Below are positions 1 through 64,000 of a DNA stretch of 64,000 nt, piece by piece. The position numbers and the translations under genes were made by a program. Positions within the stretch are counted from its first letter, which is position 1. Every line of letters begins with the position of its first letter. The stretch is from Ramlibacter sp. GTDB taxonomy: Bacteria; Pseudomonadota; Gammaproteobacteria; Burkholderiales; Burkholderiaceae_C. Under the pieces are notes generated by a model. The model saw nothing but the letters and a program-made list of their open reading frames with translations. It had not been told where the DNA came from and did not search any database. The stretch covers positions 20,712 to 84,711 of the forward strand of contig NZ_DASPLW010000040.1 in NCBI RefSeq assembly GCF_035627355.1, read 5' to 3'.

Positions 1-1
1 G

Positions 2-433
2 CACCACGGCAACGGCACCGAGGACATCCTGGCCGGCGACCCGCGGGTGCTGATGGTGGGCATCTTCCAGCACCCGTTCTACCCGTACACCGGCGAGCCG
101 CCGGCGGCCGACAACATGGTCAACGTGCCGGTGCCGGCGTACACCCGCGGCATGGACGTGCGCGAGATGGTCGAGCTGCTGTGGATCCCGCGGCTGGAGC
201 AGTTCCGGCCGCAGATGATCTTCGTGAGCGCCGGCTTCGACGCCCACCGCGAGGACGAACTGGGCCAGCTCGGGCTGACCGAGAACGACTACGCCTGGAT
301 CACCCACCGGATCAAGCAGGTGGCCGACCGCTTCGCCGACGGCCGCATCGTGTCCGCCCTGGAAGGCGGCTACAACCTCGACGCCCTGGGCCGCAGCGTC
401 GAGGCGCATGTGCGAGTGCTGGCGGACCTGTGA
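2..433 (+). CDS. Histone deacetylase / acetoin-utilisation family protein, C-terminal part (5' end outside window)
   Basis: Frame is open from the window edge and begins HHGNGTEDI (HDAC-family active-site motif). It continues FVSAGFDAH...ALEGGYNL. Stop at 431-433. Confidence 0.8.
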   Translation, partial: HHGNGTEDILAGDPRVLMVGIFQHPFYPYTGEPPAADNMVNVPVPAYTRGMDVREMVELLWIPRLEQFRPQMIFVSAGFDAHREDELGQLGLTENDYAWITHRIKQVADRFADGRIVSALEGGYNLDALGRSVEAHVRVLADL

Positions 434-451
434 ACGACAAGGAGCATTGAG

Positions 452-1228
452 ATGGAGAACCCGCCGATCCTCGAGACGCGCGACGCCCGCGGCGTCGTCA
501 CCCTGACCCTGAACCGGCCCGGCAACTTCAACGCGCTGGGCGAGGAGATGCTGGGGGCGCTGCAGTCCGAACTGGACAAGCTGGCCGACGACGAGTCGGT
601 GCGGGTGGTGGTGATCGCCGCCGAGGGCAAGGCGTTCTGCCCCGGCCACAACCTGAAGGAAATGATCGCCCGGCCCGAGCTGGACTACTACCAGCAGCTG
701 TTCTCGCAGTGCAGCCGCGTGATGCTGTCCATCCAGAAGCTGCCGGTGCCGGTGATCGCCCGGGTGCACGGCATCGCCACGGCGGCCGGCTGCCAGCTGG
801 TCGCCCAGTGCGACCTGGCGGTGGCGTCCACCGACGCCAAGTTCGCCGTCAGCGGCGTCAACTTCGGCCTGTTCTGCTCCACGCCCAGCGTGCCGCTGCT
901 GCGCAACATCGCGCCCAAGCAGGCCATGGAGATGCTGGTCACGGGCGAGTTCATCGACGCCGAGCAGGCCAGGCAGCGCGGGCTGGTCAACCGGGCGGTG
1001 CCGCCCGAGCGACTGGACGAGGAGGTGGAATCGCTGGTCGCCAGCATCCTGGCCAAGCCGCGCAAGGCGCTGGCCATGGGCAAGGAGCTGTTCTACCGGC
1101 AGCGCGAGCTGGGCATCGAGGCGGCCTACCAGCTCGCCTCGCAGACCATGGCGGTGAACATGATGGACGGCTGCGCCCAGGAGGGCGTGACCGCCTTCAC
1201 CGAGAAACGCAAGCCGAAGTGGGCCTGA
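452..1228 (+). CDS. Enoyl-CoA hydratase/isomerase (crotonase) family protein
   Basis: 258 aa. Crotonase-like motifs: VVIAAEGKAFCPGHNL, ARVHGIATAAGCQL, EGVTAFTEKRKP. Confidence 0.85.
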   Translation: MENPPILETRDARGVVTLTLNRPGNFNALGEEMLGALQSELDKLADDESVRVVVIAAEGKAFCPGHNLKEMIARPELDYYQQLFSQCSRVMLSIQKLPVPVIARVHGIATAAGCQLVAQCDLAVASTDAKFAVSGVNFGLFCSTPSVPLLRNIAPKQAMEMLVTGEFIDAEQARQRGLVNRAVPPERLDEEVESLVASILAKPRKALAMGKELFYRQRELGIEAAYQLASQTMAVNMMDGCAQEGVTAFTEKRKPKWA

Positions 1229-1259
1229 GCCGGTCCTGCCCGCGGCGGGGGGCATCGGC

Positions 1260-2480
1260 GTGGTGACGCCGAACCCGCTGCGCCGGCTCATCCTGAGCCT
1301 GGACCATCCGGGCCTGCCGCTCGAGGCAGGCGTGCTGCTCGGCTGCCTGCTGGTGGCCGCCGGGCTCTCGTGGGCGGTCGGCCGCAGCCGCCGCGGCCGC
1401 TCGGTCTGGTTCGGCCGCGTCGTCGTGGACGGGCTGCTGTTCCCGTTGCTGGCGCTCGGGCTGGTGCTCAGCGCCCGCGCCGTCCTCGACGACTACCTGC
1501 CGCTGGTCCTGCTGCGGCTGGCGGTGCCGCTGCTGCTCTCGCTGGCCGGCATCCGCTTCATCGCCCGCGTGCTGACCGTCGCCTTCCCGCACTCCGGGCT
1601 GGCGCGGGTGGTCGAGCGCTGGTTCTCCTGGCTGGCCTGGCTGGCGGCGGCGCTGTGGGTGGCCGGCGTGCTGCCCGCCGTGCTGGCCGAGATGGATGCC
1701 GTCCAGTTCGCCTTCGGCAAGTCGCGCGTGAGCGTGCTGACGCTGATCGAGGGGCTGATGTGGGCCGGCGTGGTGCTGGTGGGCGCCTTGTGGGTCTCGG
1801 CGGTGCTGGAGCGGCAGGTGCTGCAGCCGGCCGTGCAGGACCTCTCGCTGCGCAAGGTGGCGGCCAACGCGATCCGCTCCGCCCTGCTGCTGCTGGCGCT
1901 GCTGTTCGCCTTGTCGGCCACCGGCATCGACCTGACGGCGCTGTCGGTGCTGGGTGGCGCGCTCGGCGTGGGCCTGGGCTTCGGGCTGCAGAAGCTGGCG
2001 TCCAACTACATCAGCGGCTTCGTGATCCTGTTCGAGCGCTCGCTGCGCATCGGCGACCTGGTCAAGGTGGACAACTTCGAGGGCCGGGTGCTGGACATCA
2101 AGACCCGCTACACCCGGATCCGGGCGGCCAACGGGCGCGAGGCCTTCGTCCCGAACGAGAAGCTGATCATCGAGCGCACCGAGAACCTGTCGAGCGCCGA
2201 CCCCAAGGTGCTGGTGACCACCGACGTGATCGTCATGGCCAACAGCGACGTGGAGGTGGTGCAACGGGTGCTGGTGGACGCGGCGCGCTCGGTGCCGCTG
2301 GTGATGTCGGAGCCGGCGCCGGCCGCCCGCCTGGGCCGCTTCCTGCCGCAGGGGCTGGAGTTCACGGTCCAGTTCTGGATCCCGGATGCCAGCACGCTGC
2401 AGCTGAACGTGCGCTCCGACGTGAACCTGGCCGTGCTCAGGGGCCTGCGCGCGGCGGGCGTCGAGCTGGCCCGCGCCTAG
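1260..2480 (+). CDS. Mechanosensitive ion channel (MscS) family protein
   Basis: Several N-terminal TM helices, then the MscS core (GLQKLASNYISGFVILFERSLRIGDLVKV...GRVLDIKTRYTRIR). GTG start is uncertain. Confidence 0.8.
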   Translation: MVTPNPLRRLILSLDHPGLPLEAGVLLGCLLVAAGLSWAVGRSRRGRSVWFGRVVVDGLLFPLLALGLVLSARAVLDDYLPLVLLRLAVPLLLSLAGIRFIARVLTVAFPHSGLARVVERWFSWLAWLAAALWVAGVLPAVLAEMDAVQFAFGKSRVSVLTLIEGLMWAGVVLVGALWVSAVLERQVLQPAVQDLSLRKVAANAIRSALLLLALLFALSATGIDLTALSVLGGALGVGLGFGLQKLASNYISGFVILFERSLRIGDLVKVDNFEGRVLDIKTRYTRIRAANGREAFVPNEKLIIERTENLSSADPKVLVTTDVIVMANSDVEVVQRVLVDAARSVPLVMSEPAPAARLGRFLPQGLEFTVQFWIPDASTLQLNVRSDVNLAVLRGLRAAGVELARA

Positions 2481-2489
2481 CGGCCGGAA

Positions 2490-2509
2490 CGGCCCCGGCG
2501 GCGGGGCCG
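2490..2509. terminator. GC-rich 8-bp hairpin between convergent genes (possible bidirectional terminator)
   Basis: cggccccg-gcgg-cggggccg lies between the MscS stop (2480) and the TRAP permease stop (2512). No clear U-tract. Confidence 0.35.
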
Positions 2510-2511
2510 CG

Positions 2512-3804
2512 TCACTTCATCAGCGACGGCAGCCACAGGCTCAGCTGCGGGAAGGCGATCAGCACGCCCAGCATCAGCACCATCACGGCCACGAAGGGCC
2601 AGCAGCCCCGGAAGATGGTGGGCAGGCCGACGCCCGGCAGCAGCGCGTTGAGCACGAACAGGTTCATGCCCACCGGCGGCGAGATCAGCCCGATCTGCAC
2701 CACCATCACGATCAGCACGCCGAACCAGATCGGGTCGAAGCCGAGGCTGGTGACGATGGGGAAGAACAGCGGGATGGTCAGCAGCACCATCGTCAGTTCC
2801 TCCATCACCGTGCCCAGCAGCACGTAGATGCCCATCATGGCCACCACGATCATGGTGGGCGACAGGCCCAGGTGGGTGATCCAGTCGCGCAGGTCGCCCG
2901 GCATGGTCGTGAAGTTCACGAAGTTGGCGAAGATGGTGGCGGCGATCAGCAGCGTGAACAGCATGGCCGTGGTGCGGGCCGATTCCACCAGCACCTGGTA
3001 GAGCACCGACCAGGTCAGCCGGCCGCGCAGCAGGGCGAACAGGAAGGCGCCGAAGGCACCGAAGCCCGCCCCTTCGGTGGCGGTGAAGAAGCCGCCGTAG
3101 ATGCCCCCCAGCACGACCACCACCAGCACCGCCACGCCCCAGATGCCGCGCACCGCGTGCCAGCGCTCGGGCCAGCTCGCCCGCTCGCCCGGCGGGGCGT
3201 GTTCGGGGTCGCGCGCCGTGATCACCGACACGGCCGCCATCAGCGCCAGCGCCGTCAGCAGGCCCGGAATCGCGCCGGCCGCGAACAGCTTGCCGATGTT
3301 GGACTGCGTGATGATCCCGTAGATGACCAGGATGGTGGAGGGCGGCACCATGATGCCCAGCGTGCCGCCGGAGGCCATCACGCCGGTGGACAGCGCCTCG
3401 CTGTAGCCCAGCTTGCGCATGGACGGGTAGGCCACCTTGCTCATGGTGGCCGCCGTGGCGATGGACGAGCCGCAGATCGCCCCGAAGCCGGCGCAGGCCG
3501 CGATGGTGGCGTGGGCCAGCCCGCCGCGCACGTGGCCGATGAAGGAGTAGGCCGCCTGGAACAGCTCGTGCGCCAGGCCGGCGCGGGCGACGAAGTTGCC
3601 CATCAGGATGAACAGCGGCACCACCGACAGGGTGTAGGCGAAGCCGGTCTCGTACACGGCCTGCGAGGTGCTGGCCATGGCGGGAATCCAGCCGCGCGTG
3701 AGCCCGATGCCGGCGAAGCCGACGATGCCCATGGCGAAGGCCAGCGGCACCCGCATGAGGGCGAACGCGAAGATGGCGCCGAATCCGAGCAGGGCCTCCG
3801 TCAC
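2512..3804 (-). CDS. TRAP transporter large permease (DctM family)
   Basis: The track ORF is N-terminally over-extended. The GTG at 3804 overlaps the upstream gene's TGA (GTGA). The 430-aa polytopic membrane protein starts VTEALLGFGAIFAFALMRVPLAFAMG, typical of DctM. Confidence 0.9.
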   Translation of the reverse strand: MTEALLGFGAIFAFALMRVPLAFAMGIVGFAGIGLTRGWIPAMASTSQAVYETGFAYTLSVVPLFILMGNFVARAGLAHELFQAAYSFIGHVRGGLAHATIAACAGFGAICGSSIATAATMSKVAYPSMRKLGYSEALSTGVMASGGTLGIMVPPSTILVIYGIITQSNIGKLFAAGAIPGLLTALALMAAVSVITARDPEHAPPGERASWPERWHAVRGIWGVAVLVVVVLGGIYGGFFTATEGAGFGAFGAFLFALLRGRLTWSVLYQVLVESARTTAMLFTLLIAATIFANFVNFTTMPGDLRDWITHLGLSPTMIVVAMMGIYVLLGTVMEELTMVLLTIPLFFPIVTSLGFDPIWFGVLIVMVVQIGLISPPVGMNLFVLNALLPGVGLPTIFRGCWPFVAVMVLMLGVLIAFPQLSLWLPSLMK

Positions 3805-4286
3805 AGCGCAGTCCCCTCGCCCTCGGCGCGATCGACCGGCTTCTGGCCCAGCAGCCACAGGTGGATGGCGCCGGTGAGCGCGCACAGCACGCCCATGCCG
3901 TAGATGAAGGGCGCCTTCAGGATCTCCAGCTGGGCGGTGGTCTCGCCGCTGGCCAGGAACTGGCGCCCGGTGTCCCACATCAGCCAGCCGAGGGCGAACA
4001 GCACGACGGCGCACAGCAGGTGGACCACCACGGCCTGGGCCCGGCGCAGCCAGCCGGGTAGGTAGGGATCGAGCGAGTCGAACTCGACGTGCTCGCCGCG
4101 CGCGGACACCAGCGGCAGCGCACTGAAGATCACCACCACCATCATCAGCTCGGTCAGCTCGAGCGAACCGGTGATGGAGTTGCTCAGGAACTTGCGCCCG
4201 AGCACGTCGAAGAAGGTGAGCGCCATGATGGCGAACAGCGCCGCGGCGGACAGCAGTCCGCACAGCAGCTCCAGGGTTTTTTTCAT
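3801..4286 (-). CDS. TRAP transporter small permease (DctQ family)
   Basis: Start MKKTLELLCGLLSAAALFAIMALTFFDVLGRKF. Four TM helices. 4-nt overlap with the large permease. Confidence 0.85.
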   Translation of the reverse strand: MKKTLELLCGLLSAAALFAIMALTFFDVLGRKFLSNSITGSLELTELMMVVVIFSALPLVSARGEHVEFDSLDPYLPGWLRRAQAVVVHLLCAVVLFALGWLMWDTGRQFLASGETTAQLEILKAPFIYGMGVLCALTGAIHLWLLGQKPVDRAEGEGTAL

Positions 4287-4335
4287 GCTGAGTATTCCGT
4301 CAGGCGCGCCGGACCTTCCGCGCGCCCCCATGTGC

Positions 4336-4370
4336 GAAGGCGGCACCTCCGGGCAGAGGGTGCCGCCTTC
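4336..4370 (-). promoter_or_regulatory. Intercistronic 12-bp perfect stem-loop after the TRAP binding-protein gene
   Basis: gaaggcggcacc-N11-ggtgccgccttc between the SBP stop (4388) and the dctQ-like start (4286). A second 7-bp GC hairpin lies at about 4303-4326. Confidence 0.5.
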
Positions 4371-4387
4371 CGTTCAAGCAGGCCGCC

Positions 4388-5404
4388 CTACTTGGCTGCC
4401 TTGGCGATCTCGGCGCGGAACTCGGCCAGCACCTTGGCCGCGTCCTTCAGGCCCCTGGCCTCGGCTTCCTTGGCCCACTTCTCCTCCAGCTTGGAGGTAT
4501 GGGATTTGACATCGGCGATGAACTTGGCGTCGGCCTTCGTGAACTGCACGCCGTTGGCCTTCATGTTCTCCAGCGCCTTGTTGTCCACCTTGTCCCAGCC
4601 GCGGCCGAAGATGCGGGCGGCGACCTCGCCGGAGGCGTCGTCGACGGCCTTCTTCTCCTCGGGGCTGAGCTTCTTGTACTTGTCCTCGTTCATCATGAAC
4701 ACGAAGCTGGTGTTGTACAGGCCGCCGGGGAAGGTGGTGGCGTACTTGATCAGCTTGTCGAGCTTGAACGAGTCGACCGACTCGGCCGGGAACAGCGTGC
4801 CGTCCATCACGCCGCCGGACAGCAGCTCGTAGGACTCGGGTGCCGGCTTGAGCGTGACGTTCATGCCCAGCGTCTTGGAGATCTCGTTGACCATGCCGCC
4901 GCCCACGCGCCACTTCAGGCCCTGCAGGTCCTCCAGCTTGGTCACCGGCTTCTTGGTGTTGAGCACCATGCCGGGGCCGTGCGTGAAGTAGGTCAGCACG
5001 TGCACGCCGGCGTGCTCCTTGGCGAACTCGGGGTGCTTGGAGGCGACCCGGTTGAAGGCCACCGACAGCGGCTCGGCGCTGTCGCCCAGGAACGGGAACT
5101 CGGCCATCTGCGTCAGCACGAAGCGCCCCGGGGTGTAGCCGTGCACGGTGAAGGAGACGTCGGCCAGGCCGTTCTTGATGGCATCGATGGTGCCGGGGGG
5201 CGCGGCGACGCCGCGCGGCAGCTGGTTGCACTTGATCTTGCCGGCGGAGTTCTTCGCGACCAGGTCGCACCACTCCTTCTGCGCGAGGGTCAGCGCATGG
5301 GTGGGCGGCACCCAGCTGGACAGGGTGAGCACCGTCTGGGCGGCGGCGGGGGCACTGGCAAATGCGGCGGCCATGGCGGCGGCCGTGAGCGACAGGCGTT
5401 TCAT
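4388..5404 (-). CDS. TRAP transporter substrate-binding protein (DctP family)
   Basis: Start MKRLSLTAAAMAAAFASAPAAAQT (signal peptide). DctP-like body. First gene of a P-Q-M operon. Confidence 0.9.
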   Translation of the reverse strand: MKRLSLTAAAMAAAFASAPAAAQTVLTLSSWVPPTHALTLAQKEWCDLVAKNSAGKIKCNQLPRGVAAPPGTIDAIKNGLADVSFTVHGYTPGRFVLTQMAEFPFLGDSAEPLSVAFNRVASKHPEFAKEHAGVHVLTYFTHGPGMVLNTKKPVTKLEDLQGLKWRVGGGMVNEISKTLGMNVTLKPAPESYELLSGGVMDGTLFPAESVDSFKLDKLIKYATTFPGGLYNTSFVFMMNEDKYKKLSPEEKKAVDDASGEVAARIFGRGWDKVDNKALENMKANGVQFTKADAKFIADVKSHTSKLEEKWAKEAEARGLKDAAKVLAEFRAEIAKAAK

Positions 5405-5679
5405 CTTGCGGAGCTCCTTGGATGGCAGTCGGCGCACTGTAAGGCGACAGTTGACATATGTCGGTCCTGAATTACCCGAACTGCTGCAGAGCAGCGGCGC
5501 GCGAATTGTCGTGACGACGACAGGGATTCGACGCGAGCGATGCGACCGTTGCCGGCCTGCATGGGTCCCTATAATCAAAAGCGAACGACCGTTCTTTTTT
5601 GCCCCGGATCGATGCCGCAGTGCGTCATAGAATTTTGGGCTTTACGTCAACGTCAATTCTTCCCTTTAGGAGCCCCCTG

Positions 5680-6429
5680 ATGAAGGTTCTCGTCCCGGTC
5701 AAGCGGGTGGTGGACTACAACGTGAAAGTCCGTGTCAAGTCGGACAACACGGGTGTGGACATCGCCAATGTGAAGATGAGCATGAACCCGTTCGACGAGA
5801 TCGCGGTGGAGGAGGCGGTGCGCCTGAAGGAAAAGGGCGTGGCCACCGAGGTCATCGCCGTGTCCTGCGGCGTGCAGCAGTGCCAGGAAACCCTGCGCAC
5901 GGCCATGGCGATCGGCGCCGATCGCGCGATCCTGGTGCAGACCGACGAGGAACTGCAGCCGCTGGCGGTGGCCAAGCTGCTGAAGGCGCTGGTCGACAAG
6001 GAGCAGCCCGGGCTGGTGATCCTGGGCAAGCAGGCGATCGACGACGACGCCAACCAGACCGGCCAGATGCTGGCCGCGCTGGCCGACCTGCCGCAGGCGA
6101 CCTTCGCCAGCAAGGTCGAGGTGGCCGACGGCAAGGCCCAGGTCACGCGCGAAGTGGACGGCGGCCTGGAGACGGTGGCCATCACGCTGCCGGCGGTGGT
6201 CACCACCGACCTGCGCCTCAACGAGCCGCGCTACGTGACGCTGCCCAACATCATGAAGGCCAAGAAGAAGCCGCTCAAGACGGTGTCGCCGGCCGACCTG
6301 GGCGTGGACGTCGCGCCGCGCCTGAAGACGCTCAAGGTCATGGAGCCGCCCAAGCGCTCGGCCGGCCAGAAGGTGCCGGACGTGGCGACGCTGGTGGAGA
6401 AGCTGAAGAACGAGGCGAAGGTGATCTGA
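5680..6429 (+). CDS. etfB: Electron transfer flavoprotein subunit beta
   Basis: [20 protein letters not shown]... is a canonical EtfB N-terminus. AGGAG lies 7 nt upstream of the ATG. etfA follows. Confidence 0.9.
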
Positions 6430-6468
6430 CCGCCCTCGCGGAATGACCGAAATTCAAGGACCCCATTC

Positions 6469-7401
6469 ATGACCTCCCTCGTCATCGCAGAACACGACAA
6501 CGCGTCCATCAAGGCCGCCACCCTCAACACCGTCACTGCGGCTGCGGCCTGTGGCGGCGACGTGCACGTGCTGGTCGCCGGCCACAACGCGGCCGAAGCG
6601 GCCAAGGCCGCCGCGCAGATCGCCGGCGTGGCCAAGGTGCTGCACGCCGACGGCGAACAGCTGGCGCACGGCCTGGCCGAGAACCTGGCTGCCCAGGTGC
6701 TGGCGATCGCCAAGGACTACAGCCACATCCTGTTCCCGGCCACCGCCAGCGGCAAGAACACCGCGCCGCGCGTGGCGGCCAGGCTGGACGTGGCGCAGGT
6801 CAGCGACATCAGCCGCGTCGACAGTCCCGACACCTTCGAGCGCCCGATCTACGCCGGCAACGCGATCGCCATCGTGCAGAGCGCCGACCCGGTGAAGGTG
6901 ATCACGGTGCGCACCACCGGCTTCGACGCCGCGCCGGCCACCGGCGGCAGCGCCGCGGTGGAGAGCGTGGCGGCCGTGGGCGACAGCGGCAAGAGCAGCT
7001 TCGTCGGCCAGGAGATCGCCAAGAGCGACCGGCCCGAGCTGACCGCCGCCAAGATCATCGTCTCGGGCGGTCGCGCGCTGGGCTCGTCCGAGAAGTTCAA
7101 CGAGGTGATCACGCCGCTGGCCGACAAGCTGGGCGCCGCCATCGGCGCTTCGCGCGCCGCGGTGGACGCCGGCTACGCGCCCAACGACCTGCAGGTCGGC
7201 CAGACCGGCAAGATCGTCGCGCCGCAGCTGTACATCGCCGCCGGCATCAGCGGCGCCATCCAGCACCTGGCCGGCATGAAGGATTCCAAGGTGATCGTCG
7301 CGATCAACAAGGACCCCGAGGCGCCGATCTTCAGCGTGGCCGATTACGGGCTGGAAGCCGACCTGTTCCAGGCGGTGCCGGAGCTGGTGAAGGCGCTGTA
7401 A
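6469..7401 (+). CDS. etfA: Electron transfer flavoprotein subunit alpha
   Basis: C-terminal FAD-binding motif ([40 protein letters not shown]). Confidence 0.9.
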
Positions 7402-7412
7402 GGAGTCCTGCC

Positions 7413-9203
7413 ATGACCTACCGCGCACCCCTCAAGGACATGCTGTTCGACATCCGCCACCTGGCGCGGATCGACGAGATCGCGAAGCTGCCCGGCTTCG
7501 AGGAAGCCGGCTTCGACACCGCGCAGGCCGTGCTGGAGGAATGCGCGAGGTTCAACCAGGAAGTGGTCGCGCCGCTGAACGTGCCCGGCGACCTGGATCC
7601 CTCGAGCTGGAAGGACGGCCGGGTCAGCACCACCCCGGGCTTCAGCGAGGCCTACCGCCAGTACACCGAAGCGGGCTGGCAGGGGCTGCAGCACCCGGGC
7701 GATTTCGGCGGCCAGGGCCTGCCCAAGACCGTGGGCGCTGCGTGCAGCGAGATGCTCAACTCAGCCAACCTGAGCTTCGCGCTGTGCCCGCTGCTGACCG
7801 ACGGCGCCATCGAGGCGCTGCTGACCGCCGGCTCGGACGAGCTGAAGGCGACCTTCCTGGGCAAGCTGGTGAGCGGCGAATGGACCGGCACCATGAACCT
7901 GACCGAGCCGCAGGCCGGCAGCGACCTGGCGCTGGTGCGCAGCCGCGCCGAGCCGCAGGCCGACGGCACCTACAAGGTCTTCGGCACCAAGATCTTCATC
8001 ACCTACGGCGAGCACGACATGGCGGACAACATCGTCCACCTGGTGCTCGCGCGCGTGGCCGGTGCGCCCGAGGGCGTCAAGGGCATCAGCCTGTTCGTGG
8101 TGCCCAAGTACCTGGTCAATCCCGACGGCTCGCTGGGCGCGCGCAACGACGTGCACTGCGTCAGCATCGAGCACAAGCTGGGCATCAAGGCCTCGCCCAC
8201 GGCGGTGCTGCAGTACGGCGACAACGGGGGGGCCATCGGCTACCTCGTGGGCCAGGAGAACCGCGGCCTCGAGTACATGTTCATCATGATGAACGCGGCC
8301 CGCTACGCCGTCGGCGTGCAGGGCATCGCGGTGGCCGAGCGCGCCTACCAGAAGGCGGCGGAGTACGCCCGGGACCGCGTGCAGTCGCGCCCGGTGGACG
8401 GTTCGATCAACGCCAGCGCGCCCATCGTGCACCACCCGGACGTGCGCCGCATGCTGATGACCATGCGCGCGCTCACCGAGGGTTGCCGCGCGATGGCCTC
8501 GGTGGCCGCGGCGGCCTACGACGCCGCCCACCACCATCCGGACGCCGAGGTGCGGCGGCAGAACCAGGCCTTCTACGAATTCATGGTGCCGCTGGTCAAG
8601 GGTTTCAGCACCGAGATGAGCCTGGAGGTCACCTCACTGGGCGTGCAGGTGCACGGCGGCATGGGTTTCATCGAGGAGACCGGCGCCGCCCAGTACTACC
8701 GCGACGCCCGCATCCTGCCGATCTACGAAGGCACGACCGCGATCCAGGCCAACGACCTGGTCGGCCGCAAGACGGCGCGTGACGGCGGGCAGGTGGCCAA
8801 GGCCATCGCGGCGCAGATCGAGCAGACCGAGGGCGAGCTGGCCAGGCGCGAATCGGCCGCCGCGAAGGCGGTGCTGCGCCGGCTGTCGGCCGCGCGCAAG
8901 GCCTTCGTCGAGGTCGTCGACTTCATCGCCCGCGAGACCCGCGGCAACCCGAACGCGGCGTTCGCCGGCTCGGTGCCCTACCTGCTGATGGCCGGCAACC
9001 TGGTGGCCGGCTGGCAGCTGGCGCGCTCGCTGATGGTGGCCGAGGACCTGGCCGCCCGCGGCGAGGATCCCGCCTTCATGCAGGCCAAGATCGCCACCGC
9101 GCGCTTCTACGCCGAGCACATCCTGCCGCGCGTGCCCGCCGCGCGCGACGCCATCGTCGAAGGCGCGGAGAGCGTGATGGCGATGGCGGTGGATGCGTTC
9201 TGA
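7413..9203 (+). CDS. Acyl-CoA dehydrogenase (long, FadE-like, with C-terminal extension)
   Basis: 596 aa. ACAD motifs (TEPQAGSDL, KIFITYGEHD, HGGMGFIEETGAAQYYRDARILPIYEGTTAIQ). Located directly after etfBA. Confidence 0.9.
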   Translation: MTYRAPLKDMLFDIRHLARIDEIAKLPGFEEAGFDTAQAVLEECARFNQEVVAPLNVPGDLDPSSWKDGRVSTTPGFSEAYRQYTEAGWQGLQHPGDFGGQGLPKTVGAACSEMLNSANLSFALCPLLTDGAIEALLTAGSDELKATFLGKLVSGEWTGTMNLTEPQAGSDLALVRSRAEPQADGTYKVFGTKIFITYGEHDMADNIVHLVLARVAGAPEGVKGISLFVVPKYLVNPDGSLGARNDVHCVSIEHKLGIKASPTAVLQYGDNGGAIGYLVGQENRGLEYMFIMMNAARYAVGVQGIAVAERAYQKAAEYARDRVQSRPVDGSINASAPIVHHPDVRRMLMTMRALTEGCRAMASVAAAAYDAAHHHPDAEVRRQNQAFYEFMVPLVKGFSTEMSLEVTSLGVQVHGGMGFIEETGAAQYYRDARILPIYEGTTAIQANDLVGRKTARDGGQVAKAIAAQIEQTEGELARRESAAAKAVLRRLSAARKAFVEVVDFIARETRGNPNAAFAGSVPYLLMAGNLVAGWQLARSLMVAEDLAARGEDPAFMQAKIATARFYAEHILPRVPAARDAIVEGAESVMAMAVDAF

Positions 9204-9304
9204 CGACATCCTGTCGCCCCCGAGACCGGGCTGAGCCTTCGAAGCCCTGAACCCCGCCGCGCGCCTTCGAACGAGCTCAGCGCGACGGCCCTGACGGAGA
9301 TCGC

Positions 9305-10264
9305 ATGTCCAGACTGCCCCGCGCCCTTCAAGGCCTTGCGTTGCCGGTGATCGGCTCGCCGCTGTTCATCATCAGCAACCCGAAGCTCGTCATCGAGCAG
9401 TGCAAGGCGGGGATCGTCGGCGCCATGCCGGCGCTCAACGCGCGGCCGGCGTCGCAGCTGGACGAGTGGCTGCACGAGATCACCGAGACGCTGGGGGCGT
9501 GGAACCGCCAGCACCCGGACCGGCCGGCGGCCCCGTTCGCCATCAACCAGATCGTGCACAAGAGCAACGACCGGCTCGAGCACGACATGGAGATGGTGGT
9601 CAAGCACAAGGTGCCGGTGATCATCACCTCGCTGGGCGCGCGCACCGACGTCAACGACGCCATCCACGGCTACGGCGGCGTCGTGCTGCACGACGTGATC
9701 AACAACACCTTCGCGCGCAAGGCGGTGGAGAAGGGCGCCGACGGCCTGATCGCGGTGGCGGCGGGCGCCGGCGGCCATGCGGGCGTGAAGAGCCCGTTCG
9801 CGCTGGTGCAGGAGATCCGCGAATGGTTCGACGGCCCGCTGGCGCTGTCCGGCGCCATCGCCAACGGCGGTGCCGTGCTGGCGGCCCAGGCCATGGGCGC
9901 CGACTTCGCCTACATCGGCTCGGCCTTCATCGCCACCCACGAGGCGCGCGCGTCGGACGCCTACAAGCAGGCCATCGTCGACTGCACCAGCGACGACATC
10001 GTCTACTCCAGCCTGTTCACGGGCGTGCACGGCAACTACCTCAAGCCCTCGATCCGCAACGCCGGCCTCGACCCGGACAACCTGCCCGAGAGCGACCCCA
10101 GCAAGATGAACTTCGGCGGCGGCGAGAGCGCCAAGAAAGCCTGGAAGGACATCTGGGGCTGCGGCCAGGGCATCGGCGCAGTGCACGAGGTGAGCAGCGC
10201 CGCGGACTTCATTGCCAGGCTCAAGCGGGAGTACGCCGAGGCCCGGCAGCGCCTCTGCGCCTGA
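9305..10264 (+). CDS. Nitronate monooxygenase (NMO / 2-nitropropane dioxygenase) family protein
   Basis: TIM-barrel FMN motifs (GADGLIAVAAGAGGHAG, ALSGAIANGGAVLAAQAMGADFAYIGSAFIAT). Confidence 0.8.
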   Translation: MSRLPRALQGLALPVIGSPLFIISNPKLVIEQCKAGIVGAMPALNARPASQLDEWLHEITETLGAWNRQHPDRPAAPFAINQIVHKSNDRLEHDMEMVVKHKVPVIITSLGARTDVNDAIHGYGGVVLHDVINNTFARKAVEKGADGLIAVAAGAGGHAGVKSPFALVQEIREWFDGPLALSGAIANGGAVLAAQAMGADFAYIGSAFIATHEARASDAYKQAIVDCTSDDIVYSSLFTGVHGNYLKPSIRNAGLDPDNLPESDPSKMNFGGGESAKKAWKDIWGCGQGIGAVHEVSSAADFIARLKREYAEARQRLCA

Positions 10265-10321
10265 GCCCTTCTTTTCCGGCCCGCGTGCAGGGCGGCCGAT
10301 CCTGTATGAAAATACAGTGTC

Positions 10322-11404
10322 ATGGCCGACCAGCGCATTCCCGTCGAGGCGATCAAGGGTCGTGGCACGGCCACGCGCCACCCGCACCGGTTCGAGCGCG
10401 ACCAGCGCGAGGCCTTCGATGACGGCTGGGGCGAGGCGGACGACAACGGGTCGCCGCGGCCGCCGCCCACCGAGGTCATCTGGGAGGACCCGCGCAGCGC
10501 CGTCGGCCAGGTCGATTCGCCCGACGTCTACTTCGACCGCTCGCTCAATCCCTACCGCGGCTGCGAGCACGGCTGCATCTACTGCTACGCCCGGCCGACC
10601 CACAGCTACCTGAACCTGTCGCCGGGGCTGGACTTCGAAACGAAGATCATCGCCAAGCGCGGCATCGCCGAGGTGCTGCGGCGCGAGCTGTCCCGGCCGC
10701 GCTACGAGCCGCGCATGATCGCCATCGGCACTGCCACCGACTGCTACCAGCCGGTCGAGCGCGAGCTGAAGCTGACGCGCTCGGTGATCGAGGTGCTGCA
10801 CGAGACCGACCACGCTTTCTCGCTGGTCACCAAGTCCAGCGGCGTCGAGCGCGACCTGGACCTGATCGCGCCCATGGCGCAGCGCAAGCTGGCGGCGGTG
10901 TACGTGACCATCACCACGCTGGATGCGGATCTGGCCCGCAAGCTGGAGCCGCGCGCCGCGGCGCCGCACCGGCGGCTGCGGCTGCTGCGCACGCTGGCCG
11001 AGCACGGCGTGCCCTGCGGCGTGAGCCTGGCGCCGCAGATCCCCTTCCTCACCGAGGACATGGAGCAGGTGCTGGAAGCGGCCTGGGACGCCGGCGCGCG
11101 CAGCGCCTTCTACCACGTGCTGCGGCTGCCCTGGGAGGTCGGCCCGCTGTTTCGCCAGTGGCTGGAGATGCACTACCTGCAGCGCGCGCAGCGGGTCATG
11201 GCACGGGTGCAGGACATGCGCGGCGGCAAGGACTACGACGCCGACTTCGCCACCCGCATGAAGGGCAGCGGCCCCTGGGCCGAGCTGCTGGCGCAGCGCT
11301 TCCGCCGCGCCACGCGTCGGCTGGGCTTCAATCGGGAGCGGGTGCAGATGGACCTGGGCCTGTTCCGGCCACCGTCGCCGCCGGGGCAGGGCCGGCTGTT
11401 CTGA
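10322..11404 (+). CDS. Radical SAM protein (PA0069-like family)
   Basis: CxxxCxxC cluster motif in YRGCEHGCIYCYARP. 360 aa. Confidence 0.8.
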   Translation: MADQRIPVEAIKGRGTATRHPHRFERDQREAFDDGWGEADDNGSPRPPPTEVIWEDPRSAVGQVDSPDVYFDRSLNPYRGCEHGCIYCYARPTHSYLNLSPGLDFETKIIAKRGIAEVLRRELSRPRYEPRMIAIGTATDCYQPVERELKLTRSVIEVLHETDHAFSLVTKSSGVERDLDLIAPMAQRKLAAVYVTITTLDADLARKLEPRAAAPHRRLRLLRTLAEHGVPCGVSLAPQIPFLTEDMEQVLEAAWDAGARSAFYHVLRLPWEVGPLFRQWLEMHYLQRAQRVMARVQDMRGGKDYDADFATRMKGSGPWAELLAQRFRRATRRLGFNRERVQMDLGLFRPPSPPGQGRLF

Positions 11405-11407
11405 GCC

Positions 11408-11971
11408 TCAGGACAGCGCGTACAAGGCGGCGAAGCCGCAGGCGAACACCAGCGCCCAGGTCACCATGCCGGCCAGGTTGGTGCGCCACTGGGCCGAGCC
11501 CGGGAGGCGGCGCAGCTGCAGGTTCCACAGGTACAACACCGGCAGCAGGCCCAGCAGCACCAGCAGCGAGGGCACCTGCCACTGGAACAGGCTGGCCCAG
11601 GTGGGCATCAGGGTGGACAGGCGCAGGCCCGAATCGACCAGCAGCTCGGGCGGCAGGTCCTGCGTGAGGACGCCTCCGGCCAGCAGGGCGCCGAGCAGCA
11701 GCAGGCCGGTGGCGGCGGCCTTGAAGGTGCGCCGCCAGCCGAGCAGGCTGAGCACGAAGCCGGCCGCGCCCGCCATGGTCAGGGCCGCACCGACGGCAGC
11801 CGGCAGCTGCTCCGTGCGGCCACCGAGCGCGTGCCAGAACCAGACGTTGCAGGCCACCCCGATCCAGCCGGCCGCGATGGCCACGGCCCAGCCGGGGTGC
11901 AAGGCGAGCCGCGCCTCGCCGGGGGTGAGGATGGAGTGGAAGCCCGTCGACCTGAACAGCTTCAGCGACAT
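11408..11971 (-). CDS. Polytopic membrane protein. It resembles the N-terminal TM module of phosphoethanolamine transferases but has no catalytic domain.
   Basis: 187 aa starting MSLKLFRSTGFHSILTPGE, with ~5 TM helices. The family assignment is recollection only. Confidence 0.5.
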   Translation of the reverse strand: MSLKLFRSTGFHSILTPGEARLALHPGWAVAIAAGWIGVACNVWFWHALGGRTEQLPAAVGAALTMAGAAGFVLSLLGWRRTFKAAATGLLLLGALLAGGVLTQDLPPELLVDSGLRLSTLMPTWASLFQWQVPSLLVLLGLLPVLYLWNLQLRRLPGSAQWRTNLAGMVTWALVFACGFAALYALS

Positions 11972-12112
11972 CCCGACATTGTGCGGGTTGCCCCGGCGTA
12001 CGCCAATGCCGTTGTCGCGCTGCCGGAACAACCGGTAAGCAATCGTTAGACGTCGACCCGCGGCTCCAGCGCCTCGGCTAGCGGCGCGGTGTTGAGCGCC
12101 CGCGAAGCTGCC

Positions 12113-13258
12113 TCAGGCGCTGAAAAAACCCTTGAGCTTGTCGGCCCAGGATTCCTCGGAGGGCGAGTGCCGGGCGCCGCCCTTCTTGAGCGACTCGTCC
12201 AGTTCCTTGAGCAGCTTGCGCTGGTGCTCGGTGAGCTTGACCGGCGTCTCCACGCTGATGTGGCAGTACAGGTCGCCGGGGTAGCTGGAGCGCACGCCCT
12301 TGATGCCCTTGCCGCGCAGGCGGAACTGCTTGCCGGCCTGGGTGCCCTCGGGGATGTCGATCGCCGCCTTGCCCTGCAGGGTGGGGACCTCGATCTCGCC
12401 GCCCAGCGCGGCGCTGGTGAAGGAGATCGGCACCACGCAGTGCAGGTCGTCGCCGTCGCGCTCGAAGATCGGGTGCTTCTTCAGCCGGATCTCGATGTAC
12501 AGGTCGCCCGGCGGGCCGCCGTTGTGGCCCGGCTCGCCGTTGCCGGCGCTGCGGATGCGCATGCCGTCGTCGATGCCGGCGGGGATCTTCACCTCCAGCG
12601 TCTTCTGCTTCTTGACCTTGCCCTGGCCGTGGCAGGTGGGGCAGGGCTCGGGAATGATCTTGCCGGCGCCGCGGCAGGTCGGGCAGGTCTGCTGCACCGA
12701 GAAGAAGCCCTGGCGCATCTGCACCACGCCGGCCCCGTGGCAGGTGCCGCAGGGCTTGGCCTGGGTGCCCGGCTTGGCGCCGCTGCCGTGGCAGGTGTCG
12801 CAGGGATCCCAGGTCGGGATGCGGATCTGCGCTTCCTTGCCGGCGGCCGCCTCCTCCAGCGTCACCTCCATCGCGTACGACAGGTCGTTGCCGCGGTAGA
12901 CCTGGCGCCCGCCGCGGGCGCCGCCCGCCCGGCCCTGGCCGAAGATGTCGCCGAAGATGTCGCCGAAGGCTTCCGCGAAGCCGCCGAAGCCCTCGGGGCC
13001 GGCGCCGGGCCCGCGCATGTTGGGGTCCACGCCCGCGTGGCCGTACTGGTCGTAGGCCGCGCGCTTGTCGGCATCCGAGAGCATCTCGTACGCCTCCTTG
13101 GCCTCCTTGAACTTGGCTTCCGCCTCCTTGGCCGCGTCCCCCTGGTTGCGGTCGGGGTGGAACTTCATCGCCAGCTTGCGATAAGCCTTCTTGATCTCGT
13201 CTTCCGAGGCGTTCTTCGGGACCCCGAGAACCTCGTAGTAATCACGCTTGGTGGCCAT
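12113..13258 (-). CDS. dnaJ: Molecular chaperone DnaJ
   Basis: [13 protein letters not shown]...HPDRN J-domain, a G/F-rich linker, and four CxxCxGxG zinc motifs. Confidence 0.95.
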
Positions 13259-13341
13259 CGTGTCTTGATCGTTTCTTTCAGCGCGAACGCCGCGTTGGCT
13301 CCTCACCAACGCGGCGCGCGTTCATCGGCTGGGCGCCGCAA

Positions 13342-15291
13342 TCAGCCCTTCTTCACCTCTTTGACCTCGGCGTCGACCACGTTGTCGTCGGCCGGGCCGG
13401 AGGCCGCGGCGCCCGGCTGCGCGTCGCCGGCCTCACCGGCGCCCGCCGCCTGAGCGGCCTGGGCCTGCTGCATGTCGGCGTACATCTTCTCGCCCAGCTT
13501 CTGGCTGGCCGTCATCAGCGCGTTGGTCTTCTCGTCGATCTGCGTCTTGTCCTCGCCCTTGAGGGCTTCCTCGACGTCCTTCAGCGCGGCCTCGATCTTC
13601 TCCTTCTCGCCGGCCTCGAGCTTCTCGCCGTACTCGCCCAGGCTCTTGCGCACGCTGTGCACCAGCGCCTCGCCCTGGTTGCGGGCCTGCACCAGCTCCA
13701 GCTTCTTCTTGTCCTCGGCGGCGTTGAGCTCGGCGTCCTTCACCATCTTCTGGATCTCGTCCTCGGACAGGCCCGAGTTGGCCTTGATGGTGATCTTGTT
13801 CTCCTTGCCCGTGCCCTTGTCCTTGGCGCTGACATGCAGGATGCCGTTGGCGTCGATGTCGAAGGTGACCTCGATCTGCGGCAGGCCGCGCGGTGCCGGC
13901 GGGATGCCCTCCAGGTTGAACTCGCCCAGCAGCTTGTTGCCGCTGGCCATCTCGCGCTCGCCCTGGAACACCTTGATCGTCACGGCCGGCTGGTTGTCGT
14001 CGGCGGTGGAGAACGTCTGGGCGAACTTGGTCGGGATGGTCGTGTTCTTGGCGATCATCTTGGTCATCACGCCACCCAGCGTCTCGATGCCCAGCGACAG
14101 CGGGGTCACGTCCAGCAGCAGCACGTCCTTGCGGTCGCCGCCCAGCACCTGGCCCTGGATGGCGGCACCCACGGCCACCGCCTCGTCGGGGTTGACGTCC
14201 TTGCGCGGCTCGCGGCCGAAGAACTCCTTGACCTTCTCCTGCACCTTGGGCATGCGGGTCTGGCCGCCCACCAGGATCACGTCGTGGATGTCGCTCACGC
14301 TCACGCCGGCGTCCTTGATGGCCGTGCGGCAGGGCGCGATGGTGCGCTCGATCAGCTCGTCGACCAGGCTTTCCAGCTTGGCGCGGGTGAGCTTGATGTT
14401 CAGGTGCTTGGGGCCCGACGCGTCGGCCGTGATGTACGGCAGGTTGATGTCGGTCTGCGCGCTGTTGGACAGCTCGATCTTGGCCTTCTCGGCGGCTTCC
14501 TTCAGGCGCTGCAGCGCCAGCACGTCCTTGGACAGGTCGACGCCCTGTTCCTTCTTGAACTCCGAGATGATGTAGTCGATCACGCGCTGGTCGAAGTCTT
14601 CCCCGCCCAGGAAGGTGTCGCCGTTGGTGGAGAGCACCTCGAACTGCTTCTCGCCGTCGACGTCGGCGATCTCGATGATGGAGATGTCGAAGGTGCCGCC
14701 GCCCAGGTCATAGACGGCGATCTTGCGGTCGCCCTTCTCCTGCTTGTCCAGGCCGAAGGCCAGCGCGGCCGCCGTCGGCTCGTTGATGATGCGCTTGACG
14801 TCCAGGCCCGCGATGCGGCCGGCGTCCTTGGTAGCCTGGCGCTGGGCGTCGTTGAAGTACGCCGGCACCGTGATCACGGCCTCGGTGACCGGCTCGCCCA
14901 GGTAGTCCTCGGCGGTCTTCTTCATCTTGCGCAGGATCTCGGCCGACACCTGCGGCGGGGCCAGCTTCTTGCCGCGCACCTCGACCCAGGCGTCGCCGTT
15001 GTCGGCCTTGACGATCTGGTAGGGCATGAGGTGGATGTCCTTCTGGACTTCCTTCTCCTCGAACTTGCGGCCGATCAGGCGCTTGACGGCGTAGATGGTG
15101 TTCTTGGGGTTGGTGACGGCCTGGCGCTTGGCCGACGCGCCGACGAGGATCTCGCCGTCGTCCTGGTACGCCACGATCGACGGGGTGGTGCGCGCGCCTT
15201 CGCTGTTCTCGATGACCTTGGGGGTATTGCCTTCCATGATGGACACGCACGAGTTCGTGGTGCCCAGGTCGATGCCGATGATCTTGCCCAT
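13342..15291 (-). CDS. dnaK: Molecular chaperone DnaK (Hsp70)
   Basis: [24 protein letters not shown], and full-length Hsp70 architecture (649 aa). Confidence 0.98.
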
Positions 15292-15343
15292 GATGTCTTC
15301 TCTCCTGTCCTGCGGGGCTGCGCCCCTATCCTTGCTGCAGCCC

Positions 15344-15371
15344 AGTTGTGGATAACCGGGCCTGTTTCAAG
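15344..15371 (-). promoter_or_regulatory. Candidate sigma32 (RpoH) promoter of dnaK
   Basis: The minus strand reads CTTGAA-N14-CCACAACT (E. coli consensus CTTGAA-N13-17-CCCCATNT), about 50 nt upstream of the dnaK ATG. Confidence 0.45.
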
Positions 15372-15389
15372 TCGTTCCTCAGGCGGGCC

Positions 15390-15962
15390 TTACTGCGGCG
15401 CCGCCACCATGACCAGCGCCGGCCGCAGCACGCGGTCGGCGATCAGGTAACCCTTCTGCAATACGGAAGCGACGGTGTTCGGCTCCTGGCCCGGGGCCGG
15501 CACCATGGAGATCGCCTGGTGCAGGTGCGGGTCGAACTTGTCGCCCACGGCCGGGTTGACTTCCAGCACCTTGTTGCGCTCCAAAGCCTGCTTGAGCTGG
15601 CGCAGGGTGACCTCGGCGCCTTCGCGGACCTGTTCGACGGTGGCTTCCTTGACGGCCAGGCCGGCCTCCAGGCTGTCGCACACGGGCAGCAGGCTCTCGG
15701 CGAAGCTCTCGATCGCGAACTTGCGGGCCTTGGCCATCTCCTCGTCGGCCCGGCGGCGGGTGTTCTGCACCTCGGCCTGGGCCCGCAGGTACTGCTCGGA
15801 CAGCTCGGCGTTCTTGCTGCGCAGCGTCTCCAGTTCGCCCAGCGAGGCCGCGAGGTCGGCCTCGTTGGCCGCCGAAGCGGCCTCGCGCTCTTCGGGGCTG
15901 ATGTCGGCCGGAGCCGGGGCGCCATCCAGGGTCGGTTCGATCTTGGGGTCGTCGGGGTTCAT
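15390..15962 (-). CDS. grpE: Nucleotide exchange factor GrpE
   Basis: 190 aa. GrpE core ([14 protein letters not shown]...[19 protein letters not shown]). Immediately upstream of dnaK. Confidence 0.95.
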
Positions 15963-16001
15963 CTCTTTTTCGGTCGAATCGGCGGTAAACCAGCGCCGCA
16001 G

Positions 16002-16027
16002 CTTGGGGCAGCGTAGTGGTTTTCAAG
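16002..16027 (-). promoter_or_regulatory. Candidate sigma32 (RpoH) promoter of grpE
   Basis: The minus strand reads CTTGAA-N13-CCCCAAGC, about 35-40 nt upstream of the grpE ATG. Confidence 0.55.
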
Positions 16028-16157
16028 CCGGCGAACGGTCGCGGCAGCCAAAAAAAGGCTGAGCCAGCCCGAACGGGCCACCCGCGCCAGCCCGACCGCA
16101 GCCACGGATGGGCTGGCAACCGGCCCTACAGTAGGGACTTTGCGGCAGGAGGACGGC

Positions 16158-16541
16158 ATGGCACGGCAATGGATCGCTTCGGGCTCCCCCTTCGAGGAGC
16201 AGATCGGCTACTCGCGGGCGGTGGTCGACGGCGACTGGGTGTTCGTGTCCGGCACCACCGGCTTCGACTACGCCACCCTGTCGATCGCGGACGACGTGGC
16301 GGCCCAGTGCGAGCAGTGCCTGCAGAACATCGCGACCGCGCTGGCCCAGGCCGGCGCCAGCCTGGACGACGTGGTGCGCGTCACCTACGTCCTGCCCGAT
16401 GGCAAGGACTTCGAGGCCTGCTGGCCGGTGCTGCGCCGGCACTTCGGCGTCGCGCGGCCGGCGGCGATGATGATCCAGGCCGGGCTGCTGGATCCGCGGA
16501 TGAAGATCGAGATCGAGGTGACGGCGCGGAAGCGGGGCTGA
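16158..16541 (+). CDS. RidA/YjgF family protein
   Basis: MARQWIASGSPFEEQIGYSRAV..., ending IEIEVTARKRG. Typical RidA size and pattern. Confidence 0.85.
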   Translation: MARQWIASGSPFEEQIGYSRAVVDGDWVFVSGTTGFDYATLSIADDVAAQCEQCLQNIATALAQAGASLDDVVRVTYVLPDGKDFEACWPVLRRHFGVARPAAMMIQAGLLDPRMKIEIEVTARKRG

Positions 16542-16578
16542 GCGCGGTCATCCCGAGTGCCCCCGGGACTCCGGAGCG

Positions 16579-16929
16579 TCAGTGCGCGTCCAGCAGCTCC
16601 ACGTCGAACTTCAGCGTCGCGTTCGGCGGGATCACCCCGCCGGCGCCGCGGGCGCCGTAGCCCAGCTGCGGCGGGATGATCAGCGTGCGCTTGCCGCCCA
16701 CCTTCATGCCGGCCACGCCTTCGTCCCAGCCCTTGATCACCATGCCTGCGCCGAGGGAGAAGGCGAACGGGTCGTTGCGGTCGCGGCTGGAATCGAACTT
16801 GGCGCCGGCAGCGCCGTTCTCGTACAGCCAGCCGGTGTAGTGCACGTGCACGTGCTGGCCGGGGCGGGCCTCGGCGCCGGTGCCGGGGGCGGTGTCTTCG
16901 TACTGAAGACCGGAAGGGGTCGTGATCAT
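16579..16929 (-). CDS. FKBP-type peptidyl-prolyl cis-trans isomerase
   Basis: [41 protein letters not shown] motif set. Confidence 0.9.
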
Positions 16930-16983
16930 GGCGGGCGAGTGTACCGACGCCGCAAGGGGCCGCCGTAACAAGCCGCCCGCCGC

Positions 16984-17307
16984 TCAGGTCTCCGGCGGCG
17001 AGCGCTTGCGGCCCTGGGCCGCGACCCAGCGGGCCGAGAAGGCCGGCAGGTCCGACAGCCGCCTGAGCAGATCCGCCCCCACCGGCGTGACGCAGTAGCC
17101 GTCCGGGCCGCGCGCCAGCAGGCCGGCCTCGCGCAGTTCCTTGATGCGGGTGTTCAGCGTGTTGGGCGTGATGCCGCCCACGCTGTCCTGCAGCAGGCGG
17201 AAGGTCTGCGGGTGGCCGTCCTTCAGGGCCCAGAGCACGCGGATCGCGTAGCGTGCCTCGAGCAGCGCCAGCAGCTGGAAGATGGCCGCGTTGTCCCTGG
17301 AGCTCAT
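16984..17307 (-). CDS. HxlR family transcriptional regulator
   Basis: 107 aa winged-helix protein. ...RVLWALKDGHPQTFRLLQDSVGGITPNTLNTRIKELREAGLL. Confidence 0.85.
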   Translation of the reverse strand: MSSRDNAAIFQLLALLEARYAIRVLWALKDGHPQTFRLLQDSVGGITPNTLNTRIKELREAGLLARGPDGYCVTPVGADLLRRLSDLPAFSARWVAAQGRKRSPPET

Positions 17308-17328
17308 GCCTTGGTCTTGTTGTCGCCG

Positions 17329-17374
17329 CCCCGCTTCGCGAAGCGGGGAGGGGGAGTGTATGCGTTAGCTACAC
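17329..17374. promoter_or_regulatory. Palindromes in the hxlR / SRAP divergent region (candidate operator)
   Basis: Perfect 20-bp palindrome ccccgcttcgcgaagcgggg (about 17329-17348) and GTGTA-N9-TACAC (about 17356-17374). Confidence 0.3.
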
Positions 17375-17422
17375 AAACAATAGCGGGCAATCCCTCACTG
17401 CCCGGGCCGCTAGGATCGTGCG

Positions 17423-18130
17423 ATGTGCTCCAACTACGTGCCGGTCAGCCGGCGCGACCGCCTGCTGGCCTTCTTCGGGGTCGCCCGCGAGCGCGACGAC
17501 GAGCCGGTGGACGCCTGGCCGCTGGGGCTGGCGCCCTTCATCCGGCTGGCGCAGGACGGCTCGGGCTTCGAGCGGGTGGTCGACGACGGCATCTTCGGGC
17601 TGCTGCCCGAGTTCGCCACCGAGCTGGCCTTCGGCCGGCGCACCTACAACGCCCGCAGCGAGACCGTGGACCGGCTGCCCAGCTTCCGCGACGCCTGGCG
17701 CCGCGGCCAGCGCTGCGTGATTCCCTGCGAGGCGATCTACGAGCCCAACTGGGAGACGGGCGAATGCGTGCGCTGGGCCATCCACCAGGACGGCTTCGTG
17801 CCCTTCGGCGTGGCCGGCATCTGGGCACCGTGGCGGCACCCGGACGGGCGCGAGGTCCTGAGCTTCGCCATGCTCACCGTCAACGCCGACGAGCACCCGC
17901 TGATGCGGCGCTTCCACCGCCCGGGCGACGAGAAGCGCATGGTCGTGATCCTGGACCCGGAGGACTACGGCAACTGGCTCAGCTGCCGCGTGCAGGACGC
18001 GCCGGCCTACTTCCGGATGTGGGACAAGCCGCTGCTGGCCCAGCCCTCGCCGCTGCCGCCGCGCGCGCCCAGGGCCGGCAGCGTGCGGACCGTGCGCCCG
18101 CCGCCGCCGCGCACCGGCGACCTGTTCTGA
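17423..18130 (+). CDS. SOS response-associated peptidase (SRAP/YedK family, abasic-site processing)
   Basis: Starts MCSNYVP (catalytic Cys2). SRAP-like body, 235 aa. Confidence 0.9.
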   Translation: MCSNYVPVSRRDRLLAFFGVARERDDEPVDAWPLGLAPFIRLAQDGSGFERVVDDGIFGLLPEFATELAFGRRTYNARSETVDRLPSFRDAWRRGQRCVIPCEAIYEPNWETGECVRWAIHQDGFVPFGVAGIWAPWRHPDGREVLSFAMLTVNADEHPLMRRFHRPGDEKRMVVILDPEDYGNWLSCRVQDAPAYFRMWDKPLLAQPSPLPPRAPRAGSVRTVRPPPPRTGDLF

Positions 18131-18143
18131 GCGTCGCGCGCGC

Positions 18144-19505
18144 TCACACCAGCGCGCGCACCGGACGCTGCGACCAGGGGCCGAAGAAGTAGGCCGCCTG
18201 CAGCAGCAGGCCGGCGCCGTACGTGGCGGGGTAGGCCAGCCAGATCCAGGGCAGGCCGAAGGCGCGGCCGAACGCCCATCCCGACGGCGCCATCAGCAAG
18301 GCGAGGCAGCCGATCGTGATCAGCGTGGGCACGCGCACGGTGCCGGTGGCGCGCATCACGCCGCTCAGCACGCTGGCCATCCCGAACAGCACGCTGCCGA
18401 TCACCGTCAACCTCAGCGCGGCCGAGGCGAGATCGACCACGGCCGCATCGTCCACGAACAGGCCGGCCGCCGGCCGCGCCAGCACGGCGACCAGCAGCGC
18501 CAGCCCGCCGGTCAGTGCCAGGTTCATGCCCAGCCCGATGCGCGTGACCTCCCGCAGCTGCGCCAGCCGCCCGGCGCCGATGGCGTGCGCGGCGAACACG
18601 GACGCCGCGATCGAGATCGACATCGCCGGGAACTGCACGTAGGCCGTGACCTGGCCGACGGCGCCCCAGGCCGCGGTCGCGTGCAGCCCGTGCGCGTTGA
18701 CCAGCGACAGCAGCGCCAGGTCGGCCAGCGAGCCGGTGATGAAGAACAGCGCTGTCGGGACGCCCAGGCGGGCGACCTGCCGCAGCAGGGCACGGTCGAA
18801 GCGCAGGTGCGGCGCCAGCGCGCGCCAGGCCAGCACGTGCCGGCGCCGGGCAAGGTGCCAGGCCAGCCAGCCCAGGCTGGCGAGGTTGCCGGCCAGCACC
18901 GCCCACGCGGCGCTGGCCACCCCCAGCGGAGGCAGCCCCAGCGATCCGCGGATCAGGGCCGGGGTCAGCACCATGGTGCTGGCCGTGGTGACGAGCAGGG
19001 CCCGCATCGGCGTCACGCTGTCGCCCACGCCGCGCAGCAGCGCCGCGGCCACGATCGACAGGAACAGCGCCGGCAGCGCCAGCAGCATCACGCGGGCATA
19101 GGCCACGGCCTGCGGCAGCACCTCGGGCGGCGTGCGCAGTCCTTGCAGCAGGGGACCGATCGAGACCAGGCCGATCGCCATCACGACGAGGCCGCCCGCG
19201 AACGCGCTGGCCAGCGCGGTGCCGGCCACCCGCTGCACGACCTCGGGCTTCTTCGCGCCCCAGGCCTGCCCGACCAGGATGGAACTGCCGGTGCCCATGC
19301 CGATCACCAGCGCGATCAGCGCCATCAACAGCGGGAAGAAGGCCACCGCCGCGGCCAGCGCCGCCGTGCCCAGCATGCGCCCCAGATAGATGCTGTTGAG
19401 GGTGCTGGACAGCGCCTGCAGGACGTTGGTGAGGACCAGCGGGGCCAGGAAGGCCAGGAACCGGGTCCAGAGGGGAGCCGATTCGCCGGCTGCGGAAGGG
19501 CTCAT
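18144..19505 (-). CDS. MATE family efflux transporter
   Basis: 453 aa, ~12 TM helices, MATE-like N-terminus (FLAFLAPLVLTNVLQALSSTLNSIYLGRMLG). Confidence 0.9.
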   Translation of the reverse strand: MSPSAAGESAPLWTRFLAFLAPLVLTNVLQALSSTLNSIYLGRMLGTAALAAAVAFFPLLMALIALVIGMGTGSSILVGQAWGAKKPEVVQRVAGTALASAFAGGLVVMAIGLVSIGPLLQGLRTPPEVLPQAVAYARVMLLALPALFLSIVAAALLRGVGDSVTPMRALLVTTASTMVLTPALIRGSLGLPPLGVASAAWAVLAGNLASLGWLAWHLARRRHVLAWRALAPHLRFDRALLRQVARLGVPTALFFITGSLADLALLSLVNAHGLHATAAWGAVGQVTAYVQFPAMSISIAASVFAAHAIGAGRLAQLREVTRIGLGMNLALTGGLALLVAVLARPAAGLFVDDAAVVDLASAALRLTVIGSVLFGMASVLSGVMRATGTVRVPTLITIGCLALLMAPSGWAFGRAFGLPWIWLAYPATYGAGLLLQAAYFFGPWSQRPVRALV

Positions 19506-19583
19506 CGGGTGGAATCGTATCGGAGCGTCCGCGCCGGATCGGGCGACGATGACGCCGATGCGACGGCGAGGGTGTGCCGGGGA

Positions 19584-20375
19584 TCAGCCCTTGGGATCGG
19601 GGCGCTTGAGCGGCTGGGTCTTGTCGTACTGCACGGGCTGGGTCTTCTGGTACGCCTGCCCGCGATCCAGCACCTGCGTCTTCGCGAAGGCCTGCTCGGA
19701 CTCCGTGGCCGGGGACTTCCCGAGGGTCGCCATCGGCTGCGTCTTCTCGAAGGGCATGGGCTGGGTCTTGCCGAAGCCGTCCTCGTCGGCGCCGAACTGC
19801 GCGTCGCGCGCGCTGAACAGGCGATCGAGTTCGGCGCGCTTCTCGTGGACGGCCGGGCGCTCGGGGACCGGCGGGGCCGCCGGCTCCGCGGGCGCGGCGC
19901 TCGCTGTGGGCGCCGCGCTCACCACCGGTGCGGCCGGCGCGTCGCTTCCGGTGGCCGTCCAGCTCCCGGGGTGGGGCAGGGGCGGGCAGGCCGACGCATC
20001 CTCCAGCGCGAACTGCCACGACAGGCCGATCAGCCACTGCTCCGCCTCCGGGTCCAGCGCCAGGATGCGCTTCTCGATGAAGTCCTGCAGTGCCACCGCG
20101 TGCAGCATCAGGCGGGCGTCCCAGTGCTGCACCACCAGCCGCACGTGCACGCCCGTCTCGCGCCCCGGTGCCGCCGTGGTGAGCGGTTCGGCACGGATCC
20201 ACTGGGCGGGGACCCCGGTGTGCAGCAGCGATTCGCGCACCGCGATGCGGGCCAGCTCCTTGCGGACCGATTGCGGTGAGCCGAGCGTCGATTGCGGCGC
20301 CTGCGCCGGCGCCGCCGCGCCGCCGGACTGCGCCGAGCCGCCGCCCTTGCCGAGCAGCCGATCCATCAATCCCAT
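19584..20375 (-). CDS. Hypothetical protein with C-terminal K-T-Q-P peptide repeats
   Basis: ATG at 20375 is preceded by GGGAGGA. Ala/Pro-rich linker. Five degenerate x-K-T-Q-[PV] repeats at the C-terminus. No family recognised. Confidence 0.6.
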   Translation of the reverse strand: MGLMDRLLGKGGGSAQSGGAAAPAQAPQSTLGSPQSVRKELARIAVRESLLHTGVPAQWIRAEPLTTAAPGRETGVHVRLVVQHWDARLMLHAVALQDFIEKRILALDPEAEQWLIGLSWQFALEDASACPPLPHPGSWTATGSDAPAAPVVSAAPTASAAPAEPAAPPVPERPAVHEKRAELDRLFSARDAQFGADEDGFGKTQPMPFEKTQPMATLGKSPATESEQAFAKTQVLDRGQAYQKTQPVQYDKTQPLKRPDPKG

Positions 20376-20542
20376 GAACAATCCTCCCGGTGGCAGGCGC
20401 CCGGCGGGCGCCTCGTGTCGCGAGCGCGAGTATGCGCGCGGTGGGGCCTGGGGGCAAAGGCATGTCGTTTTGCCTACACGGCCGACCGCGCGCGGAGGCG
20501 CCGCCAGGCACGCAGGGGCCGGCAACGAACAACAATAGGGGC

Positions 20543-23413
20543 ATGCGGATGCTGCGGCGCAAGACAGCCGATTTCGGACCGACCGATTCCACACCGATGC
20601 TGGCCGGCCCGGGGCGCGACCGGCCGCCGCGCATCCTGTGGGGCGTGGCCGCCTTCGCGCTGGTGACGGCCGGCATGCTGGCCATGACGCTGGCCTGGTT
20701 CCGCACCGAGGCGCTGCGCTCCGGCGGGGAGCTGACGCAGGCGCTGGCCCACGTGATCGCCGAACAGACCACGCGCAGCCTGGGTGCGGTCGACGTGCGC
20801 ATGCAGCTGGCCGCCCACGAACTGCGGGAGATGGAGGCGGCCGGCCCGCTGGACGAGGAACGCGTGCGCGAGCGGCTGCGGCATTCGCTGGAGGGCGTCC
20901 CGTTCGTGCGCAACCTGTGGGTGGTCGATCCGAAAGGGACCATCCTGTTCTGGTCGATGGCGGGCCACGCCGATTTCTCGGTGGCCGACCGCGAGTACTT
21001 CCGGGCGCACGTCGACCATCCGCAATCCGGCTTCTACGTCGGCCGGGTCGTGCGCAGCCGCGTGACCCGGGAGGGCATCATGGTGGTTTCGCGTGCGGTG
21101 CGCGGCCCCGACGGCCGGGTGCAACGGGTGATGGCCGCCGCCATCGAGCCGCCCCACATCCAGGCCGAGTGGCGGGAACTCGACCTCGCCACCAACGGCG
21201 TGATCGCCCTGTTCCACACCAGTGGCCAGGCGATGATGCGCAGCCCGCCCATGCCCCAGGCCCTCGGCCTGGACTTCTCCAACCTGCCGCTGTTCACGCA
21301 CTACCTGCCCTCCGGGCCGGCCGGCAGCTTCCGCAACCACGGTGTGCTGGACGGGGTCGAACGGCTCTACGCGTGGCGGGTGCTGCCCGCCTATCCCGAG
21401 CTGGTCGTGCTCGCGGGATCGCCGGTGGCCCAGTTGCTGGCCGACTGGCGACGGTTCGCGTGGCTGACCGGGGGCCTGTGGTCGCTGGCCGTGCTGGCCG
21501 CCACCATCCTGGGGCGGCAGCTCCAGCGGCAGGCGCAGCGCCGCCGCCGCATGGAACGGCGCTTCGGCGAACTCGCCCAGGCCATGCCGCAGATCGTCTT
21601 CATCACGAACGCGGCCGGCACGGTGGAATTCGTCAACGAGCGCTGGTTCGAGGCGACCGGCCGTCCCGTGGCTTCCGTGCTGGGCGCGCCCTGGGAGGAA
21701 CTGGCGCACCCCGAGGACAGCCGCCGGGTCGCGCAGGAGCGGGCGGCCGGGGTGCCGGAGGGCCAGCCCGTGCAGGTCGAGATGCGCCTGCGCTATCGCG
21801 ACGGCAGCGACCGCTGGCAGCTGGTGCGGGCGGTGCCGAACCGCAACGAGCACGGCGAGCTGGTGTCGTGGTACGGGACCGCCACCGACGTGCACGACCT
21901 CAAGGTGGCCCAGGAGCAGCTGCAGCGGCAGGCCGACATCCTGCGCATGACCGCGAACCTGGCCCGCCTCGGCTCGTGGACCTTCGACGTCGCCAGCAGG
22001 ACCCTGAGCTGGTCGGACGAAGCCGCGGCCATCCTGGACTTCCCGCCCGACCGGCGCGCCGGCCTGGACGAACTGATCGCCGGCCTCGACGAGCGCGACC
22101 GGGGTCCGTTCGAAGCAGCCGTGCGCCGCACGCTCGAGGACGGCTTGCCCTTCGACGCCGAATTCCGGATGACGACCCCGCGCGGCCGCCGCGTGTACGT
22201 GCACTCGGTGGGCCGGCCGGTGCGCGACGCCGCCGGCGCGGTGGTGCGGGTTGAAGGGGCCACGCAGGACATCGCCCCCCTGATGGACCTGGTGGAGCAG
22301 GTGCGCGAGCTCAATGCCACGCTGGAGCAACGCATCGAGCAGCGCACGCGCGAGCTGCAGCAGCAGGAGGCGCTGTTCCGCACCCTGGCCAGCGAGGCGC
22401 CGCTGCCGATCTGGACCGTGGATCCGCAAGGCCACCTCACCTTCATCAGCCGCGCCTGGTACGACCTGGTGGGCGGTGCCCCGCCCGAGTGGCTGGGGGA
22501 CGACTGGCAGAAGCTGGTCCATCCGGACGACATGGCCGCGTCGACCCAGGAATGGGCGCGGTGCCGCCGGGAGGGCCGCGCCTTCCGGGGCACGCGGCGC
22601 ATCCGCGCCCGCGACGGGACCTACCACACCACCACCTACCAGGCCAGCCCGGTCCGCGGCGACGATGGCCGGATCGCCTTCTGGGTCGGCGTGGACACCG
22701 ACATCACCGACCTGATGGCGCAGGAGACCGCGCTGCGGCTGGCCAACGAGCAGCTGGAGGCCTACTCCTACTCGGTCTCGCACGACCTGCAGTCGCCGCT
22801 GCAGCGCATAGGCGCTTTCGCGCAGCTGCTGCAGCAGGAACTGGCCGGCCAGGAAGGCACGCGCGCCGGGCACTTCCTGCGGCGCATCCGCGCCAACGTC
22901 GAGGAGATGGTCCAGCTGGTGCAGGGGCTGCTGTCGCTGGCACGGGTGACGCAGGCCGAACTGGTGCGCGGCCGGATCGACCTCAGCAGCCTGGCGACGG
23001 AGATCCTGCAGCGCCTGAAGGCCGACGCGCCGGACCGGCAGGTGCACTGGCAGGTGGAGCCCGGCCTGCACGTGACGGGCGACGTGCGGCTGATGCGCTC
23101 GGTCATGGAGAACCTGCTGGGCAACGCCTGGAAGTTCACCTCCGGCACGCCAGAGGCCCGGATCGTCGTCGGCGGCTGCGTGGCGCGCGGCGAGTTCTTC
23201 GTGCGCGACAACGGCGCCGGCTTCGACATGGCCCATGCCGGCAAGCTGTTCGGCCCCTTCCAGCGGCTGCACCGCCAGGACGAGTTCCCCGGCACCGGGA
23301 TCGGCCTGGCCACGGTGGCCCGCGCCATCGCCCGCCACGGCGGGCGCGTGTGGGGCGAGGGCGAGCCCGGCCGCGGCGCGACCCTGTGGTTCACGATGCC
23401 GGTGCCCGGCTGA
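20543..23413 (+). CDS. Sensor histidine kinase (double-Cache-like periplasmic domain, 3 PAS/PAC, HisKA, HATPase_c)
   Basis: Two TM helices flank a ~270-aa periplasmic domain. Three PAS-like blocks. H-box SHDLQSPLQRI. N/G boxes (LLGNAWKFT, DNGAGFD, GTGIGLA). No receiver domain. Confidence 0.9.
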   Translation: MRMLRRKTADFGPTDSTPMLAGPGRDRPPRILWGVAAFALVTAGMLAMTLAWFRTEALRSGGELTQALAHVIAEQTTRSLGAVDVRMQLAAHELREMEAAGPLDEERVRERLRHSLEGVPFVRNLWVVDPKGTILFWSMAGHADFSVADREYFRAHVDHPQSGFYVGRVVRSRVTREGIMVVSRAVRGPDGRVQRVMAAAIEPPHIQAEWRELDLATNGVIALFHTSGQAMMRSPPMPQALGLDFSNLPLFTHYLPSGPAGSFRNHGVLDGVERLYAWRVLPAYPELVVLAGSPVAQLLADWRRFAWLTGGLWSLAVLAATILGRQLQRQAQRRRRMERRFGELAQAMPQIVFITNAAGTVEFVNERWFEATGRPVASVLGAPWEELAHPEDSRRVAQERAAGVPEGQPVQVEMRLRYRDGSDRWQLVRAVPNRNEHGELVSWYGTATDVHDLKVAQEQLQRQADILRMTANLARLGSWTFDVASRTLSWSDEAAAILDFPPDRRAGLDELIAGLDERDRGPFEAAVRRTLEDGLPFDAEFRMTTPRGRRVYVHSVGRPVRDAAGAVVRVEGATQDIAPLMDLVEQVRELNATLEQRIEQRTRELQQQEALFRTLASEAPLPIWTVDPQGHLTFISRAWYDLVGGAPPEWLGDDWQKLVHPDDMAASTQEWARCRREGRAFRGTRRIRARDGTYHTTTYQASPVRGDDGRIAFWVGVDTDITDLMAQETALRLANEQLEAYSYSVSHDLQSPLQRIGAFAQLLQQELAGQEGTRAGHFLRRIRANVEEMVQLVQGLLSLARVTQAELVRGRIDLSSLATEILQRLKADAPDRQVHWQVEPGLHVTGDVRLMRSVMENLLGNAWKFTSGTPEARIVVGGCVARGEFFVRDNGAGFDMAHAGKLFGPFQRLHRQDEFPGTGIGLATVARAIARHGGRVWGEGEPGRGATLWFTMPVPG

Positions 23414-23473
23414 GCCATTCGGGAACCCGCGCCGCAACCGGGACCCCAATCGTCTTTTCCAGGAGTCCCGCGC

Positions 23474-24451
23474 ATGAACCCGTCCGATACCCAGGCCATC
23501 GTCACCCTCAGCCTGATGGCGGCCTTCGCCGACGGCGGCAAGCACGACCGCGAGCGGGAGGAGGTCCGGCGCATCGCCGACGGGCTGGCGCATGCCGATG
23601 CCGTGCACCTGCCCACGCTGGTGCAGGACGTGCTGATGAAGCGCGTGGACATCGCCCAGGCGGCCGCGGCCCTCGGTTCGCCCGAAGCGCGCCAGCTCGC
23701 CTACGAGATGGCCGTGTGCGTGTGCGACGCCGATGGCGTGCAGTCGGTGCCCGAGCAGCAGTTCCTGTCGCAACTGCGGGCGGCGCTGAAGCTGGACGAG
23801 GCCGGCGCCCAGCGGTTCAGCGACGAAGCGCAGGCCATGGCCGCCGCGCCGCTGCAGGGCCCCATGCCCGACGCCGGCGTGCGCGCGGCCGTGTCGCCGG
23901 TGCAGCCGGTGGGCGGGCGGCCTTCGACGCTGCCGGACGCCGAGCTGGACCAGATGATCCTGAACGCCGCCATCACCAACGGCGCACTGGAACTGCTGCC
24001 CGAATCGCTGTCGACCCTGGCCATCATTCCTCTGCAGATGCGGCTGGTGTACCGCATCGGCCAGTCCTACGGCTACGAGCTGGACCAGGGGCACGTCAAG
24101 GACTTCCTGGCCACCCTCGGCGTGGGCCTGACCTCGCAGTACCTGGAGCAGGCCGGCCGCAAGTTGCTGGGCGGGTTGCTCGGCCGGGTCGGCGGCGGCC
24201 TGCTGGGCGGCGTCGGGCGCCAGGCCGTGAGTTCGGGCATGAGCTTCGTGGCGACCTACGCGCTCGGCCATGTGGCGCGGCGCTACTACGCCGGCGGCCG
24301 CACCCTGTCCTCGCAGATGCTCAAGGAGACCTATGCCGGCATCGCCGGCGAAGCGCAGGGCCTGCAGGCGCGCTACCTGCCGCAGATGCAGCAGCAGGCG
24401 CGCACGCTGGACATGGGCAAGGTCATGGCGATGGTGGGCGGCCGGCGCTGA
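23474..24451 (+). CDS. TerB-like N-terminal domain protein with a DUF697-like C-terminal region
   Basis: N-terminus AIVTLSLMAAFADGGKHDREREEVRRIA is TerB-like. C-terminus (LAIIPLQMRLVYRIGQSYGYELD..., Gly-rich hydrophobic stretch) is assigned from recollection only. Confidence 0.55.
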   Translation: MNPSDTQAIVTLSLMAAFADGGKHDREREEVRRIADGLAHADAVHLPTLVQDVLMKRVDIAQAAAALGSPEARQLAYEMAVCVCDADGVQSVPEQQFLSQLRAALKLDEAGAQRFSDEAQAMAAAPLQGPMPDAGVRAAVSPVQPVGGRPSTLPDAELDQMILNAAITNGALELLPESLSTLAIIPLQMRLVYRIGQSYGYELDQGHVKDFLATLGVGLTSQYLEQAGRKLLGGLLGRVGGGLLGGVGRQAVSSGMSFVATYALGHVARRYYAGGRTLSSQMLKETYAGIAGEAQGLQARYLPQMQQQARTLDMGKVMAMVGGRR

Positions 24452-24457
24452 CGGCGC

Positions 24458-25180
24458 TCACGGCGCGCTGGCCAGCGCCTGCCAGCGTTCCTCGCCCAGC
24501 CATTGGCGCAGGACGAGGGCGCCGGGCGGGGTCAGTGTCAGGGCGCGCGTGCCGGGCTTGCGCAGCAGCCAGCCCTGCTGCAGGCAGTGCGAGCAGAGCA
24601 GGGCGCCGAAACGACCGGCCAGGTGCATCCGGCGCTCGCCCCAGTCCAGGCAGGGACGGCACGCCGGGCGGGCGCTGCGGCCATCGCCGCGCAGGGCCTC
24701 CTGCGTCAGGCCCAGCGGCGCCAGCACTTCGGCGGCGCGGTCGGTGACGGTCGCGCTGTCGTCCTCGATCACCACGGCACCGTCCTGCACCAGCCGGTCG
24801 GCCAGCGCCACGGCGATGCCGCCGGCGAGGTGGTCGTAGCAGGTGCGCGCCAGCCGCAGGGCGGCATCGCGCGGCCCGGTGGCCACCCGGCGCGGCGCGA
24901 CAGGGGACTGGGCCGCGAGCTGCAGCATGCCTTCCAGCAGGCGCGCCACCTCGGGCCCGGCCAGGCGGTGGTAGCGATGGCGGCCCTGCCGTTCCACCCG
25001 CAGCAACCCGCCCTCGACCATCAGCGCCAGGTGGCGGCTGGCGGTCGGCGGCGTGATGCGGCTGGCGTCCGCCAGTTCATGCGCCGTCAGGGCCCGGCCG
25101 TCCATCAGCGCCAGCAGCATGCCGGTGCGGGCCGGTTCGCCGACCAGCGCGGCGATGCGGGCGACCTGGTTGGTGTTCAT
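24458..25180 (-). CDS. ArsR family transcriptional regulator with a Cys-rich C-terminal extension
   Basis: MNTNQVARIAALVGEPARTGMLLALMDGRALTAHELA...RHRYHRL wHTH. C-terminus carries CRPC...CSHC. Confidence 0.85.
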   Translation of the reverse strand: MNTNQVARIAALVGEPARTGMLLALMDGRALTAHELADASRITPPTASRHLALMVEGGLLRVERQGRHRYHRLAGPEVARLLEGMLQLAAQSPVAPRRVATGPRDAALRLARTCYDHLAGGIAVALADRLVQDGAVVIEDDSATVTDRAAEVLAPLGLTQEALRGDGRSARPACRPCLDWGERRMHLAGRFGALLCSHCLQQGWLLRKPGTRALTLTPPGALVLRQWLGEERWQALASAP

Positions 25181-25285
25181 GCGTCCTAGTGTGCGGCATC
25201 GCCGTAGCGCATGCTTCGTCCTGCGACGAAGCGTGGATGGGCCTCCGCGCCGCACCATGGCGGCCCACATCGAGACGGGCCCGCC

Positions 25286-25615
25286 ATGACCCTCACCTGC
25301 TTCATCCGCTACCGCATCGACCCGTTCCAGCGCGAGGCCTTCACCGAGTACGCGCGGCAGTGGGGCCGCATCATCCCGCGCTGCGGCGGCCGGCTGATCG
25401 GCTACTTCCTGCCGCACGAGGGCAGCAACGACATCGCCTGGGGCCTCATCGCCTTCGACAGCCTGGCGGCCTACGAGGCCTACCGGGCGCGGCTGAAGGC
25501 GGACCCGGAGGGCCGCGCCAACTTCGAGACGGCGCAGCGCCTGCGCTTCATCCTGCGCGAGGAGCGCAGCTTCTGCGAAGCCGTGCCGGAAGCCTTCCTG
25601 CCGGGCAGCCGCTGA
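25286..25615 (+). CDS. NIPSNAP family protein
   Basis: 109 aa: [27 protein letters not shown]...[12 protein letters not shown]. Confidence 0.75.
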
Positions 25616-25718
25616 GTTCGCGCATGTCGATCCGGCGGGCCCTCGTTCGTCGTGCAACGGGCGGGCCCACGGATTGCCGCGTCCGCCCGTTCCCGAATCG
25701 ACGACCAGGAGACCCACG

Positions 25719-26138
25719 ATGCCCACGATCGACTGCTACATCTTCTTCGACGGCCAGTGCTCGCAGGCCATGCGCTTCTACGAGCAGACGCTCGGCGGGC
25801 GGATGGAGACCTTCATGACCTACGCCCAGTCGCCCGAACCCGACCAGTGCCCGCCCGGTTCGGCCGACCGGATCATGCATGCCTCGCTGGTGCTGGACGG
25901 CGACTGCCGGCTGATGGCCTCGGACTCGCCCGCCGGCCAGCACAAGCCCATGGCCGGGTTCGGCCTGGCGCTGACCTACCCGTCGGCGCAGGAGGCACGA
26001 AAGGTCTTCGAGGCCTTGTGCGCCGGCGGTTCGGTGACCATGCCCATGGGCAAGACCTTCTGGGCCGAAGCCTTCGGCATGTGCACCGACCGGTTCGGTA
26101 CGCCCTGGATGGTGGGCGGCGGCCAGCAGGCCGGTTGA
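25719..26138 (+). CDS. VOC family protein (PhnB-like glyoxalase fold)
   Basis: MPTIDCYIFFDGQCSQAMRFYEQTLGG...IMHASL...FWAEAFGMCTDRFGTPWMV. Confidence 0.8.
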   Translation: MPTIDCYIFFDGQCSQAMRFYEQTLGGRMETFMTYAQSPEPDQCPPGSADRIMHASLVLDGDCRLMASDSPAGQHKPMAGFGLALTYPSAQEARKVFEALCAGGSVTMPMGKTFWAEAFGMCTDRFGTPWMVGGGQQAG

Positions 26139-26143
26139 GCGGC

Positions 26144-26455
26144 TCAGGTGCGCAGCTTGCGGCCGAGCTTCTCCTCGACCGCATCGATCTTGCTGCGCAG
26201 CCGCGACTCGCTGCCCGCGCGCCAGTCCATCTTCAGGTTCATGCCGATGCGCGGGCAGTCGGCCGCCAGCGCCCGGAAGCAGTCGCCGACCACCGCCATC
26301 ACCTCGTCCCACTCGCCCTCGAGGATGGTGCCCATGGCGGTGAGCTGGTAGGTGACGCCGCTGCCGTCGATGATGTCCAGGATGCGGGCCACGTAGGGAC
26401 TGAGGCTCTCGCCCGGCCGGGCGGTGGGCGACATCGCGAATTCGAGGAGGACCAT
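26144..26455 (-). CDS. MTH1187/YkoF family (thiamine-binding-like) protein
   Basis: 103 aa: MVLLEFAMSPT...SPYVARILDIIDGSGVTYQLTAMGTILEGEWDEVM. Confidence 0.8.
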   Translation of the reverse strand: MVLLEFAMSPTARPGESLSPYVARILDIIDGSGVTYQLTAMGTILEGEWDEVMAVVGDCFRALAADCPRIGMNLKMDWRAGSESRLRSKIDAVEEKLGRKLRT

Positions 26456-26597
26456 GTGTTTTCCTTGGGAACAGGTGCGATTCGAATGCGCACCAACCCT
26501 CGGATTCTGGTCATTCCCGCGAAGGCGGGACTCCAGTGCTCCCGCCTCCAGCCTCGCATGCCTTGCCAGGTGGCCAAGGCATGAGAACGGCGTCCCC

Positions 26598-26993
26598 CTA
26601 CTTCTTCCGCCGCCCTCGCGCCGCCTTCTTCGCCTCCGCCGCCCGCGGAACCTGCTCCGCCGCCCGCTCCAGCCACTGCAGCGTCTCGACCTGCGCCATG
26701 AAGCGCCGCAGGTAGTCGGGCGACAGCTCCCCCATCCGCTCCAGCGCGCGCAGCACCAGCGCATGCGAGTTCAGCGGCCCGGCGTTGGCCGGCGTGCGCG
26801 CCACGGCCTGCTGCAGCTGGTCCATGGTGCGATGGCGGTCCCAGGCTTCGCGGAAGCGCCGCGCGCTGGCCAGTTCGTCCGGGTCGGGTGCGTCGGCATC
26901 GCCGCGCCGTGCGGCGCGAAGGCGCCGGATGTACGCGTTCAGTTCCGCCAGCGTGCGCGGCGAATCCGCCGGCCCGGCCGCGGCCTCAGCCAC
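26598..26993 (-). CDS. DUF2894-like protein (fourth gene of the MotAB-like cassette)
   Basis: GTG start overlaps the upstream stop by 8 nt. 131 aa, helical, with a basic tail AAEAKKAARGRRKK. The DUF name is from recollection. Confidence 0.65.
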   Translation of the reverse strand: MAEAAAGPADSPRTLAELNAYIRRLRAARRGDADAPDPDELASARRFREAWDRHRTMDQLQQAVARTPANAGPLNSHALVLRALERMGELSPDYLRRFMAQVETLQWLERAAEQVPRAAEAKKAARGRRKK

Positions 26994-27642
26994 GCGGCGC
27001 CTCCGGCTTGGCCGCCGAGGTGCGCGGCACCGGCGCCATCTCCACCCGCCGGTTCAGTGCGCGTCCCTTCGCCTCGGTGTTCGGCGCCACCGGCTGCTCG
27101 GCGCCGAAGGCGGCGGCGAACACCTGCGAGGAGGGCATGCCGTCCTCGATCAGGGCGCGCGTGACGGTCAGCGCGCGCTGGGCCGACAGCTCCAGGTTGT
27201 CCTCGTAGCGGCGGCTGCCCTGCTGCACCGGCGTGTCGTCGGTGAAGCCGCTGACCATCAGCAGCTCGTTGCGCTCGCCCAGGTACACGCGCAACGGATG
27301 GACCAGGCTCCTGAGCAGCTGCCGCCCCTCGGGCCGCAGCTGGTCGGACCCGAGCGCGAACAGCACGCTGCCGCTGATGCCGATGCGGCCCTCGTTGACG
27401 GTGATGCGGCCGGAGGCCAGCGGCACCGCCAGCGCCTTCTCCAGCGCGATGCGGCGCTGCTCCTCGATGCGGCGCTTCTCGATCTCGGCTTCCAGGCTGG
27501 CTGCCAGGTCCATCTGCCCGACCAGCACGCCGATCAGCACCAGCACGAAGGCGCCCAGCAGGCCCGACATCAGGTCGGCAAACACCGTCCAGGCCGGCGC
27601 GACGTCCGGTGCGGTGGCTTCGTTGTCGTCGACGCCGGTCAT
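26986..27642 (-). CDS. MotB-like protein with an OmpA-type peptidoglycan-binding domain
   Basis: Single TM helix with an Asp (WTVFADLMSGLLGAFVLVLIG). OmpA_C-like motifs (GFTDDTP, NLELSAQRALTV, NRRVEM). ATGA overlap with the upstream gene. Confidence 0.85.
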   Translation of the reverse strand: MTGVDDNEATAPDVAPAWTVFADLMSGLLGAFVLVLIGVLVGQMDLAASLEAEIEKRRIEEQRRIALEKALAVPLASGRITVNEGRIGISGSVLFALGSDQLRPEGRQLLRSLVHPLRVYLGERNELLMVSGFTDDTPVQQGSRRYEDNLELSAQRALTVTRALIEDGMPSSQVFAAAFGAEQPVAPNTEAKGRALNRRVEMAPVPRTSAAKPEAPRG

Positions 27643-29720
27643 TCGGTGCCTATGTCGGCGACTACCGTCGTGGTCCGCGGCTGGCCCTTCAGCTCGCGCA
27701 GGCTGTCGACCATGGATTGCTGCGAGGCGATGCTCAGGTCGATGACCTCGCGCGCCTGCGCCACGTAGTAGGCCAGCTGCTCGTCGCTGCGCTCGGTCGA
27801 CTTGCGCAGCGAGGACTCCACCTGCTGCAGCGTGCCGGTCAACTTGTCGTGGCTGGCCTGGAAGGCTTGCACGCTCTCGCCGAAGGATTCGGCCACGCCG
27901 GCCAGCCGGGCCGCGCCCTCGGCCACCTGCGACCCCATCTCGGCCGCCTGCGCCCCCTGCGCCTCCAGGGCCTGCCCGAAGCGCGATTGCGCCTGCTCCA
28001 GCACCGAGGTCGCGGAGCCGACCAGCGACTCGATGGCGCCGCGCTGATCGCCCGCTGCCTGCTCCAGCGACTGGATCAGCGCGCCCAGCCGCTCCAGCAG
28101 CACGGTGCGCTCCTGCAGCGCCAGGTTGTCGCGCTCGGCCACGCGGCTCATCTCCTCGCGCAGCTGCGAGATCACGCCGGCGGCGGCCTGCGGCACTTCG
28201 GCGGCGGTGTTCAGCAGGCGGGTGAGCGGTGCCTCCAGCGCCGCGCCCAGGGTGGCGAGGTGCCCGGTGACGGCCCCCTGCAGTTCCGACAGCCGCTGCA
28301 CCGCCGCTTCGCCGCGTGCGCTTTCCTCCGCGCGCAGCGTGGACAGGTGCTGGGCCAGCGTGGCCTGCAGCTCGCCCAGGCGCTGCGCGGCCTGCTCGCC
28401 GCGCTGGCTCTCGTCCTGCCGCAGGCCGGCGAGGTGTTGCGCCAGGGTGGCCTGCAGGTCGGCCAGTCGCCCGACGGCCGCTTCACCGCGGCGGCTTTCG
28501 TCCTCGCGCAGCGCGGCCAGTTCGCTGCGCCAGGTCGCCGCCAACTGGTCCATGCGCTCGCCGTGCTCCTGCAGCCAGCGCGCCTCGGCCTCGGCGCGCG
28601 AGCGCACCAGCTCGCCCGACTGCTCCAGCAGCCGCCTGACCTCCTCCAGCGCGAGCTGCGCCTCGCCGCCTGCGCGCTCGGCCACCTGGGTGGCGCGCTG
28701 CTCCAGCGCCGCGGTCCAGGCCTGCAGGCGCTGCTGCTCGGCGGCCGCGAATCGGGTCGACAGGGATTCCGCCTGCGATCGAGCGACCTCGCCCAGGCGC
28801 GCGTGCAGGCCTTGCGCTTCCTGCACCAGCTGCGCCATCGCCGACTGCACGACGGGGCGGATCGCTTCGCCCGTGGCCTGGGTGCTGGCAGCCAGGTTCT
28901 GCTGCAGCGAGGCGGCCACGCTGCGGGCCAGCTCGCCGTAGGCCGCGGTGACCTCGCGCTGCAGTTGCTCCTGCCGTTCCAGCAGCTGCGCATCGAGCTG
29001 CTCGCTGCGCCGTTCGATGCGCTCCAGCAGGGCGTGCAGCGATTCCGCCACCTCGGGCAGCACGCGCGACTGCGCCTGCAGCGCGCGCAGGGATTCCTGC
29101 CGCTGCTGCGCCAGCGAGAAGGGCTGCAGCACGCCGGCGACGGCGGCGTCCAGCCGGCGTGCGGCTTCCAGCCGCTCGCGCCGCGCGATCGCGGACATCA
29201 GCCCCAGCATGGCGGAGGCCGCCACGCCGGCCACCGAGGTGCCGAAGGACAGGCTCAGTCCCCTGATCGGCTCGGCCAGCGCGGCGCGGATGGCCTGCAC
29301 GTCGGTGGAGCCCTGCAGCGCGAACACCGCGCCCTTGAAGGTGACCACCATGCCCAGGAAGGTGCCCAGCATGCCCAGCATGACCAGCAGGCCGACCAGG
29401 TAGGGCGTGAGCGCCGGGCCGGGCAGGGCGCCACGGTGGCCCTCGATGCGCAGCCGCACGGTGTCGCGCAGGGCGGCGGGGACCTGCTGCAGCCAGTCGG
29501 CCAGCGCGGCTGGCGGCGTCGTCAGTCCGTCCAGCGCTGCGCGCAGCGAGCCGGTGGCGACGCGGAACTGGCGCAGCTCGTTGGCGCCGACGACGTAGGC
29601 CGCTGCGATCAGGGCCGTCATGGCCAGCGCCAGCGTGCTGGTGCCGACGAAGCCGGTGGCGACCCAGCCCAGGGCGAGCAGGCCGAGGAGGAAGGCCAGG
29701 AAGAAAAGGCGTTGGCTCAT
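27639..29720 (-). CDS. MotA/ExbB/TolQ-like channel protein with a ~460-aa helical (coiled-coil-like) tail; I recall this repeat type as DUF802
   Basis: 693 aa, four TM helices. Channel signature LVGLLVMLGMLGTFLGMVVTF ... LSLSFGTSVAGVAASAMLGLMSAIA. The remainder is an A/E/Q/R/L-rich helix with 29-aa tandem repeats. Confidence 0.8.
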   Translation of the reverse strand: MSQRLFFLAFLLGLLALGWVATGFVGTSTLALAMTALIAAAYVVGANELRQFRVATGSLRAALDGLTTPPAALADWLQQVPAALRDTVRLRIEGHRGALPGPALTPYLVGLLVMLGMLGTFLGMVVTFKGAVFALQGSTDVQAIRAALAEPIRGLSLSFGTSVAGVAASAMLGLMSAIARRERLEAARRLDAAVAGVLQPFSLAQQRQESLRALQAQSRVLPEVAESLHALLERIERRSEQLDAQLLERQEQLQREVTAAYGELARSVAASLQQNLAASTQATGEAIRPVVQSAMAQLVQEAQGLHARLGEVARSQAESLSTRFAAAEQQRLQAWTAALEQRATQVAERAGGEAQLALEEVRRLLEQSGELVRSRAEAEARWLQEHGERMDQLAATWRSELAALREDESRRGEAAVGRLADLQATLAQHLAGLRQDESQRGEQAAQRLGELQATLAQHLSTLRAEESARGEAAVQRLSELQGAVTGHLATLGAALEAPLTRLLNTAAEVPQAAAGVISQLREEMSRVAERDNLALQERTVLLERLGALIQSLEQAAGDQRGAIESLVGSATSVLEQAQSRFGQALEAQGAQAAEMGSQVAEGAARLAGVAESFGESVQAFQASHDKLTGTLQQVESSLRKSTERSDEQLAYYVAQAREVIDLSIASQQSMVDSLRELKGQPRTTTVVADIGTE
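28251..28511 (-). repeat. Three tandem 87-bp (29-aa) coding repeats inside the MotA-like tail
   Basis: LREDESRRGEAAVGRLADLQATLAQHLAG / LRQDESQRGEQAAQRLGELQATLAQHLST / LRAEESARGEAAVQRLSELQGAVTGHLAT. Confidence 0.7.
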
Positions 29721-30445
29721 GGGGTGTGTTCGTGTTCGTTGCGCAGCGCGTCCAGCAGCCCCGCCACGGGCTCCAGCCGCAGCTCCAGTTCGGCGAGCAG
29801 GGCCTGGCGCCAGTCCTCGCCGAAGGCGTGCAGCCAGCCGCCAGGCCTGGCCCACTGGGCGGGGTCGTCGGGTGTGTCGGCCGCCTGGGCCTTGGCGTGC
29901 GCGTGTCGCAACTGGTGGAAGCGGCGCTCCAGCAGCGCCGCGGCGGTGGGCAGCAGCTTCTGCTCGCGCACGGCGAGCACGTCCTCCAGCGCCGCATCCA
30001 GTTCGGCCAGCGGCCGCAGCCGCGGCGAGCGCCCCGCAACCTTCTGCCGCACGTGGTCGCGCAGGGCCGTGAGCATCTGCTCCATCTGGCGCTGCAGCTC
30101 CAGGTGGCGCTGCCGGAACGGCGCGTAGCCGAAGTCCGGGTCGGACGGCTTCAGGTTGGCCAGCGCCAGCGGGTCCTGCGCGATCGCCTTGGCGAGCACG
30201 CCACGCACCCGCTGCACGTCCTCGTCGAGGGCGGCGATCGCCTGGCTGCGTGCGGCGGGGCCGCGGGCTGCGCTGGCGGGTCGGGGGCGCACCGGTTGCT
30301 GCGCAGACTGCAGCCGGATCGCATCCAGCGGGCCGATCCACAGGCTGGTCCGCTCGGCGAAGTCCATGCCCGACCGGTCCGCCTCCACCGGCGTCCAGGC
30401 GCCGAGCAGGCGGACGAGTCGCGAGGGGCCGAACGTGCTGTGCAA
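29717..30445 (-). CDS. DUF3348-like protein (first gene of the MotAB-like cassette)
   Basis: Proposed TTG start at 30445, with GAGGA 7 nt upstream. The track ORF extends to 30673, but that stretch is Pro/Gly/Arg low complexity. ATGA overlap with the next gene. The DUF name is from recollection. Confidence 0.6.
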   Translation of the reverse strand: MHSTFGPSRLVRLLGAWTPVEADRSGMDFAERTSLWIGPLDAIRLQSAQQPVRPRPASAARGPAARSQAIAALDEDVQRVRGVLAKAIAQDPLALANLKPSDPDFGYAPFRQRHLELQRQMEQMLTALRDHVRQKVAGRSPRLRPLAELDAALEDVLAVREQKLLPTAAALLERRFHQLRHAHAKAQAADTPDDPAQWARPGGWLHAFGEDWRQALLAELELRLEPVAGLLDALRNEHEHTP

Positions 30446-30772
30446 GAAGCGATCCTCTGCACCGGGCAGGTGCGCTGCGGGTCCTTGTGGTTGATGGGGC
30501 GGGCGATGGCCCTTGGCAGGTGGGCCCGGATGGGCCCGGGAGCCGGAGCCCGGCTCGCCCCGCAGGCCGGGGCGTTGCCTGCCCGCGGGGCCCGTATTAG
30601 AAACGATCCGGCTGGGCTGGCCGGCGTCCGCACGCCCGGCGAGGGCACGGCGGCGCCAGCGGGCCGCGGCCATGTTGCGCGCGCCAGCCAGCCCCGTGCA
30701 TATGTCGCGGCCGCTGCAATTGCTCGCAGACAGCGCGGCCGGAATGTGCGTGGGATCCCTGCGTTCCGCGCT

Positions 30773-31501
30773 TCAGCCGTCCAGTTCCGGGTAGCGCCGG
30801 AACAGCCCCTGCTGGTTGAAGGCGATGCGCCGCTCGCTGCCCAGGTAGCCGCGCAGGCGCCGGTGCGAGCCGACTCCGGCGTGCAGCGCCGCGACGAGCG
30901 GCGCCTTCTTCAGCACCCGCCGCGTCGCCTTCGGGAAGGCGTACTGCAGACCGTCCACCACCTGGAACAGCGACAGGTCGACATAGCTGAGCCGGCCGCC
31001 CACCAGGTGCGGCAGGGAAGCACCCGCATTGCGCGGGTTGCGTTCCAGCACCGCCTCGAACCAGGCCATGAACTTGGTCAGCCGGTTCCTGCGGAAGTCG
31101 GCCGCGCGCGCCTGCGCCTCGGCCTGCTGGTCCTCGTAGTACCGGCTGACGGCGATCGGGTGGTGCGTGTCGTGCACCTCCGCCACGAAGTCGGCGATGG
31201 TCAGCTGGACCTGGTGGGTCCAGAACGCGTCGGCCTCGCTGCGCCCCACCAGTCCGAGCCTGGGCCCGAGATACATCAGGATCGCCGCGGTCTGCGCCAG
31301 CACCAGCTTGCCCTCGACCAGGAAGGGCGGCGCGAACGGCGGCCGCGCGACCTCGGGCGAAGCCAAATAGTGCGTCATCGCCGGCATGCCGCCTTCCTCT
31401 CGCGCGACGTCGACGTAGGGCGCACCGGCCGCCTCTAGCGCGAGGCGCACGAATTCGCCGCGCCCCTGGATGGTGGGCCAGTAGTGGAGTTCATAAGGCA
31501 T
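30773..31501 (-). CDS. Glutathione S-transferase family protein
   Basis: MPYELHYWPTIQGRGEFVRLALEAAG..., 242 aa, GST N- and C-domain pattern. Confidence 0.85.
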   Translation of the reverse strand: MPYELHYWPTIQGRGEFVRLALEAAGAPYVDVAREEGGMPAMTHYLASPEVARPPFAPPFLVEGKLVLAQTAAILMYLGPRLGLVGRSEADAFWTHQVQLTIADFVAEVHDTHHPIAVSRYYEDQQAEAQARAADFRRNRLTKFMAWFEAVLERNPRNAGASLPHLVGGRLSYVDLSLFQVVDGLQYAFPKATRRVLKKAPLVAALHAGVGSHRRLRGYLGSERRIAFNQQGLFRRYPELDG

Positions 31502-31536
31502 GGTGCGCGCCTTTCTTCGTCTTCGAGTTGCAGGGA

Positions 31537-32262
31537 TCAGCCGAGCAGCGGCGCCCACTCGGGTCCGCAGGCGGCCGCGATGCGCAGCCCGCCTGGCAGT
31601 TCCAGGCGCGCGGCGTGCAGCCACAGCCGGGAGACACCCAGCCATTGCGCCACGGCGCGGTTGTGCGCGCCCTTGCCGTGCGTGGTGTCGCCCACCAGCG
31701 GGTGCGCGAGGTACTTGAAGTGACGGCGGATCTGGTGCCGGCGGCCGGTCAGCGGCTCCACCTCGACCAGCGAGTAGCGGCTGCTGGCGTGGCGGCCATC
31801 CACGCGGAACGGCCACTCGAAGCAGCGCAGGCGGCGGTAGCGGGTGAGGGCGTCCACGCGCGGCTGGCCGGCCGAAGGCTGCTCGGGGTCGCGCGCGAGC
31901 GGGTAGTCGATCTCGCCGGCTTCGGGAGGCCAGCCGCGCACCAGCGCCAGGTAGTGCTTGCCGATGCGCCCGGCCTCGAAGGCTTGCCCGTACTCTCGAG
32001 CAGCTTGCGCGGTGCGGGCGAAGAGCAGCACGCCGCTGGTCGCCTTGTCCAGGCGATGCAGCGGAAGCAGCCGCTCGCCGAGTTGCCGCTCCAGCATCTC
32101 CAGCGCCGTGTGCGCCTCGTGCGCATCGAGCCGGCTAGGGTGCACCAGCAGGCCGGCCGGCTTGTCGATGGCGACCAGGTCGGTGTCGAGGTGGAGCACG
32201 CGCAACTCGCCCGGAGGCTTGGGCCCGGTCGAAGACGTCGGAAGGGAGGAGGGCAGGAGCAT
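31537..32262 (-). CDS. truC: RluA-family pseudouridine synthase (TruC-like)
   Basis: LVAIDKPAGLLVH, HRLDKATSGVLLFA, GRRHQIRRHF motifs. Alternative start at 32286. Confidence 0.8.
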   Translation of the reverse strand: MLLPSSLPTSSTGPKPPGELRVLHLDTDLVAIDKPAGLLVHPSRLDAHEAHTALEMLERQLGERLLPLHRLDKATSGVLLFARTAQAAREYGQAFEAGRIGKHYLALVRGWPPEAGEIDYPLARDPEQPSAGQPRVDALTRYRRLRCFEWPFRVDGRHASSRYSLVEVEPLTGRRHQIRRHFKYLAHPLVGDTTHGKGAHNRAVAQWLGVSRLWLHAARLELPGGLRIAAACGPEWAPLLG

Positions 32263-32385
32263 GCGAGGGCCGGTCGAAGGCGCCATGCTGCCAGACGGCC
32301 GCGGCCTGCAAGCGCCGAGCTTGGTGCGCCAAGGTCCGGCCGCGGTCCTACATCGGATGGCCCCCCGCAGCGCGACCATGCGGCC

Positions 32386-32973
32386 ATGACACCGTCCCGC
32401 CGCTCGATCCTCTTGTCCGCTGTCGCGCTGCTCGCCGCCTGCGCCGGCCCGCCACCGCCCGCGACGGTGCAGGTCTTCACCGGTCCGGTGCAGCTGCCGG
32501 CCGGATCCACCTATCGCTACGAGCGCCTGCCATCGCAGCAGGCACAGCCGCGGCGCAACGAAATGGAAGCCGCCGCCGATGCCGTGCTGGCCCGCGCGGG
32601 ACTGCGGCGCGACGACGCATCGGGGCGGCTGGCCGTGCAGCTGACGGCCACGCAGGACCCGATGGGTTACGGGCCATGGGGCGGTCCGTATGGAGGGGGT
32701 TCGTCGGTCGGCATAGGCATCAGCGGCGGCAGCGGGGGCGGCGGCGTGGGCATCGGGCTAGGCATCCCCATCGGCGGCACCGGCGCGCGTGCCTCGCAGC
32801 GGCTGGACGTGCAGATCCGCGACCTGGCCAGCGGGCAGGTGGTGTTCCAGTCACAGGCCAGCGGCAGCGCCGGCGCCAGCCCGGTGGCACTGCTGCAGGC
32901 CGCGCTGCGCGATTTCCCGAACGCGCGCCCGGGCACGCGGCAGGTGCCGCTGGACGAAGCGGCCGCCCGCTGA
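32386..32973 (+). CDS. Lipoprotein (DUF4136-like) with a Gly-rich insert
   Basis: Lipobox LLAACAG after MTPSRRSILLSAVA. The Gly-rich segment is GGPYGGGSSVGIGISGGSGGGGVGIGLG. Confidence 0.7.
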   Translation: MTPSRRSILLSAVALLAACAGPPPPATVQVFTGPVQLPAGSTYRYERLPSQQAQPRRNEMEAAADAVLARAGLRRDDASGRLAVQLTATQDPMGYGPWGGPYGGGSSVGIGISGGSGGGGVGIGLGIPIGGTGARASQRLDVQIRDLASGQVVFQSQASGSAGASPVALLQAALRDFPNARPGTRQVPLDEAAAR

Positions 32974-32981
32974 GCGCGCCT

Positions 32982-34016
32982 TCAGGCGATGCGTCCGAAC
33001 CAGAGCACCGACAGGCCGCCGCCTGCGAGTGCCAGCAGCGCCGAGGCGAAGGACAGCAGGCCGGTGAGTTCGGTCTCGCGCACCTCCACTTCGAGCCGCG
33101 AACCCAGGTTCTGGTAGACGCCGCGCAGCATCTCGGCGGTGCCCGCGTGGTGGTACTGGCCATCGGTCATCCGCGCCACCTCGCGCAGCGTGGGTTCGTC
33201 GAGCTGGACGTAGATCGGCAGGCCGTTGAACGTGGCTGCGTCGCTGGGCGAGCCCAGGCCGACCACGTAGATACGGACTCCGCGGTCGGCGGCCATCCGC
33301 GCCGCGTGCAGCGTATCCATGCCGGTCGTGCGGCGGCCGTCGCTCAGCAGGATGATGGCGGCCGAGGGGTACGAGCCCGGCGCCACCGGCGTGACCGGTT
33401 TCGGTGCCTTCTTCTCCTGCTCGTCCAAGCTGCGCCCCTGCGTCCCGTGGCTCCATGCCCCTTCGTCCACGGTGATGCCCTGGTCCGGGAACAGCTCGGC
33501 CAGGCACAGCACGATGGCGTCGCCCACCGCCGTGCCCAACTGCATCTGGAAGCGGTCGATGGCCGTGGCCAGCGCGGGGCGGTCCAGCGTGGGGCGCTGC
33601 GCGACGTGGCTGCTGCCGGCGAAGGTGACCAGCCCGACCTCGATGTCACTGGGCAGATACTGCAGGAACGCCTTCGCCGCTTCCTGCGCGGCCTCGAGCC
33701 GGGTCGGCTTGACGTCGTCGACCCGCATGCTGAGCGACACGTCCATGGCCAGCATGATGGTCGAGCGGGCCCACGGCAGCGAAACCCTCGCCACCGGCCG
33801 CGACACGGCCAGCAGCAGCCCGGCGAGGGCCACCAAGAGCAGCAAGGGCGGGACGTGGCGGCGCCATCGGGACGCGCGCGCCGCCTCGCTGGCGATGCGC
33901 ACGCTGCTGTAGCGCAGGGCCGAGCGCCGTCGGCGCTGCAGCAGCCACACGTAGGCCACCGGCAGCAGCGGCAGAGCCAGCATCAGCCAGAGCAACTCGC
34001 GCCACAGGAACGACAT
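32982..34016 (-). CDS. VWA domain-containing membrane protein (BatA-like)
   Basis: N-terminal TM helices, then a VWA domain with MIDAS DVSLSM...; C-terminal TM helix. Confidence 0.8.
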   Translation of the reverse strand: MSFLWRELLWLMLALPLLPVAYVWLLQRRRRSALRYSSVRIASEAARASRWRRHVPPLLLLVALAGLLLAVSRPVARVSLPWARSTIMLAMDVSLSMRVDDVKPTRLEAAQEAAKAFLQYLPSDIEVGLVTFAGSSHVAQRPTLDRPALATAIDRFQMQLGTAVGDAIVLCLAELFPDQGITVDEGAWSHGTQGRSLDEQEKKAPKPVTPVAPGSYPSAAIILLSDGRRTTGMDTLHAARMAADRGVRIYVVGLGSPSDAATFNGLPIYVQLDEPTLREVARMTDGQYHHAGTAEMLRGVYQNLGSRLEVEVRETELTGLLSFASALLALAGGGLSVLWFGRIA

Positions 34017-34198
34017 CGGCGGCGACTCCGGGGCCCTCGTGCCACGGCACCTCATCCGGCGCCGGCACGCGGTCACGAGTTTTCACGCGTGCGATGGCAT
34101 CGTGCCGGGGAAGCAGGGCGTTGGCAATGAGTTCAGCGCGGCCGTAGCGAACCCGTTCGGCATCGGCTGGCCCGCCGTCGCGCGCAGGCGCTGCTACA

Positions 34199-34444
34199 TT
34201 GCCGCGCATGTCCGACCTCGCACCGCTTCCATCTGCGCGCACCGGCCGCTACCGGCACTACAAGGGCGGCGAGTACGAAGTGCTCGGCGTCGTGCGCCAC
34301 AGCGAGACGCTGGAGCCGCTGGTGCTCTATCGCGCGCTGTACGGCGAGCAGGGCCTGTGGGTGCGGCCGCATGCCATGTTCTTCGAGCGCATCGAAGTCG
34401 ACGGCGTGCTGCGCCCGCGCTTCGAGCCGATCGCAACGCCGTGA
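34199..34444 (+). CDS. DUF1653 domain protein
   Basis: GRYRHYKGGEYEVLGVVRHSETLEPLVLYRALY pattern. Alternative start at 34208. Confidence 0.7.
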   Translation: MPRMSDLAPLPSARTGRYRHYKGGEYEVLGVVRHSETLEPLVLYRALYGEQGLWVRPHAMFFERIEVDGVLRPRFEPIATP

Positions 34445-35280
34445 TCGTCGACCTGGTCGACGGCACCTACGAGCTGTTCCGGCACTTCTACGGCCTGCGC
34501 CGCTTCACCAAGGGCAAGGACCGGCCCTACGGCGCCGTCGTCGGCGTGCTGAACGGCGTGCTGCAGCTGCTCGAGAACCGCGCCACCCACGTCGGCGTGG
34601 CCACCGACCACGTGATCGAGTCCTTCCGCAACCAGCTCTGGCCCGGCTACAAGACGGGCGAGGGCATCGAGCCGGCCCTGCGGGCGCAGTTCCATCCCTT
34701 GGAAGAAGGCCTTGCCGCGATGGGCGTGGTGGTCTGGCCCATGGTGGAACTGGAGGCCGACGATGCGCTCGCCAGCGCCGCGGCCCTGGCCGATGCCGAC
34801 GCGCGGGTGCAGAAGGTGCTGGTCTGGACCCCGGACAAGGACCTGGCGCAGTGCGTGCGCGGCGACCGCGTGCTGCAGGTGGATCGCCGCGGCCCGCAGA
34901 TCCGCACCGCCGCCGACATCCGCGACAAGTTCGGCGTCGAGCCGGCACTGATCCCCGACTTCCTCGCGCTGGTGGGCGATGCCGCCGACGGCTATCCGGG
35001 CATCACCGGCATCGGCGCGGTGGGTGCGGCGCGCCTGCTGAACCGCTACGGCCCGATCGAAGCCTTCCCGGCCGACGTGCTGGGCGCGCAGGCCGAAGCC
35101 GCGCAGCTGTTCAAGCGACTGGCCACGCTCCGCAGCGACGCGCGCCTGTTCGAGGACGTGGAGGCCTTGCGCTGGTCGGGGCCGACCCCGGCGTTCGCGG
35201 CGTGGACGGAGCGCATGGGCGAGCCGAAGTTGCTGCAGCGGGCGAGGGAAGTACAGCGGAAGGTGGCCGCGCGCGGCTGA
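34441..35280 (+). CDS. 5'-3' exonuclease / flap endonuclease family protein
   Basis: GTG at 34441 overlaps the DUF1653 stop (GTGA). VDGTYELFRHFY, LEADDALASAA, and H3TH motif GYPGITGIGAVGAARLL. Confidence 0.85.
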   Translation: MIVDLVDGTYELFRHFYGLRRFTKGKDRPYGAVVGVLNGVLQLLENRATHVGVATDHVIESFRNQLWPGYKTGEGIEPALRAQFHPLEEGLAAMGVVVWPMVELEADDALASAAALADADARVQKVLVWTPDKDLAQCVRGDRVLQVDRRGPQIRTAADIRDKFGVEPALIPDFLALVGDAADGYPGITGIGAVGAARLLNRYGPIEAFPADVLGAQAEAAQLFKRLATLRSDARLFEDVEALRWSGPTPAFAAWTERMGEPKLLQRAREVQRKVAARG

Positions 35281-35301
35281 AGCGGCGGCTCGCGCCGAGC
35301 G

Positions 35302-36054
35302 TCATCGGGCATTGGCGATCACGCCCGGCGTGCGCCGCGCCATCGCCAGCCACGCCGGCGCGGGCAAACCCCAGCGCCGCTGGATCTCGTCGGCCCGCAA
35401 GGCGAGCACGTCGTCCTCCGGCAGTGCGCCGCAAGGGGCGATCACCACCACGTTGCCTGCTTTCGTCGGCGGGAATTGCCACACCGCGGAGGGCCGCAGG
35501 CCGGCTCGCAGGCGCGCGACGCTGGCCCGCAGGTCCAGCGCGCCGCCGACCAGGTTGGCGACGACGGTGCCGCCCTCGTGCAGCGCGCTGCGGCAATCGG
35601 AATAAAAGCCTTCGCTGTCCAGCGCGGGCCGGTCGACGGCCGCGTCGTAGGCGTCCACCTGCAGCACGTCGACGCCGTGGCTGCCGCGCAGGCCGCGCAT
35701 GAAATCGGCGGCGTCGGCATGCACCACCCGCAGGCGAGGGCCGTCCGGCGGCAACTCGAAATGCGTGCGGCAGGCTTCGATCACGCGCTCGTCGATCTCC
35801 ACCGCCGTGGTGCGCAGGCCCAGCACGCGATGCGCGAACCGGGTGAGCGAGCCGGCGCCCAGGCCCAGCGTGACCAGGTGCTGGTGCGGCAGTTCGTCGG
35901 GATCGTGGAAGAGCAGCCAGCCGAACATGCGCACCGCGTACGCCAGCACCAAATCGTCCGGCGCAGCGATCCGCATCGCGCCCTGGCACCAGGGCGTGCC
36001 GAAGCGCATCAGGCGAAGTCCTTGCTGTTCGCTGATCTCGATGGCTTGCGGCAT
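35302..36054 (-). CDS. Spermidine synthase-like SAM-dependent methyltransferase-fold protein
   Basis: LVTLGLGAGSLTRF ... TAVEIDERVIEACRTHF ... VVHADAADFM. Confidence 0.7.
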   Translation of the reverse strand: MPQAIEISEQQGLRLMRFGTPWCQGAMRIAAPDDLVLAYAVRMFGWLLFHDPDELPHQHLVTLGLGAGSLTRFAHRVLGLRTTAVEIDERVIEACRTHFELPPDGPRLRVVHADAADFMRGLRGSHGVDVLQVDAYDAAVDRPALDSEGFYSDCRSALHEGGTVVANLVGGALDLRASVARLRAGLRPSAVWQFPPTKAGNVVVIAPCGALPEDDVLALRADEIQRRWGLPAPAWLAMARRTPGVIANAR

Positions 36055-36157
36055 GGGCCCAGTGTGCCGCGACCGGAGTGCCCCGGCTCAGCCGGTGTCC
36101 CGCGTTGACCCGGCCCGCGCCATGGCCGATAGTCGCCAGCCACTTCCTGGGGTTGCC

Positions 36158-36967
36158 ATGCCGATCTCCCCTTACGTGCGCGAAGCCGGCGCCGGTCCGG
36201 CGGTGCTGTGCCTGCACGCCAATGCCAGCCACTCCGGACAGTGGCGCTCGCTCATGGACCAGCTCGCCGGCCGCTACCGCGTGTTCGCGGTGGATACCTA
36301 CGGGGCCGGCAAGTCGCCGCCGACTCCGCCGGGTCGCGACCTGCGACTGGCCGACGAAGTCGAGCTGGTCCACGACCTGCTGGCCTCGGTGCCGGAGGGC
36401 ATGCACCTGGTCGGCCACTCGTACGGCGCGGCGATCGCGTTCAAGGCGGCGCTGATGCACCGGCCGCGCGTGCGCAGCCTGGCCGTGTACGAACCCACGC
36501 TGTTCGCGATGGTGGACCGCGACACGCCGCGTCCCAACGGCATCGAGGGCATCCAGCAGGTGGTGCGCGAGGGCGTGGCCAGCCTGGCGCGCGGCGATGC
36601 CGAAGCGGCGGCGCGCGCCTTCATCGACTTCTGGATGGGCGAGGGCAGCTACCAGCGCACCCCGCCCGACCGGCGCCCGGCGCTCGTCGAGTCCTGCCGC
36701 AACCTGCCGCAGTGGTCGCATGCGTTGCTCACCGAGCCGGCCACGCTGGACGAGCTGCGGCAGGTGCGCGTGCCGGTGCTCTACATGGTGGGCGGCCGCT
36801 CGCCCGAGTCCTCGCGCTGCGTGGCCGAGCGCGTGATCCCGGCGCTGCCGGACGTCCGGCGGGTGGACTTCCCGGAGCTGGGGCACATGGCGCCGGTGAT
36901 GCATCCGCAGCCGGTGAACGAGGCGATCGCGGCCTTCCTCGACGAGATCGCGGTTCCGACGGCCTAG
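36158..36967 (+). CDS. Alpha/beta hydrolase
   Basis: GAGPAVLCLHANASHSGQW and the nucleophile elbow VGHSYGA. 269 aa. Confidence 0.85.
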   Translation: MPISPYVREAGAGPAVLCLHANASHSGQWRSLMDQLAGRYRVFAVDTYGAGKSPPTPPGRDLRLADEVELVHDLLASVPEGMHLVGHSYGAAIAFKAALMHRPRVRSLAVYEPTLFAMVDRDTPRPNGIEGIQQVVREGVASLARGDAEAAARAFIDFWMGEGSYQRTPPDRRPALVESCRNLPQWSHALLTEPATLDELRQVRVPVLYMVGGRSPESSRCVAERVIPALPDVRRVDFPELGHMAPVMHPQPVNEAIAAFLDEIAVPTA

Positions 36968-37038
36968 CGCGACCCTGGGCCGGCCAGCCCGGCAGCCCGG
37001 CCACAGCCGACACAATGGGGCCCTTGCCAGGAAACCCC

Positions 37039-38154
37039 ATGAGCCGACTGTTCGAACCCCTCCAGCTGGGCGCGCTGCGCCTTCCCAACCGCATCGTCAT
37101 CGCGCCGATGTGCCAGTACTCGGCCGACGAAGGCAGCGCGACCGACTGGCACCTGATCCACCTCGGCCATCTCGCGCTGTCCGGTGCCGGGCTGCTGATC
37201 GTCGAGGCGACGGCCGTGTCGGACGTCGGGCGCATCACGACCGGCGACCTGGGCCTGTACAGCGACGACAACGAACGCGCGCTGGCGCGGGTGGTCGGCG
37301 CGATCCGCGCCCATTCGACCATCCCGCTGGCGCTGCAACTGGCGCATGCCGGCCGCAAGGGATCCAGCCGCGCGCCCTGGGAAGGCGGCCAGCAGGTCCC
37401 GCCCGACGAACCCGGCGGCTGGGTCGCCGAGGCGCCCTCGGCCCTGCCGCACGGGGCGGGCGAGCAGCCGCCGGCTGCGCTCGATGCCGACGGCCTGGCC
37501 CGGGTTCGCGGGCAGTTCGCCGAGGCCGCCCGGCGCGCCGCGCGGATCGGCTTCGAGGGCATCGAGCTGCACTTCGCCCACGGCTACCTGCTGCACGAAT
37601 TCCTGTCCCCGCTGGCCAACCAGCGCACCGACGCCTACGGCGGCAGCCTGGCCAACCGCATGCGCTTCCCGCTGGAAGTGTTCGATGCCGTGCGCGACGC
37701 CGTGCCCGCGGACCTGCCGGTGTGGGTTCGCATCTCGGCCACCGACTGGGTGCCGGGCGGCTGGGACGTGCCGGACAGCATCGTGCTGGCACGCGAGCTG
37801 AAGGCGCGCGGCTGCGCGGCCATCCACGCCAGCAGCGGCGGCGTCTCGCCGCAGCAGAAGATCACGCTCGGCCCGGGCTACCAGGTGCCTTTCGCCGAAC
37901 GCATCCGCGCCGAGGTGGACCTGCCGGTCGTGGCCGTGGGCCTGGTCACCGAACCGGCGCAGGCCGAGGCCATCATTGCCAGGGGCCAGGCCGACGCAGT
38001 GGCGCTGGCGCGCGCCATGCTGTACGACCCGCGCTGGCCCTGGCACGCCGCCGCCGAGCTGGGCGCGCAGGTGCAGGCCCCGCGGCAGTACTGGCGCTCG
38101 CAGCCGCGCGAGCACAAGGACCTGTTCGCCGGCCTGAGCTTCGGCCAGCGCTAG
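37039..38154 (+). CDS. NADH:flavin oxidoreductase (Old Yellow Enzyme family)
   Basis: MSRLFEPLQLGALRLPNRIVIAPMCQYSA...HAGRK...GFEGIELHFAHGYLLHEFLSPLAN. Confidence 0.9.
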   Translation: MSRLFEPLQLGALRLPNRIVIAPMCQYSADEGSATDWHLIHLGHLALSGAGLLIVEATAVSDVGRITTGDLGLYSDDNERALARVVGAIRAHSTIPLALQLAHAGRKGSSRAPWEGGQQVPPDEPGGWVAEAPSALPHGAGEQPPAALDADGLARVRGQFAEAARRAARIGFEGIELHFAHGYLLHEFLSPLANQRTDAYGGSLANRMRFPLEVFDAVRDAVPADLPVWVRISATDWVPGGWDVPDSIVLARELKARGCAAIHASSGGVSPQQKITLGPGYQVPFAERIRAEVDLPVVAVGLVTEPAQAEAIIARGQADAVALARAMLYDPRWPWHAAAELGAQVQAPRQYWRSQPREHKDLFAGLSFGQR

Positions 38155-38720
38155 GAGGACCAGGGGCTGTGCCGGAACTCGTACCGGCCCAGCTCGCGGC
38201 TGCCGTCGCCCTCGCGCGCGATCAACGTGAGATGCTGCGTGTGCGCCGGCAGCTGCCGCACCTGCGCGACGCTCGGCAGCACCAGCACCTCGCCGCGCGC
38301 CGGATCGAACGGAATGTCGTCGAGCCGGTGCACCACGCCGGGCTGGATCGACAGCTCCACCGCCAGGTCCAGCCGCTGCACGCCCTGCAGCGGCGCCTGC
38401 AGCCGGCTCACCAGCACCTCGTCATCGGGCGCCACGGTGCAGTTGACGCCGCCGTTGTGCGGCACCCGGTACTCGCGGATGCGCACGCCCCGTGCCGCCA
38501 GCCGGTCCACGAAACCGGCGCCTGCGACGACCGTGACGCGGCCGGCCCGCACGGCACCGCGCACGCCGGCGCCCAGTGCCACCAGCTGGTCCAGCCGCTC
38601 GCCGCAGGCGTCGCAAGCCATGAGGTGCGTGTCCACGGCTTCGCGGGTCGCGGCGTCGCTTTCGCCCAGCCAGTCCTGCAGCAGCGCGTCGACGGGAAGA
38701 TGGTCGGTCGGGGCACTCAT
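38151..38720 (-). CDS. Anti-sigma factor (zf-HC2 type, no TM helix)
   Basis: H-x3-C-x2-C motif (HLMACDACGERL). ATGA-coupled to the upstream ECF sigma gene. 189 aa with no hydrophobic segment. Confidence 0.65.
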   Translation of the reverse strand: MSAPTDHLPVDALLQDWLGESDAATREAVDTHLMACDACGERLDQLVALGAGVRGAVRAGRVTVVAGAGFVDRLAARGVRIREYRVPHNGGVNCTVAPDDEVLVSRLQAPLQGVQRLDLAVELSIQPGVVHRLDDIPFDPARGEVLVLPSVAQVRQLPAHTQHLTLIAREGDGSRELGRYEFRHSPWSS

Positions 38721-39298
38721 GCGCGGCTCCTTCCGGCGTCGACGCAGCGCCGCAGCCTGTCGAGGCCGCGGTGGCGGATCACGCGCACGTTGCCGGCCGA
38801 CAGGCCCAGCTGGGTGCCGACCGCGTCGGACGGCTGCTCGTCGTAGAAGGTCAGCACCAGCACGGAGCGTTCGCGCTCGGGCAGCCGCCCCAGGCAGTCG
38901 GCCACGCGTTCATGGTCGAGCCGCGGGACGATGTGGATGTCGGCCTGCGGCAGCGAATCGGCATAGCGCTCCAGCAGTTCGTTGCGGCGGCGCTCGGTGC
39001 GGCGCAGGTCCGACACGGTCATGCGGCAGGTGCCGAGCACGAAGGAGAGCACGCGCGCCGGCTCGCGCACGCCGCCGGAGCGCAGCTGCTCGAGCGTGAA
39101 GGCCATCACGTGCTGCATGAGGTCGGCCGCGGCCTGCGCGTCGCGCAGGTGGCGCAGCCCGTATCGACGCACCCGCGGCGCCAGCCGTCGGTAGAGCTCG
39201 GCTTCCTGGTCGCGCGCCGCACCGGGCTTCGCCTGCGCGATGGCGCAGGCCAGCAACGCCTCGGGGCTGTCGACCTCGGTTGCGGACAGGGGCTCCAT
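38717..39298 (-). CDS. ECF-type RNA polymerase sigma-70 factor
   Basis: Region 2 (AADLMQHVMAF...) and region 4 (ERERSVLVLTFYDEQPSDAVGTQLGLSAGNVRVIRHRGLDRLR). Confidence 0.85.
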   Translation of the reverse strand: MEPLSATEVDSPEALLACAIAQAKPGAARDQEAELYRRLAPRVRRYGLRHLRDAQAAADLMQHVMAFTLEQLRSGGVREPARVLSFVLGTCRMTVSDLRRTERRRNELLERYADSLPQADIHIVPRLDHERVADCLGRLPERERSVLVLTFYDEQPSDAVGTQLGLSAGNVRVIRHRGLDRLRRCVDAGRSRA

Positions 39299-39402
39299 GG
39301 GCGCAGCATAGCCAGCCGCCGCCGGAAGAAAAAGAGCTGTAACGCGACGGCGGGTTCGCGCCACAACCTGCTGCCAACCACCCCTACCGACGAGGCACAC
39401 CG

Positions 39403-40134
39403 ATGATCACCAACCCGCAGTCGCGCACCAACGTGCACGAGATCGCCGACGGCATCTACCGCATCAGCACGCCGATCGACTTCCCCGATGGCAACGGCTT
39501 CAGCTTCAACCAGTACCTGGTGCTGGACGACGAGCCGCTGCTGTTCCACACCGGCCCGCGCAAGATGTTTCCGCTGGTGCGCGAGGCCATGGCCGCCGTG
39601 ATGCCGGTGGAGCGCCTGCGCTACGCGGCCCTGTCGCACTTCGAGGCCGACGAGTGCGGCGCACTCGACCTGTGGCTGGCCGCTGCGCCGCAGGCCGTGC
39701 CGGTCTGCAGCCGCATCGCGGCCATGGTGTCGGTCGCGGACATGGTCGACCGTGCCCCGCGGGCGCTGGCCGACGGCGAGCAGCTCGACTTGGGCCGCCA
39801 CACCCTGCAGTGGCTGGACACGCCGCACGTGCCGCACGGCTGGGACTGCGGGCTGATGATGGATGCGTCCACCGGCACCTTCTTCTGTGGCGACCTGTTC
39901 ACCCAGCCGGGGCACGGCGAGCAGGCGCTTACCGAAGACGACATCCTCGGCCCGAGCGAAGCCTTCCGGCAGCCGATGGACTACTTCGCCCATGCGCCGC
40001 AGACCGCCGACACCCTGGGCCGGCTGGCGCAGCTGAAGCCGACCACGCTGGCCTGCATGCACGGGAGCGCATGGCGCGGGAACGGCGCGGTGCTGCTGCG
40101 GCACCTGGCGGAGGCGGTGACCGCCAGGGCCTGA
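39403..40134 (+). CDS. MBL-fold metallo-hydrolase-like protein
   Basis: 243 aa, MBL/ODP-like pattern (NQYLVLDDEPLLFHTG ... SHFEADECG ... HVPHGWD). Confidence 0.65.
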   Translation: MITNPQSRTNVHEIADGIYRISTPIDFPDGNGFSFNQYLVLDDEPLLFHTGPRKMFPLVREAMAAVMPVERLRYAALSHFEADECGALDLWLAAAPQAVPVCSRIAAMVSVADMVDRAPRALADGEQLDLGRHTLQWLDTPHVPHGWDCGLMMDASTGTFFCGDLFTQPGHGEQALTEDDILGPSEAFRQPMDYFAHAPQTADTLGRLAQLKPTTLACMHGSAWRGNGAVLLRHLAEAVTARA

Positions 40135-40176
40135 AGGGCAGGGCTGCGACCCGAACGGTCGCCGCGCCGCCGCCGG

Positions 40177-40974
40177 CTACCGCTTCTCCGCGCGCGTCAT
40201 CAGGAAGTCCTGCCGGACCACGTTGCCTTCGAGGTACTGCGCGATGAACGCGTCCAGGTCGGAGCGGAAGGCGGCGAGGCGCGCGGCGTCGTCCTTGAGC
40301 CCGGCGACGAGCTTGGCCACGGGCCCGAGCGTCTCCTCGATCTGCTTGCGGTAGTGCTGCGGGCTCAGCGTGGGGAAGACCATCACGCCGCGCCGGAACG
40401 AGAGATCGCGCACGGCGTCCCCGAGGCGCTGGCGGATCACGCCGGGCTCGCCCCACTGCGGCGGCGGCGCAGCCCCCTCGGGCGGCGGAACGTAGCGCGC
40501 GACCAGCGCGAACATCTGGCCCACGAAGTGCTCGGGCGGCCAGGTGGAAAAGGCGATGGTGCCGCCCGGCTTGAGCACGCGCAGCATCTCGCCGACGGCG
40601 ACGTCCGGACGCGGCGCGAACATGTGGCCGAACTGGCTGAGGACCACCTCGAAGCTGGCGTTCTCGTAGGGCAGCGCCTCGACGTCGCCCTCGCGGAAAT
40701 CGATCTTCACATCGGCCAGTTCCGCATGCCGTCGAGCGTGCTCCAGGAGCGCCGGCGACAGGTCGAGTGCGCTCACCCGGGCGCCGAGGCGAGCGGCGGT
40801 CAGGGCCACCACGCCGGTGCCGCAGGCGAGGTCTAGCACCGCCTGGCCCTCGCGGATGCGGGCGTGCCGGACCAGCTCGGCCGCGGGCACGGTGGTGTGG
40901 GTTTCGAGGGGGGCGAACAGTGACCAGCCTTCGCGTTGCGCGGCCTTCAGCTGGGCGAATGGATCGGCTGACAT
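40177..40974 (-). CDS. Class I SAM-dependent methyltransferase
   Basis: Motif I VLDLACGTGVVAL; LKPGGTIAFSTW. Confidence 0.85.
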   Translation of the reverse strand: MSADPFAQLKAAQREGWSLFAPLETHTTVPAAELVRHARIREGQAVLDLACGTGVVALTAARLGARVSALDLSPALLEHARRHAELADVKIDFREGDVEALPYENASFEVVLSQFGHMFAPRPDVAVGEMLRVLKPGGTIAFSTWPPEHFVGQMFALVARYVPPPEGAAPPPQWGEPGVIRQRLGDAVRDLSFRRGVMVFPTLSPQHYRKQIEETLGPVAKLVAGLKDDAARLAAFRSDLDAFIAQYLEGNVVRQDFLMTRAEKR

Positions 40975-41143
40975 GGGCGAACTCCTTTCGCACGGGAACG
41001 CAGGGGAGCCGGATTCTTCGCCTCCCATGGCAGGCTCGCAAGTTCGATTCCTGCGAGCTGGACCGTGCCGGCGCGGCGCCGGCCGCGCGGGGTCTTCGCT
41101 GCTCGCGCCGGCACGGATGACCGGCTTCGGAGATCATCGGCCC

Positions 41144-41644
41144 ATGATCGAGCTTCGATGCCTGCAGGACGCCCACATGGCCGACGTCCTGCGGATCCAG
41201 GCGGCGTGCTACCGGGAGATCGTGCCGGAATCGGAGGCGTCGCTGCGCGCCAAGGTCCTCGCGTCGCCGGCCACTTGCTTCGCGGCCGAGGCCGCCGTCG
41301 GCATGGTCGGCTATCTCATCTCCGCGCCCGTCCGCTTTCCGGACCTGCCGGCGCTCGACGCCCCGACCTTCCAAGTGGCGGCGGATGCCGACACCCTGTA
41401 CATCCACGATCTCGCCATCGCGGACGCCGGGCGGGGAACAGGCGCCGGGCAGGCGATGGTGCGCGCCGCGTTCGATGCGGCCCGGTCGCGCGGCCTGGGC
41501 AAGGCCTGTCTGGTCGCGATCCAGGATTCGGTTCGCTACTGGGAACGGTTCGGATTCCAGAGCGTCGCGACGCCGCCTGGTCGGGTCGCCGTCAAGCTGG
41601 CGAGCTATGGGGTGGCGGCGCGGTTGATGCGGGCGGTGATTTGA
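41144..41644 (+). CDS. GNAT family N-acetyltransferase
   Basis: IHDLAIADAGRGTGAGQAMVRAAFDAARSRG...YWERFGF. Confidence 0.8.
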   Translation: MIELRCLQDAHMADVLRIQAACYREIVPESEASLRAKVLASPATCFAAEAAVGMVGYLISAPVRFPDLPALDAPTFQVAADADTLYIHDLAIADAGRGTGAGQAMVRAAFDAARSRGLGKACLVAIQDSVRYWERFGFQSVATPPGRVAVKLASYGVAARLMRAVI

Positions 41645-41790
41645 GCGGAGGCGGCCGCTTCCTCCGGAGGCAAACAATTCGCTGAAGCCGTTACTGAACT
41701 GAAAGTATCAGGTGTGATCCGAACCGGACAGGTATCCGGGTGACGTCACAGAGTTCTTGCGCGCGCGTCAACTACGGTAAGTCCTTTAGG

Positions 41791-42711
41791 CTACGCGTCT
41801 AGCACTGCATCATGGAAATCGTTCTCGTGAAGGATCACTACCTTCACGCCCTTACGCCTCAGTTCCACCGCTCTTTCAACCTTCCGCCCGTAGCAGGCGA
41901 ATGCCCAGCACGGGTTACCCTCTGCACCGATCACGAGGTAGTCGAGCTTGGCGGTGACGTTACGGATGGGTTCACCTCCAAGTTCGCGCACTGTGAACTC
42001 GAATTCGGATCGCTTGTACTTCGTCGAAACGCCAGTGAAGCAAAAGGTGGAGCCTGGGAAGGAGATCGTTGGCCCGACCGCGCAGAGAGCCCCAATAGTC
42101 TTCTCCGGACCATCAAACACGATTGGCCGCACGATCGTTCGCTCATCGAGCACCGCTAGAAACTCTGTAAAGAAGTACTGGAGCATCTTGTGCTCCGTCT
42201 CATCGATGCGACCGTCACGTAGCACCTTAGTCGTGAGAGCCTCAATCTCATCGTACGGCCAGCATGTCTTCAGGTGCTCGTGTTCGGAAAGCCAGTCTGA
42301 GAGTCCACGCAGTTCCTCGACAGCTATCTGACCGTCCGCGGCGATGCCACCGACCAGCGCGTGTAATCGTTGCAGATCTGCCGTGATCATGCTGAAGAAC
42401 TCAGTACTTCTGAGCCGGTTACACAACCAGGTCATGTCCTCCCGCTCCTCGAGCGTCAAGACTCCGTCACCCAAAGCGGCCGACAAGGGTGGAATCAACT
42501 CACTATAGGGATGCCGGTTAGCGACGTCCTGATGGTCGGAAATCCACGTCCGCAAGATCGCCATCTCTCCGCTCGTCACCTTGCCATCTATAGCGATTCC
42601 TTCGAGAAGCCCAAGCAAGGAGTTCACCGACTTCTCAAATCTGCTCTTGCCGGTGAAGTGGAAATACGGTGCGAGGTCTGGATGCATTGCGCCAAATCGA
42701 TGAAGCGCCAT
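41791..42711 (-). CDS. TerB-like-repeat plus C-terminal BRCT domain protein (compositionally foreign singleton)
   Basis: ATG at 42711. Two clear copies of LxGIAxDGx[VI]xxxExxxLxxW[IL]S[DE]H. C-terminal BRCT-like block (FCFTGVSTKYKRSEFEFTVRELGGEPIRNVTAKLDYLVIG...VKVVILHENDF). Local GC is about 50-55%, against about 70% in the flanks. Confidence 0.7.
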   Translation of the reverse strand: MALHRFGAMHPDLAPYFHFTGKSRFEKSVNSLLGLLEGIAIDGKVTSGEMAILRTWISDHQDVANRHPYSELIPPLSAALGDGVLTLEEREDMTWLCNRLRSTEFFSMITADLQRLHALVGGIAADGQIAVEELRGLSDWLSEHEHLKTCWPYDEIEALTTKVLRDGRIDETEHKMLQYFFTEFLAVLDERTIVRPIVFDGPEKTIGALCAVGPTISFPGSTFCFTGVSTKYKRSEFEFTVRELGGEPIRNVTAKLDYLVIGAEGNPCWAFACYGRKVERAVELRRKGVKVVILHENDFHDAVLDA

Positions 42712-42851
42712 TGAGCGCGGCTTCCGCAATGTAGTAGCCCCGGAAAGGGTTGGCAATTACCCGATTACCCTCGCTAGTCAGAAGTCGCCCACTGTTAGAC
42801 TTCCACCCATGCAACCCCGCACGTCCATCCTGGTCATCATTCGAATTACCC

Positions 42852-42885
42852 GCTGACCGGGAACGTGCGCGTCGTCCCGGTCAGC
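42852..42885. repeat. 11-bp perfect inverted repeat at the right edge of the low-GC islet
   Basis: gctgaccggga-N12-tcccggtcagc. A direct 9-mer AATTACCCG occurs at about 42754 and about 42843. Confidence 0.4.
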
Positions 42886-42989
42886 CGGGTCGACGCCTGG
42901 AGCAGCCTCTGCGCTCCCCCTTCGATCCACGCGCATCCCATTGCCGGCCCAGCTTGGCCGGTTGTCGCCGATGACCTGGATCGAAGTGA

Positions 42990-43283
42990 ATGAACACCCT
43001 TGACCTCACCCGAACAGCGACCCGCCTGGAGCAGGTCTACCTGATCGAACGCGATGCCGGCCTCTTGTGCCGCATCCTCGGCCTCTACGCAGCGCGCGGT
43101 GTCGACGTGCTCGGCGTGGACTACGCCTACGCGGCGCAAGACGTCATGAAGCTGCAGGTGTCCGTGGCCCGCCGCCTGGCCGAGACCGAGGAAGTGGTGC
43201 GCGTGCTGGTCGACAAGGCTTCGACACTCATAGGGGTGCTGGCTGCGTCCGAGCAGGTTTCGGTGGAGCAGAGGGCGGCATAG
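42990..43283 (+). CDS. Small ACT-domain-like protein (resembles acetolactate synthase small-subunit fold)
   Basis: 97 aa: LIERDAGLLCRILGLYAARGVDVLGVDYA...LQVSV. Pattern match only. Confidence 0.45.
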   Translation: MNTLDLTRTATRLEQVYLIERDAGLLCRILGLYAARGVDVLGVDYAYAAQDVMKLQVSVARRLAETEEVVRVLVDKASTLIGVLAASEQVSVEQRAA

Positions 43284-43289
43284 GCGAAG

Positions 43290-43312
43290 CGGCCGACATG
43301 CAACGGCCGTTT
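43290..43312 (+). terminator. Hairpin plus short T-run after the ACT-like gene
   Basis: cggccg-acatgcaa-cggccg-ttt. Confidence 0.35.
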
Positions 43313-43334
43313 GCCTCATCTCCCGCACGGCCCG

Positions 43335-44171
43335 CTACGCGACGACGTAGCCCAACCGCGCCGATACCTGCTCCGCGCACCGGCGCAGGGCCGTGGCGAC
43401 ACGGCCGTCCCAGGCACTGTCGAAGCTCGCTGAAGGGCCCATGGCCGTGATGCCGAGCACCAGCGTGCCGGTCGAATCGAACACGGGGGCACAGAACGCA
43501 TCGATGCCGGCAATGGGCTGGCCGATGGTGCGCGAGAGGCGGTGCCGGCGCGTTTCCTCCACCAGCGCTTCGAACTGCCTGCGCGACTGCGGCTCGGCGT
43601 GCGGCCCCTGCAGCAGCAGGTCGTGCTCGCGCGCGAACGCGATCACCTTGGGGGGCATGTAGGCTGCGAACAGCCGCCCGGTGGCGGTGTTGCTCAGCGC
43701 CATCACGGATCCGGCGCGCAGGTTCACGTGCATCGGCTGCACCGGTTCGTCCAGCCGCACGATGGTCGGCCCGAAGGTGCCCCATACCGCCAGCGCGATG
43801 CTCTGGCCGGTCTCCTCGGCGAGCTGTTCGACCAGCGGCGCGGCCGCCTTCACGGGATCCAGCCGCTGCAGCTTGGATAGCCCGATCTGCAGCGCGAGCG
43901 GCCCCAGTTCGTAGCGGCCGGCGGCGTCCTGCACGACGAAGCCCACCTTCAGGAAGCTCACGAGGTAGGGGTGGGCCTTGCCGGCCGCGATACCCGCCGC
44001 CCCCGCCAGCTCGCGCAAGTGCATGGGGGCCACGTGCCCGGCGAGCACACGCAGCAGCAGGCTGCCCGTTTCCACCGACTGGATGCCCCGCCGGGGCTTG
44101 TCCCTGTTGCGTTCTTGCTTGCCGGCAGCCGGGGGGTCGTCGCGGGTTATCACTGACTTCATCAGATGCAT
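43335..44171 (-). CDS. IclR family transcriptional regulator
   Basis: N-terminal wHTH (GIQSVETGSLLLRVLAG...MHLRELAGAAGIAAGKAHPYLVSF) and an IclR effector domain. Alternative start at 44162. Confidence 0.9.
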   Translation of the reverse strand: MHLMKSVITRDDPPAAGKQERNRDKPRRGIQSVETGSLLLRVLAGHVAPMHLRELAGAAGIAAGKAHPYLVSFLKVGFVVQDAAGRYELGPLALQIGLSKLQRLDPVKAAAPLVEQLAEETGQSIALAVWGTFGPTIVRLDEPVQPMHVNLRAGSVMALSNTATGRLFAAYMPPKVIAFAREHDLLLQGPHAEPQSRRQFEALVEETRRHRLSRTIGQPIAGIDAFCAPVFDSTGTLVLGITAMGPSASFDSAWDGRVATALRRCAEQVSARLGYVVA

Positions 44172-44177
44172 TCGTCA

Positions 44178-44191
44178 TTGACTAATGTCAA
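44178..44191. promoter_or_regulatory. Candidate operator palindrome in the iclR / oxidoreductase divergent region
   Basis: TTGAC-TAAT-GTCAA in an AT-rich spacer. Confidence 0.3.
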
Positions 44192-44235
44192 CACAATAAC
44201 GAAGATGAATCGTGGCGGCAACGGATGCAGGCGAC

Positions 44236-45969
44236 ATGAGTCAAGGCTTCGAGTGCGACGTTCTGGTGGTGGGCACGGGCGCCTCCGGCATGTCCACGGC
44301 CATCACGGCGGCATCCCAGGGGCTGGAGGTCCTCGTCGTCGAGAAGCAGCCGCTGTTTGGCGGCACCACGGCGCGCTCGGGCGGCTGGCTCTGGATCCCG
44401 GGCACCAGCCTGGCCACCCGGCAGGGCATCCAGGAGCCGCCCGGCGCGGCCCGCACCTACCTGCAGCACGAGGCCACCACCCACTTCGATCCGGCGCGCG
44501 TCGACGCATTCCTGGCGCGCGGCCCCGAAGCCGTCGACTTCTTCACCTCCCGCACCTGCGTGCAGTTCGACATGCCGCCGGTATTCCCCGACTACCACGC
44601 CGAGGCGCCGGGCGGCCAACAGGGCGGCCGCTCGATGGTGACGCGCCCGTTCGACGGGCGCGAGCTGGGCGAGCGGATCAGGCTGCTGTCGCCTCCCCTG
44701 CCGGAGCTCACCGTGTTCGGGATGATGCTCGGCTCCGGCAAGGAGATCCTGCACTTCATGCGCGCCTTCAAGTCGCTGGAGTCCTTCCTGTACGTGGCGC
44801 GCCGGCTCACGCGCCACGGCCTGGACGTGCTGCGTCACGGTCGCGGCATGACCCTCACCAACGGCAATGCACTGGCCGGGCGGCTGGCCAAGGCCGCCAT
44901 GGACCTGGGCATCCCGGTCTGGCTGCGCTCGCCGGTGACGGAGCTGCTGGTGGAGGGCGACCGTGTCGTCGGCGCGCGGGTCGAGCGCGAGGGCTCGCCG
45001 GTCGAGGTGCGGGCGCGGCGCGGGGTCGTGCTGGCCTGCGGCGGCTTTCCGCACGACGTCGAGCGGCGCCGGCAGCTGTTCCCGCACGCAGCGAGCGGGC
45101 GCGAGCACCATTCGCCATCGCCCGCCACCAACGTCGGCGAGGGGCTGCGACTGGGCGAATCGGCCGGTGGCTATGTCGACCCCACGATCCCGAACGCCGC
45201 GGCCTGGGTGCCGACCTCGGTCACCACGCGTCCCGACGGCAGCCAGGGCGTGATGCCGCACTTCATTGACCGCGCCAAGCCGGGCGTGATCGCCGTCACG
45301 CGCGCGGGCCGCCGGTTCACGAACGAAGGCAATTCGTACCACGACTTCGTGCAGGCGATGGTCGCCGCGTGCCGCGGCACGGGCGAGGTCAGCGCCTGGC
45401 TGCTGTGCGACCACCGCGCATTGCGGAGCTACGGGCTGGGTTGCGTGGCGCCGTTCCCCATGCCGATCGGCCGCCACCTGCGCAGCGGCTACCTGAAGCG
45501 GGGCCGCACGATCGCGGAGCTGGCTTCGGCCATCGGCGTGGACCCCGGCACGCTGGAAGGCACCGTCACCGAGTTCAACCGCCATGCTGCGCGCGGCGAG
45601 GACCCGCAGTTCGGCAAGGGCACCAAGGCGTACAACCGCTACCAGGGCGACGCCCTGCTGCGACCGAACCCCTGCGTGGCGCCGCTGCAGCACCCGCCGT
45701 TCTACGCGATCAAGCTGGTGGTCGGGGACATCGGCACCTTCGCCGGCCTGGCTACCGATGCCCAGACCCGGGTGCTGCGGCGCGACGGCACGCCGGTGCC
45801 GGGCCTGTACGCCGTCGGCAACGACGCCGCCAGCATCATGGGGGGCAACTACCCCGGTGCCGGCATCACGCTGGGGCCGGCACTGACCTTCGGCTACATC
45901 TGTGGCATGCACCTGGCGCAGCCCGGGGCCGCGATGGCGGACCCGTCCCGCGAGGCGGTGCCCGCATGA
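44236..45969 (+). CDS. FAD-dependent oxidoreductase (KstD / fumarate-reductase flavoprotein-like)
   Basis: MSQGFECDVLVVGTGASGMSTA dinucleotide fold; C-terminal GLYAVGNDAASIMGGNYPGAGITLGPALTFGY. The track start at 44212 (GTG) is an alternative. Confidence 0.85.
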   Translation: MSQGFECDVLVVGTGASGMSTAITAASQGLEVLVVEKQPLFGGTTARSGGWLWIPGTSLATRQGIQEPPGAARTYLQHEATTHFDPARVDAFLARGPEAVDFFTSRTCVQFDMPPVFPDYHAEAPGGQQGGRSMVTRPFDGRELGERIRLLSPPLPELTVFGMMLGSGKEILHFMRAFKSLESFLYVARRLTRHGLDVLRHGRGMTLTNGNALAGRLAKAAMDLGIPVWLRSPVTELLVEGDRVVGARVEREGSPVEVRARRGVVLACGGFPHDVERRRQLFPHAASGREHHSPSPATNVGEGLRLGESAGGYVDPTIPNAAAWVPTSVTTRPDGSQGVMPHFIDRAKPGVIAVTRAGRRFTNEGNSYHDFVQAMVAACRGTGEVSAWLLCDHRALRSYGLGCVAPFPMPIGRHLRSGYLKRGRTIAELASAIGVDPGTLEGTVTEFNRHAARGEDPQFGKGTKAYNRYQGDALLRPNPCVAPLQHPPFYAIKLVVGDIGTFAGLATDAQTRVLRRDGTPVPGLYAVGNDAASIMGGNYPGAGITLGPALTFGYICGMHLAQPGAAMADPSREAVPA

Positions 45970-46739
45970 AGCCGATCACGGCGCTGCCGGGCTTGCTCGA
46001 CGGCCGGCTCGCGCTCGTCACGGGGGCGGCCCAGGGCAATGGGCGCGCGATCGCCCGCGGCCTGGCGGCGGCAGGCGCGCGGGTCGTCGTCACCGACCTG
46101 AACGAGGAGGGTGCCGCGCAGACCGCCGCACAGGTCCGCGACGCAGGCGGCACGGCCTGGTCGTTCCGGCACGACGTCACGGATGCCGGGCAGAGCCGGC
46201 GGCTGGCCGACCAGGTGGCGCGCGAGTGCGGCCCCGTCGACCTGCTGGTCAACAACGCCGGGATCATCATCCGGGAGAACAGCGCGAGCCCCCGCGCCCC
46301 GGCGAACTGGCGCCGCGTGATGGAGGTGAACGTCGACGGGGTCTTCCACGTCACGCACGCGTTCCTGGAGCAGCTGAAGGCAGGTCGCGGCACCATCGTG
46401 AACCTCGCCTCGATCGCCGCCTTCGCGGGGCAGGGCGGCAGCCTGGGGTACTCGCCGTCCAAGGCCGCGGTGGTGATGCTCACCCGGTCGCTTGCCATCG
46501 AACTGGCGCCGTCCGGCGTGCGGGTCAATGCACTGGCACCCGGCGTGATCGAGACACCGATGACCGAGGCGACCCTTGCCGACCCGCAGCGGCTCGCGCC
46601 CTTCCTCGCGCGCACGCCGATGGGGCGCGTCGGGCAGCCCGAGGAGCTGGTCGGCGCCGTGCTGTTCCTCTCCAGCGCCCTGTCCACCTACGTCACCGGC
46701 GTGACCTTGCCGGTGGATGGTGGCTTCCTGGCCACCTGA
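45966..46739 (+). CDS. SDR family oxidoreductase
   Basis: ATGA overlap with the upstream gene. TGAAQGNGRAIA, NNAG, YSPSKAAV motifs. Confidence 0.9.
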   Translation: MKPITALPGLLDGRLALVTGAAQGNGRAIARGLAAAGARVVVTDLNEEGAAQTAAQVRDAGGTAWSFRHDVTDAGQSRRLADQVARECGPVDLLVNNAGIIIRENSASPRAPANWRRVMEVNVDGVFHVTHAFLEQLKAGRGTIVNLASIAAFAGQGGSLGYSPSKAAVVMLTRSLAIELAPSGVRVNALAPGVIETPMTEATLADPQRLAPFLARTPMGRVGQPEELVGAVLFLSSALSTYVTGVTLPVDGGFLAT

Positions 46740-46775
46740 TCGCGAACCGCAAGAACCACCCACAAGGAGACAACC

Positions 46776-47831
46776 ATGAAGCTGAAGATGCGTTCCCTCG
46801 CGGCAGCCTGCGCGCTGGCTGCAGCCGCTGCCGTACCCGTTGCCGCCTGGGCCCAGGCCAGGACCTTCGACCTGCAGAGCGTGTTCGGCCTGCAGGTGCC
46901 TTCGATCGGCCCGAGCCCGGTGAAGTGGGCGGAGCGGGTGGCGCTGATGACCAACAACGAGATCCGGATCAAGGTCATGGGCGCCGGCGAAGTGGTGCCG
47001 CCGCTGGAGGTGTTCGGCGCCGTCTCCAACGGCTCCATCCCCATGGGCTTTGACTGGATCGGCTACTGGGCCAGCAAGATCCCGGTGGCCAACCTGGTGG
47101 GCTCGATGCCGTTCGGCCCCGACCCGGAGCTGTTCCTGGGCTGGATGTTCAAGGGCGGCGGTCTGGCGATCATCCAGAAGGCCTACGACCCGCACAACGT
47201 GCAGGTGCTGCCCTGCCACCTCGTGGTGCCCGAAGCCGGCGGCTGGTTCAACAAGGAGATCCGCACGCCGGCCGACATCAAGGGACTGAAGATGCGCATC
47301 GCCGGGCTGGGCGCCAAGGCGATGGAGAAGCTGGGCGCCAGCGTGCAACTGGTGCCGGCCGGCGAGATCTACGTGTCGCTCGAACGCGGCCGCATCGAGG
47401 CCGCCGAGTTCTCCGCGCCTCAGCTGGACGCCGGCCTGGGACTGCAGAAGATCGCCAAGAACTACTACTTCCCCGGCTGGCACCAGCCCGCGAGCTGGGA
47501 CAGCATCATCATCAACAAGAAGGTGTGGCAGTCGCTCACTCCGAAGCAGCAGACGGCGATGACCGAGGCCTGCTACGCCAACATCACCTACAACACCTTC
47601 GACCAGATCAACGCCCAGGTCGACGCCATCGAGAAGATCGAGGCCGCCGGCGTCACGGTGCGCCGCTTCCCCGAGCCGGTGCTGGCGGCGCTGCGCAAGG
47701 CGTCGCATGAGGTGATGGAAGAGGAAGCCGCCAAGGACCCGCTGTTCAAGGAGGCCTACCAGTCGCTCAGCGCGTACATCAAGCGCTACGGCCGCTGGAG
47801 CGAACTGCAGTCGCTGCCCCGCGCCAACTGA
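46776..47831 (+). CDS. TRAP transporter substrate-binding protein
   Basis: Signal peptide MKLKMRSLAAACALAAAAAVPVAAWA. Followed by small and large TRAP permease genes. Confidence 0.9.
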   Translation: MKLKMRSLAAACALAAAAAVPVAAWAQARTFDLQSVFGLQVPSIGPSPVKWAERVALMTNNEIRIKVMGAGEVVPPLEVFGAVSNGSIPMGFDWIGYWASKIPVANLVGSMPFGPDPELFLGWMFKGGGLAIIQKAYDPHNVQVLPCHLVVPEAGGWFNKEIRTPADIKGLKMRIAGLGAKAMEKLGASVQLVPAGEIYVSLERGRIEAAEFSAPQLDAGLGLQKIAKNYYFPGWHQPASWDSIIINKKVWQSLTPKQQTAMTEACYANITYNTFDQINAQVDAIEKIEAAGVTVRRFPEPVLAALRKASHEVMEEEAAKDPLFKEAYQSLSAYIKRYGRWSELQSLPRAN

Positions 47832-47842
47832 TCCCACCCACG

Positions 47843-47869
47843 CGCCATGCCGGGCAGCCCCCGGCATGG
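47843..47869 (+). promoter_or_regulatory. Intercistronic 11-bp perfect stem-loop after the TRAP binding-protein gene
   Basis: gccatgccggg-cagcc-cccggcatggc, between the SBP stop (47831) and the small-permease start (47882). Confidence 0.5.
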
Positions 47870-47881
47870 CCGGGAGCCCCT

Positions 47882-48430
47882 ATGAGCGAATTCCTCTCCG
47901 CGGTCGAGCGTGGCTGCGCCTGGTTCGGCCGCGTGGCCGCCTGGACCGTTCCCGTGCTCGTGGTCAGCGTCTGCATCAGCATCCTGCTGGTGCAGTTGCG
48001 CGCCAACGTGCTGTTCGAATGGGGAACGGCCGTGCCGCTGTTCGGCAGCGGCCTGACCGCAGGCGGATTGACCGACCTGCAGTGGCACCTGTTCGCCGTG
48101 ATGGTGATGCTGGGCGGCGCCTACACGCTGTGCGAGAACGGCCACGTCTGCGTGGATTTCCTGTCCAGCCGCTTCACGCCTCGCACGCGACAGGCCGTCA
48201 CCCTGTTCGGCGACCTGCTGCTGTTGCTGCCCTTCGCGCTGGTGATGACGTGGTTCTCCTGGGAGTACACGGTGTCGGCCTGGACATCGAACGAAGGTTC
48301 CTCCTATGGCGGCCTGAACCAGCGCTGGATCATCAAGGCCGTGATGCCGATGGGCTTCGGCCTCCTGGCGGCGTTCGGCCTGGCGCGCGCGCTGCGCACG
48401 GCCAGCTCGCTGCTGCGCCGGGGGAGTTGA
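47882..48430 (+). CDS. TRAP transporter small permease
   Basis: 182 aa, four TM helices. Located between the SBP and the large permease. Confidence 0.85.
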   Translation: MSEFLSAVERGCAWFGRVAAWTVPVLVVSVCISILLVQLRANVLFEWGTAVPLFGSGLTAGGLTDLQWHLFAVMVMLGGAYTLCENGHVCVDFLSSRFTPRTRQAVTLFGDLLLLLPFALVMTWFSWEYTVSAWTSNEGSSYGGLNQRWIIKAVMPMGFGLLAAFGLARALRTASSLLRRGS

Positions 48431-48434
48431 GACG

Positions 48435-49781
48435 ATGGCCTATGCCGGCCCCCTGGCCATGTGCAGCGCGCTGCTGCTGGGCATCTTCACCGGTTACCCG
48501 GTGGCCTTCGTGCTCGCCGGCGTCGGCGTACTGGCCGCGTTCGCCGCCGATGTGCCGCTGCTGTTCCTGTCCACCGGTGTGTCCCGCACCTTCTCGGGCA
48601 TCCTGAGCAACTGGCTGCTGATCGCCGTGCCGCTGTTCGTCTTCATGGGGCTGATGCTGGAGAAGTCCGGCATCGCGCAGCGGCTGCTGCGGTCGCTGGC
48701 CGGCATCATGGGGAGCAAGCCCGGCGGCTATGCGTTCGCGGTGACCATCATCGGCATCGTGATGGCGGCCTCCACGGGCATCATCGGCGCGTCCGTGGTG
48801 CTGATGGGCGTGCTGGCGCTGCCGGCCATGCGGCGCAGCGGCTACGACCTGCGCTTGTCCACCGGCATCATCGCCGCCACCGGCACGCTCGGGATCCTGA
48901 TTCCTCCCAGCATCATGCTGGTGGTGCTGGGCGACACGATGCGCATCTCGGTGGGCGACCTGTTCGCCGGCGCGCTGGTCCCCGGGCTGCTGCTCGGCGG
49001 CCTGTACCTGCTGTACCTGGTGGGGATCGCGATCTTCCGGCCGCAGATGATGCCCGGGCTGCCGGCCGGCGAACACCTGCCGATCGCGCAGTTGGCCTGG
49101 CAGCTGGCGCGGGACCTGGTCGCCCCGCTCGTTCTGATCCTGCTGGTGCTGGGCAGCATCATCGCGGGCATCGCGACACCGACCGAAGCCGCGGCGCTCG
49201 GCGCTGCGGGGGCGTTCGCGCTGGCGATGATGTCACGCCAGCTCACTTGGGCCATCTTCAGCGACACCCTGCGCGAGACGACCCGGACCACGGCCATGAT
49301 CATGTTCGTCATGATCGGCGCCACGGTCTTCAGCGTGATCTTCCGCAAGCTCGGTGGCGACGTGATGATCGAGGACCTGCTGGGCGTCTCCTCCGGCACG
49401 GCGTCGCCCTACCAGGTGCTGGCCGCGATCATGCTGTTCGTGTTCGTGCTCGGCATGTTCCTGGACTGGGTGGAGATCACGTTCATCGTGATCCCGATCG
49501 TCGCGCCGATCATCGCCGGCCTCGACTTCGGCATGCCCAAGGAGCACGTGCTGATCTGGTTCGCGATCCTGTTCGCCGTCAACCTGCAGACGTCCTTCCT
49601 GACGCCGCCGTTCGGCTACGCGTTGTTCTACATCCGCGGCATCACGCCGCCGGAGATCAGCACGCGAACCATCTACCTGGGCATCGTGCCCTTCGTGATC
49701 CTGCAGGCGGCGGGCCTGCTGCTGACCATCTGGTTCCCGCAACTGGTGCTCTGGCTGCCTGGGGTGTTGCTGGGGACCTGA
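48435..49781 (+). CDS. TRAP transporter large permease
   Basis: 448 aa polytopic DctM-like protein. Confidence 0.9.
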   Translation: MAYAGPLAMCSALLLGIFTGYPVAFVLAGVGVLAAFAADVPLLFLSTGVSRTFSGILSNWLLIAVPLFVFMGLMLEKSGIAQRLLRSLAGIMGSKPGGYAFAVTIIGIVMAASTGIIGASVVLMGVLALPAMRRSGYDLRLSTGIIAATGTLGILIPPSIMLVVLGDTMRISVGDLFAGALVPGLLLGGLYLLYLVGIAIFRPQMMPGLPAGEHLPIAQLAWQLARDLVAPLVLILLVLGSIIAGIATPTEAAALGAAGAFALAMMSRQLTWAIFSDTLRETTRTTAMIMFVMIGATVFSVIFRKLGGDVMIEDLLGVSSGTASPYQVLAAIMLFVFVLGMFLDWVEITFIVIPIVAPIIAGLDFGMPKEHVLIWFAILFAVNLQTSFLTPPFGYALFYIRGITPPEISTRTIYLGIVPFVILQAAGLLLTIWFPQLVLWLPGVLLGT

Positions 49782-49822
49782 CCTTCGGGTCACGCACGTC
49801 GTGTTGAGGCCGCGTGCGATCA

Positions 49823-50431
49823 CTACGGGCGTTCGAACCTCTTGCGAGCCTCTTCCACCTGCGCCCTGGTCACGCAGCCATCCGCATGGTCGTTCACCAG
49901 CCCCATCGCCTGGATGAAGGCATGCATGGTGGTCGGGCCGACGAATTTCCAGCCCCGCTTTTTCAGGTCTCGGGACAGGTCCCGCGAAGCCCGCGAGACC
50001 GACACGGAGCGATGCGCGTCGAGTTCATGCGCAGCGGGCTCGAAGCGCCAGAAATACGCGGCCAGCGTGCCTGCCTCCTGGACCAGCTCGCACGCACGCT
50101 GCGCATTGTTGATCACCGCTTCGATCTTCCCGCGGTGGCGCACGATTCCTGCATCGGCAAGCAGGTGCGCGACGTCCTTTTCGTCGAAGCGCGCGACCTC
50201 GCGGAAATCGAATCCCTTGAACGCCGCGCGAAAGTTCTCGCGTTTGTCGAGGATCGTCCGCCAGCTCAACCCCGACTGGAATCCCTCGAGGCTGACTTTC
50301 TCGAACAGCCGACGGTCATCGGCCACGGGGAATCCCCACTCGCGATCGTGGTAGGCGACGTAGTCGGGTGGTGCGCCGGCGCACCAGCTGCAACGGGGAA
50401 GTCCGTCCGGACCGGGAACCGTGGTGCTCAT
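49823..50431 (-). CDS. tag: DNA-3-methyladenine glycosylase I
   Basis: RCSWC...YHDREWGFPV.DDR.LFE...LEGFQSGLSW.TIL.KR..FR.AF. Confidence 0.9.
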   Translation of the reverse strand: MSTTVPGPDGLPRCSWCAGAPPDYVAYHDREWGFPVADDRRLFEKVSLEGFQSGLSWRTILDKRENFRAAFKGFDFREVARFDEKDVAHLLADAGIVRHRGKIEAVINNAQRACELVQEAGTLAAYFWRFEPAAHELDAHRSVSVSRASRDLSRDLKKRGWKFVGPTTMHAFIQAMGLVNDHADGCVTRAQVEEARKRFERP

Positions 50432-50459
50432 GCCGGGATGATGCCGCCGGATCCAGCGC

Positions 50460-51260
50460 TCAGTACTTTCGCCGGCCGAGTCGTTGACTGGCCCTGGAAA
50501 TGGCGTAGTTCACGCAGCAGTACAGTACCGCGACCGCCAGGTACACGGGGACGAGCGAGCGGTAGTTGGCGATCAGCACCTTGGCGTTCTGCATCAGTTC
50601 GCCGTACGTGACGACGTAGCCGAAGGTGGTGTCCTTGGCCACGATGACCAGCTGGGCCACCAGTGCCGGGACGATGTAGCGCAGCGCCTGGGGAAAGACG
50701 ACATGGGCGAAGACCCGTGCCTCATTGAAGCCCAGGGCCCGCGCCGCGTCCGTCTGCCCTCGGGGAACGGCGAGCACGCCGGCGCGGTACACCTCGGCGA
50801 CCACGGCGGCGGTGCTGAGTCCCACGGGCAAGGTCAGCATCCAGTAGGCACTCATCCGGATCCCGACCGACGGGAGCACCAGGAAGCACACGTAGATGAG
50901 CAGCAGGGCCGGCACGCCGCGCAGGAATTCGATGAACGCGACGGCCGGCCAGCGCACGAGCCGCAGCCGCGACAGGCGACCCAGCATCAGCACCAGCCCG
51001 AAGACCAGCGCGATCACGGCCGCCGCCGCCGCCGACTTGAGTGTGCCGAGCAGGCCCTGCGCCAGGAAGGACCAGGTGGTCTTCCAGGCGAAGAATTCCC
51101 ACAGCCGCCCTTCGAACTGGCCCGCGGCATGGAAGCCGTACACGACACCGGCGAGCAGCACCAGGAGCATCGCCGCGACGGCCACGCTCGCGGCCCGGGT
51201 GACGGCCTGCGCCCTGGGGCCCAGGTCGCCGTAGAGGACGTCTTCCAGGGCGCGGCTCAT
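50460..51260 (-). CDS. Amino acid ABC transporter permease (GluD-like)
   Basis: ATGA overlap with the upstream permease. EAA-loop region AARALGFNEARVFAHVVFPQALR. Confidence 0.85.
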   Translation of the reverse strand: MSRALEDVLYGDLGPRAQAVTRAASVAVAAMLLVLLAGVVYGFHAAGQFEGRLWEFFAWKTTWSFLAQGLLGTLKSAAAAAVIALVFGLVLMLGRLSRLRLVRWPAVAFIEFLRGVPALLLIYVCFLVLPSVGIRMSAYWMLTLPVGLSTAAVVAEVYRAGVLAVPRGQTDAARALGFNEARVFAHVVFPQALRYIVPALVAQLVIVAKDTTFGYVVTYGELMQNAKVLIANYRSLVPVYLAVAVLYCCVNYAISRASQRLGRRKY

Positions 51261-51919
51261 CGCAGGATCCGCATCTTCCTGTCCAGTGCGGCGCCCGCCC
51301 AGGCGATGAGCAGGCCCGACGCCAGGTACATCGCGGCAGCGACGGCGAACGCCGCGATCCCGGCGGCGGAGTCGTTGGCGATCCGGGCCACCAGCGCCGT
51401 GAGTTCCCGCTCCGGGACGGGCACCTGGGACGCCAGGGACGTCGACAGCATCAGCGCAATGAGCAGCGAGGTCAGGGGCTGGACGACCGAGCGCAGCGCC
51501 TGTGGCAACACGATCGAGGCGATGACGGTCAGCGGACGCATGCCCAGGCTGCGGGCGGCCTCGACCTGGCCGACACCGACGGTGTTGATGCCCGTGCGCA
51601 GGTAGTCCGCCGTGAAGGCGGAGCACACCAGGGCCAGGGTCAGGATCACGCTAGGCTCGTAGTCGATGACGACCTGCAGATCGGGCAGTGCGAACACGAT
51701 GAAGATCAGCAGCGCGACCGCGGGGATGTTGCGGAAGACCTCGACGTAGCCGGTCAGCACGAAACGAAGCGGCCGCAGCGGCAGGAGCCGGGCCACGGCC
51801 ACGACGACGCCCAAGGCGAAGCCGGCCACGAACGACAGGATCGTGAGCTTCCAGGTCAGAAAAAGGGCCTGCCCGAAGGCAGGCCCGTAGTCGGCCAGCA
51901 GCCGCAGCACACTGTCCAT
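51257..51919 (-). CDS. Amino acid ABC transporter permease (GluC-like)
   Basis: 220 aa. AARSLGMRPLTVIASIVLPQALR. Confidence 0.85.
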   Translation of the reverse strand: MDSVLRLLADYGPAFGQALFLTWKLTILSFVAGFALGVVVAVARLLPLRPLRFVLTGYVEVFRNIPAVALLIFIVFALPDLQVVIDYEPSVILTLALVCSAFTADYLRTGINTVGVGQVEAARSLGMRPLTVIASIVLPQALRSVVQPLTSLLIALMLSTSLASQVPVPERELTALVARIANDSAAGIAAFAVAAAMYLASGLLIAWAGAALDRKMRILR

Positions 51920-51922
51920 GGA

Positions 51923-52825
51923 TCAGGGAATCGGCGGCGGCGTCGGGACGTTGGTGCTGCCGGTGCGCTGCCCGATGGACACCGTCCACAGCCGGGCCCA
52001 GGTGCCATCGGCTTCGATCTTCTTCAGGAAGGCATTGACGAAGGCCACGCCGTCCGAGCCCTTGGGCAGCCCGATCCCGTACGGGTCTTGCGGACCGAAG
52101 GGTGCGCCGGCCAGCTTCGCCTCGCCGCTGCCCTGGCTCAGGACATTGAGCAGCAGCGTGTAGTCGGTCACGTAGGCGTCCACGCGTCCCTGGCGCAGGG
52201 CGTCGACGGCTTCCTGGTGCGTCTGGAACTCCTGCACGACGGCCTTGGGTGCGAATTGCGCAAGGATCGCGGGCCCCGTCGATCCCGCCTGGGTAGCGGC
52301 CTTCTTCCCGGCGAGATCCTGGTAGGACTGGATCGCCTTGTTGTTCGACCTCACCAGCACCCCCGCCTGCGAGGTGTAGTAGGGACCGGCGAAGGAAATC
52401 TTCTCCGCCCGGGCCGGGGTGATGGAATAGGTGGCCAGCACCACGTCCACCTGGTCGTTGATGAGGACCTGCTCGCGCGTGGACGAGGTGACCTGCGTGA
52501 ACTTGTACCTGGACCCATCGCCCAGGATGTAGCGCGTGAGGAGCTGGGCCAGGCCCGCATCGAATCCGCGAATCTTGCCGTCCTTCTCGTTGAGCAGCGA
52601 GAAGAGGTTCGACGTCTGGGTGCCGCCCAGGCGCAGCGTGCCGGCCTGCTTGATCCTGCTGGCCCACTGGCTGGACGCGATCGTCGCGGCGTCGGCGACG
52701 GGCCCCTTGGCGACGAGCGAGTCGAACGCTGCCGCATCGATGGGTGTGCCTTGTGCGAAAACCGGCGCACCGGTCGCAACTGCAAATGCGACGACGGTGG
52801 CCTTCAGGACGGATGGGATCGACAT
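51923..52825 (-). CDS. Amino acid (glutamate-type) ABC transporter substrate-binding protein
   Basis: Signal peptide MSIPSVLKATVVAFAVATGAPVFAQG. Family-3 SBP body. Confidence 0.85.
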   Translation of the reverse strand: MSIPSVLKATVVAFAVATGAPVFAQGTPIDAAAFDSLVAKGPVADAATIASSQWASRIKQAGTLRLGGTQTSNLFSLLNEKDGKIRGFDAGLAQLLTRYILGDGSRYKFTQVTSSTREQVLINDQVDVVLATYSITPARAEKISFAGPYYTSQAGVLVRSNNKAIQSYQDLAGKKAATQAGSTGPAILAQFAPKAVVQEFQTHQEAVDALRQGRVDAYVTDYTLLLNVLSQGSGEAKLAGAPFGPQDPYGIGLPKGSDGVAFVNAFLKKIEADGTWARLWTVSIGQRTGSTNVPTPPPIP

Positions 52826-53000
52826 GGATTCTCTCGGTTGGCGTGTATCGCCAGCGAATGTATAGCAGTCCGCGCGAGCGGGCGCGGGTCCGCGAACGGC
52901 CGGGTTACGGAGTGCCCCGGGGCAGGTGGGCCGGGTTCGCGATTTCCCGCAAGCGCGCACGACCGGCTCCCCGCAGAATGGCGCCGCAGGAGGGAGCCGC

Positions 53001-54305
53001 TTGATCGCCAGACTCGCAGCACGCCTGCCGTTCTTCTACGGCTGGCTCGTCGTCGGCGTCGTCTTCGTGACGATGGCCCTGTGCGTGAATGCCCGCACGG
53101 CCTTTTCGCTGCTCTTCCCGCCCATCCTCGACGAGTTCGGCTGGGAGCGCGGCGTGACGGCCGGCGCCTTCTCGTTCGGCTTCATCGTTTCGGCCGTGCT
53201 GAGTCCGCTGCTCGGGAAGCTGATGGACCGGCGCGGGCCGCGCTTCGTGATGGAGATCGGCATCGCCGCCACGGCCGCGGGCCTGCTGCTTGCGACCTTC
53301 TCGAGCGAGCCCTGGCATGTGTACGTCACGCTCGGGATGCTGGTGGGGGCGGGAACGACCTTCACCGGCTACACCGGCCAGGCACTCTTCCTGCCCAACT
53401 GGTTCGTCCGCCGTCGCGGGCTGGCGCTCAGCGTCGCCTTCGCCGGCGTGGGCTTCGGCTCGATCGTCATGCTCCCGGCGCTGCAGGCCTTCGTGGAGCG
53501 AAGCGGCTGGCGCGCGGGTTGCACGCTCCTGGGCGTGCTGGTGCTCGTGGTCCTGGTGCCGCTGAACCTGCTGCTGCGGCGCCGGCCCGAGGACATCGGC
53601 CTGGCCCCCGATGGCGACCCCGATACGCCCGCCGCCGCGCAGGCCCGCCGCGTGAACGTGGTCGACCCCGCCTGGGCGGCCATCGACTGGACGCTCCCGC
53701 GCGCGATGCGCACGGCCCGGTTCTGGTGGATCGCGGTGGCGTACTTCGCGGCGCTCTTCGCCTGGTACGCGGTGCAGGTGCACCAGACCCAGTACCTGGT
53801 CGAGACCGGCTTCGGCCCGCAGGAAGCGGCATGGGCGCTGGGCGCCGTGAGCCTGGCCGGCGTGCCGGGCCAGATCGCGCTGGGTTGGCTCTCCGACCGC
53901 ATCGGCCGGGAGATCGTGTGGGCGATCGGCAACCTGGGATTCTTCCTCACCTACGTGGCGCTGCTCGTGCTGCCCGCGTACCCGAACGTCGCACTGCTGT
54001 ACGCCATGGTGATCGCGCAAGGCGCGCTCGGCTACGGCATGACGTCCGTGGTCGGCGCCATCCCCGCCGAGATCTTCGAGAGCAGGCACTACGGCCCCAT
54101 CTTCGGCACCCTGATGCTCAGCGCCCTGGCCGGCGGCGCGATGGGCCCCTGGTTCATGGGCTTCGTGCACGACCGCACCGGCAGCTATGCGCTGGGGTTC
54201 TGGGTGGCCATCGGCTGCACGCTGCTGTCGGCCTTCGCGATCTGGCGGGCGGCGCCAAGCCGGGTGAGGGTGGTCGCGGGCAGGGTGCGCGCGGTCCGCG
54301 CGTGA
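53001..54305 (+). CDS. MFS transporter
   Basis: TTG at 53001, with GGAGGGA upstream. 12 TM helices. The MDRRGPR loop motif lies between TM2 and TM3. Track start at 52926 is an alternative. Confidence 0.85.
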   Translation: MIARLAARLPFFYGWLVVGVVFVTMALCVNARTAFSLLFPPILDEFGWERGVTAGAFSFGFIVSAVLSPLLGKLMDRRGPRFVMEIGIAATAAGLLLATFSSEPWHVYVTLGMLVGAGTTFTGYTGQALFLPNWFVRRRGLALSVAFAGVGFGSIVMLPALQAFVERSGWRAGCTLLGVLVLVVLVPLNLLLRRRPEDIGLAPDGDPDTPAAAQARRVNVVDPAWAAIDWTLPRAMRTARFWWIAVAYFAALFAWYAVQVHQTQYLVETGFGPQEAAWALGAVSLAGVPGQIALGWLSDRIGREIVWAIGNLGFFLTYVALLVLPAYPNVALLYAMVIAQGALGYGMTSVVGAIPAEIFESRHYGPIFGTLMLSALAGGAMGPWFMGFVHDRTGSYALGFWVAIGCTLLSAFAIWRAAPSRVRVVAGRVRAVRA

Positions 54306-54336
54306 CTGCCGGGATCGCGCGTTACCCAAACCCGCT

Positions 54337-55113
54337 TCAGGCCGCGTGGGTCCAGTGCCGATGGAGGATCTGCGCGATGCCGTCCAGCATGAACCCGAGC
54401 GCGCCGACCAGCACGATGACGGCCATGAGTTCCGAATAGGCGAGCCGATCGCGCGTATCCAGGATGAAATAGCCCAGGCCGGAGCTGACGCCGAGCATCT
54501 CACAGGGAACGAGCACGATCCAGATGATGCCGATCGCCACGCGGGCCCCGGTCAGGATGTGGCCGAGGATGCCCGGCAGGATGATCCTGAAAAGCACCTC
54601 GCGCCGCGTCGCGCTCAGGCTGCGCGCGAGCAGCAGCCATCTCGGGTCCAGGCTGCGCACGCCCGCCGTGGTGTTCAGGATGATCGGCCATACGGCGGCG
54701 AAGGTGAGCAGGAAATAGATCGGTGCATCGCCGATGCCGAACACCATGACGGCGATCGGCATCCACGACAAGGGCGAAATCATGCGCAGGAACTGGAACG
54801 CGCTGCTCGTGCTGTTTTCCAGCGCGCGCGATGTGCCCACCGCCAGGCCGATGGGGATGCCCAGGACGAGCGCGAGCGAAAGGCCCACCAGCACGCGCTT
54901 CAGGCTGGTCAGCGTATGGACCGTCAGCTGGTTCTGGACCAGCAGCTCGTACAGGCTCTCGAAGGTGACGCCGGGGCTGAGCCGATCGGCGACTGGCACG
55001 CTTTCCTTGAGCCAGTACGTGCCCATGGCCCAGAGCGACACCAGCGCGACCAGTCCGATCAGGCTCAGTTCGAGCTGCTTGCCCGGGCGGTTCAGGAGAA
55101 GGCTTTTGATCAT
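54337..55113 (-). CDS. ABC transporter permease (nitrate/sulfonate/taurine NitT/TauT family)
   Basis: 258 aa. EAA-like LARSLSATRREVLFRIILPGILGHI. Confidence 0.85.
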   Translation of the reverse strand: MIKSLLLNRPGKQLELSLIGLVALVSLWAMGTYWLKESVPVADRLSPGVTFESLYELLVQNQLTVHTLTSLKRVLVGLSLALVLGIPIGLAVGTSRALENSTSSAFQFLRMISPLSWMPIAVMVFGIGDAPIYFLLTFAAVWPIILNTTAGVRSLDPRWLLLARSLSATRREVLFRIILPGILGHILTGARVAIGIIWIVLVPCEMLGVSSGLGYFILDTRDRLAYSELMAVIVLVGALGFMLDGIAQILHRHWTHAA

Positions 55114-55192
55114 GGTTGTGCCGATCGAAGATGCAGGCAGGCCGGGCAGGAGCCCCGGGCCGCATCGCGCGGGGCCAGGGTTGCGCCGCGCC

Positions 55193-56404
55193 TCAGGTCG
55201 TGATGATTTCCTTGCGGGTGAAGGTGTCGGGCAGGCCGAAGGCCGACATGCCGCCGATCCCGGCGATGGCTTTCTTCACGAAGCGGTCGTCCACCAGGTC
55301 GCGCGCGACGAAAGCCGGATCCAGCTTCTGCAGGAAATCGTTGCGGCCGGATACCAGGGTCGCCTTGAGCATCTTGATCAGCGATTCGGTATAGCTCGGG
55401 AACGGATAGGGCTGGAAGTCGATGCGCTTTTCGTTCCAGTCGGCGTGCCTGATGGCGCCGGTGGCGACGTACTCCGCGTTCTGCCTTGGCGCGGGCGCCA
55501 GCACCCGGGCCAGCGCTTCGTAGGTGTGCGGCGTGTAGCGGTGCGCGTTCTCCTTGGACAGGATACGTGCCGTCTCCTGGCGGTGGCCCTGGATCCAGGC
55601 CTGCGCCTGCACGATGCCGTTCACCACCTTCTGCGACCATTCCGGTCGCTTGTCCAGGTCGTCTTCGTGCATCAGTACGACGCAGCAGGCGTGGTCCTTC
55701 CAGACGTCGGCGGTGAATCGCAGGATCTTGCCGACCTTGAGCACTTCGGCCGCCGCATTGAACGGCTCGGCCACGATGTAGCCGCTGATCTGCTTGCTGG
55801 CCAGGGCGGGCAGCATGTCGGAGGGGGCCATGACGACCAGCCGGACCTGCTTCGGGCCGGGCGTGCCCTCGCCGATGCCTTCGATGCCTTCGCTTCTCAG
55901 GATGTGCTGCAGCACCACGTTGTGGATGGAGTACCAGAACGGAATGGCGACCGTCTTGCCGCCCAGGTCGCGCAGGCCGTTGATCTCAGGCAGCACCGTG
56001 AGGCTGGAGCCGGCCATGTGGTTCCACGCCACGACCTTGGCCCGCGACTGGCTGCCGTAGCGCGCCCACACCGTCATGGGCGAGAGCAGGTGCACGGCAT
56101 TCACCTGGCCGCTGATGAAGGCCTCGACCAGCTGCGCCCAGCTGCGGAACAGCCGGGGCTTCTCGACTTCGAGGCCCTGTTCCTGGAACAGCTTGTTGTG
56201 GTGCGCGACCAGCAGTGCCGTGGCGTCGGTGATCGGCAGGTAGCCGATACGCAGCGGCGCGTCAGGCTCGGCGGCCATGGCGCTGCTGTGCCGTTGCAGC
56301 AGCGGCAGCGCGCCCGCGGCGGTGAACATCGTCGACAGCTTGAGGAACTGGCGACGGGCCTCCAGCGTGGCCTGGGGAATCGTCGATTCTTCGTGTTCTT
56401 TCAT
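55193..56404 (-). CDS. ABC transporter substrate-binding protein (NMT1/THI5-like) with a twin-arginine signal
   Basis: The N-terminus contains ARRQFLK followed by a hydrophobic stretch and AMA. NMT1-like body. Confidence 0.85.
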   Translation of the reverse strand: MKEHEESTIPQATLEARRQFLKLSTMFTAAGALPLLQRHSSAMAAEPDAPLRIGYLPITDATALLVAHHNKLFQEQGLEVEKPRLFRSWAQLVEAFISGQVNAVHLLSPMTVWARYGSQSRAKVVAWNHMAGSSLTVLPEINGLRDLGGKTVAIPFWYSIHNVVLQHILRSEGIEGIGEGTPGPKQVRLVVMAPSDMLPALASKQISGYIVAEPFNAAAEVLKVGKILRFTADVWKDHACCVVLMHEDDLDKRPEWSQKVVNGIVQAQAWIQGHRQETARILSKENAHRYTPHTYEALARVLAPAPRQNAEYVATGAIRHADWNEKRIDFQPYPFPSYTESLIKMLKATLVSGRNDFLQKLDPAFVARDLVDDRFVKKAIAGIGGMSAFGLPDTFTRKEIITT

Positions 56405-56407
56405 GGG

Positions 56408-57223
56408 TCAGCTCTCCACTTGCACGGGTTGGCGGGTTGATCGACGCGTGTCGCGCAACGCTTGAAGGATTTCCACCCGCATGTGGGTGAGATCGGACAT
56501 GACCTCGTCGCGCGGACGCGGCAGGTCGATGCGCCACTGCCCGATCAGCCGGCCGGGCGCTCCGCCGATCAGCAGGATGCGATCGGCCACGATCAATGCT
56601 TCGTCGATGTCGTGCGTGACCAGCACCGCCGAAGTCTGTCGACGCGCCGTGATCTGCTGCAGCAATGCCTGCATCTCGCCGCGCGTGATCTCGTCCAGCG
56701 CGCTGAACGGCTCGTCCAGCAGCAGGATTTCAGGCTGGCGTGCCAGGCTGCGCGCGAGCGAGGCGCGCTGCGCCATGCCCCCGGACAGTTCGGCGGGATA
56801 ACGCTCGATGGCACGCAGCAGGTCCACTTCGGCAATCGCCTCGCGCACGCGTTGCTGCTGCTCGGCCCGCGCCATCTGCGGCTGGTGCTTGAAGTCCAGC
56901 CCGAACGCCACGTTCTGCTCCAGCGTCAGCCACGGCAGCAGGCAGGGACTCTGGAAGACGAAGCCCAGGCGAGGGTGTGGGTCATCCACCAACTCGCCGT
57001 GGATGCGGACTTCGCCCCGGGTGGGTCGCTGCAGGCCGGCCAACACCCGCAGCAGCGACGATTTGCCCACCCCGCTGGGGCCGAGCAGCGCCACGATCTC
57101 GCCCGCGGCCACCTGCATCGAGAACTCGCGCAGGACGATATGGGGCGACTGCTTCGGGCGCTGGTAGCCCAGCTCGATGTCCTGCGCGTTCAGCACCGCC
57201 GGTCGGTTTGCCGTTGGTGTCAT
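56408..57223 (-). CDS. ABC transporter ATP-binding protein
   Basis: Walker A GPSGVGKSS, signature LSGGMAQR, Walker B ILLLDEP. Confidence 0.9.
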   Translation of the reverse strand: MTPTANRPAVLNAQDIELGYQRPKQSPHIVLREFSMQVAAGEIVALLGPSGVGKSSLLRVLAGLQRPTRGEVRIHGELVDDPHPRLGFVFQSPCLLPWLTLEQNVAFGLDFKHQPQMARAEQQQRVREAIAEVDLLRAIERYPAELSGGMAQRASLARSLARQPEILLLDEPFSALDEITRGEMQALLQQITARRQTSAVLVTHDIDEALIVADRILLIGGAPGRLIGQWRIDLPRPRDEVMSDLTHMRVEILQALRDTRRSTRQPVQVES

Positions 57224-57226
57224 GGC

Positions 57227-57391
57227 TCAATCCGGCACCAGATGGAAGTCGGCCTTGGACACGCCGCAGTCCGGGCAAACCCAGCCATCGGGGATGGCCT
57301 CGAAAGGCGTTCCGGGCGCGATGCCCTCCTCGGGCAGGCCGGCCGCCTCGTCGTAGATGAAGCCGCACGGGCCGCACATCCACTGCGCCAT
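57227..57391 (-). CDS. Rubredoxin (54 aa; below the ORF-track size cutoff)
   Basis: Hand translation gives MAQWMCGPCGFIYDEAAGLPEEGIAPGTPFEAIPDGWVCPDCGVSKADFHLVPD. Both CxxCG knuckles and the PGT.FE..PD.W.CP.CG core are present. The start shares one nucleotide with the upstream stop (TGATG). Confidence 0.85.
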   Translation of the reverse strand: MAQWMCGPCGFIYDEAAGLPEEGIAPGTPFEAIPDGWVCPDCGVSKADFHLVPD

Positions 57392-58545
57392 CAGGCCGCC
57401 TCGCGCTGGGTACGTTCGAGGTCGTCGATCTCCTTGCGCAGGTGCTTGAGCGCCGGCGTCACGATGGCGACGAACACCGCCTCGCGCTGGCGGCGTTGCG
57501 CGGGGTGGCGCATCAGGTAGCCCTTTGCGCCCGCGTGCAGCGTGGCGGAACTGGCGGCCCTCAACGCCAGTTCCGAGGCGTGGGCGCGCACTTTCAGCAC
57601 GGGCAGCACCGGCGCCGAGCCGGCCTGCGCCTGCCCGGCCAGCACGGCGGCTTCGGCCTTGAGATCGGCGAGTTCGGCGGCCAGTTCGCTGCCTTGGTCA
57701 TCGAGGAAGATGTTGACGTGCGCATGGCTGGCGTTGCTCTCGCGGATGGTCTTGAGGCTGCCCTCAACCACGCCGAAGCCCATGCCGGTCTGGCCCAGGA
57801 CGAATCCCGGCTTGATGCGCTGGATGAACCGCGCGAACTGGTGCGGATGGGCGAGCACGTCCTGGGCATCGACGCGCAAATCCTTGAACCGGAGATTGAG
57901 CGTCTGCGTGCCCTCCATCCCGGAGAACTCGGGACAAGCGTGAAGTTCCAGCCCGGTTGCGCTGCCGTGCACGGCGAACATCACATAGCCCTCGTTGGCT
58001 ACGGCGGCCGCCACGATGGCCAGGTGGTCCGGGCCGACGTTGGAGACCCAGGGCAGCGCGCCGTTGACGACGTAGCCGTCGCCTGCGCGAACCGCCGTCA
58101 GCTGGATCCGCTCGATGCCGGCCAGGTGCTTGACCGGGTTGGACATGCCGGTGCCGGCGAGCAGTTCGCCTCTTGCCACCCGGCGCAGATAGCGCGTGCG
58201 GGGGGCTTCGTTGGGTGCATGCTGCAGGTACCAGGCGCAGGTCGACTGGCACCAGACCAGGAATGCCGTCGATCCGCACTCGGCGCCGATGCGGCTCGTG
58301 ATGTCGATCTGGTCCGCCAGGCCCAAACCGAGGCCCCCGGACTCCCTCGGGATACTGGCGCCGAAGCCGCCCAGCTCGCCCAGCTTGCGCAGGAACGCTT
58401 CGGGGTAGAGGCCTTGCTGGTCGATGGCGCCGGCCAGAGGTGCGAGTTCGGCCCGGGCCAGCGCGGTGACCGCTTGCAAGAGGAGATGGGTCGATTCGGA
58501 CTGGCTCACGGCGTCATATCTTTCCGAGTGCGCCGTAACGGGCAC
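57391..58545 (-). CDS. Acyl-CoA dehydrogenase-fold flavoprotein (SfnB/DszC-like sulfur-acquisition type suspected)
   Basis: 384 aa with the ACAD three-domain pattern. Subfamily is inferred from operon context only. Confidence 0.8.
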   Translation of the reverse strand: MPVTAHSERYDAVSQSESTHLLLQAVTALARAELAPLAGAIDQQGLYPEAFLRKLGELGGFGASIPRESGGLGLGLADQIDITSRIGAECGSTAFLVWCQSTCAWYLQHAPNEAPRTRYLRRVARGELLAGTGMSNPVKHLAGIERIQLTAVRAGDGYVVNGALPWVSNVGPDHLAIVAAAVANEGYVMFAVHGSATGLELHACPEFSGMEGTQTLNLRFKDLRVDAQDVLAHPHQFARFIQRIKPGFVLGQTGMGFGVVEGSLKTIRESNASHAHVNIFLDDQGSELAAELADLKAEAAVLAGQAQAGSAPVLPVLKVRAHASELALRAASSATLHAGAKGYLMRHPAQRRQREAVFVAIVTPALKHLRKEIDDLERTQREAA

Positions 58546-58608
58546 GGCGGGACCTCGCGCCGAGCGGGCTGCCGGCCCGGCGCGGCGTCTGGTGGTTGCG
58601 TTCCGCGC

Positions 58609-59151
58609 TCAGGCGAACGCCTGGAGTTCCGGATTGATGGGGGTCTGCGCCACGTTGTTGGCGTAGTTGCACAGGGTCGCCAGGCTCACGCCGAGCACGA
58701 CTTCGAGCACGTTGGCCTGGCTGTAGCCTGCGGCGAAGAAGTCTTGCAATTCGGCATCGGCGAGCTGGCCCTTCTTGTCGATCACGGCCAGCGTGAACAG
58801 CGCCAGTGCATTGAGTTTCGGATCGGTGAGCGCCTGCGTCTGGCGCAGCGCCTGGATCACTTCCTCGGGCATCTGGAGCTTCTTGCGCGCGAGCTTGGTG
58901 TGGCCCGCCAGGCAGAAGCCGCAGCCGTTGCGGGCCGCGGCGGTGATCTGGATCACTTCGCGCTCGGCAGCCGTAAGGCCGTTGCGGGCGTTGATGCCGC
59001 TGACCACCTGGTAGGTTTCCAGCGCCGTCGGTGCGTTGGCCAGTACGCCCAGCAGGTTGGGCAGGAAGCCATTCGCTGCTTGCGCGCTTTGCAGACGTTC
59101 CCGGGCTTGCTCGGGCGCGCCCTCGATGGTTTGGATGGTCAAACGGCTCAT
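58609..59151 (-). CDS. Carboxymuconolactone decarboxylase / AhpD-like family protein
   Basis: CxxC motif within NGCGFCLAGH. 180 aa from MSRLTIQTIEG. Confidence 0.8.
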   Translation of the reverse strand: MSRLTIQTIEGAPEQARERLQSAQAANGFLPNLLGVLANAPTALETYQVVSGINARNGLTAAEREVIQITAAARNGCGFCLAGHTKLARKKLQMPEEVIQALRQTQALTDPKLNALALFTLAVIDKKGQLADAELQDFFAAGYSQANVLEVVLGVSLATLCNYANNVAQTPINPELQAFA

Positions 59152-59403
59152 GTCACCCCTTGGTATATGGGTCACGATCCTAAGGAGTGCTTGTCATATA
59201 TCAAACGAAAATTAATCCATTTAGGTATTGAGAAGTGGATATAAGAGTCCGCCGGGAGGCCTGGTGCGAAGGCGTCGTTCGCTATCCAGGAGCGGTGTGC
59301 GCTTCACGCGGCATGTTCTCCCGCCCCTACTCCCGATGCGCCTAAATCCGCAGTCCGTGCATGTCTGGCTAGACTGCTCGCAGCAAGAAGGCGCAGGGAT
59401 TCC

Positions 59404-60093
59404 ATGAACGGTCCGGAGGCCCTCGACGTGCCCGCATCCCGGGAGGTCGCGCCGCATCCACCACGCGACAAGGTGCAGGCCTGGACGGAGCTGCTGCGCA
59501 CGCCCTTGCCTCACCTCGAACTGGAAGCGTTTGCACAAATGCACCCGGTCCGCGTGGACCAGGCGGACGGGGTCACCTTGCTTCGCATCCAGCCGGGCCA
59601 GGAGGTCAAGCGCGCCCTGGCGCCATGGACGCGCCGATACGGCACGATCGTGCCCGTCTTCACCAGCCTGGAAGCCGACGCGAGCGACCTGCTCGGTTCG
59701 CCCGAGGAGGCCGCGCGCTGGCTGCGGGAGCGTCCGCTGCTGTGCTGCGCGGTGCCGGTGTTGGATGACTTGTTGATAGCGGCCCGTGGAATGACGGCGC
59801 AGGTCGCAACCCCCGAGATCACGAGCGCCGCGCGCGAGCTGGCCTATGCCGCCGCCGGACTCGTGGTGGACGCGTGCCAACGCTGGCCTGGCGCGCAGAT
59901 CCCGTGGGCCGATGCGAAGAACCGGCCGACGCTGCGGCTGGTCGCACAGGCCATCGACCTCGCGCTGGCGGCGCAGGACCACGAGCGCGCGCTCGCGTGG
60001 ATGCGATGGATGCTCGGACACGATGCGGAGGACGCGCATGGCTGGCGCAGCGTCATGGACTCCCAGCGCCAGGCCGGCGCATCCGATACCTGA
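59404..60093 (+). CDS. Hypothetical protein
   Basis: 229 aa with high GC3, consistent with coding. TIVPVFTSLEADASDLL faintly recalls SseB-type N-domains. No firm family. Confidence 0.5.
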   Translation: MNGPEALDVPASREVAPHPPRDKVQAWTELLRTPLPHLELEAFAQMHPVRVDQADGVTLLRIQPGQEVKRALAPWTRRYGTIVPVFTSLEADASDLLGSPEEAARWLRERPLLCCAVPVLDDLLIAARGMTAQVATPEITSAARELAYAAAGLVVDACQRWPGAQIPWADAKNRPTLRLVAQAIDLALAAQDHERALAWMRWMLGHDAEDAHGWRSVMDSQRQAGASDT

Positions 60094-60371
60094 GACAACC
60101 CTCCCGGCGATCCCCGCCTCTACGAGCCATGGGTGCGCGACGCGCGCGACTCGTTGCAGGAGCCCAGGATAGGAAGACGATTGTCCAGAAAACGGAACTG
60201 TGTGTCCGTCCAGAGCCGGTTTATCGGTGAGTACGCCACTCCTAGAATGGCCTGGTGGCCGTGGTTTGGGCGGCCGGTCAAGGCCGACCCGCGCAGGTGT
60301 TCGGCGATCAGCCGCTTGACAGCCCCCGCCGGCGGGATTGCCGGACTGCATGAATCAGTGAAGGAGCCCGA

Positions 60372-61583
60372 ATGCTAGGCAAGTCGACAAGGGTTGGCAT
60401 TATTGGTGGAGGCTTGGGCGGGCTCTCCGCCGCGATTGCACTGAAGAAGATCGCGGGGATCGAAGCCACCGTGTTCGAGCAATCACACAAGCACGATGAG
60501 GTGGGCGCTGGGGTCACCATTGCGCCCAATGCCAGTCGCGTCCTCGACAAGTTGGGGCTGCTCGAGCCGATGCGGCGCGCGGGAGCGATCCCGGATGGAC
60601 ACGGCGTCTATTTGGACGCCATGGGCAACTTGGTGACTGACGCAGCCTGGGAAGACACATCGAAGCAGTACCAGAACATCGGTATGTACAGGCCGGACAT
60701 GATCGACATCCTGGTGCAGGCGGTGGATCCGGAGGCGATCCGGCTCCACCATCGCGCGAAGTCGATCGAAATGCTGGATCCAGGTGTCCGCGTTCATTTC
60801 GAGAACGGCAAGCAGGAAGACTTCGATGCGGTCATAGGCGCCGATGGGATCCGCTCGGTGGTGCGCAAGGCCGTCGGGCAACCCACCCGGTTCGTCTACT
60901 CCGGATATATGGCGTATCGGGGGGTGATCGATGCCTCCGACCTCCCCAAGGACTGGAACAGGATCAGCCAGACTTGGCTGGGTAATGACCGGCACCTGAT
61001 GACCTATCCATTGCAGCGACACAAGCTGTACAACTACGTCGCTTGCGTGCCCAGTGACAGGCCGCTGAAGGGACCTTGGTCCGGGCCTGCAGGCGTGGAC
61101 GAAATCAAGGCCGAATTCAGCCGTCAAGCCTGGGATCCCAGGGTCCATCAATTCATCTCGGCGATCAAGGAAACCTTCTGGTGGGGTCTGTTCGACATCG
61201 ACCCCCTCACCAATTGGTCGCGAGGGCCCATCGCACTGATGGGGGACGCAGCGCATACCATGCTCCCGCACCAGGGCCAGGGGGTGAACCAGGCCTTCGA
61301 GGACTGCATCACGCTGGCCTTCTTCCTGAAGCAGGCCGAAAGTGCCCGTGACATCCCGGAAGCCTTCAGGCGCTACACCGCCGTTCGCATGCAGCGTGCG
61401 ACGATCCTGCAGGTGGGTTCACGCAGGGCCGGCGCAATGTTCGATTCGCAACTGCAGTTCACCAACACCAGGAAGCGCGACGTCGACCTCGCTTCAGGAC
61501 GCGACTTCCGCAGGGCGGCCGTGTTCGATTACGACGCGCTCAAGGTGGCCGAGAAGGCACTCGAACGATTCAAGAGGGTTTGA
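60372..61583 (+). CDS. FAD-dependent monooxygenase (salicylate-hydroxylase-like)
   Basis: VGIIGGGLGGLSAAIAL, GADGIRSVVR, LMGDAAHTMLPHQGQGVNQAFED. Confidence 0.85.
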   Translation: MLGKSTRVGIIGGGLGGLSAAIALKKIAGIEATVFEQSHKHDEVGAGVTIAPNASRVLDKLGLLEPMRRAGAIPDGHGVYLDAMGNLVTDAAWEDTSKQYQNIGMYRPDMIDILVQAVDPEAIRLHHRAKSIEMLDPGVRVHFENGKQEDFDAVIGADGIRSVVRKAVGQPTRFVYSGYMAYRGVIDASDLPKDWNRISQTWLGNDRHLMTYPLQRHKLYNYVACVPSDRPLKGPWSGPAGVDEIKAEFSRQAWDPRVHQFISAIKETFWWGLFDIDPLTNWSRGPIALMGDAAHTMLPHQGQGVNQAFEDCITLAFFLKQAESARDIPEAFRRYTAVRMQRATILQVGSRRAGAMFDSQLQFTNTRKRDVDLASGRDFRRAAVFDYDALKVAEKALERFKRV

Positions 61584-62206
61584 TCCATATGACATCGATC
61601 AGCATCATTGGCAGCGGCAAGATGGGTTCGGCGATCGCGAACATCGCAGCACTCGCGGGTGCGGATATCCAGATAGTCAATCGCAGCGCCAGGCCCACCA
61701 AGGATCACCCCGAGGCCAGGTATGCGGCACTGGGCGATGACCTGACCGGGGAACTTGTCGTCCTCGCAGTCCCGTATGGCGCCTACCCGAATATATTGAG
61801 GCACTATCGGGACAGGCTGGGCGGCAAGGTCGTCATCGACATCGCCAACACCATCGATTTCACCACGTACGAGCAACCAGAGGCCCTGGTGGGCACCTCC
61901 ACTGCCCTTGAACTTGCGAAGCAGCTTCCTGAGGACGTCGCCGTCCTGAAGGCGTTCAACGCGAATCTTGCGGAGACGCTCATAACCCGCACGAATGGCA
62001 CCACGGCGACAACCGTCTTGTTCGCCGGAGACGACGCCGAGGGCAAGATCGCACTCGCGGAGATCCTTGTAGCAGCGGGCCTTCGGGCAGTCGACGTCGG
62101 TCCTCTTCAGCGCTCGAGGCAACTGGAGGCGATCGGCTTTCTGCAGATGGTGTTGGCATCATCGGGGAAAACGCGCTTCGAGTCGGGCTTCACTCTGCTG
62201 CCCTGA
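61580..62206 (+). CDS. NADPH-dependent F420 reductase-like (NADP oxidoreductase, coenzyme F420-dependent family)
   Basis: [14 protein letters not shown] Rossmann fold. 208 aa. ATGA overlap with the monooxygenase gene. Confidence 0.8.
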
Positions 62207-62362
62207 CCAGACCGAGATCCTGGAAATCACCGGATCCTCGCCCGCGGGCATCGAAGATGCCGTCAACACGGCCATCGCCAAGGCCAGCGAGACCGTTCGC
62301 AACATGCAATGTCGTGGTACGGTCCGCCGCTTCGATCTGCGCATCGGCATTCACGCCCGGTG
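62205..62362 (+). pseudogene. Dodecin-like gene remnant (no start codon, shortened C-terminal half)
   Basis: The frame reads [52 protein letters not shown]. The first ~35 aa match the dodecin pattern (.ELTGSS..GIE.AV..AI.RA..T.R...). The expected WFEV...GH segment is missing. Confidence 0.4.
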
Positions 62363-62395
62363 AGCAGAGATCTGGTTCCAAGGAAAAGCACACAG

Positions 62396-62782
62396 ATGAA
62401 ATTCCGCAAAGTGATCCCCGCCGCCCGGGGCGGCGAGTCCGCCCGCTTCAGCGATGCCATCCAGGCCGGCAACACCCTCTACGTGGCCGCCCAGATCGGC
62501 GTCGATGCGAACGGGGTGGCCTCGCCCGACGTGGCGCAGCAATGCCGCCAGACCTGGGCCAATATGGAGGCGGTCCTTTCGGAGGCGGGCATGGGCATAG
62601 AGAACATCGTCAAGACCACGGTATTCCTGACCGACCGGGCCGATTTCCCGACCTACGCTGCAGTGCGGGACGAGGTGTTCAAGGGCCACAAGCCCGCAAC
62701 CACCCTCGTGTACGTGTCCGGCCTGTTCAAGCCGGAACTGAAGGTGGAAATCGAGGCGATCGCCGTGGACGATGGCGTGTGA
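62396..62782 (+). CDS. RidA family protein
   Basis: MKFRKVIPAARGGESARFSDAIQAGNTLYVAAQIG...VEIEAIAV. AAGGAAAAG lies upstream. Confidence 0.85.
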   Translation: MKFRKVIPAARGGESARFSDAIQAGNTLYVAAQIGVDANGVASPDVAQQCRQTWANMEAVLSEAGMGIENIVKTTVFLTDRADFPTYAAVRDEVFKGHKPATTLVYVSGLFKPELKVEIEAIAVDDGV

Positions 62783-62871
62783 AGCCGCCGGCGTTGGCAA
62801 GATAGACGGGCTCGGGAATCCCGGCCAGGCCGTTGCCCGATCCCATGCCGGAGATGCGCCTGCGCGGCGCA

Positions 62872-63252
62872 CTACGCCGCAGCTGGAACCCGGTTCTTCC
62901 GATACGAGTTCTTGATCGCGATCTTCTCGCCGCGGAACGTGAAGAGGTCGCAGCCGTTCACCTCCACGCGGGTGCCGTCCTTGCGCGTGCCGGTGAAGGT
63001 CCACTCGGAGACGCCGCGGTCGCCCAGCACGAAATGCCGTGGCGAACGCCACTGCGCGTCCGGGAAGGTCTGGAAGACCTCGGAGAAGCCGGCACGGACC
63101 GCATCCTTGCCGGCGTAGTGGGCGCCGCAGGCGTCCGGGCCCGCGGACGCCTCGAAGACGCAGTCGTCCGCCATGAAGCCCATCAGCGCTTCGATGTCGT
63201 GCCGGTTCCAGGCGTCGGCGAACGCCTGGAGGTCGTCGATGGAGAGGCTCAT
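62872..63252 (-). CDS. SnoaL-like / NTF2-fold protein
   Basis: MSLSIDDLQAFADAWNRHDIEALMGFMADDCVFE... 126 aa. Confidence 0.75.
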   Translation of the reverse strand: MSLSIDDLQAFADAWNRHDIEALMGFMADDCVFEASAGPDACGAHYAGKDAVRAGFSEVFQTFPDAQWRSPRHFVLGDRGVSEWTFTGTRKDGTRVEVNGCDLFTFRGEKIAIKNSYRKNRVPAAA

Positions 63253-63335
63253 CGTCAGCTCCTGCAAGACGTGACACGCGCATTCTGCGCGGCGCATGCC
63301 GACTTCCGACCAGGAGCGTTGTCTCGGCAGGACAT

Positions 63336-63724
63336 TCAGGCCGGCTGCGACAGCTCGACCAGGTTGAAGTCTGGGTCGCGCACGTAGACGGAACGGATCG
63401 GGCCGGTGGCGCCGGTCCGCAGCACCGGGCCCTGCTCGATCGGCCAGCCGCATGCGCGAAGCTGCGTGATCACCTCGTCCAGCGGACGGTCGGTGATGAA
63501 GCACAGGTCCAGCGCGCCGGGCACGGGCAGGTGTGCCCTGGGCTCGAATTCGGCGCCTTGCACGTGCAGGTTGATCTTCTGGTGGCCGAACTTGAAGGCG
63601 CGGCGCTCCACCGGCGGCGTGCCGCCGACGAAGGTCTCCAGCTGCATGCCGAGCACGCGCGTGTAGAAGTCGATGCAGGCGGCCTCGCGCGCCGTGGTCA
63701 GGACCAGGTGGTCGAGGTGGTCGA

Positions 63725-63728
<4 letters not shown>
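63336..63728 (-). CDS. VOC family (glyoxalase-fold) protein
   Basis: MIDHLDHLVLTTAREAACIDFYTRVLGM...SVYVRDPDFNLVEL. Confidence 0.85.

Positions 63729-64000
<272 letters not shown>

Follow-up and report, generated by a model that had tools for sequence, protein, structure and literature searches.

Payne et al. 2021 defined Zorya type III and recorded 6,401 instances (PMC8565338); the canonical gene order is zorGABF (PMC11946911). In E. coli, the type III system of Stenotrophomonas nitritireducens DSM 12575 reduces plaquing for one or more of five phages, and at an MOI below 0.1 it prevents culture collapse (PMC8565338). In S. maltophilia and B. cenocepacia, the type III genes are transcriptionally induced upon exposure to phage. 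The evidence for defence is modest and comes from over-expression of a single, distant member of the family in a heterologous host, and neither a molecular mechanism nor a structure of a type III system was found in the searchable literature. The DUF3348 protein is called ZorF in the text of Payne et al. 2021 (PMC8565338), but ZorG in PADLOC-DB, whose naming is used here.

In type I, exemplified by ZorABCD of E. coli NCTC9026 (Hu et al. 2024, PMC11946911) and by the Shewanella structure 8vvn, ZorA consists of a membrane head and a cytoplasmic helical tail of several hundred residues, ZorB has an Asp in its transmembrane helix and binds peptidoglycan through a dedicated domain, and the partners are ZorC and the helicase/nuclease effector ZorD. 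Both the full ZorA tail and the tail tip are essential in type I, and the D26N mutant of EcZorB is non-functional (PMC11946911). Type II (ZorABE; Mariano et al. 2025, PMC11890865) has the ZorAB core in common, an HNH nickase, ZorE, and tails that are shorter than those of type I in the published comparison. The 5:2 motors MotAB/PomAB, ExbBD and TolQR share two features with the Ramlibacter proteins described below: a B subunit that combines a single Asp-bearing transmembrane helix with a C-terminal domain of the OmpA-like kind, and an A subunit whose hydrophobic helices carry channel motifs rich in Gly, Thr and Ser.

The Ramlibacter locus occupies positions 26598–30445 on the minus strand of the window, i.e. 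the whole stretch of 64,000 nucleotides that was analysed, and comprises four overlapping genes in the order zorG–zorA–zorB–zorF. The four ORFs lie where the original prediction had placed them, all are intact with a GC3 of 0.90–0.96, and the overlaps claimed for them (ATGA at 29717–29720 and at 27639–27642, 8 nt at 26986–26993) are read straight from the sequence. The features are as follows.

30446..30772, minus strand: intergenic region upstream of zorG, a 327-bp gap in which the preceding GST gene has a terminator-like hairpin at 30608–30624
29717..30445, minus strand: zorG, soluble DUF3348 protein of 242 aa, TTG start with AGAGGA before it
27639..29720, minus strand: zorA (type III), 693 aa, with ~180 aa of membrane head before a predicted cytoplasmic helical tail of ~490 aa
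29181..29720, minus strand: ZorA head, residues 1–180, hydrophobic segments and near-invariant channel helices LPGPALTPYLVGLLVMLGMLGTFLGMVVTFKG and GLSLSFGTSVAGVAASAMLGL
28277..28533, minus strand: 87-bp tandem repeat of 2.9 copies encoding a mid-tail 29-aa repeat (ZorA ~396–482), Tandem Repeats Finder score 266
27729..27800, minus strand: ZorA tail-tip motif, residues 641–664 (…RSDEQLAYYVAQAREVIDLSI…), mean conservation 0.95 at 641–660
26986..27642, minus strand: zorB (type III), 218 aa, a single transmembrane helix that carries Asp23, and an OmpA-like peptidoglycan-binding domain in the periplasm
27574..27576, minus strand: ZorB Asp23 codon, for the residue that presumably binds the ion
27049..27363, minus strand: ZorB OmpA-like peptidoglycan-binding domain, residues 94–198, PF00691 positions 1–98 of 98
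26598..26993, minus strand: zorF, 131 aa, short-form DUF2894 protein whose C-terminus is rich in Lys and Arg, GTG start after GGAGG, 8-nt overlap with zorB

The promoter of zorGABF presumably lies in 30446..30772, judging from the 327-bp gap alone; no sigma-70 consensus was found in this region.

The PADLOC models of Zorya type III match each of the four proteins. ZorA3 (PDLC00648) aligns with residues 1–680 of the 693-aa protein over model positions 1–684 of 692 (E = 2.4e-226), and the 218-, 242- and 131-aa proteins match ZorB3 (4.6e-103), ZorG3 (7.1e-62) and ZorF3 (1.5e-39), respectively. Each of the four genes encodes a full-length protein of its type III family; the genes are translationally coupled and follow the canonical order zorGABF. 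The same four families are found in the same order and on the same strand, with overlapping genes, in the S. nitritireducens system (PMC8565338). Type III is concentrated in Pseudomonadota (Burkholderiales), and the Ramlibacter host falls within this range. The cassette was claimed to be no known Zorya type, which is incorrect: the PADLOC search proposed for excluding a catalogued subtype finds one, Zorya type III.

Co-occurrence of the four genes was checked in 80 related loci, and the cassette is co-conserved. ZorA is present in 80/80 loci, ZorB in 79/80, ZorG in 78/80 and ZorF in 76/80; a contig end interrupts each of the four loci in which ZorF is missing and two of the loci in which ZorG or ZorB is. 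The order zorGABF is identical in every one of the 80 loci, and the genes overlap at the G/A junction in 48 of 73 loci, at A/B in 64 of 73 and at B/F in 64 of 75. The cassette has no conserved fifth gene next to it: the commonest neighbour family occurs in 11/80 loci at scattered positions.

The hydropathy profile of ZorA displays hydrophobic segments at residues ~2–47 (with room for two helices), 103–135 and 161–179, which, together with positive-inside flanking residues, makes the predicted four transmembrane helices plausible. Conservation at residues 101–180 is 0.89–0.96 among 80 homologues. The MotA-like nature of the 693-aa protein is borne out by ZorA-specific profiles, namely the PADLOC models ZorA1 (7e-14) and ZorA2 (1.6e-8), NCBIfam ZorA_2 (1.3e-10, under the model cut-off) and, for the head profile, the solved Shewanella type I ZorA (8vvn_C, 6.5e-4), but not by Pfam: neither MotA_ExbB nor DUF802, the latter also suggested originally, matches this protein even at E ≤ 10. 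Since ZorA3 has no MotA_ExbB match and scores under the NCBIfam ZorA cut-offs, the case for a 5:2 rotary mechanism depends on remote profile matches. When the ZorA head was searched with phmmer, only 892 representative clusters were reached, with long tails in all of the matches listed, and the generic MotA/ExbB families were not among them. No ZorA match was found in phage genome records.

The ZorA tail of about 490 residues has no counterpart in MotAB/PomAB, ExbBD or TolQR and, unlike the shorter tails of type II, is long. It contains few prolines and shows a 3.6-residue periodicity of hydrophobic residues, but the "uninterrupted" helix of the original prediction is not demonstrable, with prolines at positions 200, 222, 289, 498, 510 and 681, of which P222, P289, P498 and P510 are invariant in the 80 homologues. 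The triple 29-aa repeat is also discernible in the protein sequence. It is lineage-specific compared with type III at large: conservation falls to 0.02–0.07 at residues 401–460, the repeat region is gapped in most homologues, and ZorA of the related loci is between 579 and 810 aa long. The tail tip is almost wholly invariant from R644 to I664 in the 80 homologues, on par with the transmembrane helices, and the motif 641–664 is a candidate docking or signalling site by analogy with the tip that type I requires.

ZorB has one hydrophobic segment (residues 17–52) and matches NCBIfam PRK09040 (8.9e-102), the PADLOC models ZorB1 (1.1e-18) and ZorB2 (1.3e-7), and, in a sequence search of the PDB, the C-terminal domains of MotB and PomB (1e-13 to 1e-10). 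The transmembrane Asp noted originally is D23, which lies in the motif W18-x-V-F-x-D23-L-M and is invariant in 79/79 sequences (conservation 1.00). It is probably equivalent to EcZorB D26, a correspondence drawn from its position and not from a residue-by-residue alignment. The OmpA assignment is confirmed by Pfam (E = 1.6e-17), all peptide motifs quoted in the original prediction are present, and the invariant residues of this domain include G132-F-T-D135, D148-N-x-x-L-S-A-Q-R-A157 and N197-R-R-V-E201. The residues expected of an ion-driven stator unit are present and invariant.

In place of ZorC and ZorD of type I, the Ramlibacter locus encodes two unrelated small helical proteins, and, unlike in type I, one accessory gene is located upstream of zorA; the ZorE nickase of type II is absent. 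Both family assignments of the original prediction hold, as Pfam matches the 242-aa protein to DUF3348 (8.6e-60) and the 131-aa protein to DUF2894 (2.1e-33). ZorG, which is 100% identical to a public 242-aa protein, has no hydrophobic segment, and its AlphaFold2 model is all-helical (pLDDT 88.3, pTM 0.83); Foldseek returned nothing at E < 0.1 from the PDB and BFVD. ZorF, also 100% identical to an annotated protein in Ramlibacter sp., is predicted to form four helices (pLDDT 67.8), gives no Foldseek match and contains the invariant motif P68-A-N-A-G-P-L-N-S-H77. Its DUF2894 match is limited to profile positions 67–184 of 185, so that ZorF here is a short form without the ~66-residue N-terminal segment of most type III members. 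No similarity of ZorG or ZorF to ZorC, ZorD, ZorE or any enzyme was found. As predicted, the cassette encodes no helicase, nuclease or HNH protein.

The locus is surrounded by housekeeping genes, with dnaK-dnaJ-grpE ~11 kb away, and no integrase, tRNA, mobile-element or other defence genes were found near it; flagellar, Tol-Pal and TonB partner genes are absent from the neighbourhood, as predicted. The codon composition of the cassette is native, its GC3 being like that of the neighbouring genes. Such a setting is atypical of a defence system, as are the single Ralstonia site described next and the lack of ZorA matches in phage genome records. Many Ramlibacter species carry the cassette, and the neighbours (pseudouridine synthase, glyoxalase, histidine kinase and thiamine-binding protein genes) are partly conserved within the genus. 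In the Ralstonia solanacearum complex, 134 megaplasmid records carry the cassette, always at the same site, and 98 of them are syntenic over the whole 14-kb region. All 166 matches in the plasmid database are on large replicons (0.37–3.2 Mb). The flanks vary from genus to genus.

The predicted core architecture, a ZorA/ZorB-style stator motor with a long ZorA tail, a peptidoglycan-anchored MotB-like partner and two small soluble DUF3348/DUF2894 partners, is supported. Judging from the solved ZorAB complexes of types I and II, to which the proteins are homologous, a 5:2 motor in the inner membrane would be built of five ZorA and two ZorB chains. Perturbation of the envelope by phage entry would cause the periplasmic OmpA-like domain of ZorB to anchor to peptidoglycan, an ion path would open through Asp23, and the ion flow would rotate the ZorA pentamer together with its cytoplasmic tail. 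The tail-tip motif might then hand the signal to soluble ZorG and ZorF. Because neither has a recognisable catalytic fold, they are more likely to be adaptors or regulators than nucleases. They might recruit host factors or gate the motor, and the basic tail of ZorF might bind incoming DNA or the membrane.

The locus is very probably a complete and intact Zorya type III anti-phage operon on the Ramlibacter chromosome. An unlikely, though not negligible, alternative is that it belongs to the type III family but plays a primarily physiological role as a conserved envelope-associated ion motor, e.g. in envelope-stress sensing or cell-wall surveillance, and that the phage phenotype upon over-expression in E. 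coli is secondary. The core-like, vertically inherited pattern in Ramlibacter and on the Ralstonia megaplasmids, the large size of all matching plasmids, the lack of phage matches, the native GC3 in a housekeeping neighbourhood free of mobile-element and defence genes, the very strong purifying selection on ZorB and the ZorA head, and the absence of a nuclease-type effector all agree with such a role. However, anti-phage protection has been measured directly for a type III system, phage exposure induces the genes in two species, the flanks differ between genera, and ZorA tail length and ZorF form vary as diversifying pressure would predict. Furthermore, no non-defence phenotype is reported in the searched literature, and "core" is only an impression gained from the collections at hand.

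The view in the original prediction, a stator-type cassette of no catalogued Zorya type and with no experimentally assigned function, is highly improbable. It draws on the missing helicase, nuclease or HNH partner, on the DUF or OmpA names that NCBI gives to all four proteins, and on the NCBIfam ZorA models, which were built for types I and II and score under their cut-offs, but the dedicated type III models match all four proteins full-length (1e-39 to 1e-226), and the type, its gene order and its defence phenotype, an anti-phage effect of one family member in E. coli, are all published. The PADLOC matches and Payne et al. 2021 (PMC8565338) rule out an uncharacterised, uncatalogued cassette. 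Least probable of all is a decaying or inactive Zorya remnant, of which the missing N-terminal third of the DUF2894 profile in ZorF would be a sign: ZorF is ~180–279 aa long in 57 of 75 related loci and 131 aa here, but the short form occurs in the other 18, in several genera and always coupled to zorB, all invariant family residues are kept in the four intact ORFs, and their GC3 indicates that coding is maintained.

In terms of classification and phenotype, the cassette therefore falls under a catalogued subtype with a published phenotype, and the Ramlibacter locus is a routine member of an already known system. Its mechanism and its core-like inheritance are questions for the whole type III family and not for this locus.

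The cassette comprises four minus-strand genes, zorG, zorA, zorB and zorF (named as in PADLOC-DB), which are real and correctly delineated, with the coordinates claimed in the original prediction:

29717-30445, minus strand, DUF3348 gene (zorG), 242 aa, TTG start
27639-29720, minus strand, zorA, 693 aa, ATG start
26986-27642, minus strand, zorB, 218 aa, ATG start
26598-26993, minus strand, DUF2894 gene (zorF), 131 aa, GTG start

The window has a G+C content of ~70%, so spurious ORFs are plentiful on both of its strands. The GC3 of the four cassette genes is 0.90-0.96, equal to that of the adjoining genes, and Shine-Dalgarno-like sequences, AGAGGA and GGAGG, lie ahead of the TTG and GTG starts, respectively. 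The N-terminal residues of ZorG that precede its first internal ATG are kept in homologues, and public data contain a 242-aa protein that is 100% identical to ZorG. The junction sequences contain the predicted overlaps, two of them ATGA (that of zorG and zorA is 4 nt long) and one of 8 nt, GTGGCTGA, which is shared by zorF and zorB. Read along the minus strand, the order DUF3348, ZorA, ZorB, DUF2894 is the canonical zorGABF. A pseudogenised remnant is rejected because the ORFs are intact and every invariant residue is retained.

The names of the two accessory proteins clash between sources. In PADLOC-DB, the DUF3348 protein is ZorG and the DUF2894 protein is ZorF, which the accessible text of PMC8565338, PMC11890865 and PMC11946911 reverses. 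The canonical order is given as zorGABF in Hu et al. 2024 (PMC11946911) and as zorFABG elsewhere in the same paper, while a passage of PMC8565338 has “pairs of zorBC genes”, apparently zorAB.

The cassette is an ordinary member of Zorya type III, a catalogued and phenotypically tested type, and as such is already known. Residues 1-680 of ZorA align to positions 1-684 of the 692 in the PADLOC ZorA3 model PDLC00648 (2.4e-226), and three more ZorA3 models match it at 1e-168 to 1e-208. ZorB matches the ZorB3 model PDLC00651 (4.6e-103, model positions 4-211 of 215) and passes the cut-off of NCBIfam PRK09040 (339 bits, cut-off 194). ZorG matches both ZorG3 (7.1e-62) and Pfam PF11828, or DUF3348 (8.6e-60, 202.9 bits, cut-off 25), and ZorF matches ZorF3 (1.5e-39) and positions 67-184 only of Pfam PF11445, or DUF2894 (2.1e-33, 116.9 bits, cut-off 25). 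The PADLOC models of types I and II score far more weakly (ZorA1 7e-14, ZorA2 1.6e-8, ZorB1 1.1e-18). The locus thus carries the complete set of type III features: ZorA3, ZorB3, a DUF3348 gene beside zorA, a DUF2894 gene beside zorB and the zorGABF order on one strand. Neither ZorC and ZorD of type I nor ZorE of type II accompanies zorAB, and the accessory proteins match only the ZorG3 and ZorF3 models. The original prediction held that this was not a known Zorya type and proposed PADLOC as a means to confirm its absence from the Zorya catalogue; instead, all four proteins match dedicated type III models full-length, and the cassette is type III in PADLOC-DB.

The architectural reading in the original prediction is right. 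Of the Pfam families it anticipated, OmpA (1.6e-17 for ZorB), DUF3348 and DUF2894 were recovered, and MotA_ExbB and DUF802 were not: MotA_ExbB (PF01618) gives no match to the whole of ZorA at E <= 0.01 or to its head (residues 1-180, the membrane part) or tail, taken apart, at E <= 10, and DUF802 likewise gives none even at E <= 10 on either part. Homologues of ZorA from Ralstonia and Aquabacterium do carry the NCBI label DUF802. The NCBIfam ZorA_2 model matches ZorA at 1.3e-10, and the NCBIfam models of ZorA, which describe types I and II, do not reach their cut-offs, so that public annotation of these proteins reads only DUF or OmpA.

With no MotA/ExbB/TolQ domain recovered by Pfam, the link of ZorA to these channels is indirect, made via the ZorA profiles and via a profile of its head, which matches the solved type I ZorA of Shewanella (8vvn_C) at 6.5e-4 over the last two TM helices. 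Hydrophobic segments of the head span residues 2-47, 103-135 and 161-179, and the pattern of basic residues fits a predicted topology of four helices with the N-terminus inside and the tail in the cytoplasm. Conservation is 0.89-0.96 over residues 101-180. A full-database phmmer search with the head yields 892 representative clusters of the ZorA3-like family only and does not reach generic MotA/ExbB proteins; among the matches listed, lengths run from 204 to 1122 aa, the shortest being probably fragments. ZorB has the make-up of a stator B subunit, namely one N-terminal TM helix with an acidic residue (a single hydrophobic segment, residues 17-52) and a periplasmic OmpA-like domain of the peptidoglycan-binding kind. 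In 79 sequences, W18, F21, D23, L24 and M25 are invariant (D23 in 79 of 79 homologues), as are the OmpA-domain motifs GFTD, DNxxLSAQRA and NRRVE, and the periplasmic linker helix (E53...L75) is kept. Against PDB sequences, phmmer matches ZorB to structures of the C-terminal domains of MotB and PomB and to OmpA domains, and finds nothing credible for ZorA, ZorG or ZorF.

According to Payne et al. 2021 (PMC8565338), type III consists of zorAB flanked by genes for DUF3348 and DUF2894 proteins, of which there are 6,401 instances, and the two small proteins are proposed to regulate ZorAB. There, the system of Stenotrophomonas nitritireducens DSM 12575, cloned into E. coli BL21-AI, causes a significant drop in plaquing by one or more of five phages and keeps cultures from collapsing with phage PVP-SE1 at an MOI < 0.1. 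Protection in liquid only at low MOI is compatible with an abortive mechanism as well as with a direct but weak one. Since both the definition and the defence phenotype of type III are published, the two statements of novelty in the original prediction, the second being that no function had been experimentally assigned, are wrong. Phage exposure also induces type III genes in S. maltophilia and B. cenocepacia. The searchable literature yielded no structure or mechanistic study of type III. According to PMC11946911, type I requires D26 of ZorB, the binding of peptidoglycan, a full-length ZorA tail and the tip of that tail, and upon infection the tail recruits ZorC and ZorD.

The ~490-aa tail of ZorA has many Ala, Leu, Gln, Glu and Arg residues and is acidic overall, with 70 Asp+Glu to 50 Lys+Arg. 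Its hydrophobic residues recur with a period of 3.6, a spacing that fits the near-straight right-handed bundle of EcZorA. The original prediction described the tail as an uninterrupted helix. This is not established because there are six prolines in the tail (200, 222, 289, 498, 510 and 681), four of which, P222, P289, P498 and P510 (window ~28191-29057), are invariant among homologues; P498 and P510 fall in a conserved block, residues 461-540. The tail might be kinked, or fold back, at these prolines. Two further elements of the tail stand out:

28277-28533, 87-bp tandem repeat, 2.9 copies (ZorA residues ~396-482, 29-aa unit)
27729-27800, tail-tip motif RSDEQLAYYVAQAREVIDLSI (ZorA residues 641-664)

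The 29-aa repeat is missing from most homologues, and the length of ZorA spans 579-810 aa in the related loci, with a maximum of 1122 aa for the family representatives listed; the repeat and the range of lengths together indicate that the tail evolves in length via gain and loss of repeats. The tip is near-invariant in 80 homologues, with a conservation equal to that of the TM helices of the channel, and the middle of the tail is variable. A keyword search of the accessible text of papers on type III and Zorya found no description of this motif. Being conserved like the ion channel, the tip offers a concrete site in ZorA for mutation.

The two accessory proteins resemble no solved structure. 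The predicted model of ZorG is an all-helical bundle (pLDDT 88.3, pTM 0.83) with no significant structural neighbour in a Foldseek search of the PDB and BFVD, and that of ZorF consists of four helices predicted with moderate confidence (pLDDT 67.8), also with no structural neighbour in the PDB. The best Foldseek matches of the two models (E 0.13-5, TM-score <= 0.33) are generic helical bundles and are therefore counted as no match. The two families are unrelated to each other by hhalign. ZorF carries an invariant motif, PANAGPLNSH, and a conserved C-terminus rich in Lys and Arg. The ZorF of the window is a short form, in which the first third of the family profile, at the N-terminus, is missing. 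Such forms (~115-156 aa) are found in 18 of 75 loci, including those of Ramlibacter and Hydrogenophaga, and the remaining 57 have a long ZorF (180-279 aa) with an additional conserved N-terminal segment (…DPARFRYLEALARR…QPEAVRRLL…). The coupling of zorF to zorB is kept in both forms.

The four genes are co-conserved in other genomes, as the original prediction required. A single scan of species-representative genomes gave 80 related loci, mostly from Comamonadaceae and other Burkholderiales, in which tblastn with the window proteins finds ZorA in 80, ZorB in 79, ZorG in 78 and ZorF in 76. A contig end cuts the four loci without ZorF and two of those without ZorG or ZorB. The G-A-B-F order is constant in all complete loci, and the junctions overlap in 48 of 73 loci for G/A, 64 of 73 for A/B and 64 of 75 for B/F. 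The genes that flank the cassette in the window recur only in its closest Ramlibacter relatives. When 789 flanking ORFs were clustered, the largest family came from <= 11 loci with scattered positions, and no conserved fifth gene, e.g. a nuclease, was found in the 80 loci. With four constant genes and no recurrent flanking family, the conserved unit is exactly these four, and there is no hidden nuclease partner. One complete zorGABF locus (NZ_JAUSNR010000006.1, ZorA identity 46%) comes from a MAG labelled Pseudotabrizicola sp.; an alphaproteobacterial genus among otherwise betaproteobacterial matches would mean that the locus was either transferred horizontally or binned wrongly.

The identical or closest proteins are from Ramlibacter (Comamonadaceae, Burkholderiales). 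The window is ordinary chromosomal DNA, and the surroundings of the cassette are as follows:

Lower-coordinate flank: ETF, nitronate monooxygenase, radical SAM, dnaJ-dnaK-grpE (12-16 kb), FKBP, SRAP, MatE
Lower-coordinate flank, continued: PAS/Cache histidine kinase, TerB-like protein, NIPSNAP, glyoxalase, thiamine-binding protein, then the cassette
Higher-coordinate flank: GST, pseudouridine synthase, VWA/BatA, hydrolases, sigma-70 region 4 protein, methyltransferase, IclR

The dnaJ, dnaK and grpE genes (12113-16022) lie ~11 kb from the cassette, which confirms a core chromosomal setting. At 20390-24451, a 1007-aa dCache/PAS histidine kinase is followed at once by a protein of 325 aa whose N-terminal domain is TerB/DUF533-like; L003 and L071, the two loci of Ramlibacter that are closest, keep this pair, and their TerB-like protein has 91% identity. 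There are three segments of lower G+C in the window, 4001-6000 (0.647), 42001-44000 (0.634) and 60001-62000 (0.616), compared with ~0.70 overall, and these could be foreign DNA. Neither Pfam nor PADLOC gives a match for the ORF at 41791-42756. A scan of the window found no tRNA or Rfam family, and a sigma-70 promoter scan gave nothing useful. No integrase or transposase is found around the cassette, and ten neighbours with no clear Pfam identity have no PADLOC match. The cassette is a lone system outside any defence island.

A Tol, Exb, Agl or flagellar stator is rejected, as the partner genes are absent and the Zorya models fit far better. In agreement with the original prediction, tolA, tolB, pal, tonB and flagellar genes do not occur among ~30 Pfam-annotated ORFs between 6 and 46 kb. 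Recent horizontal acquisition is likewise rejected, the composition being native. We consider it improbable that the main role of the type III family is physiological rather than defence. Such a role is favoured by the native composition and housekeeping surroundings of the cassette, by its occurrence in many species of Ramlibacter, where its neighbours are partly conserved, and by its distribution on replicons: all 166 matches in a plasmid database fall on megaplasmids or chromids (0.37-3.2 Mb), and no ZorA homologue is found in a phage genome collection. It is also favoured by the R. solanacearum complex, where 134 megaplasmid records carry the cassette, 98 of them syntenic over the whole 14 kb, at a fixed site close to the gene of a type III effector. 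In one of these loci (CP052125.1, 1739077-1753086), the genes are annotated as DUF3348, DUF802, OmpA and DUF2894. Defence systems do not usually show such core-like behaviour, and the overall impression is of a cassette that is stably inherited and chromosomal rather than a mobile defence island. The evidence for phage resistance conferred by type III comes only from the S. nitritireducens system in E. coli BL21-AI.

By homology with type I, type III would most likely act through a ZorA5B2 complex of the inner membrane, which anchors to peptidoglycan upon envelope perturbation. Ions would then most likely be conducted through ZorB D23, and ZorA's cytoplasmic tail would, again most likely, rotate. 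The invariant tip of ZorA is a putative interface, specific to type III, to ZorG and/or ZorF. The lack of any catalytic fold in ZorG and ZorF suggests that the two may be adaptors or regulators. A more elaborate reading is one that we put forward as doubtful. In it, type III has no dedicated nuclease, and ZorG and ZorF are non-enzymatic helical proteins that would sense, at tip 641-664, how the ZorA tail turns and stop infection by recruiting housekeeping nucleases, by physically trapping incoming DNA or by converting the motor into a lethal ion leak; or else envelope surveillance would be the primary role of the system, a motor passed on vertically in Burkholderiales and Xanthomonadales and filed under defence on the strength of one heterologous assay.

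As a discovery, the locus itself is minor: PADLOC would label it automatically, and the type has been published since 2021. Its remaining value is at the level of the family, the only Zorya type that has no structure in the searchable literature. The leads here are the invariant tip of the ZorA tail and two accessory proteins, ZorG and ZorF, with no recognisable enzyme fold, ZorG having a confident helical-bundle model that lacks a structural neighbour. These provide starting hypotheses for how a rotary motor may arrest phage with no nuclease of its own.
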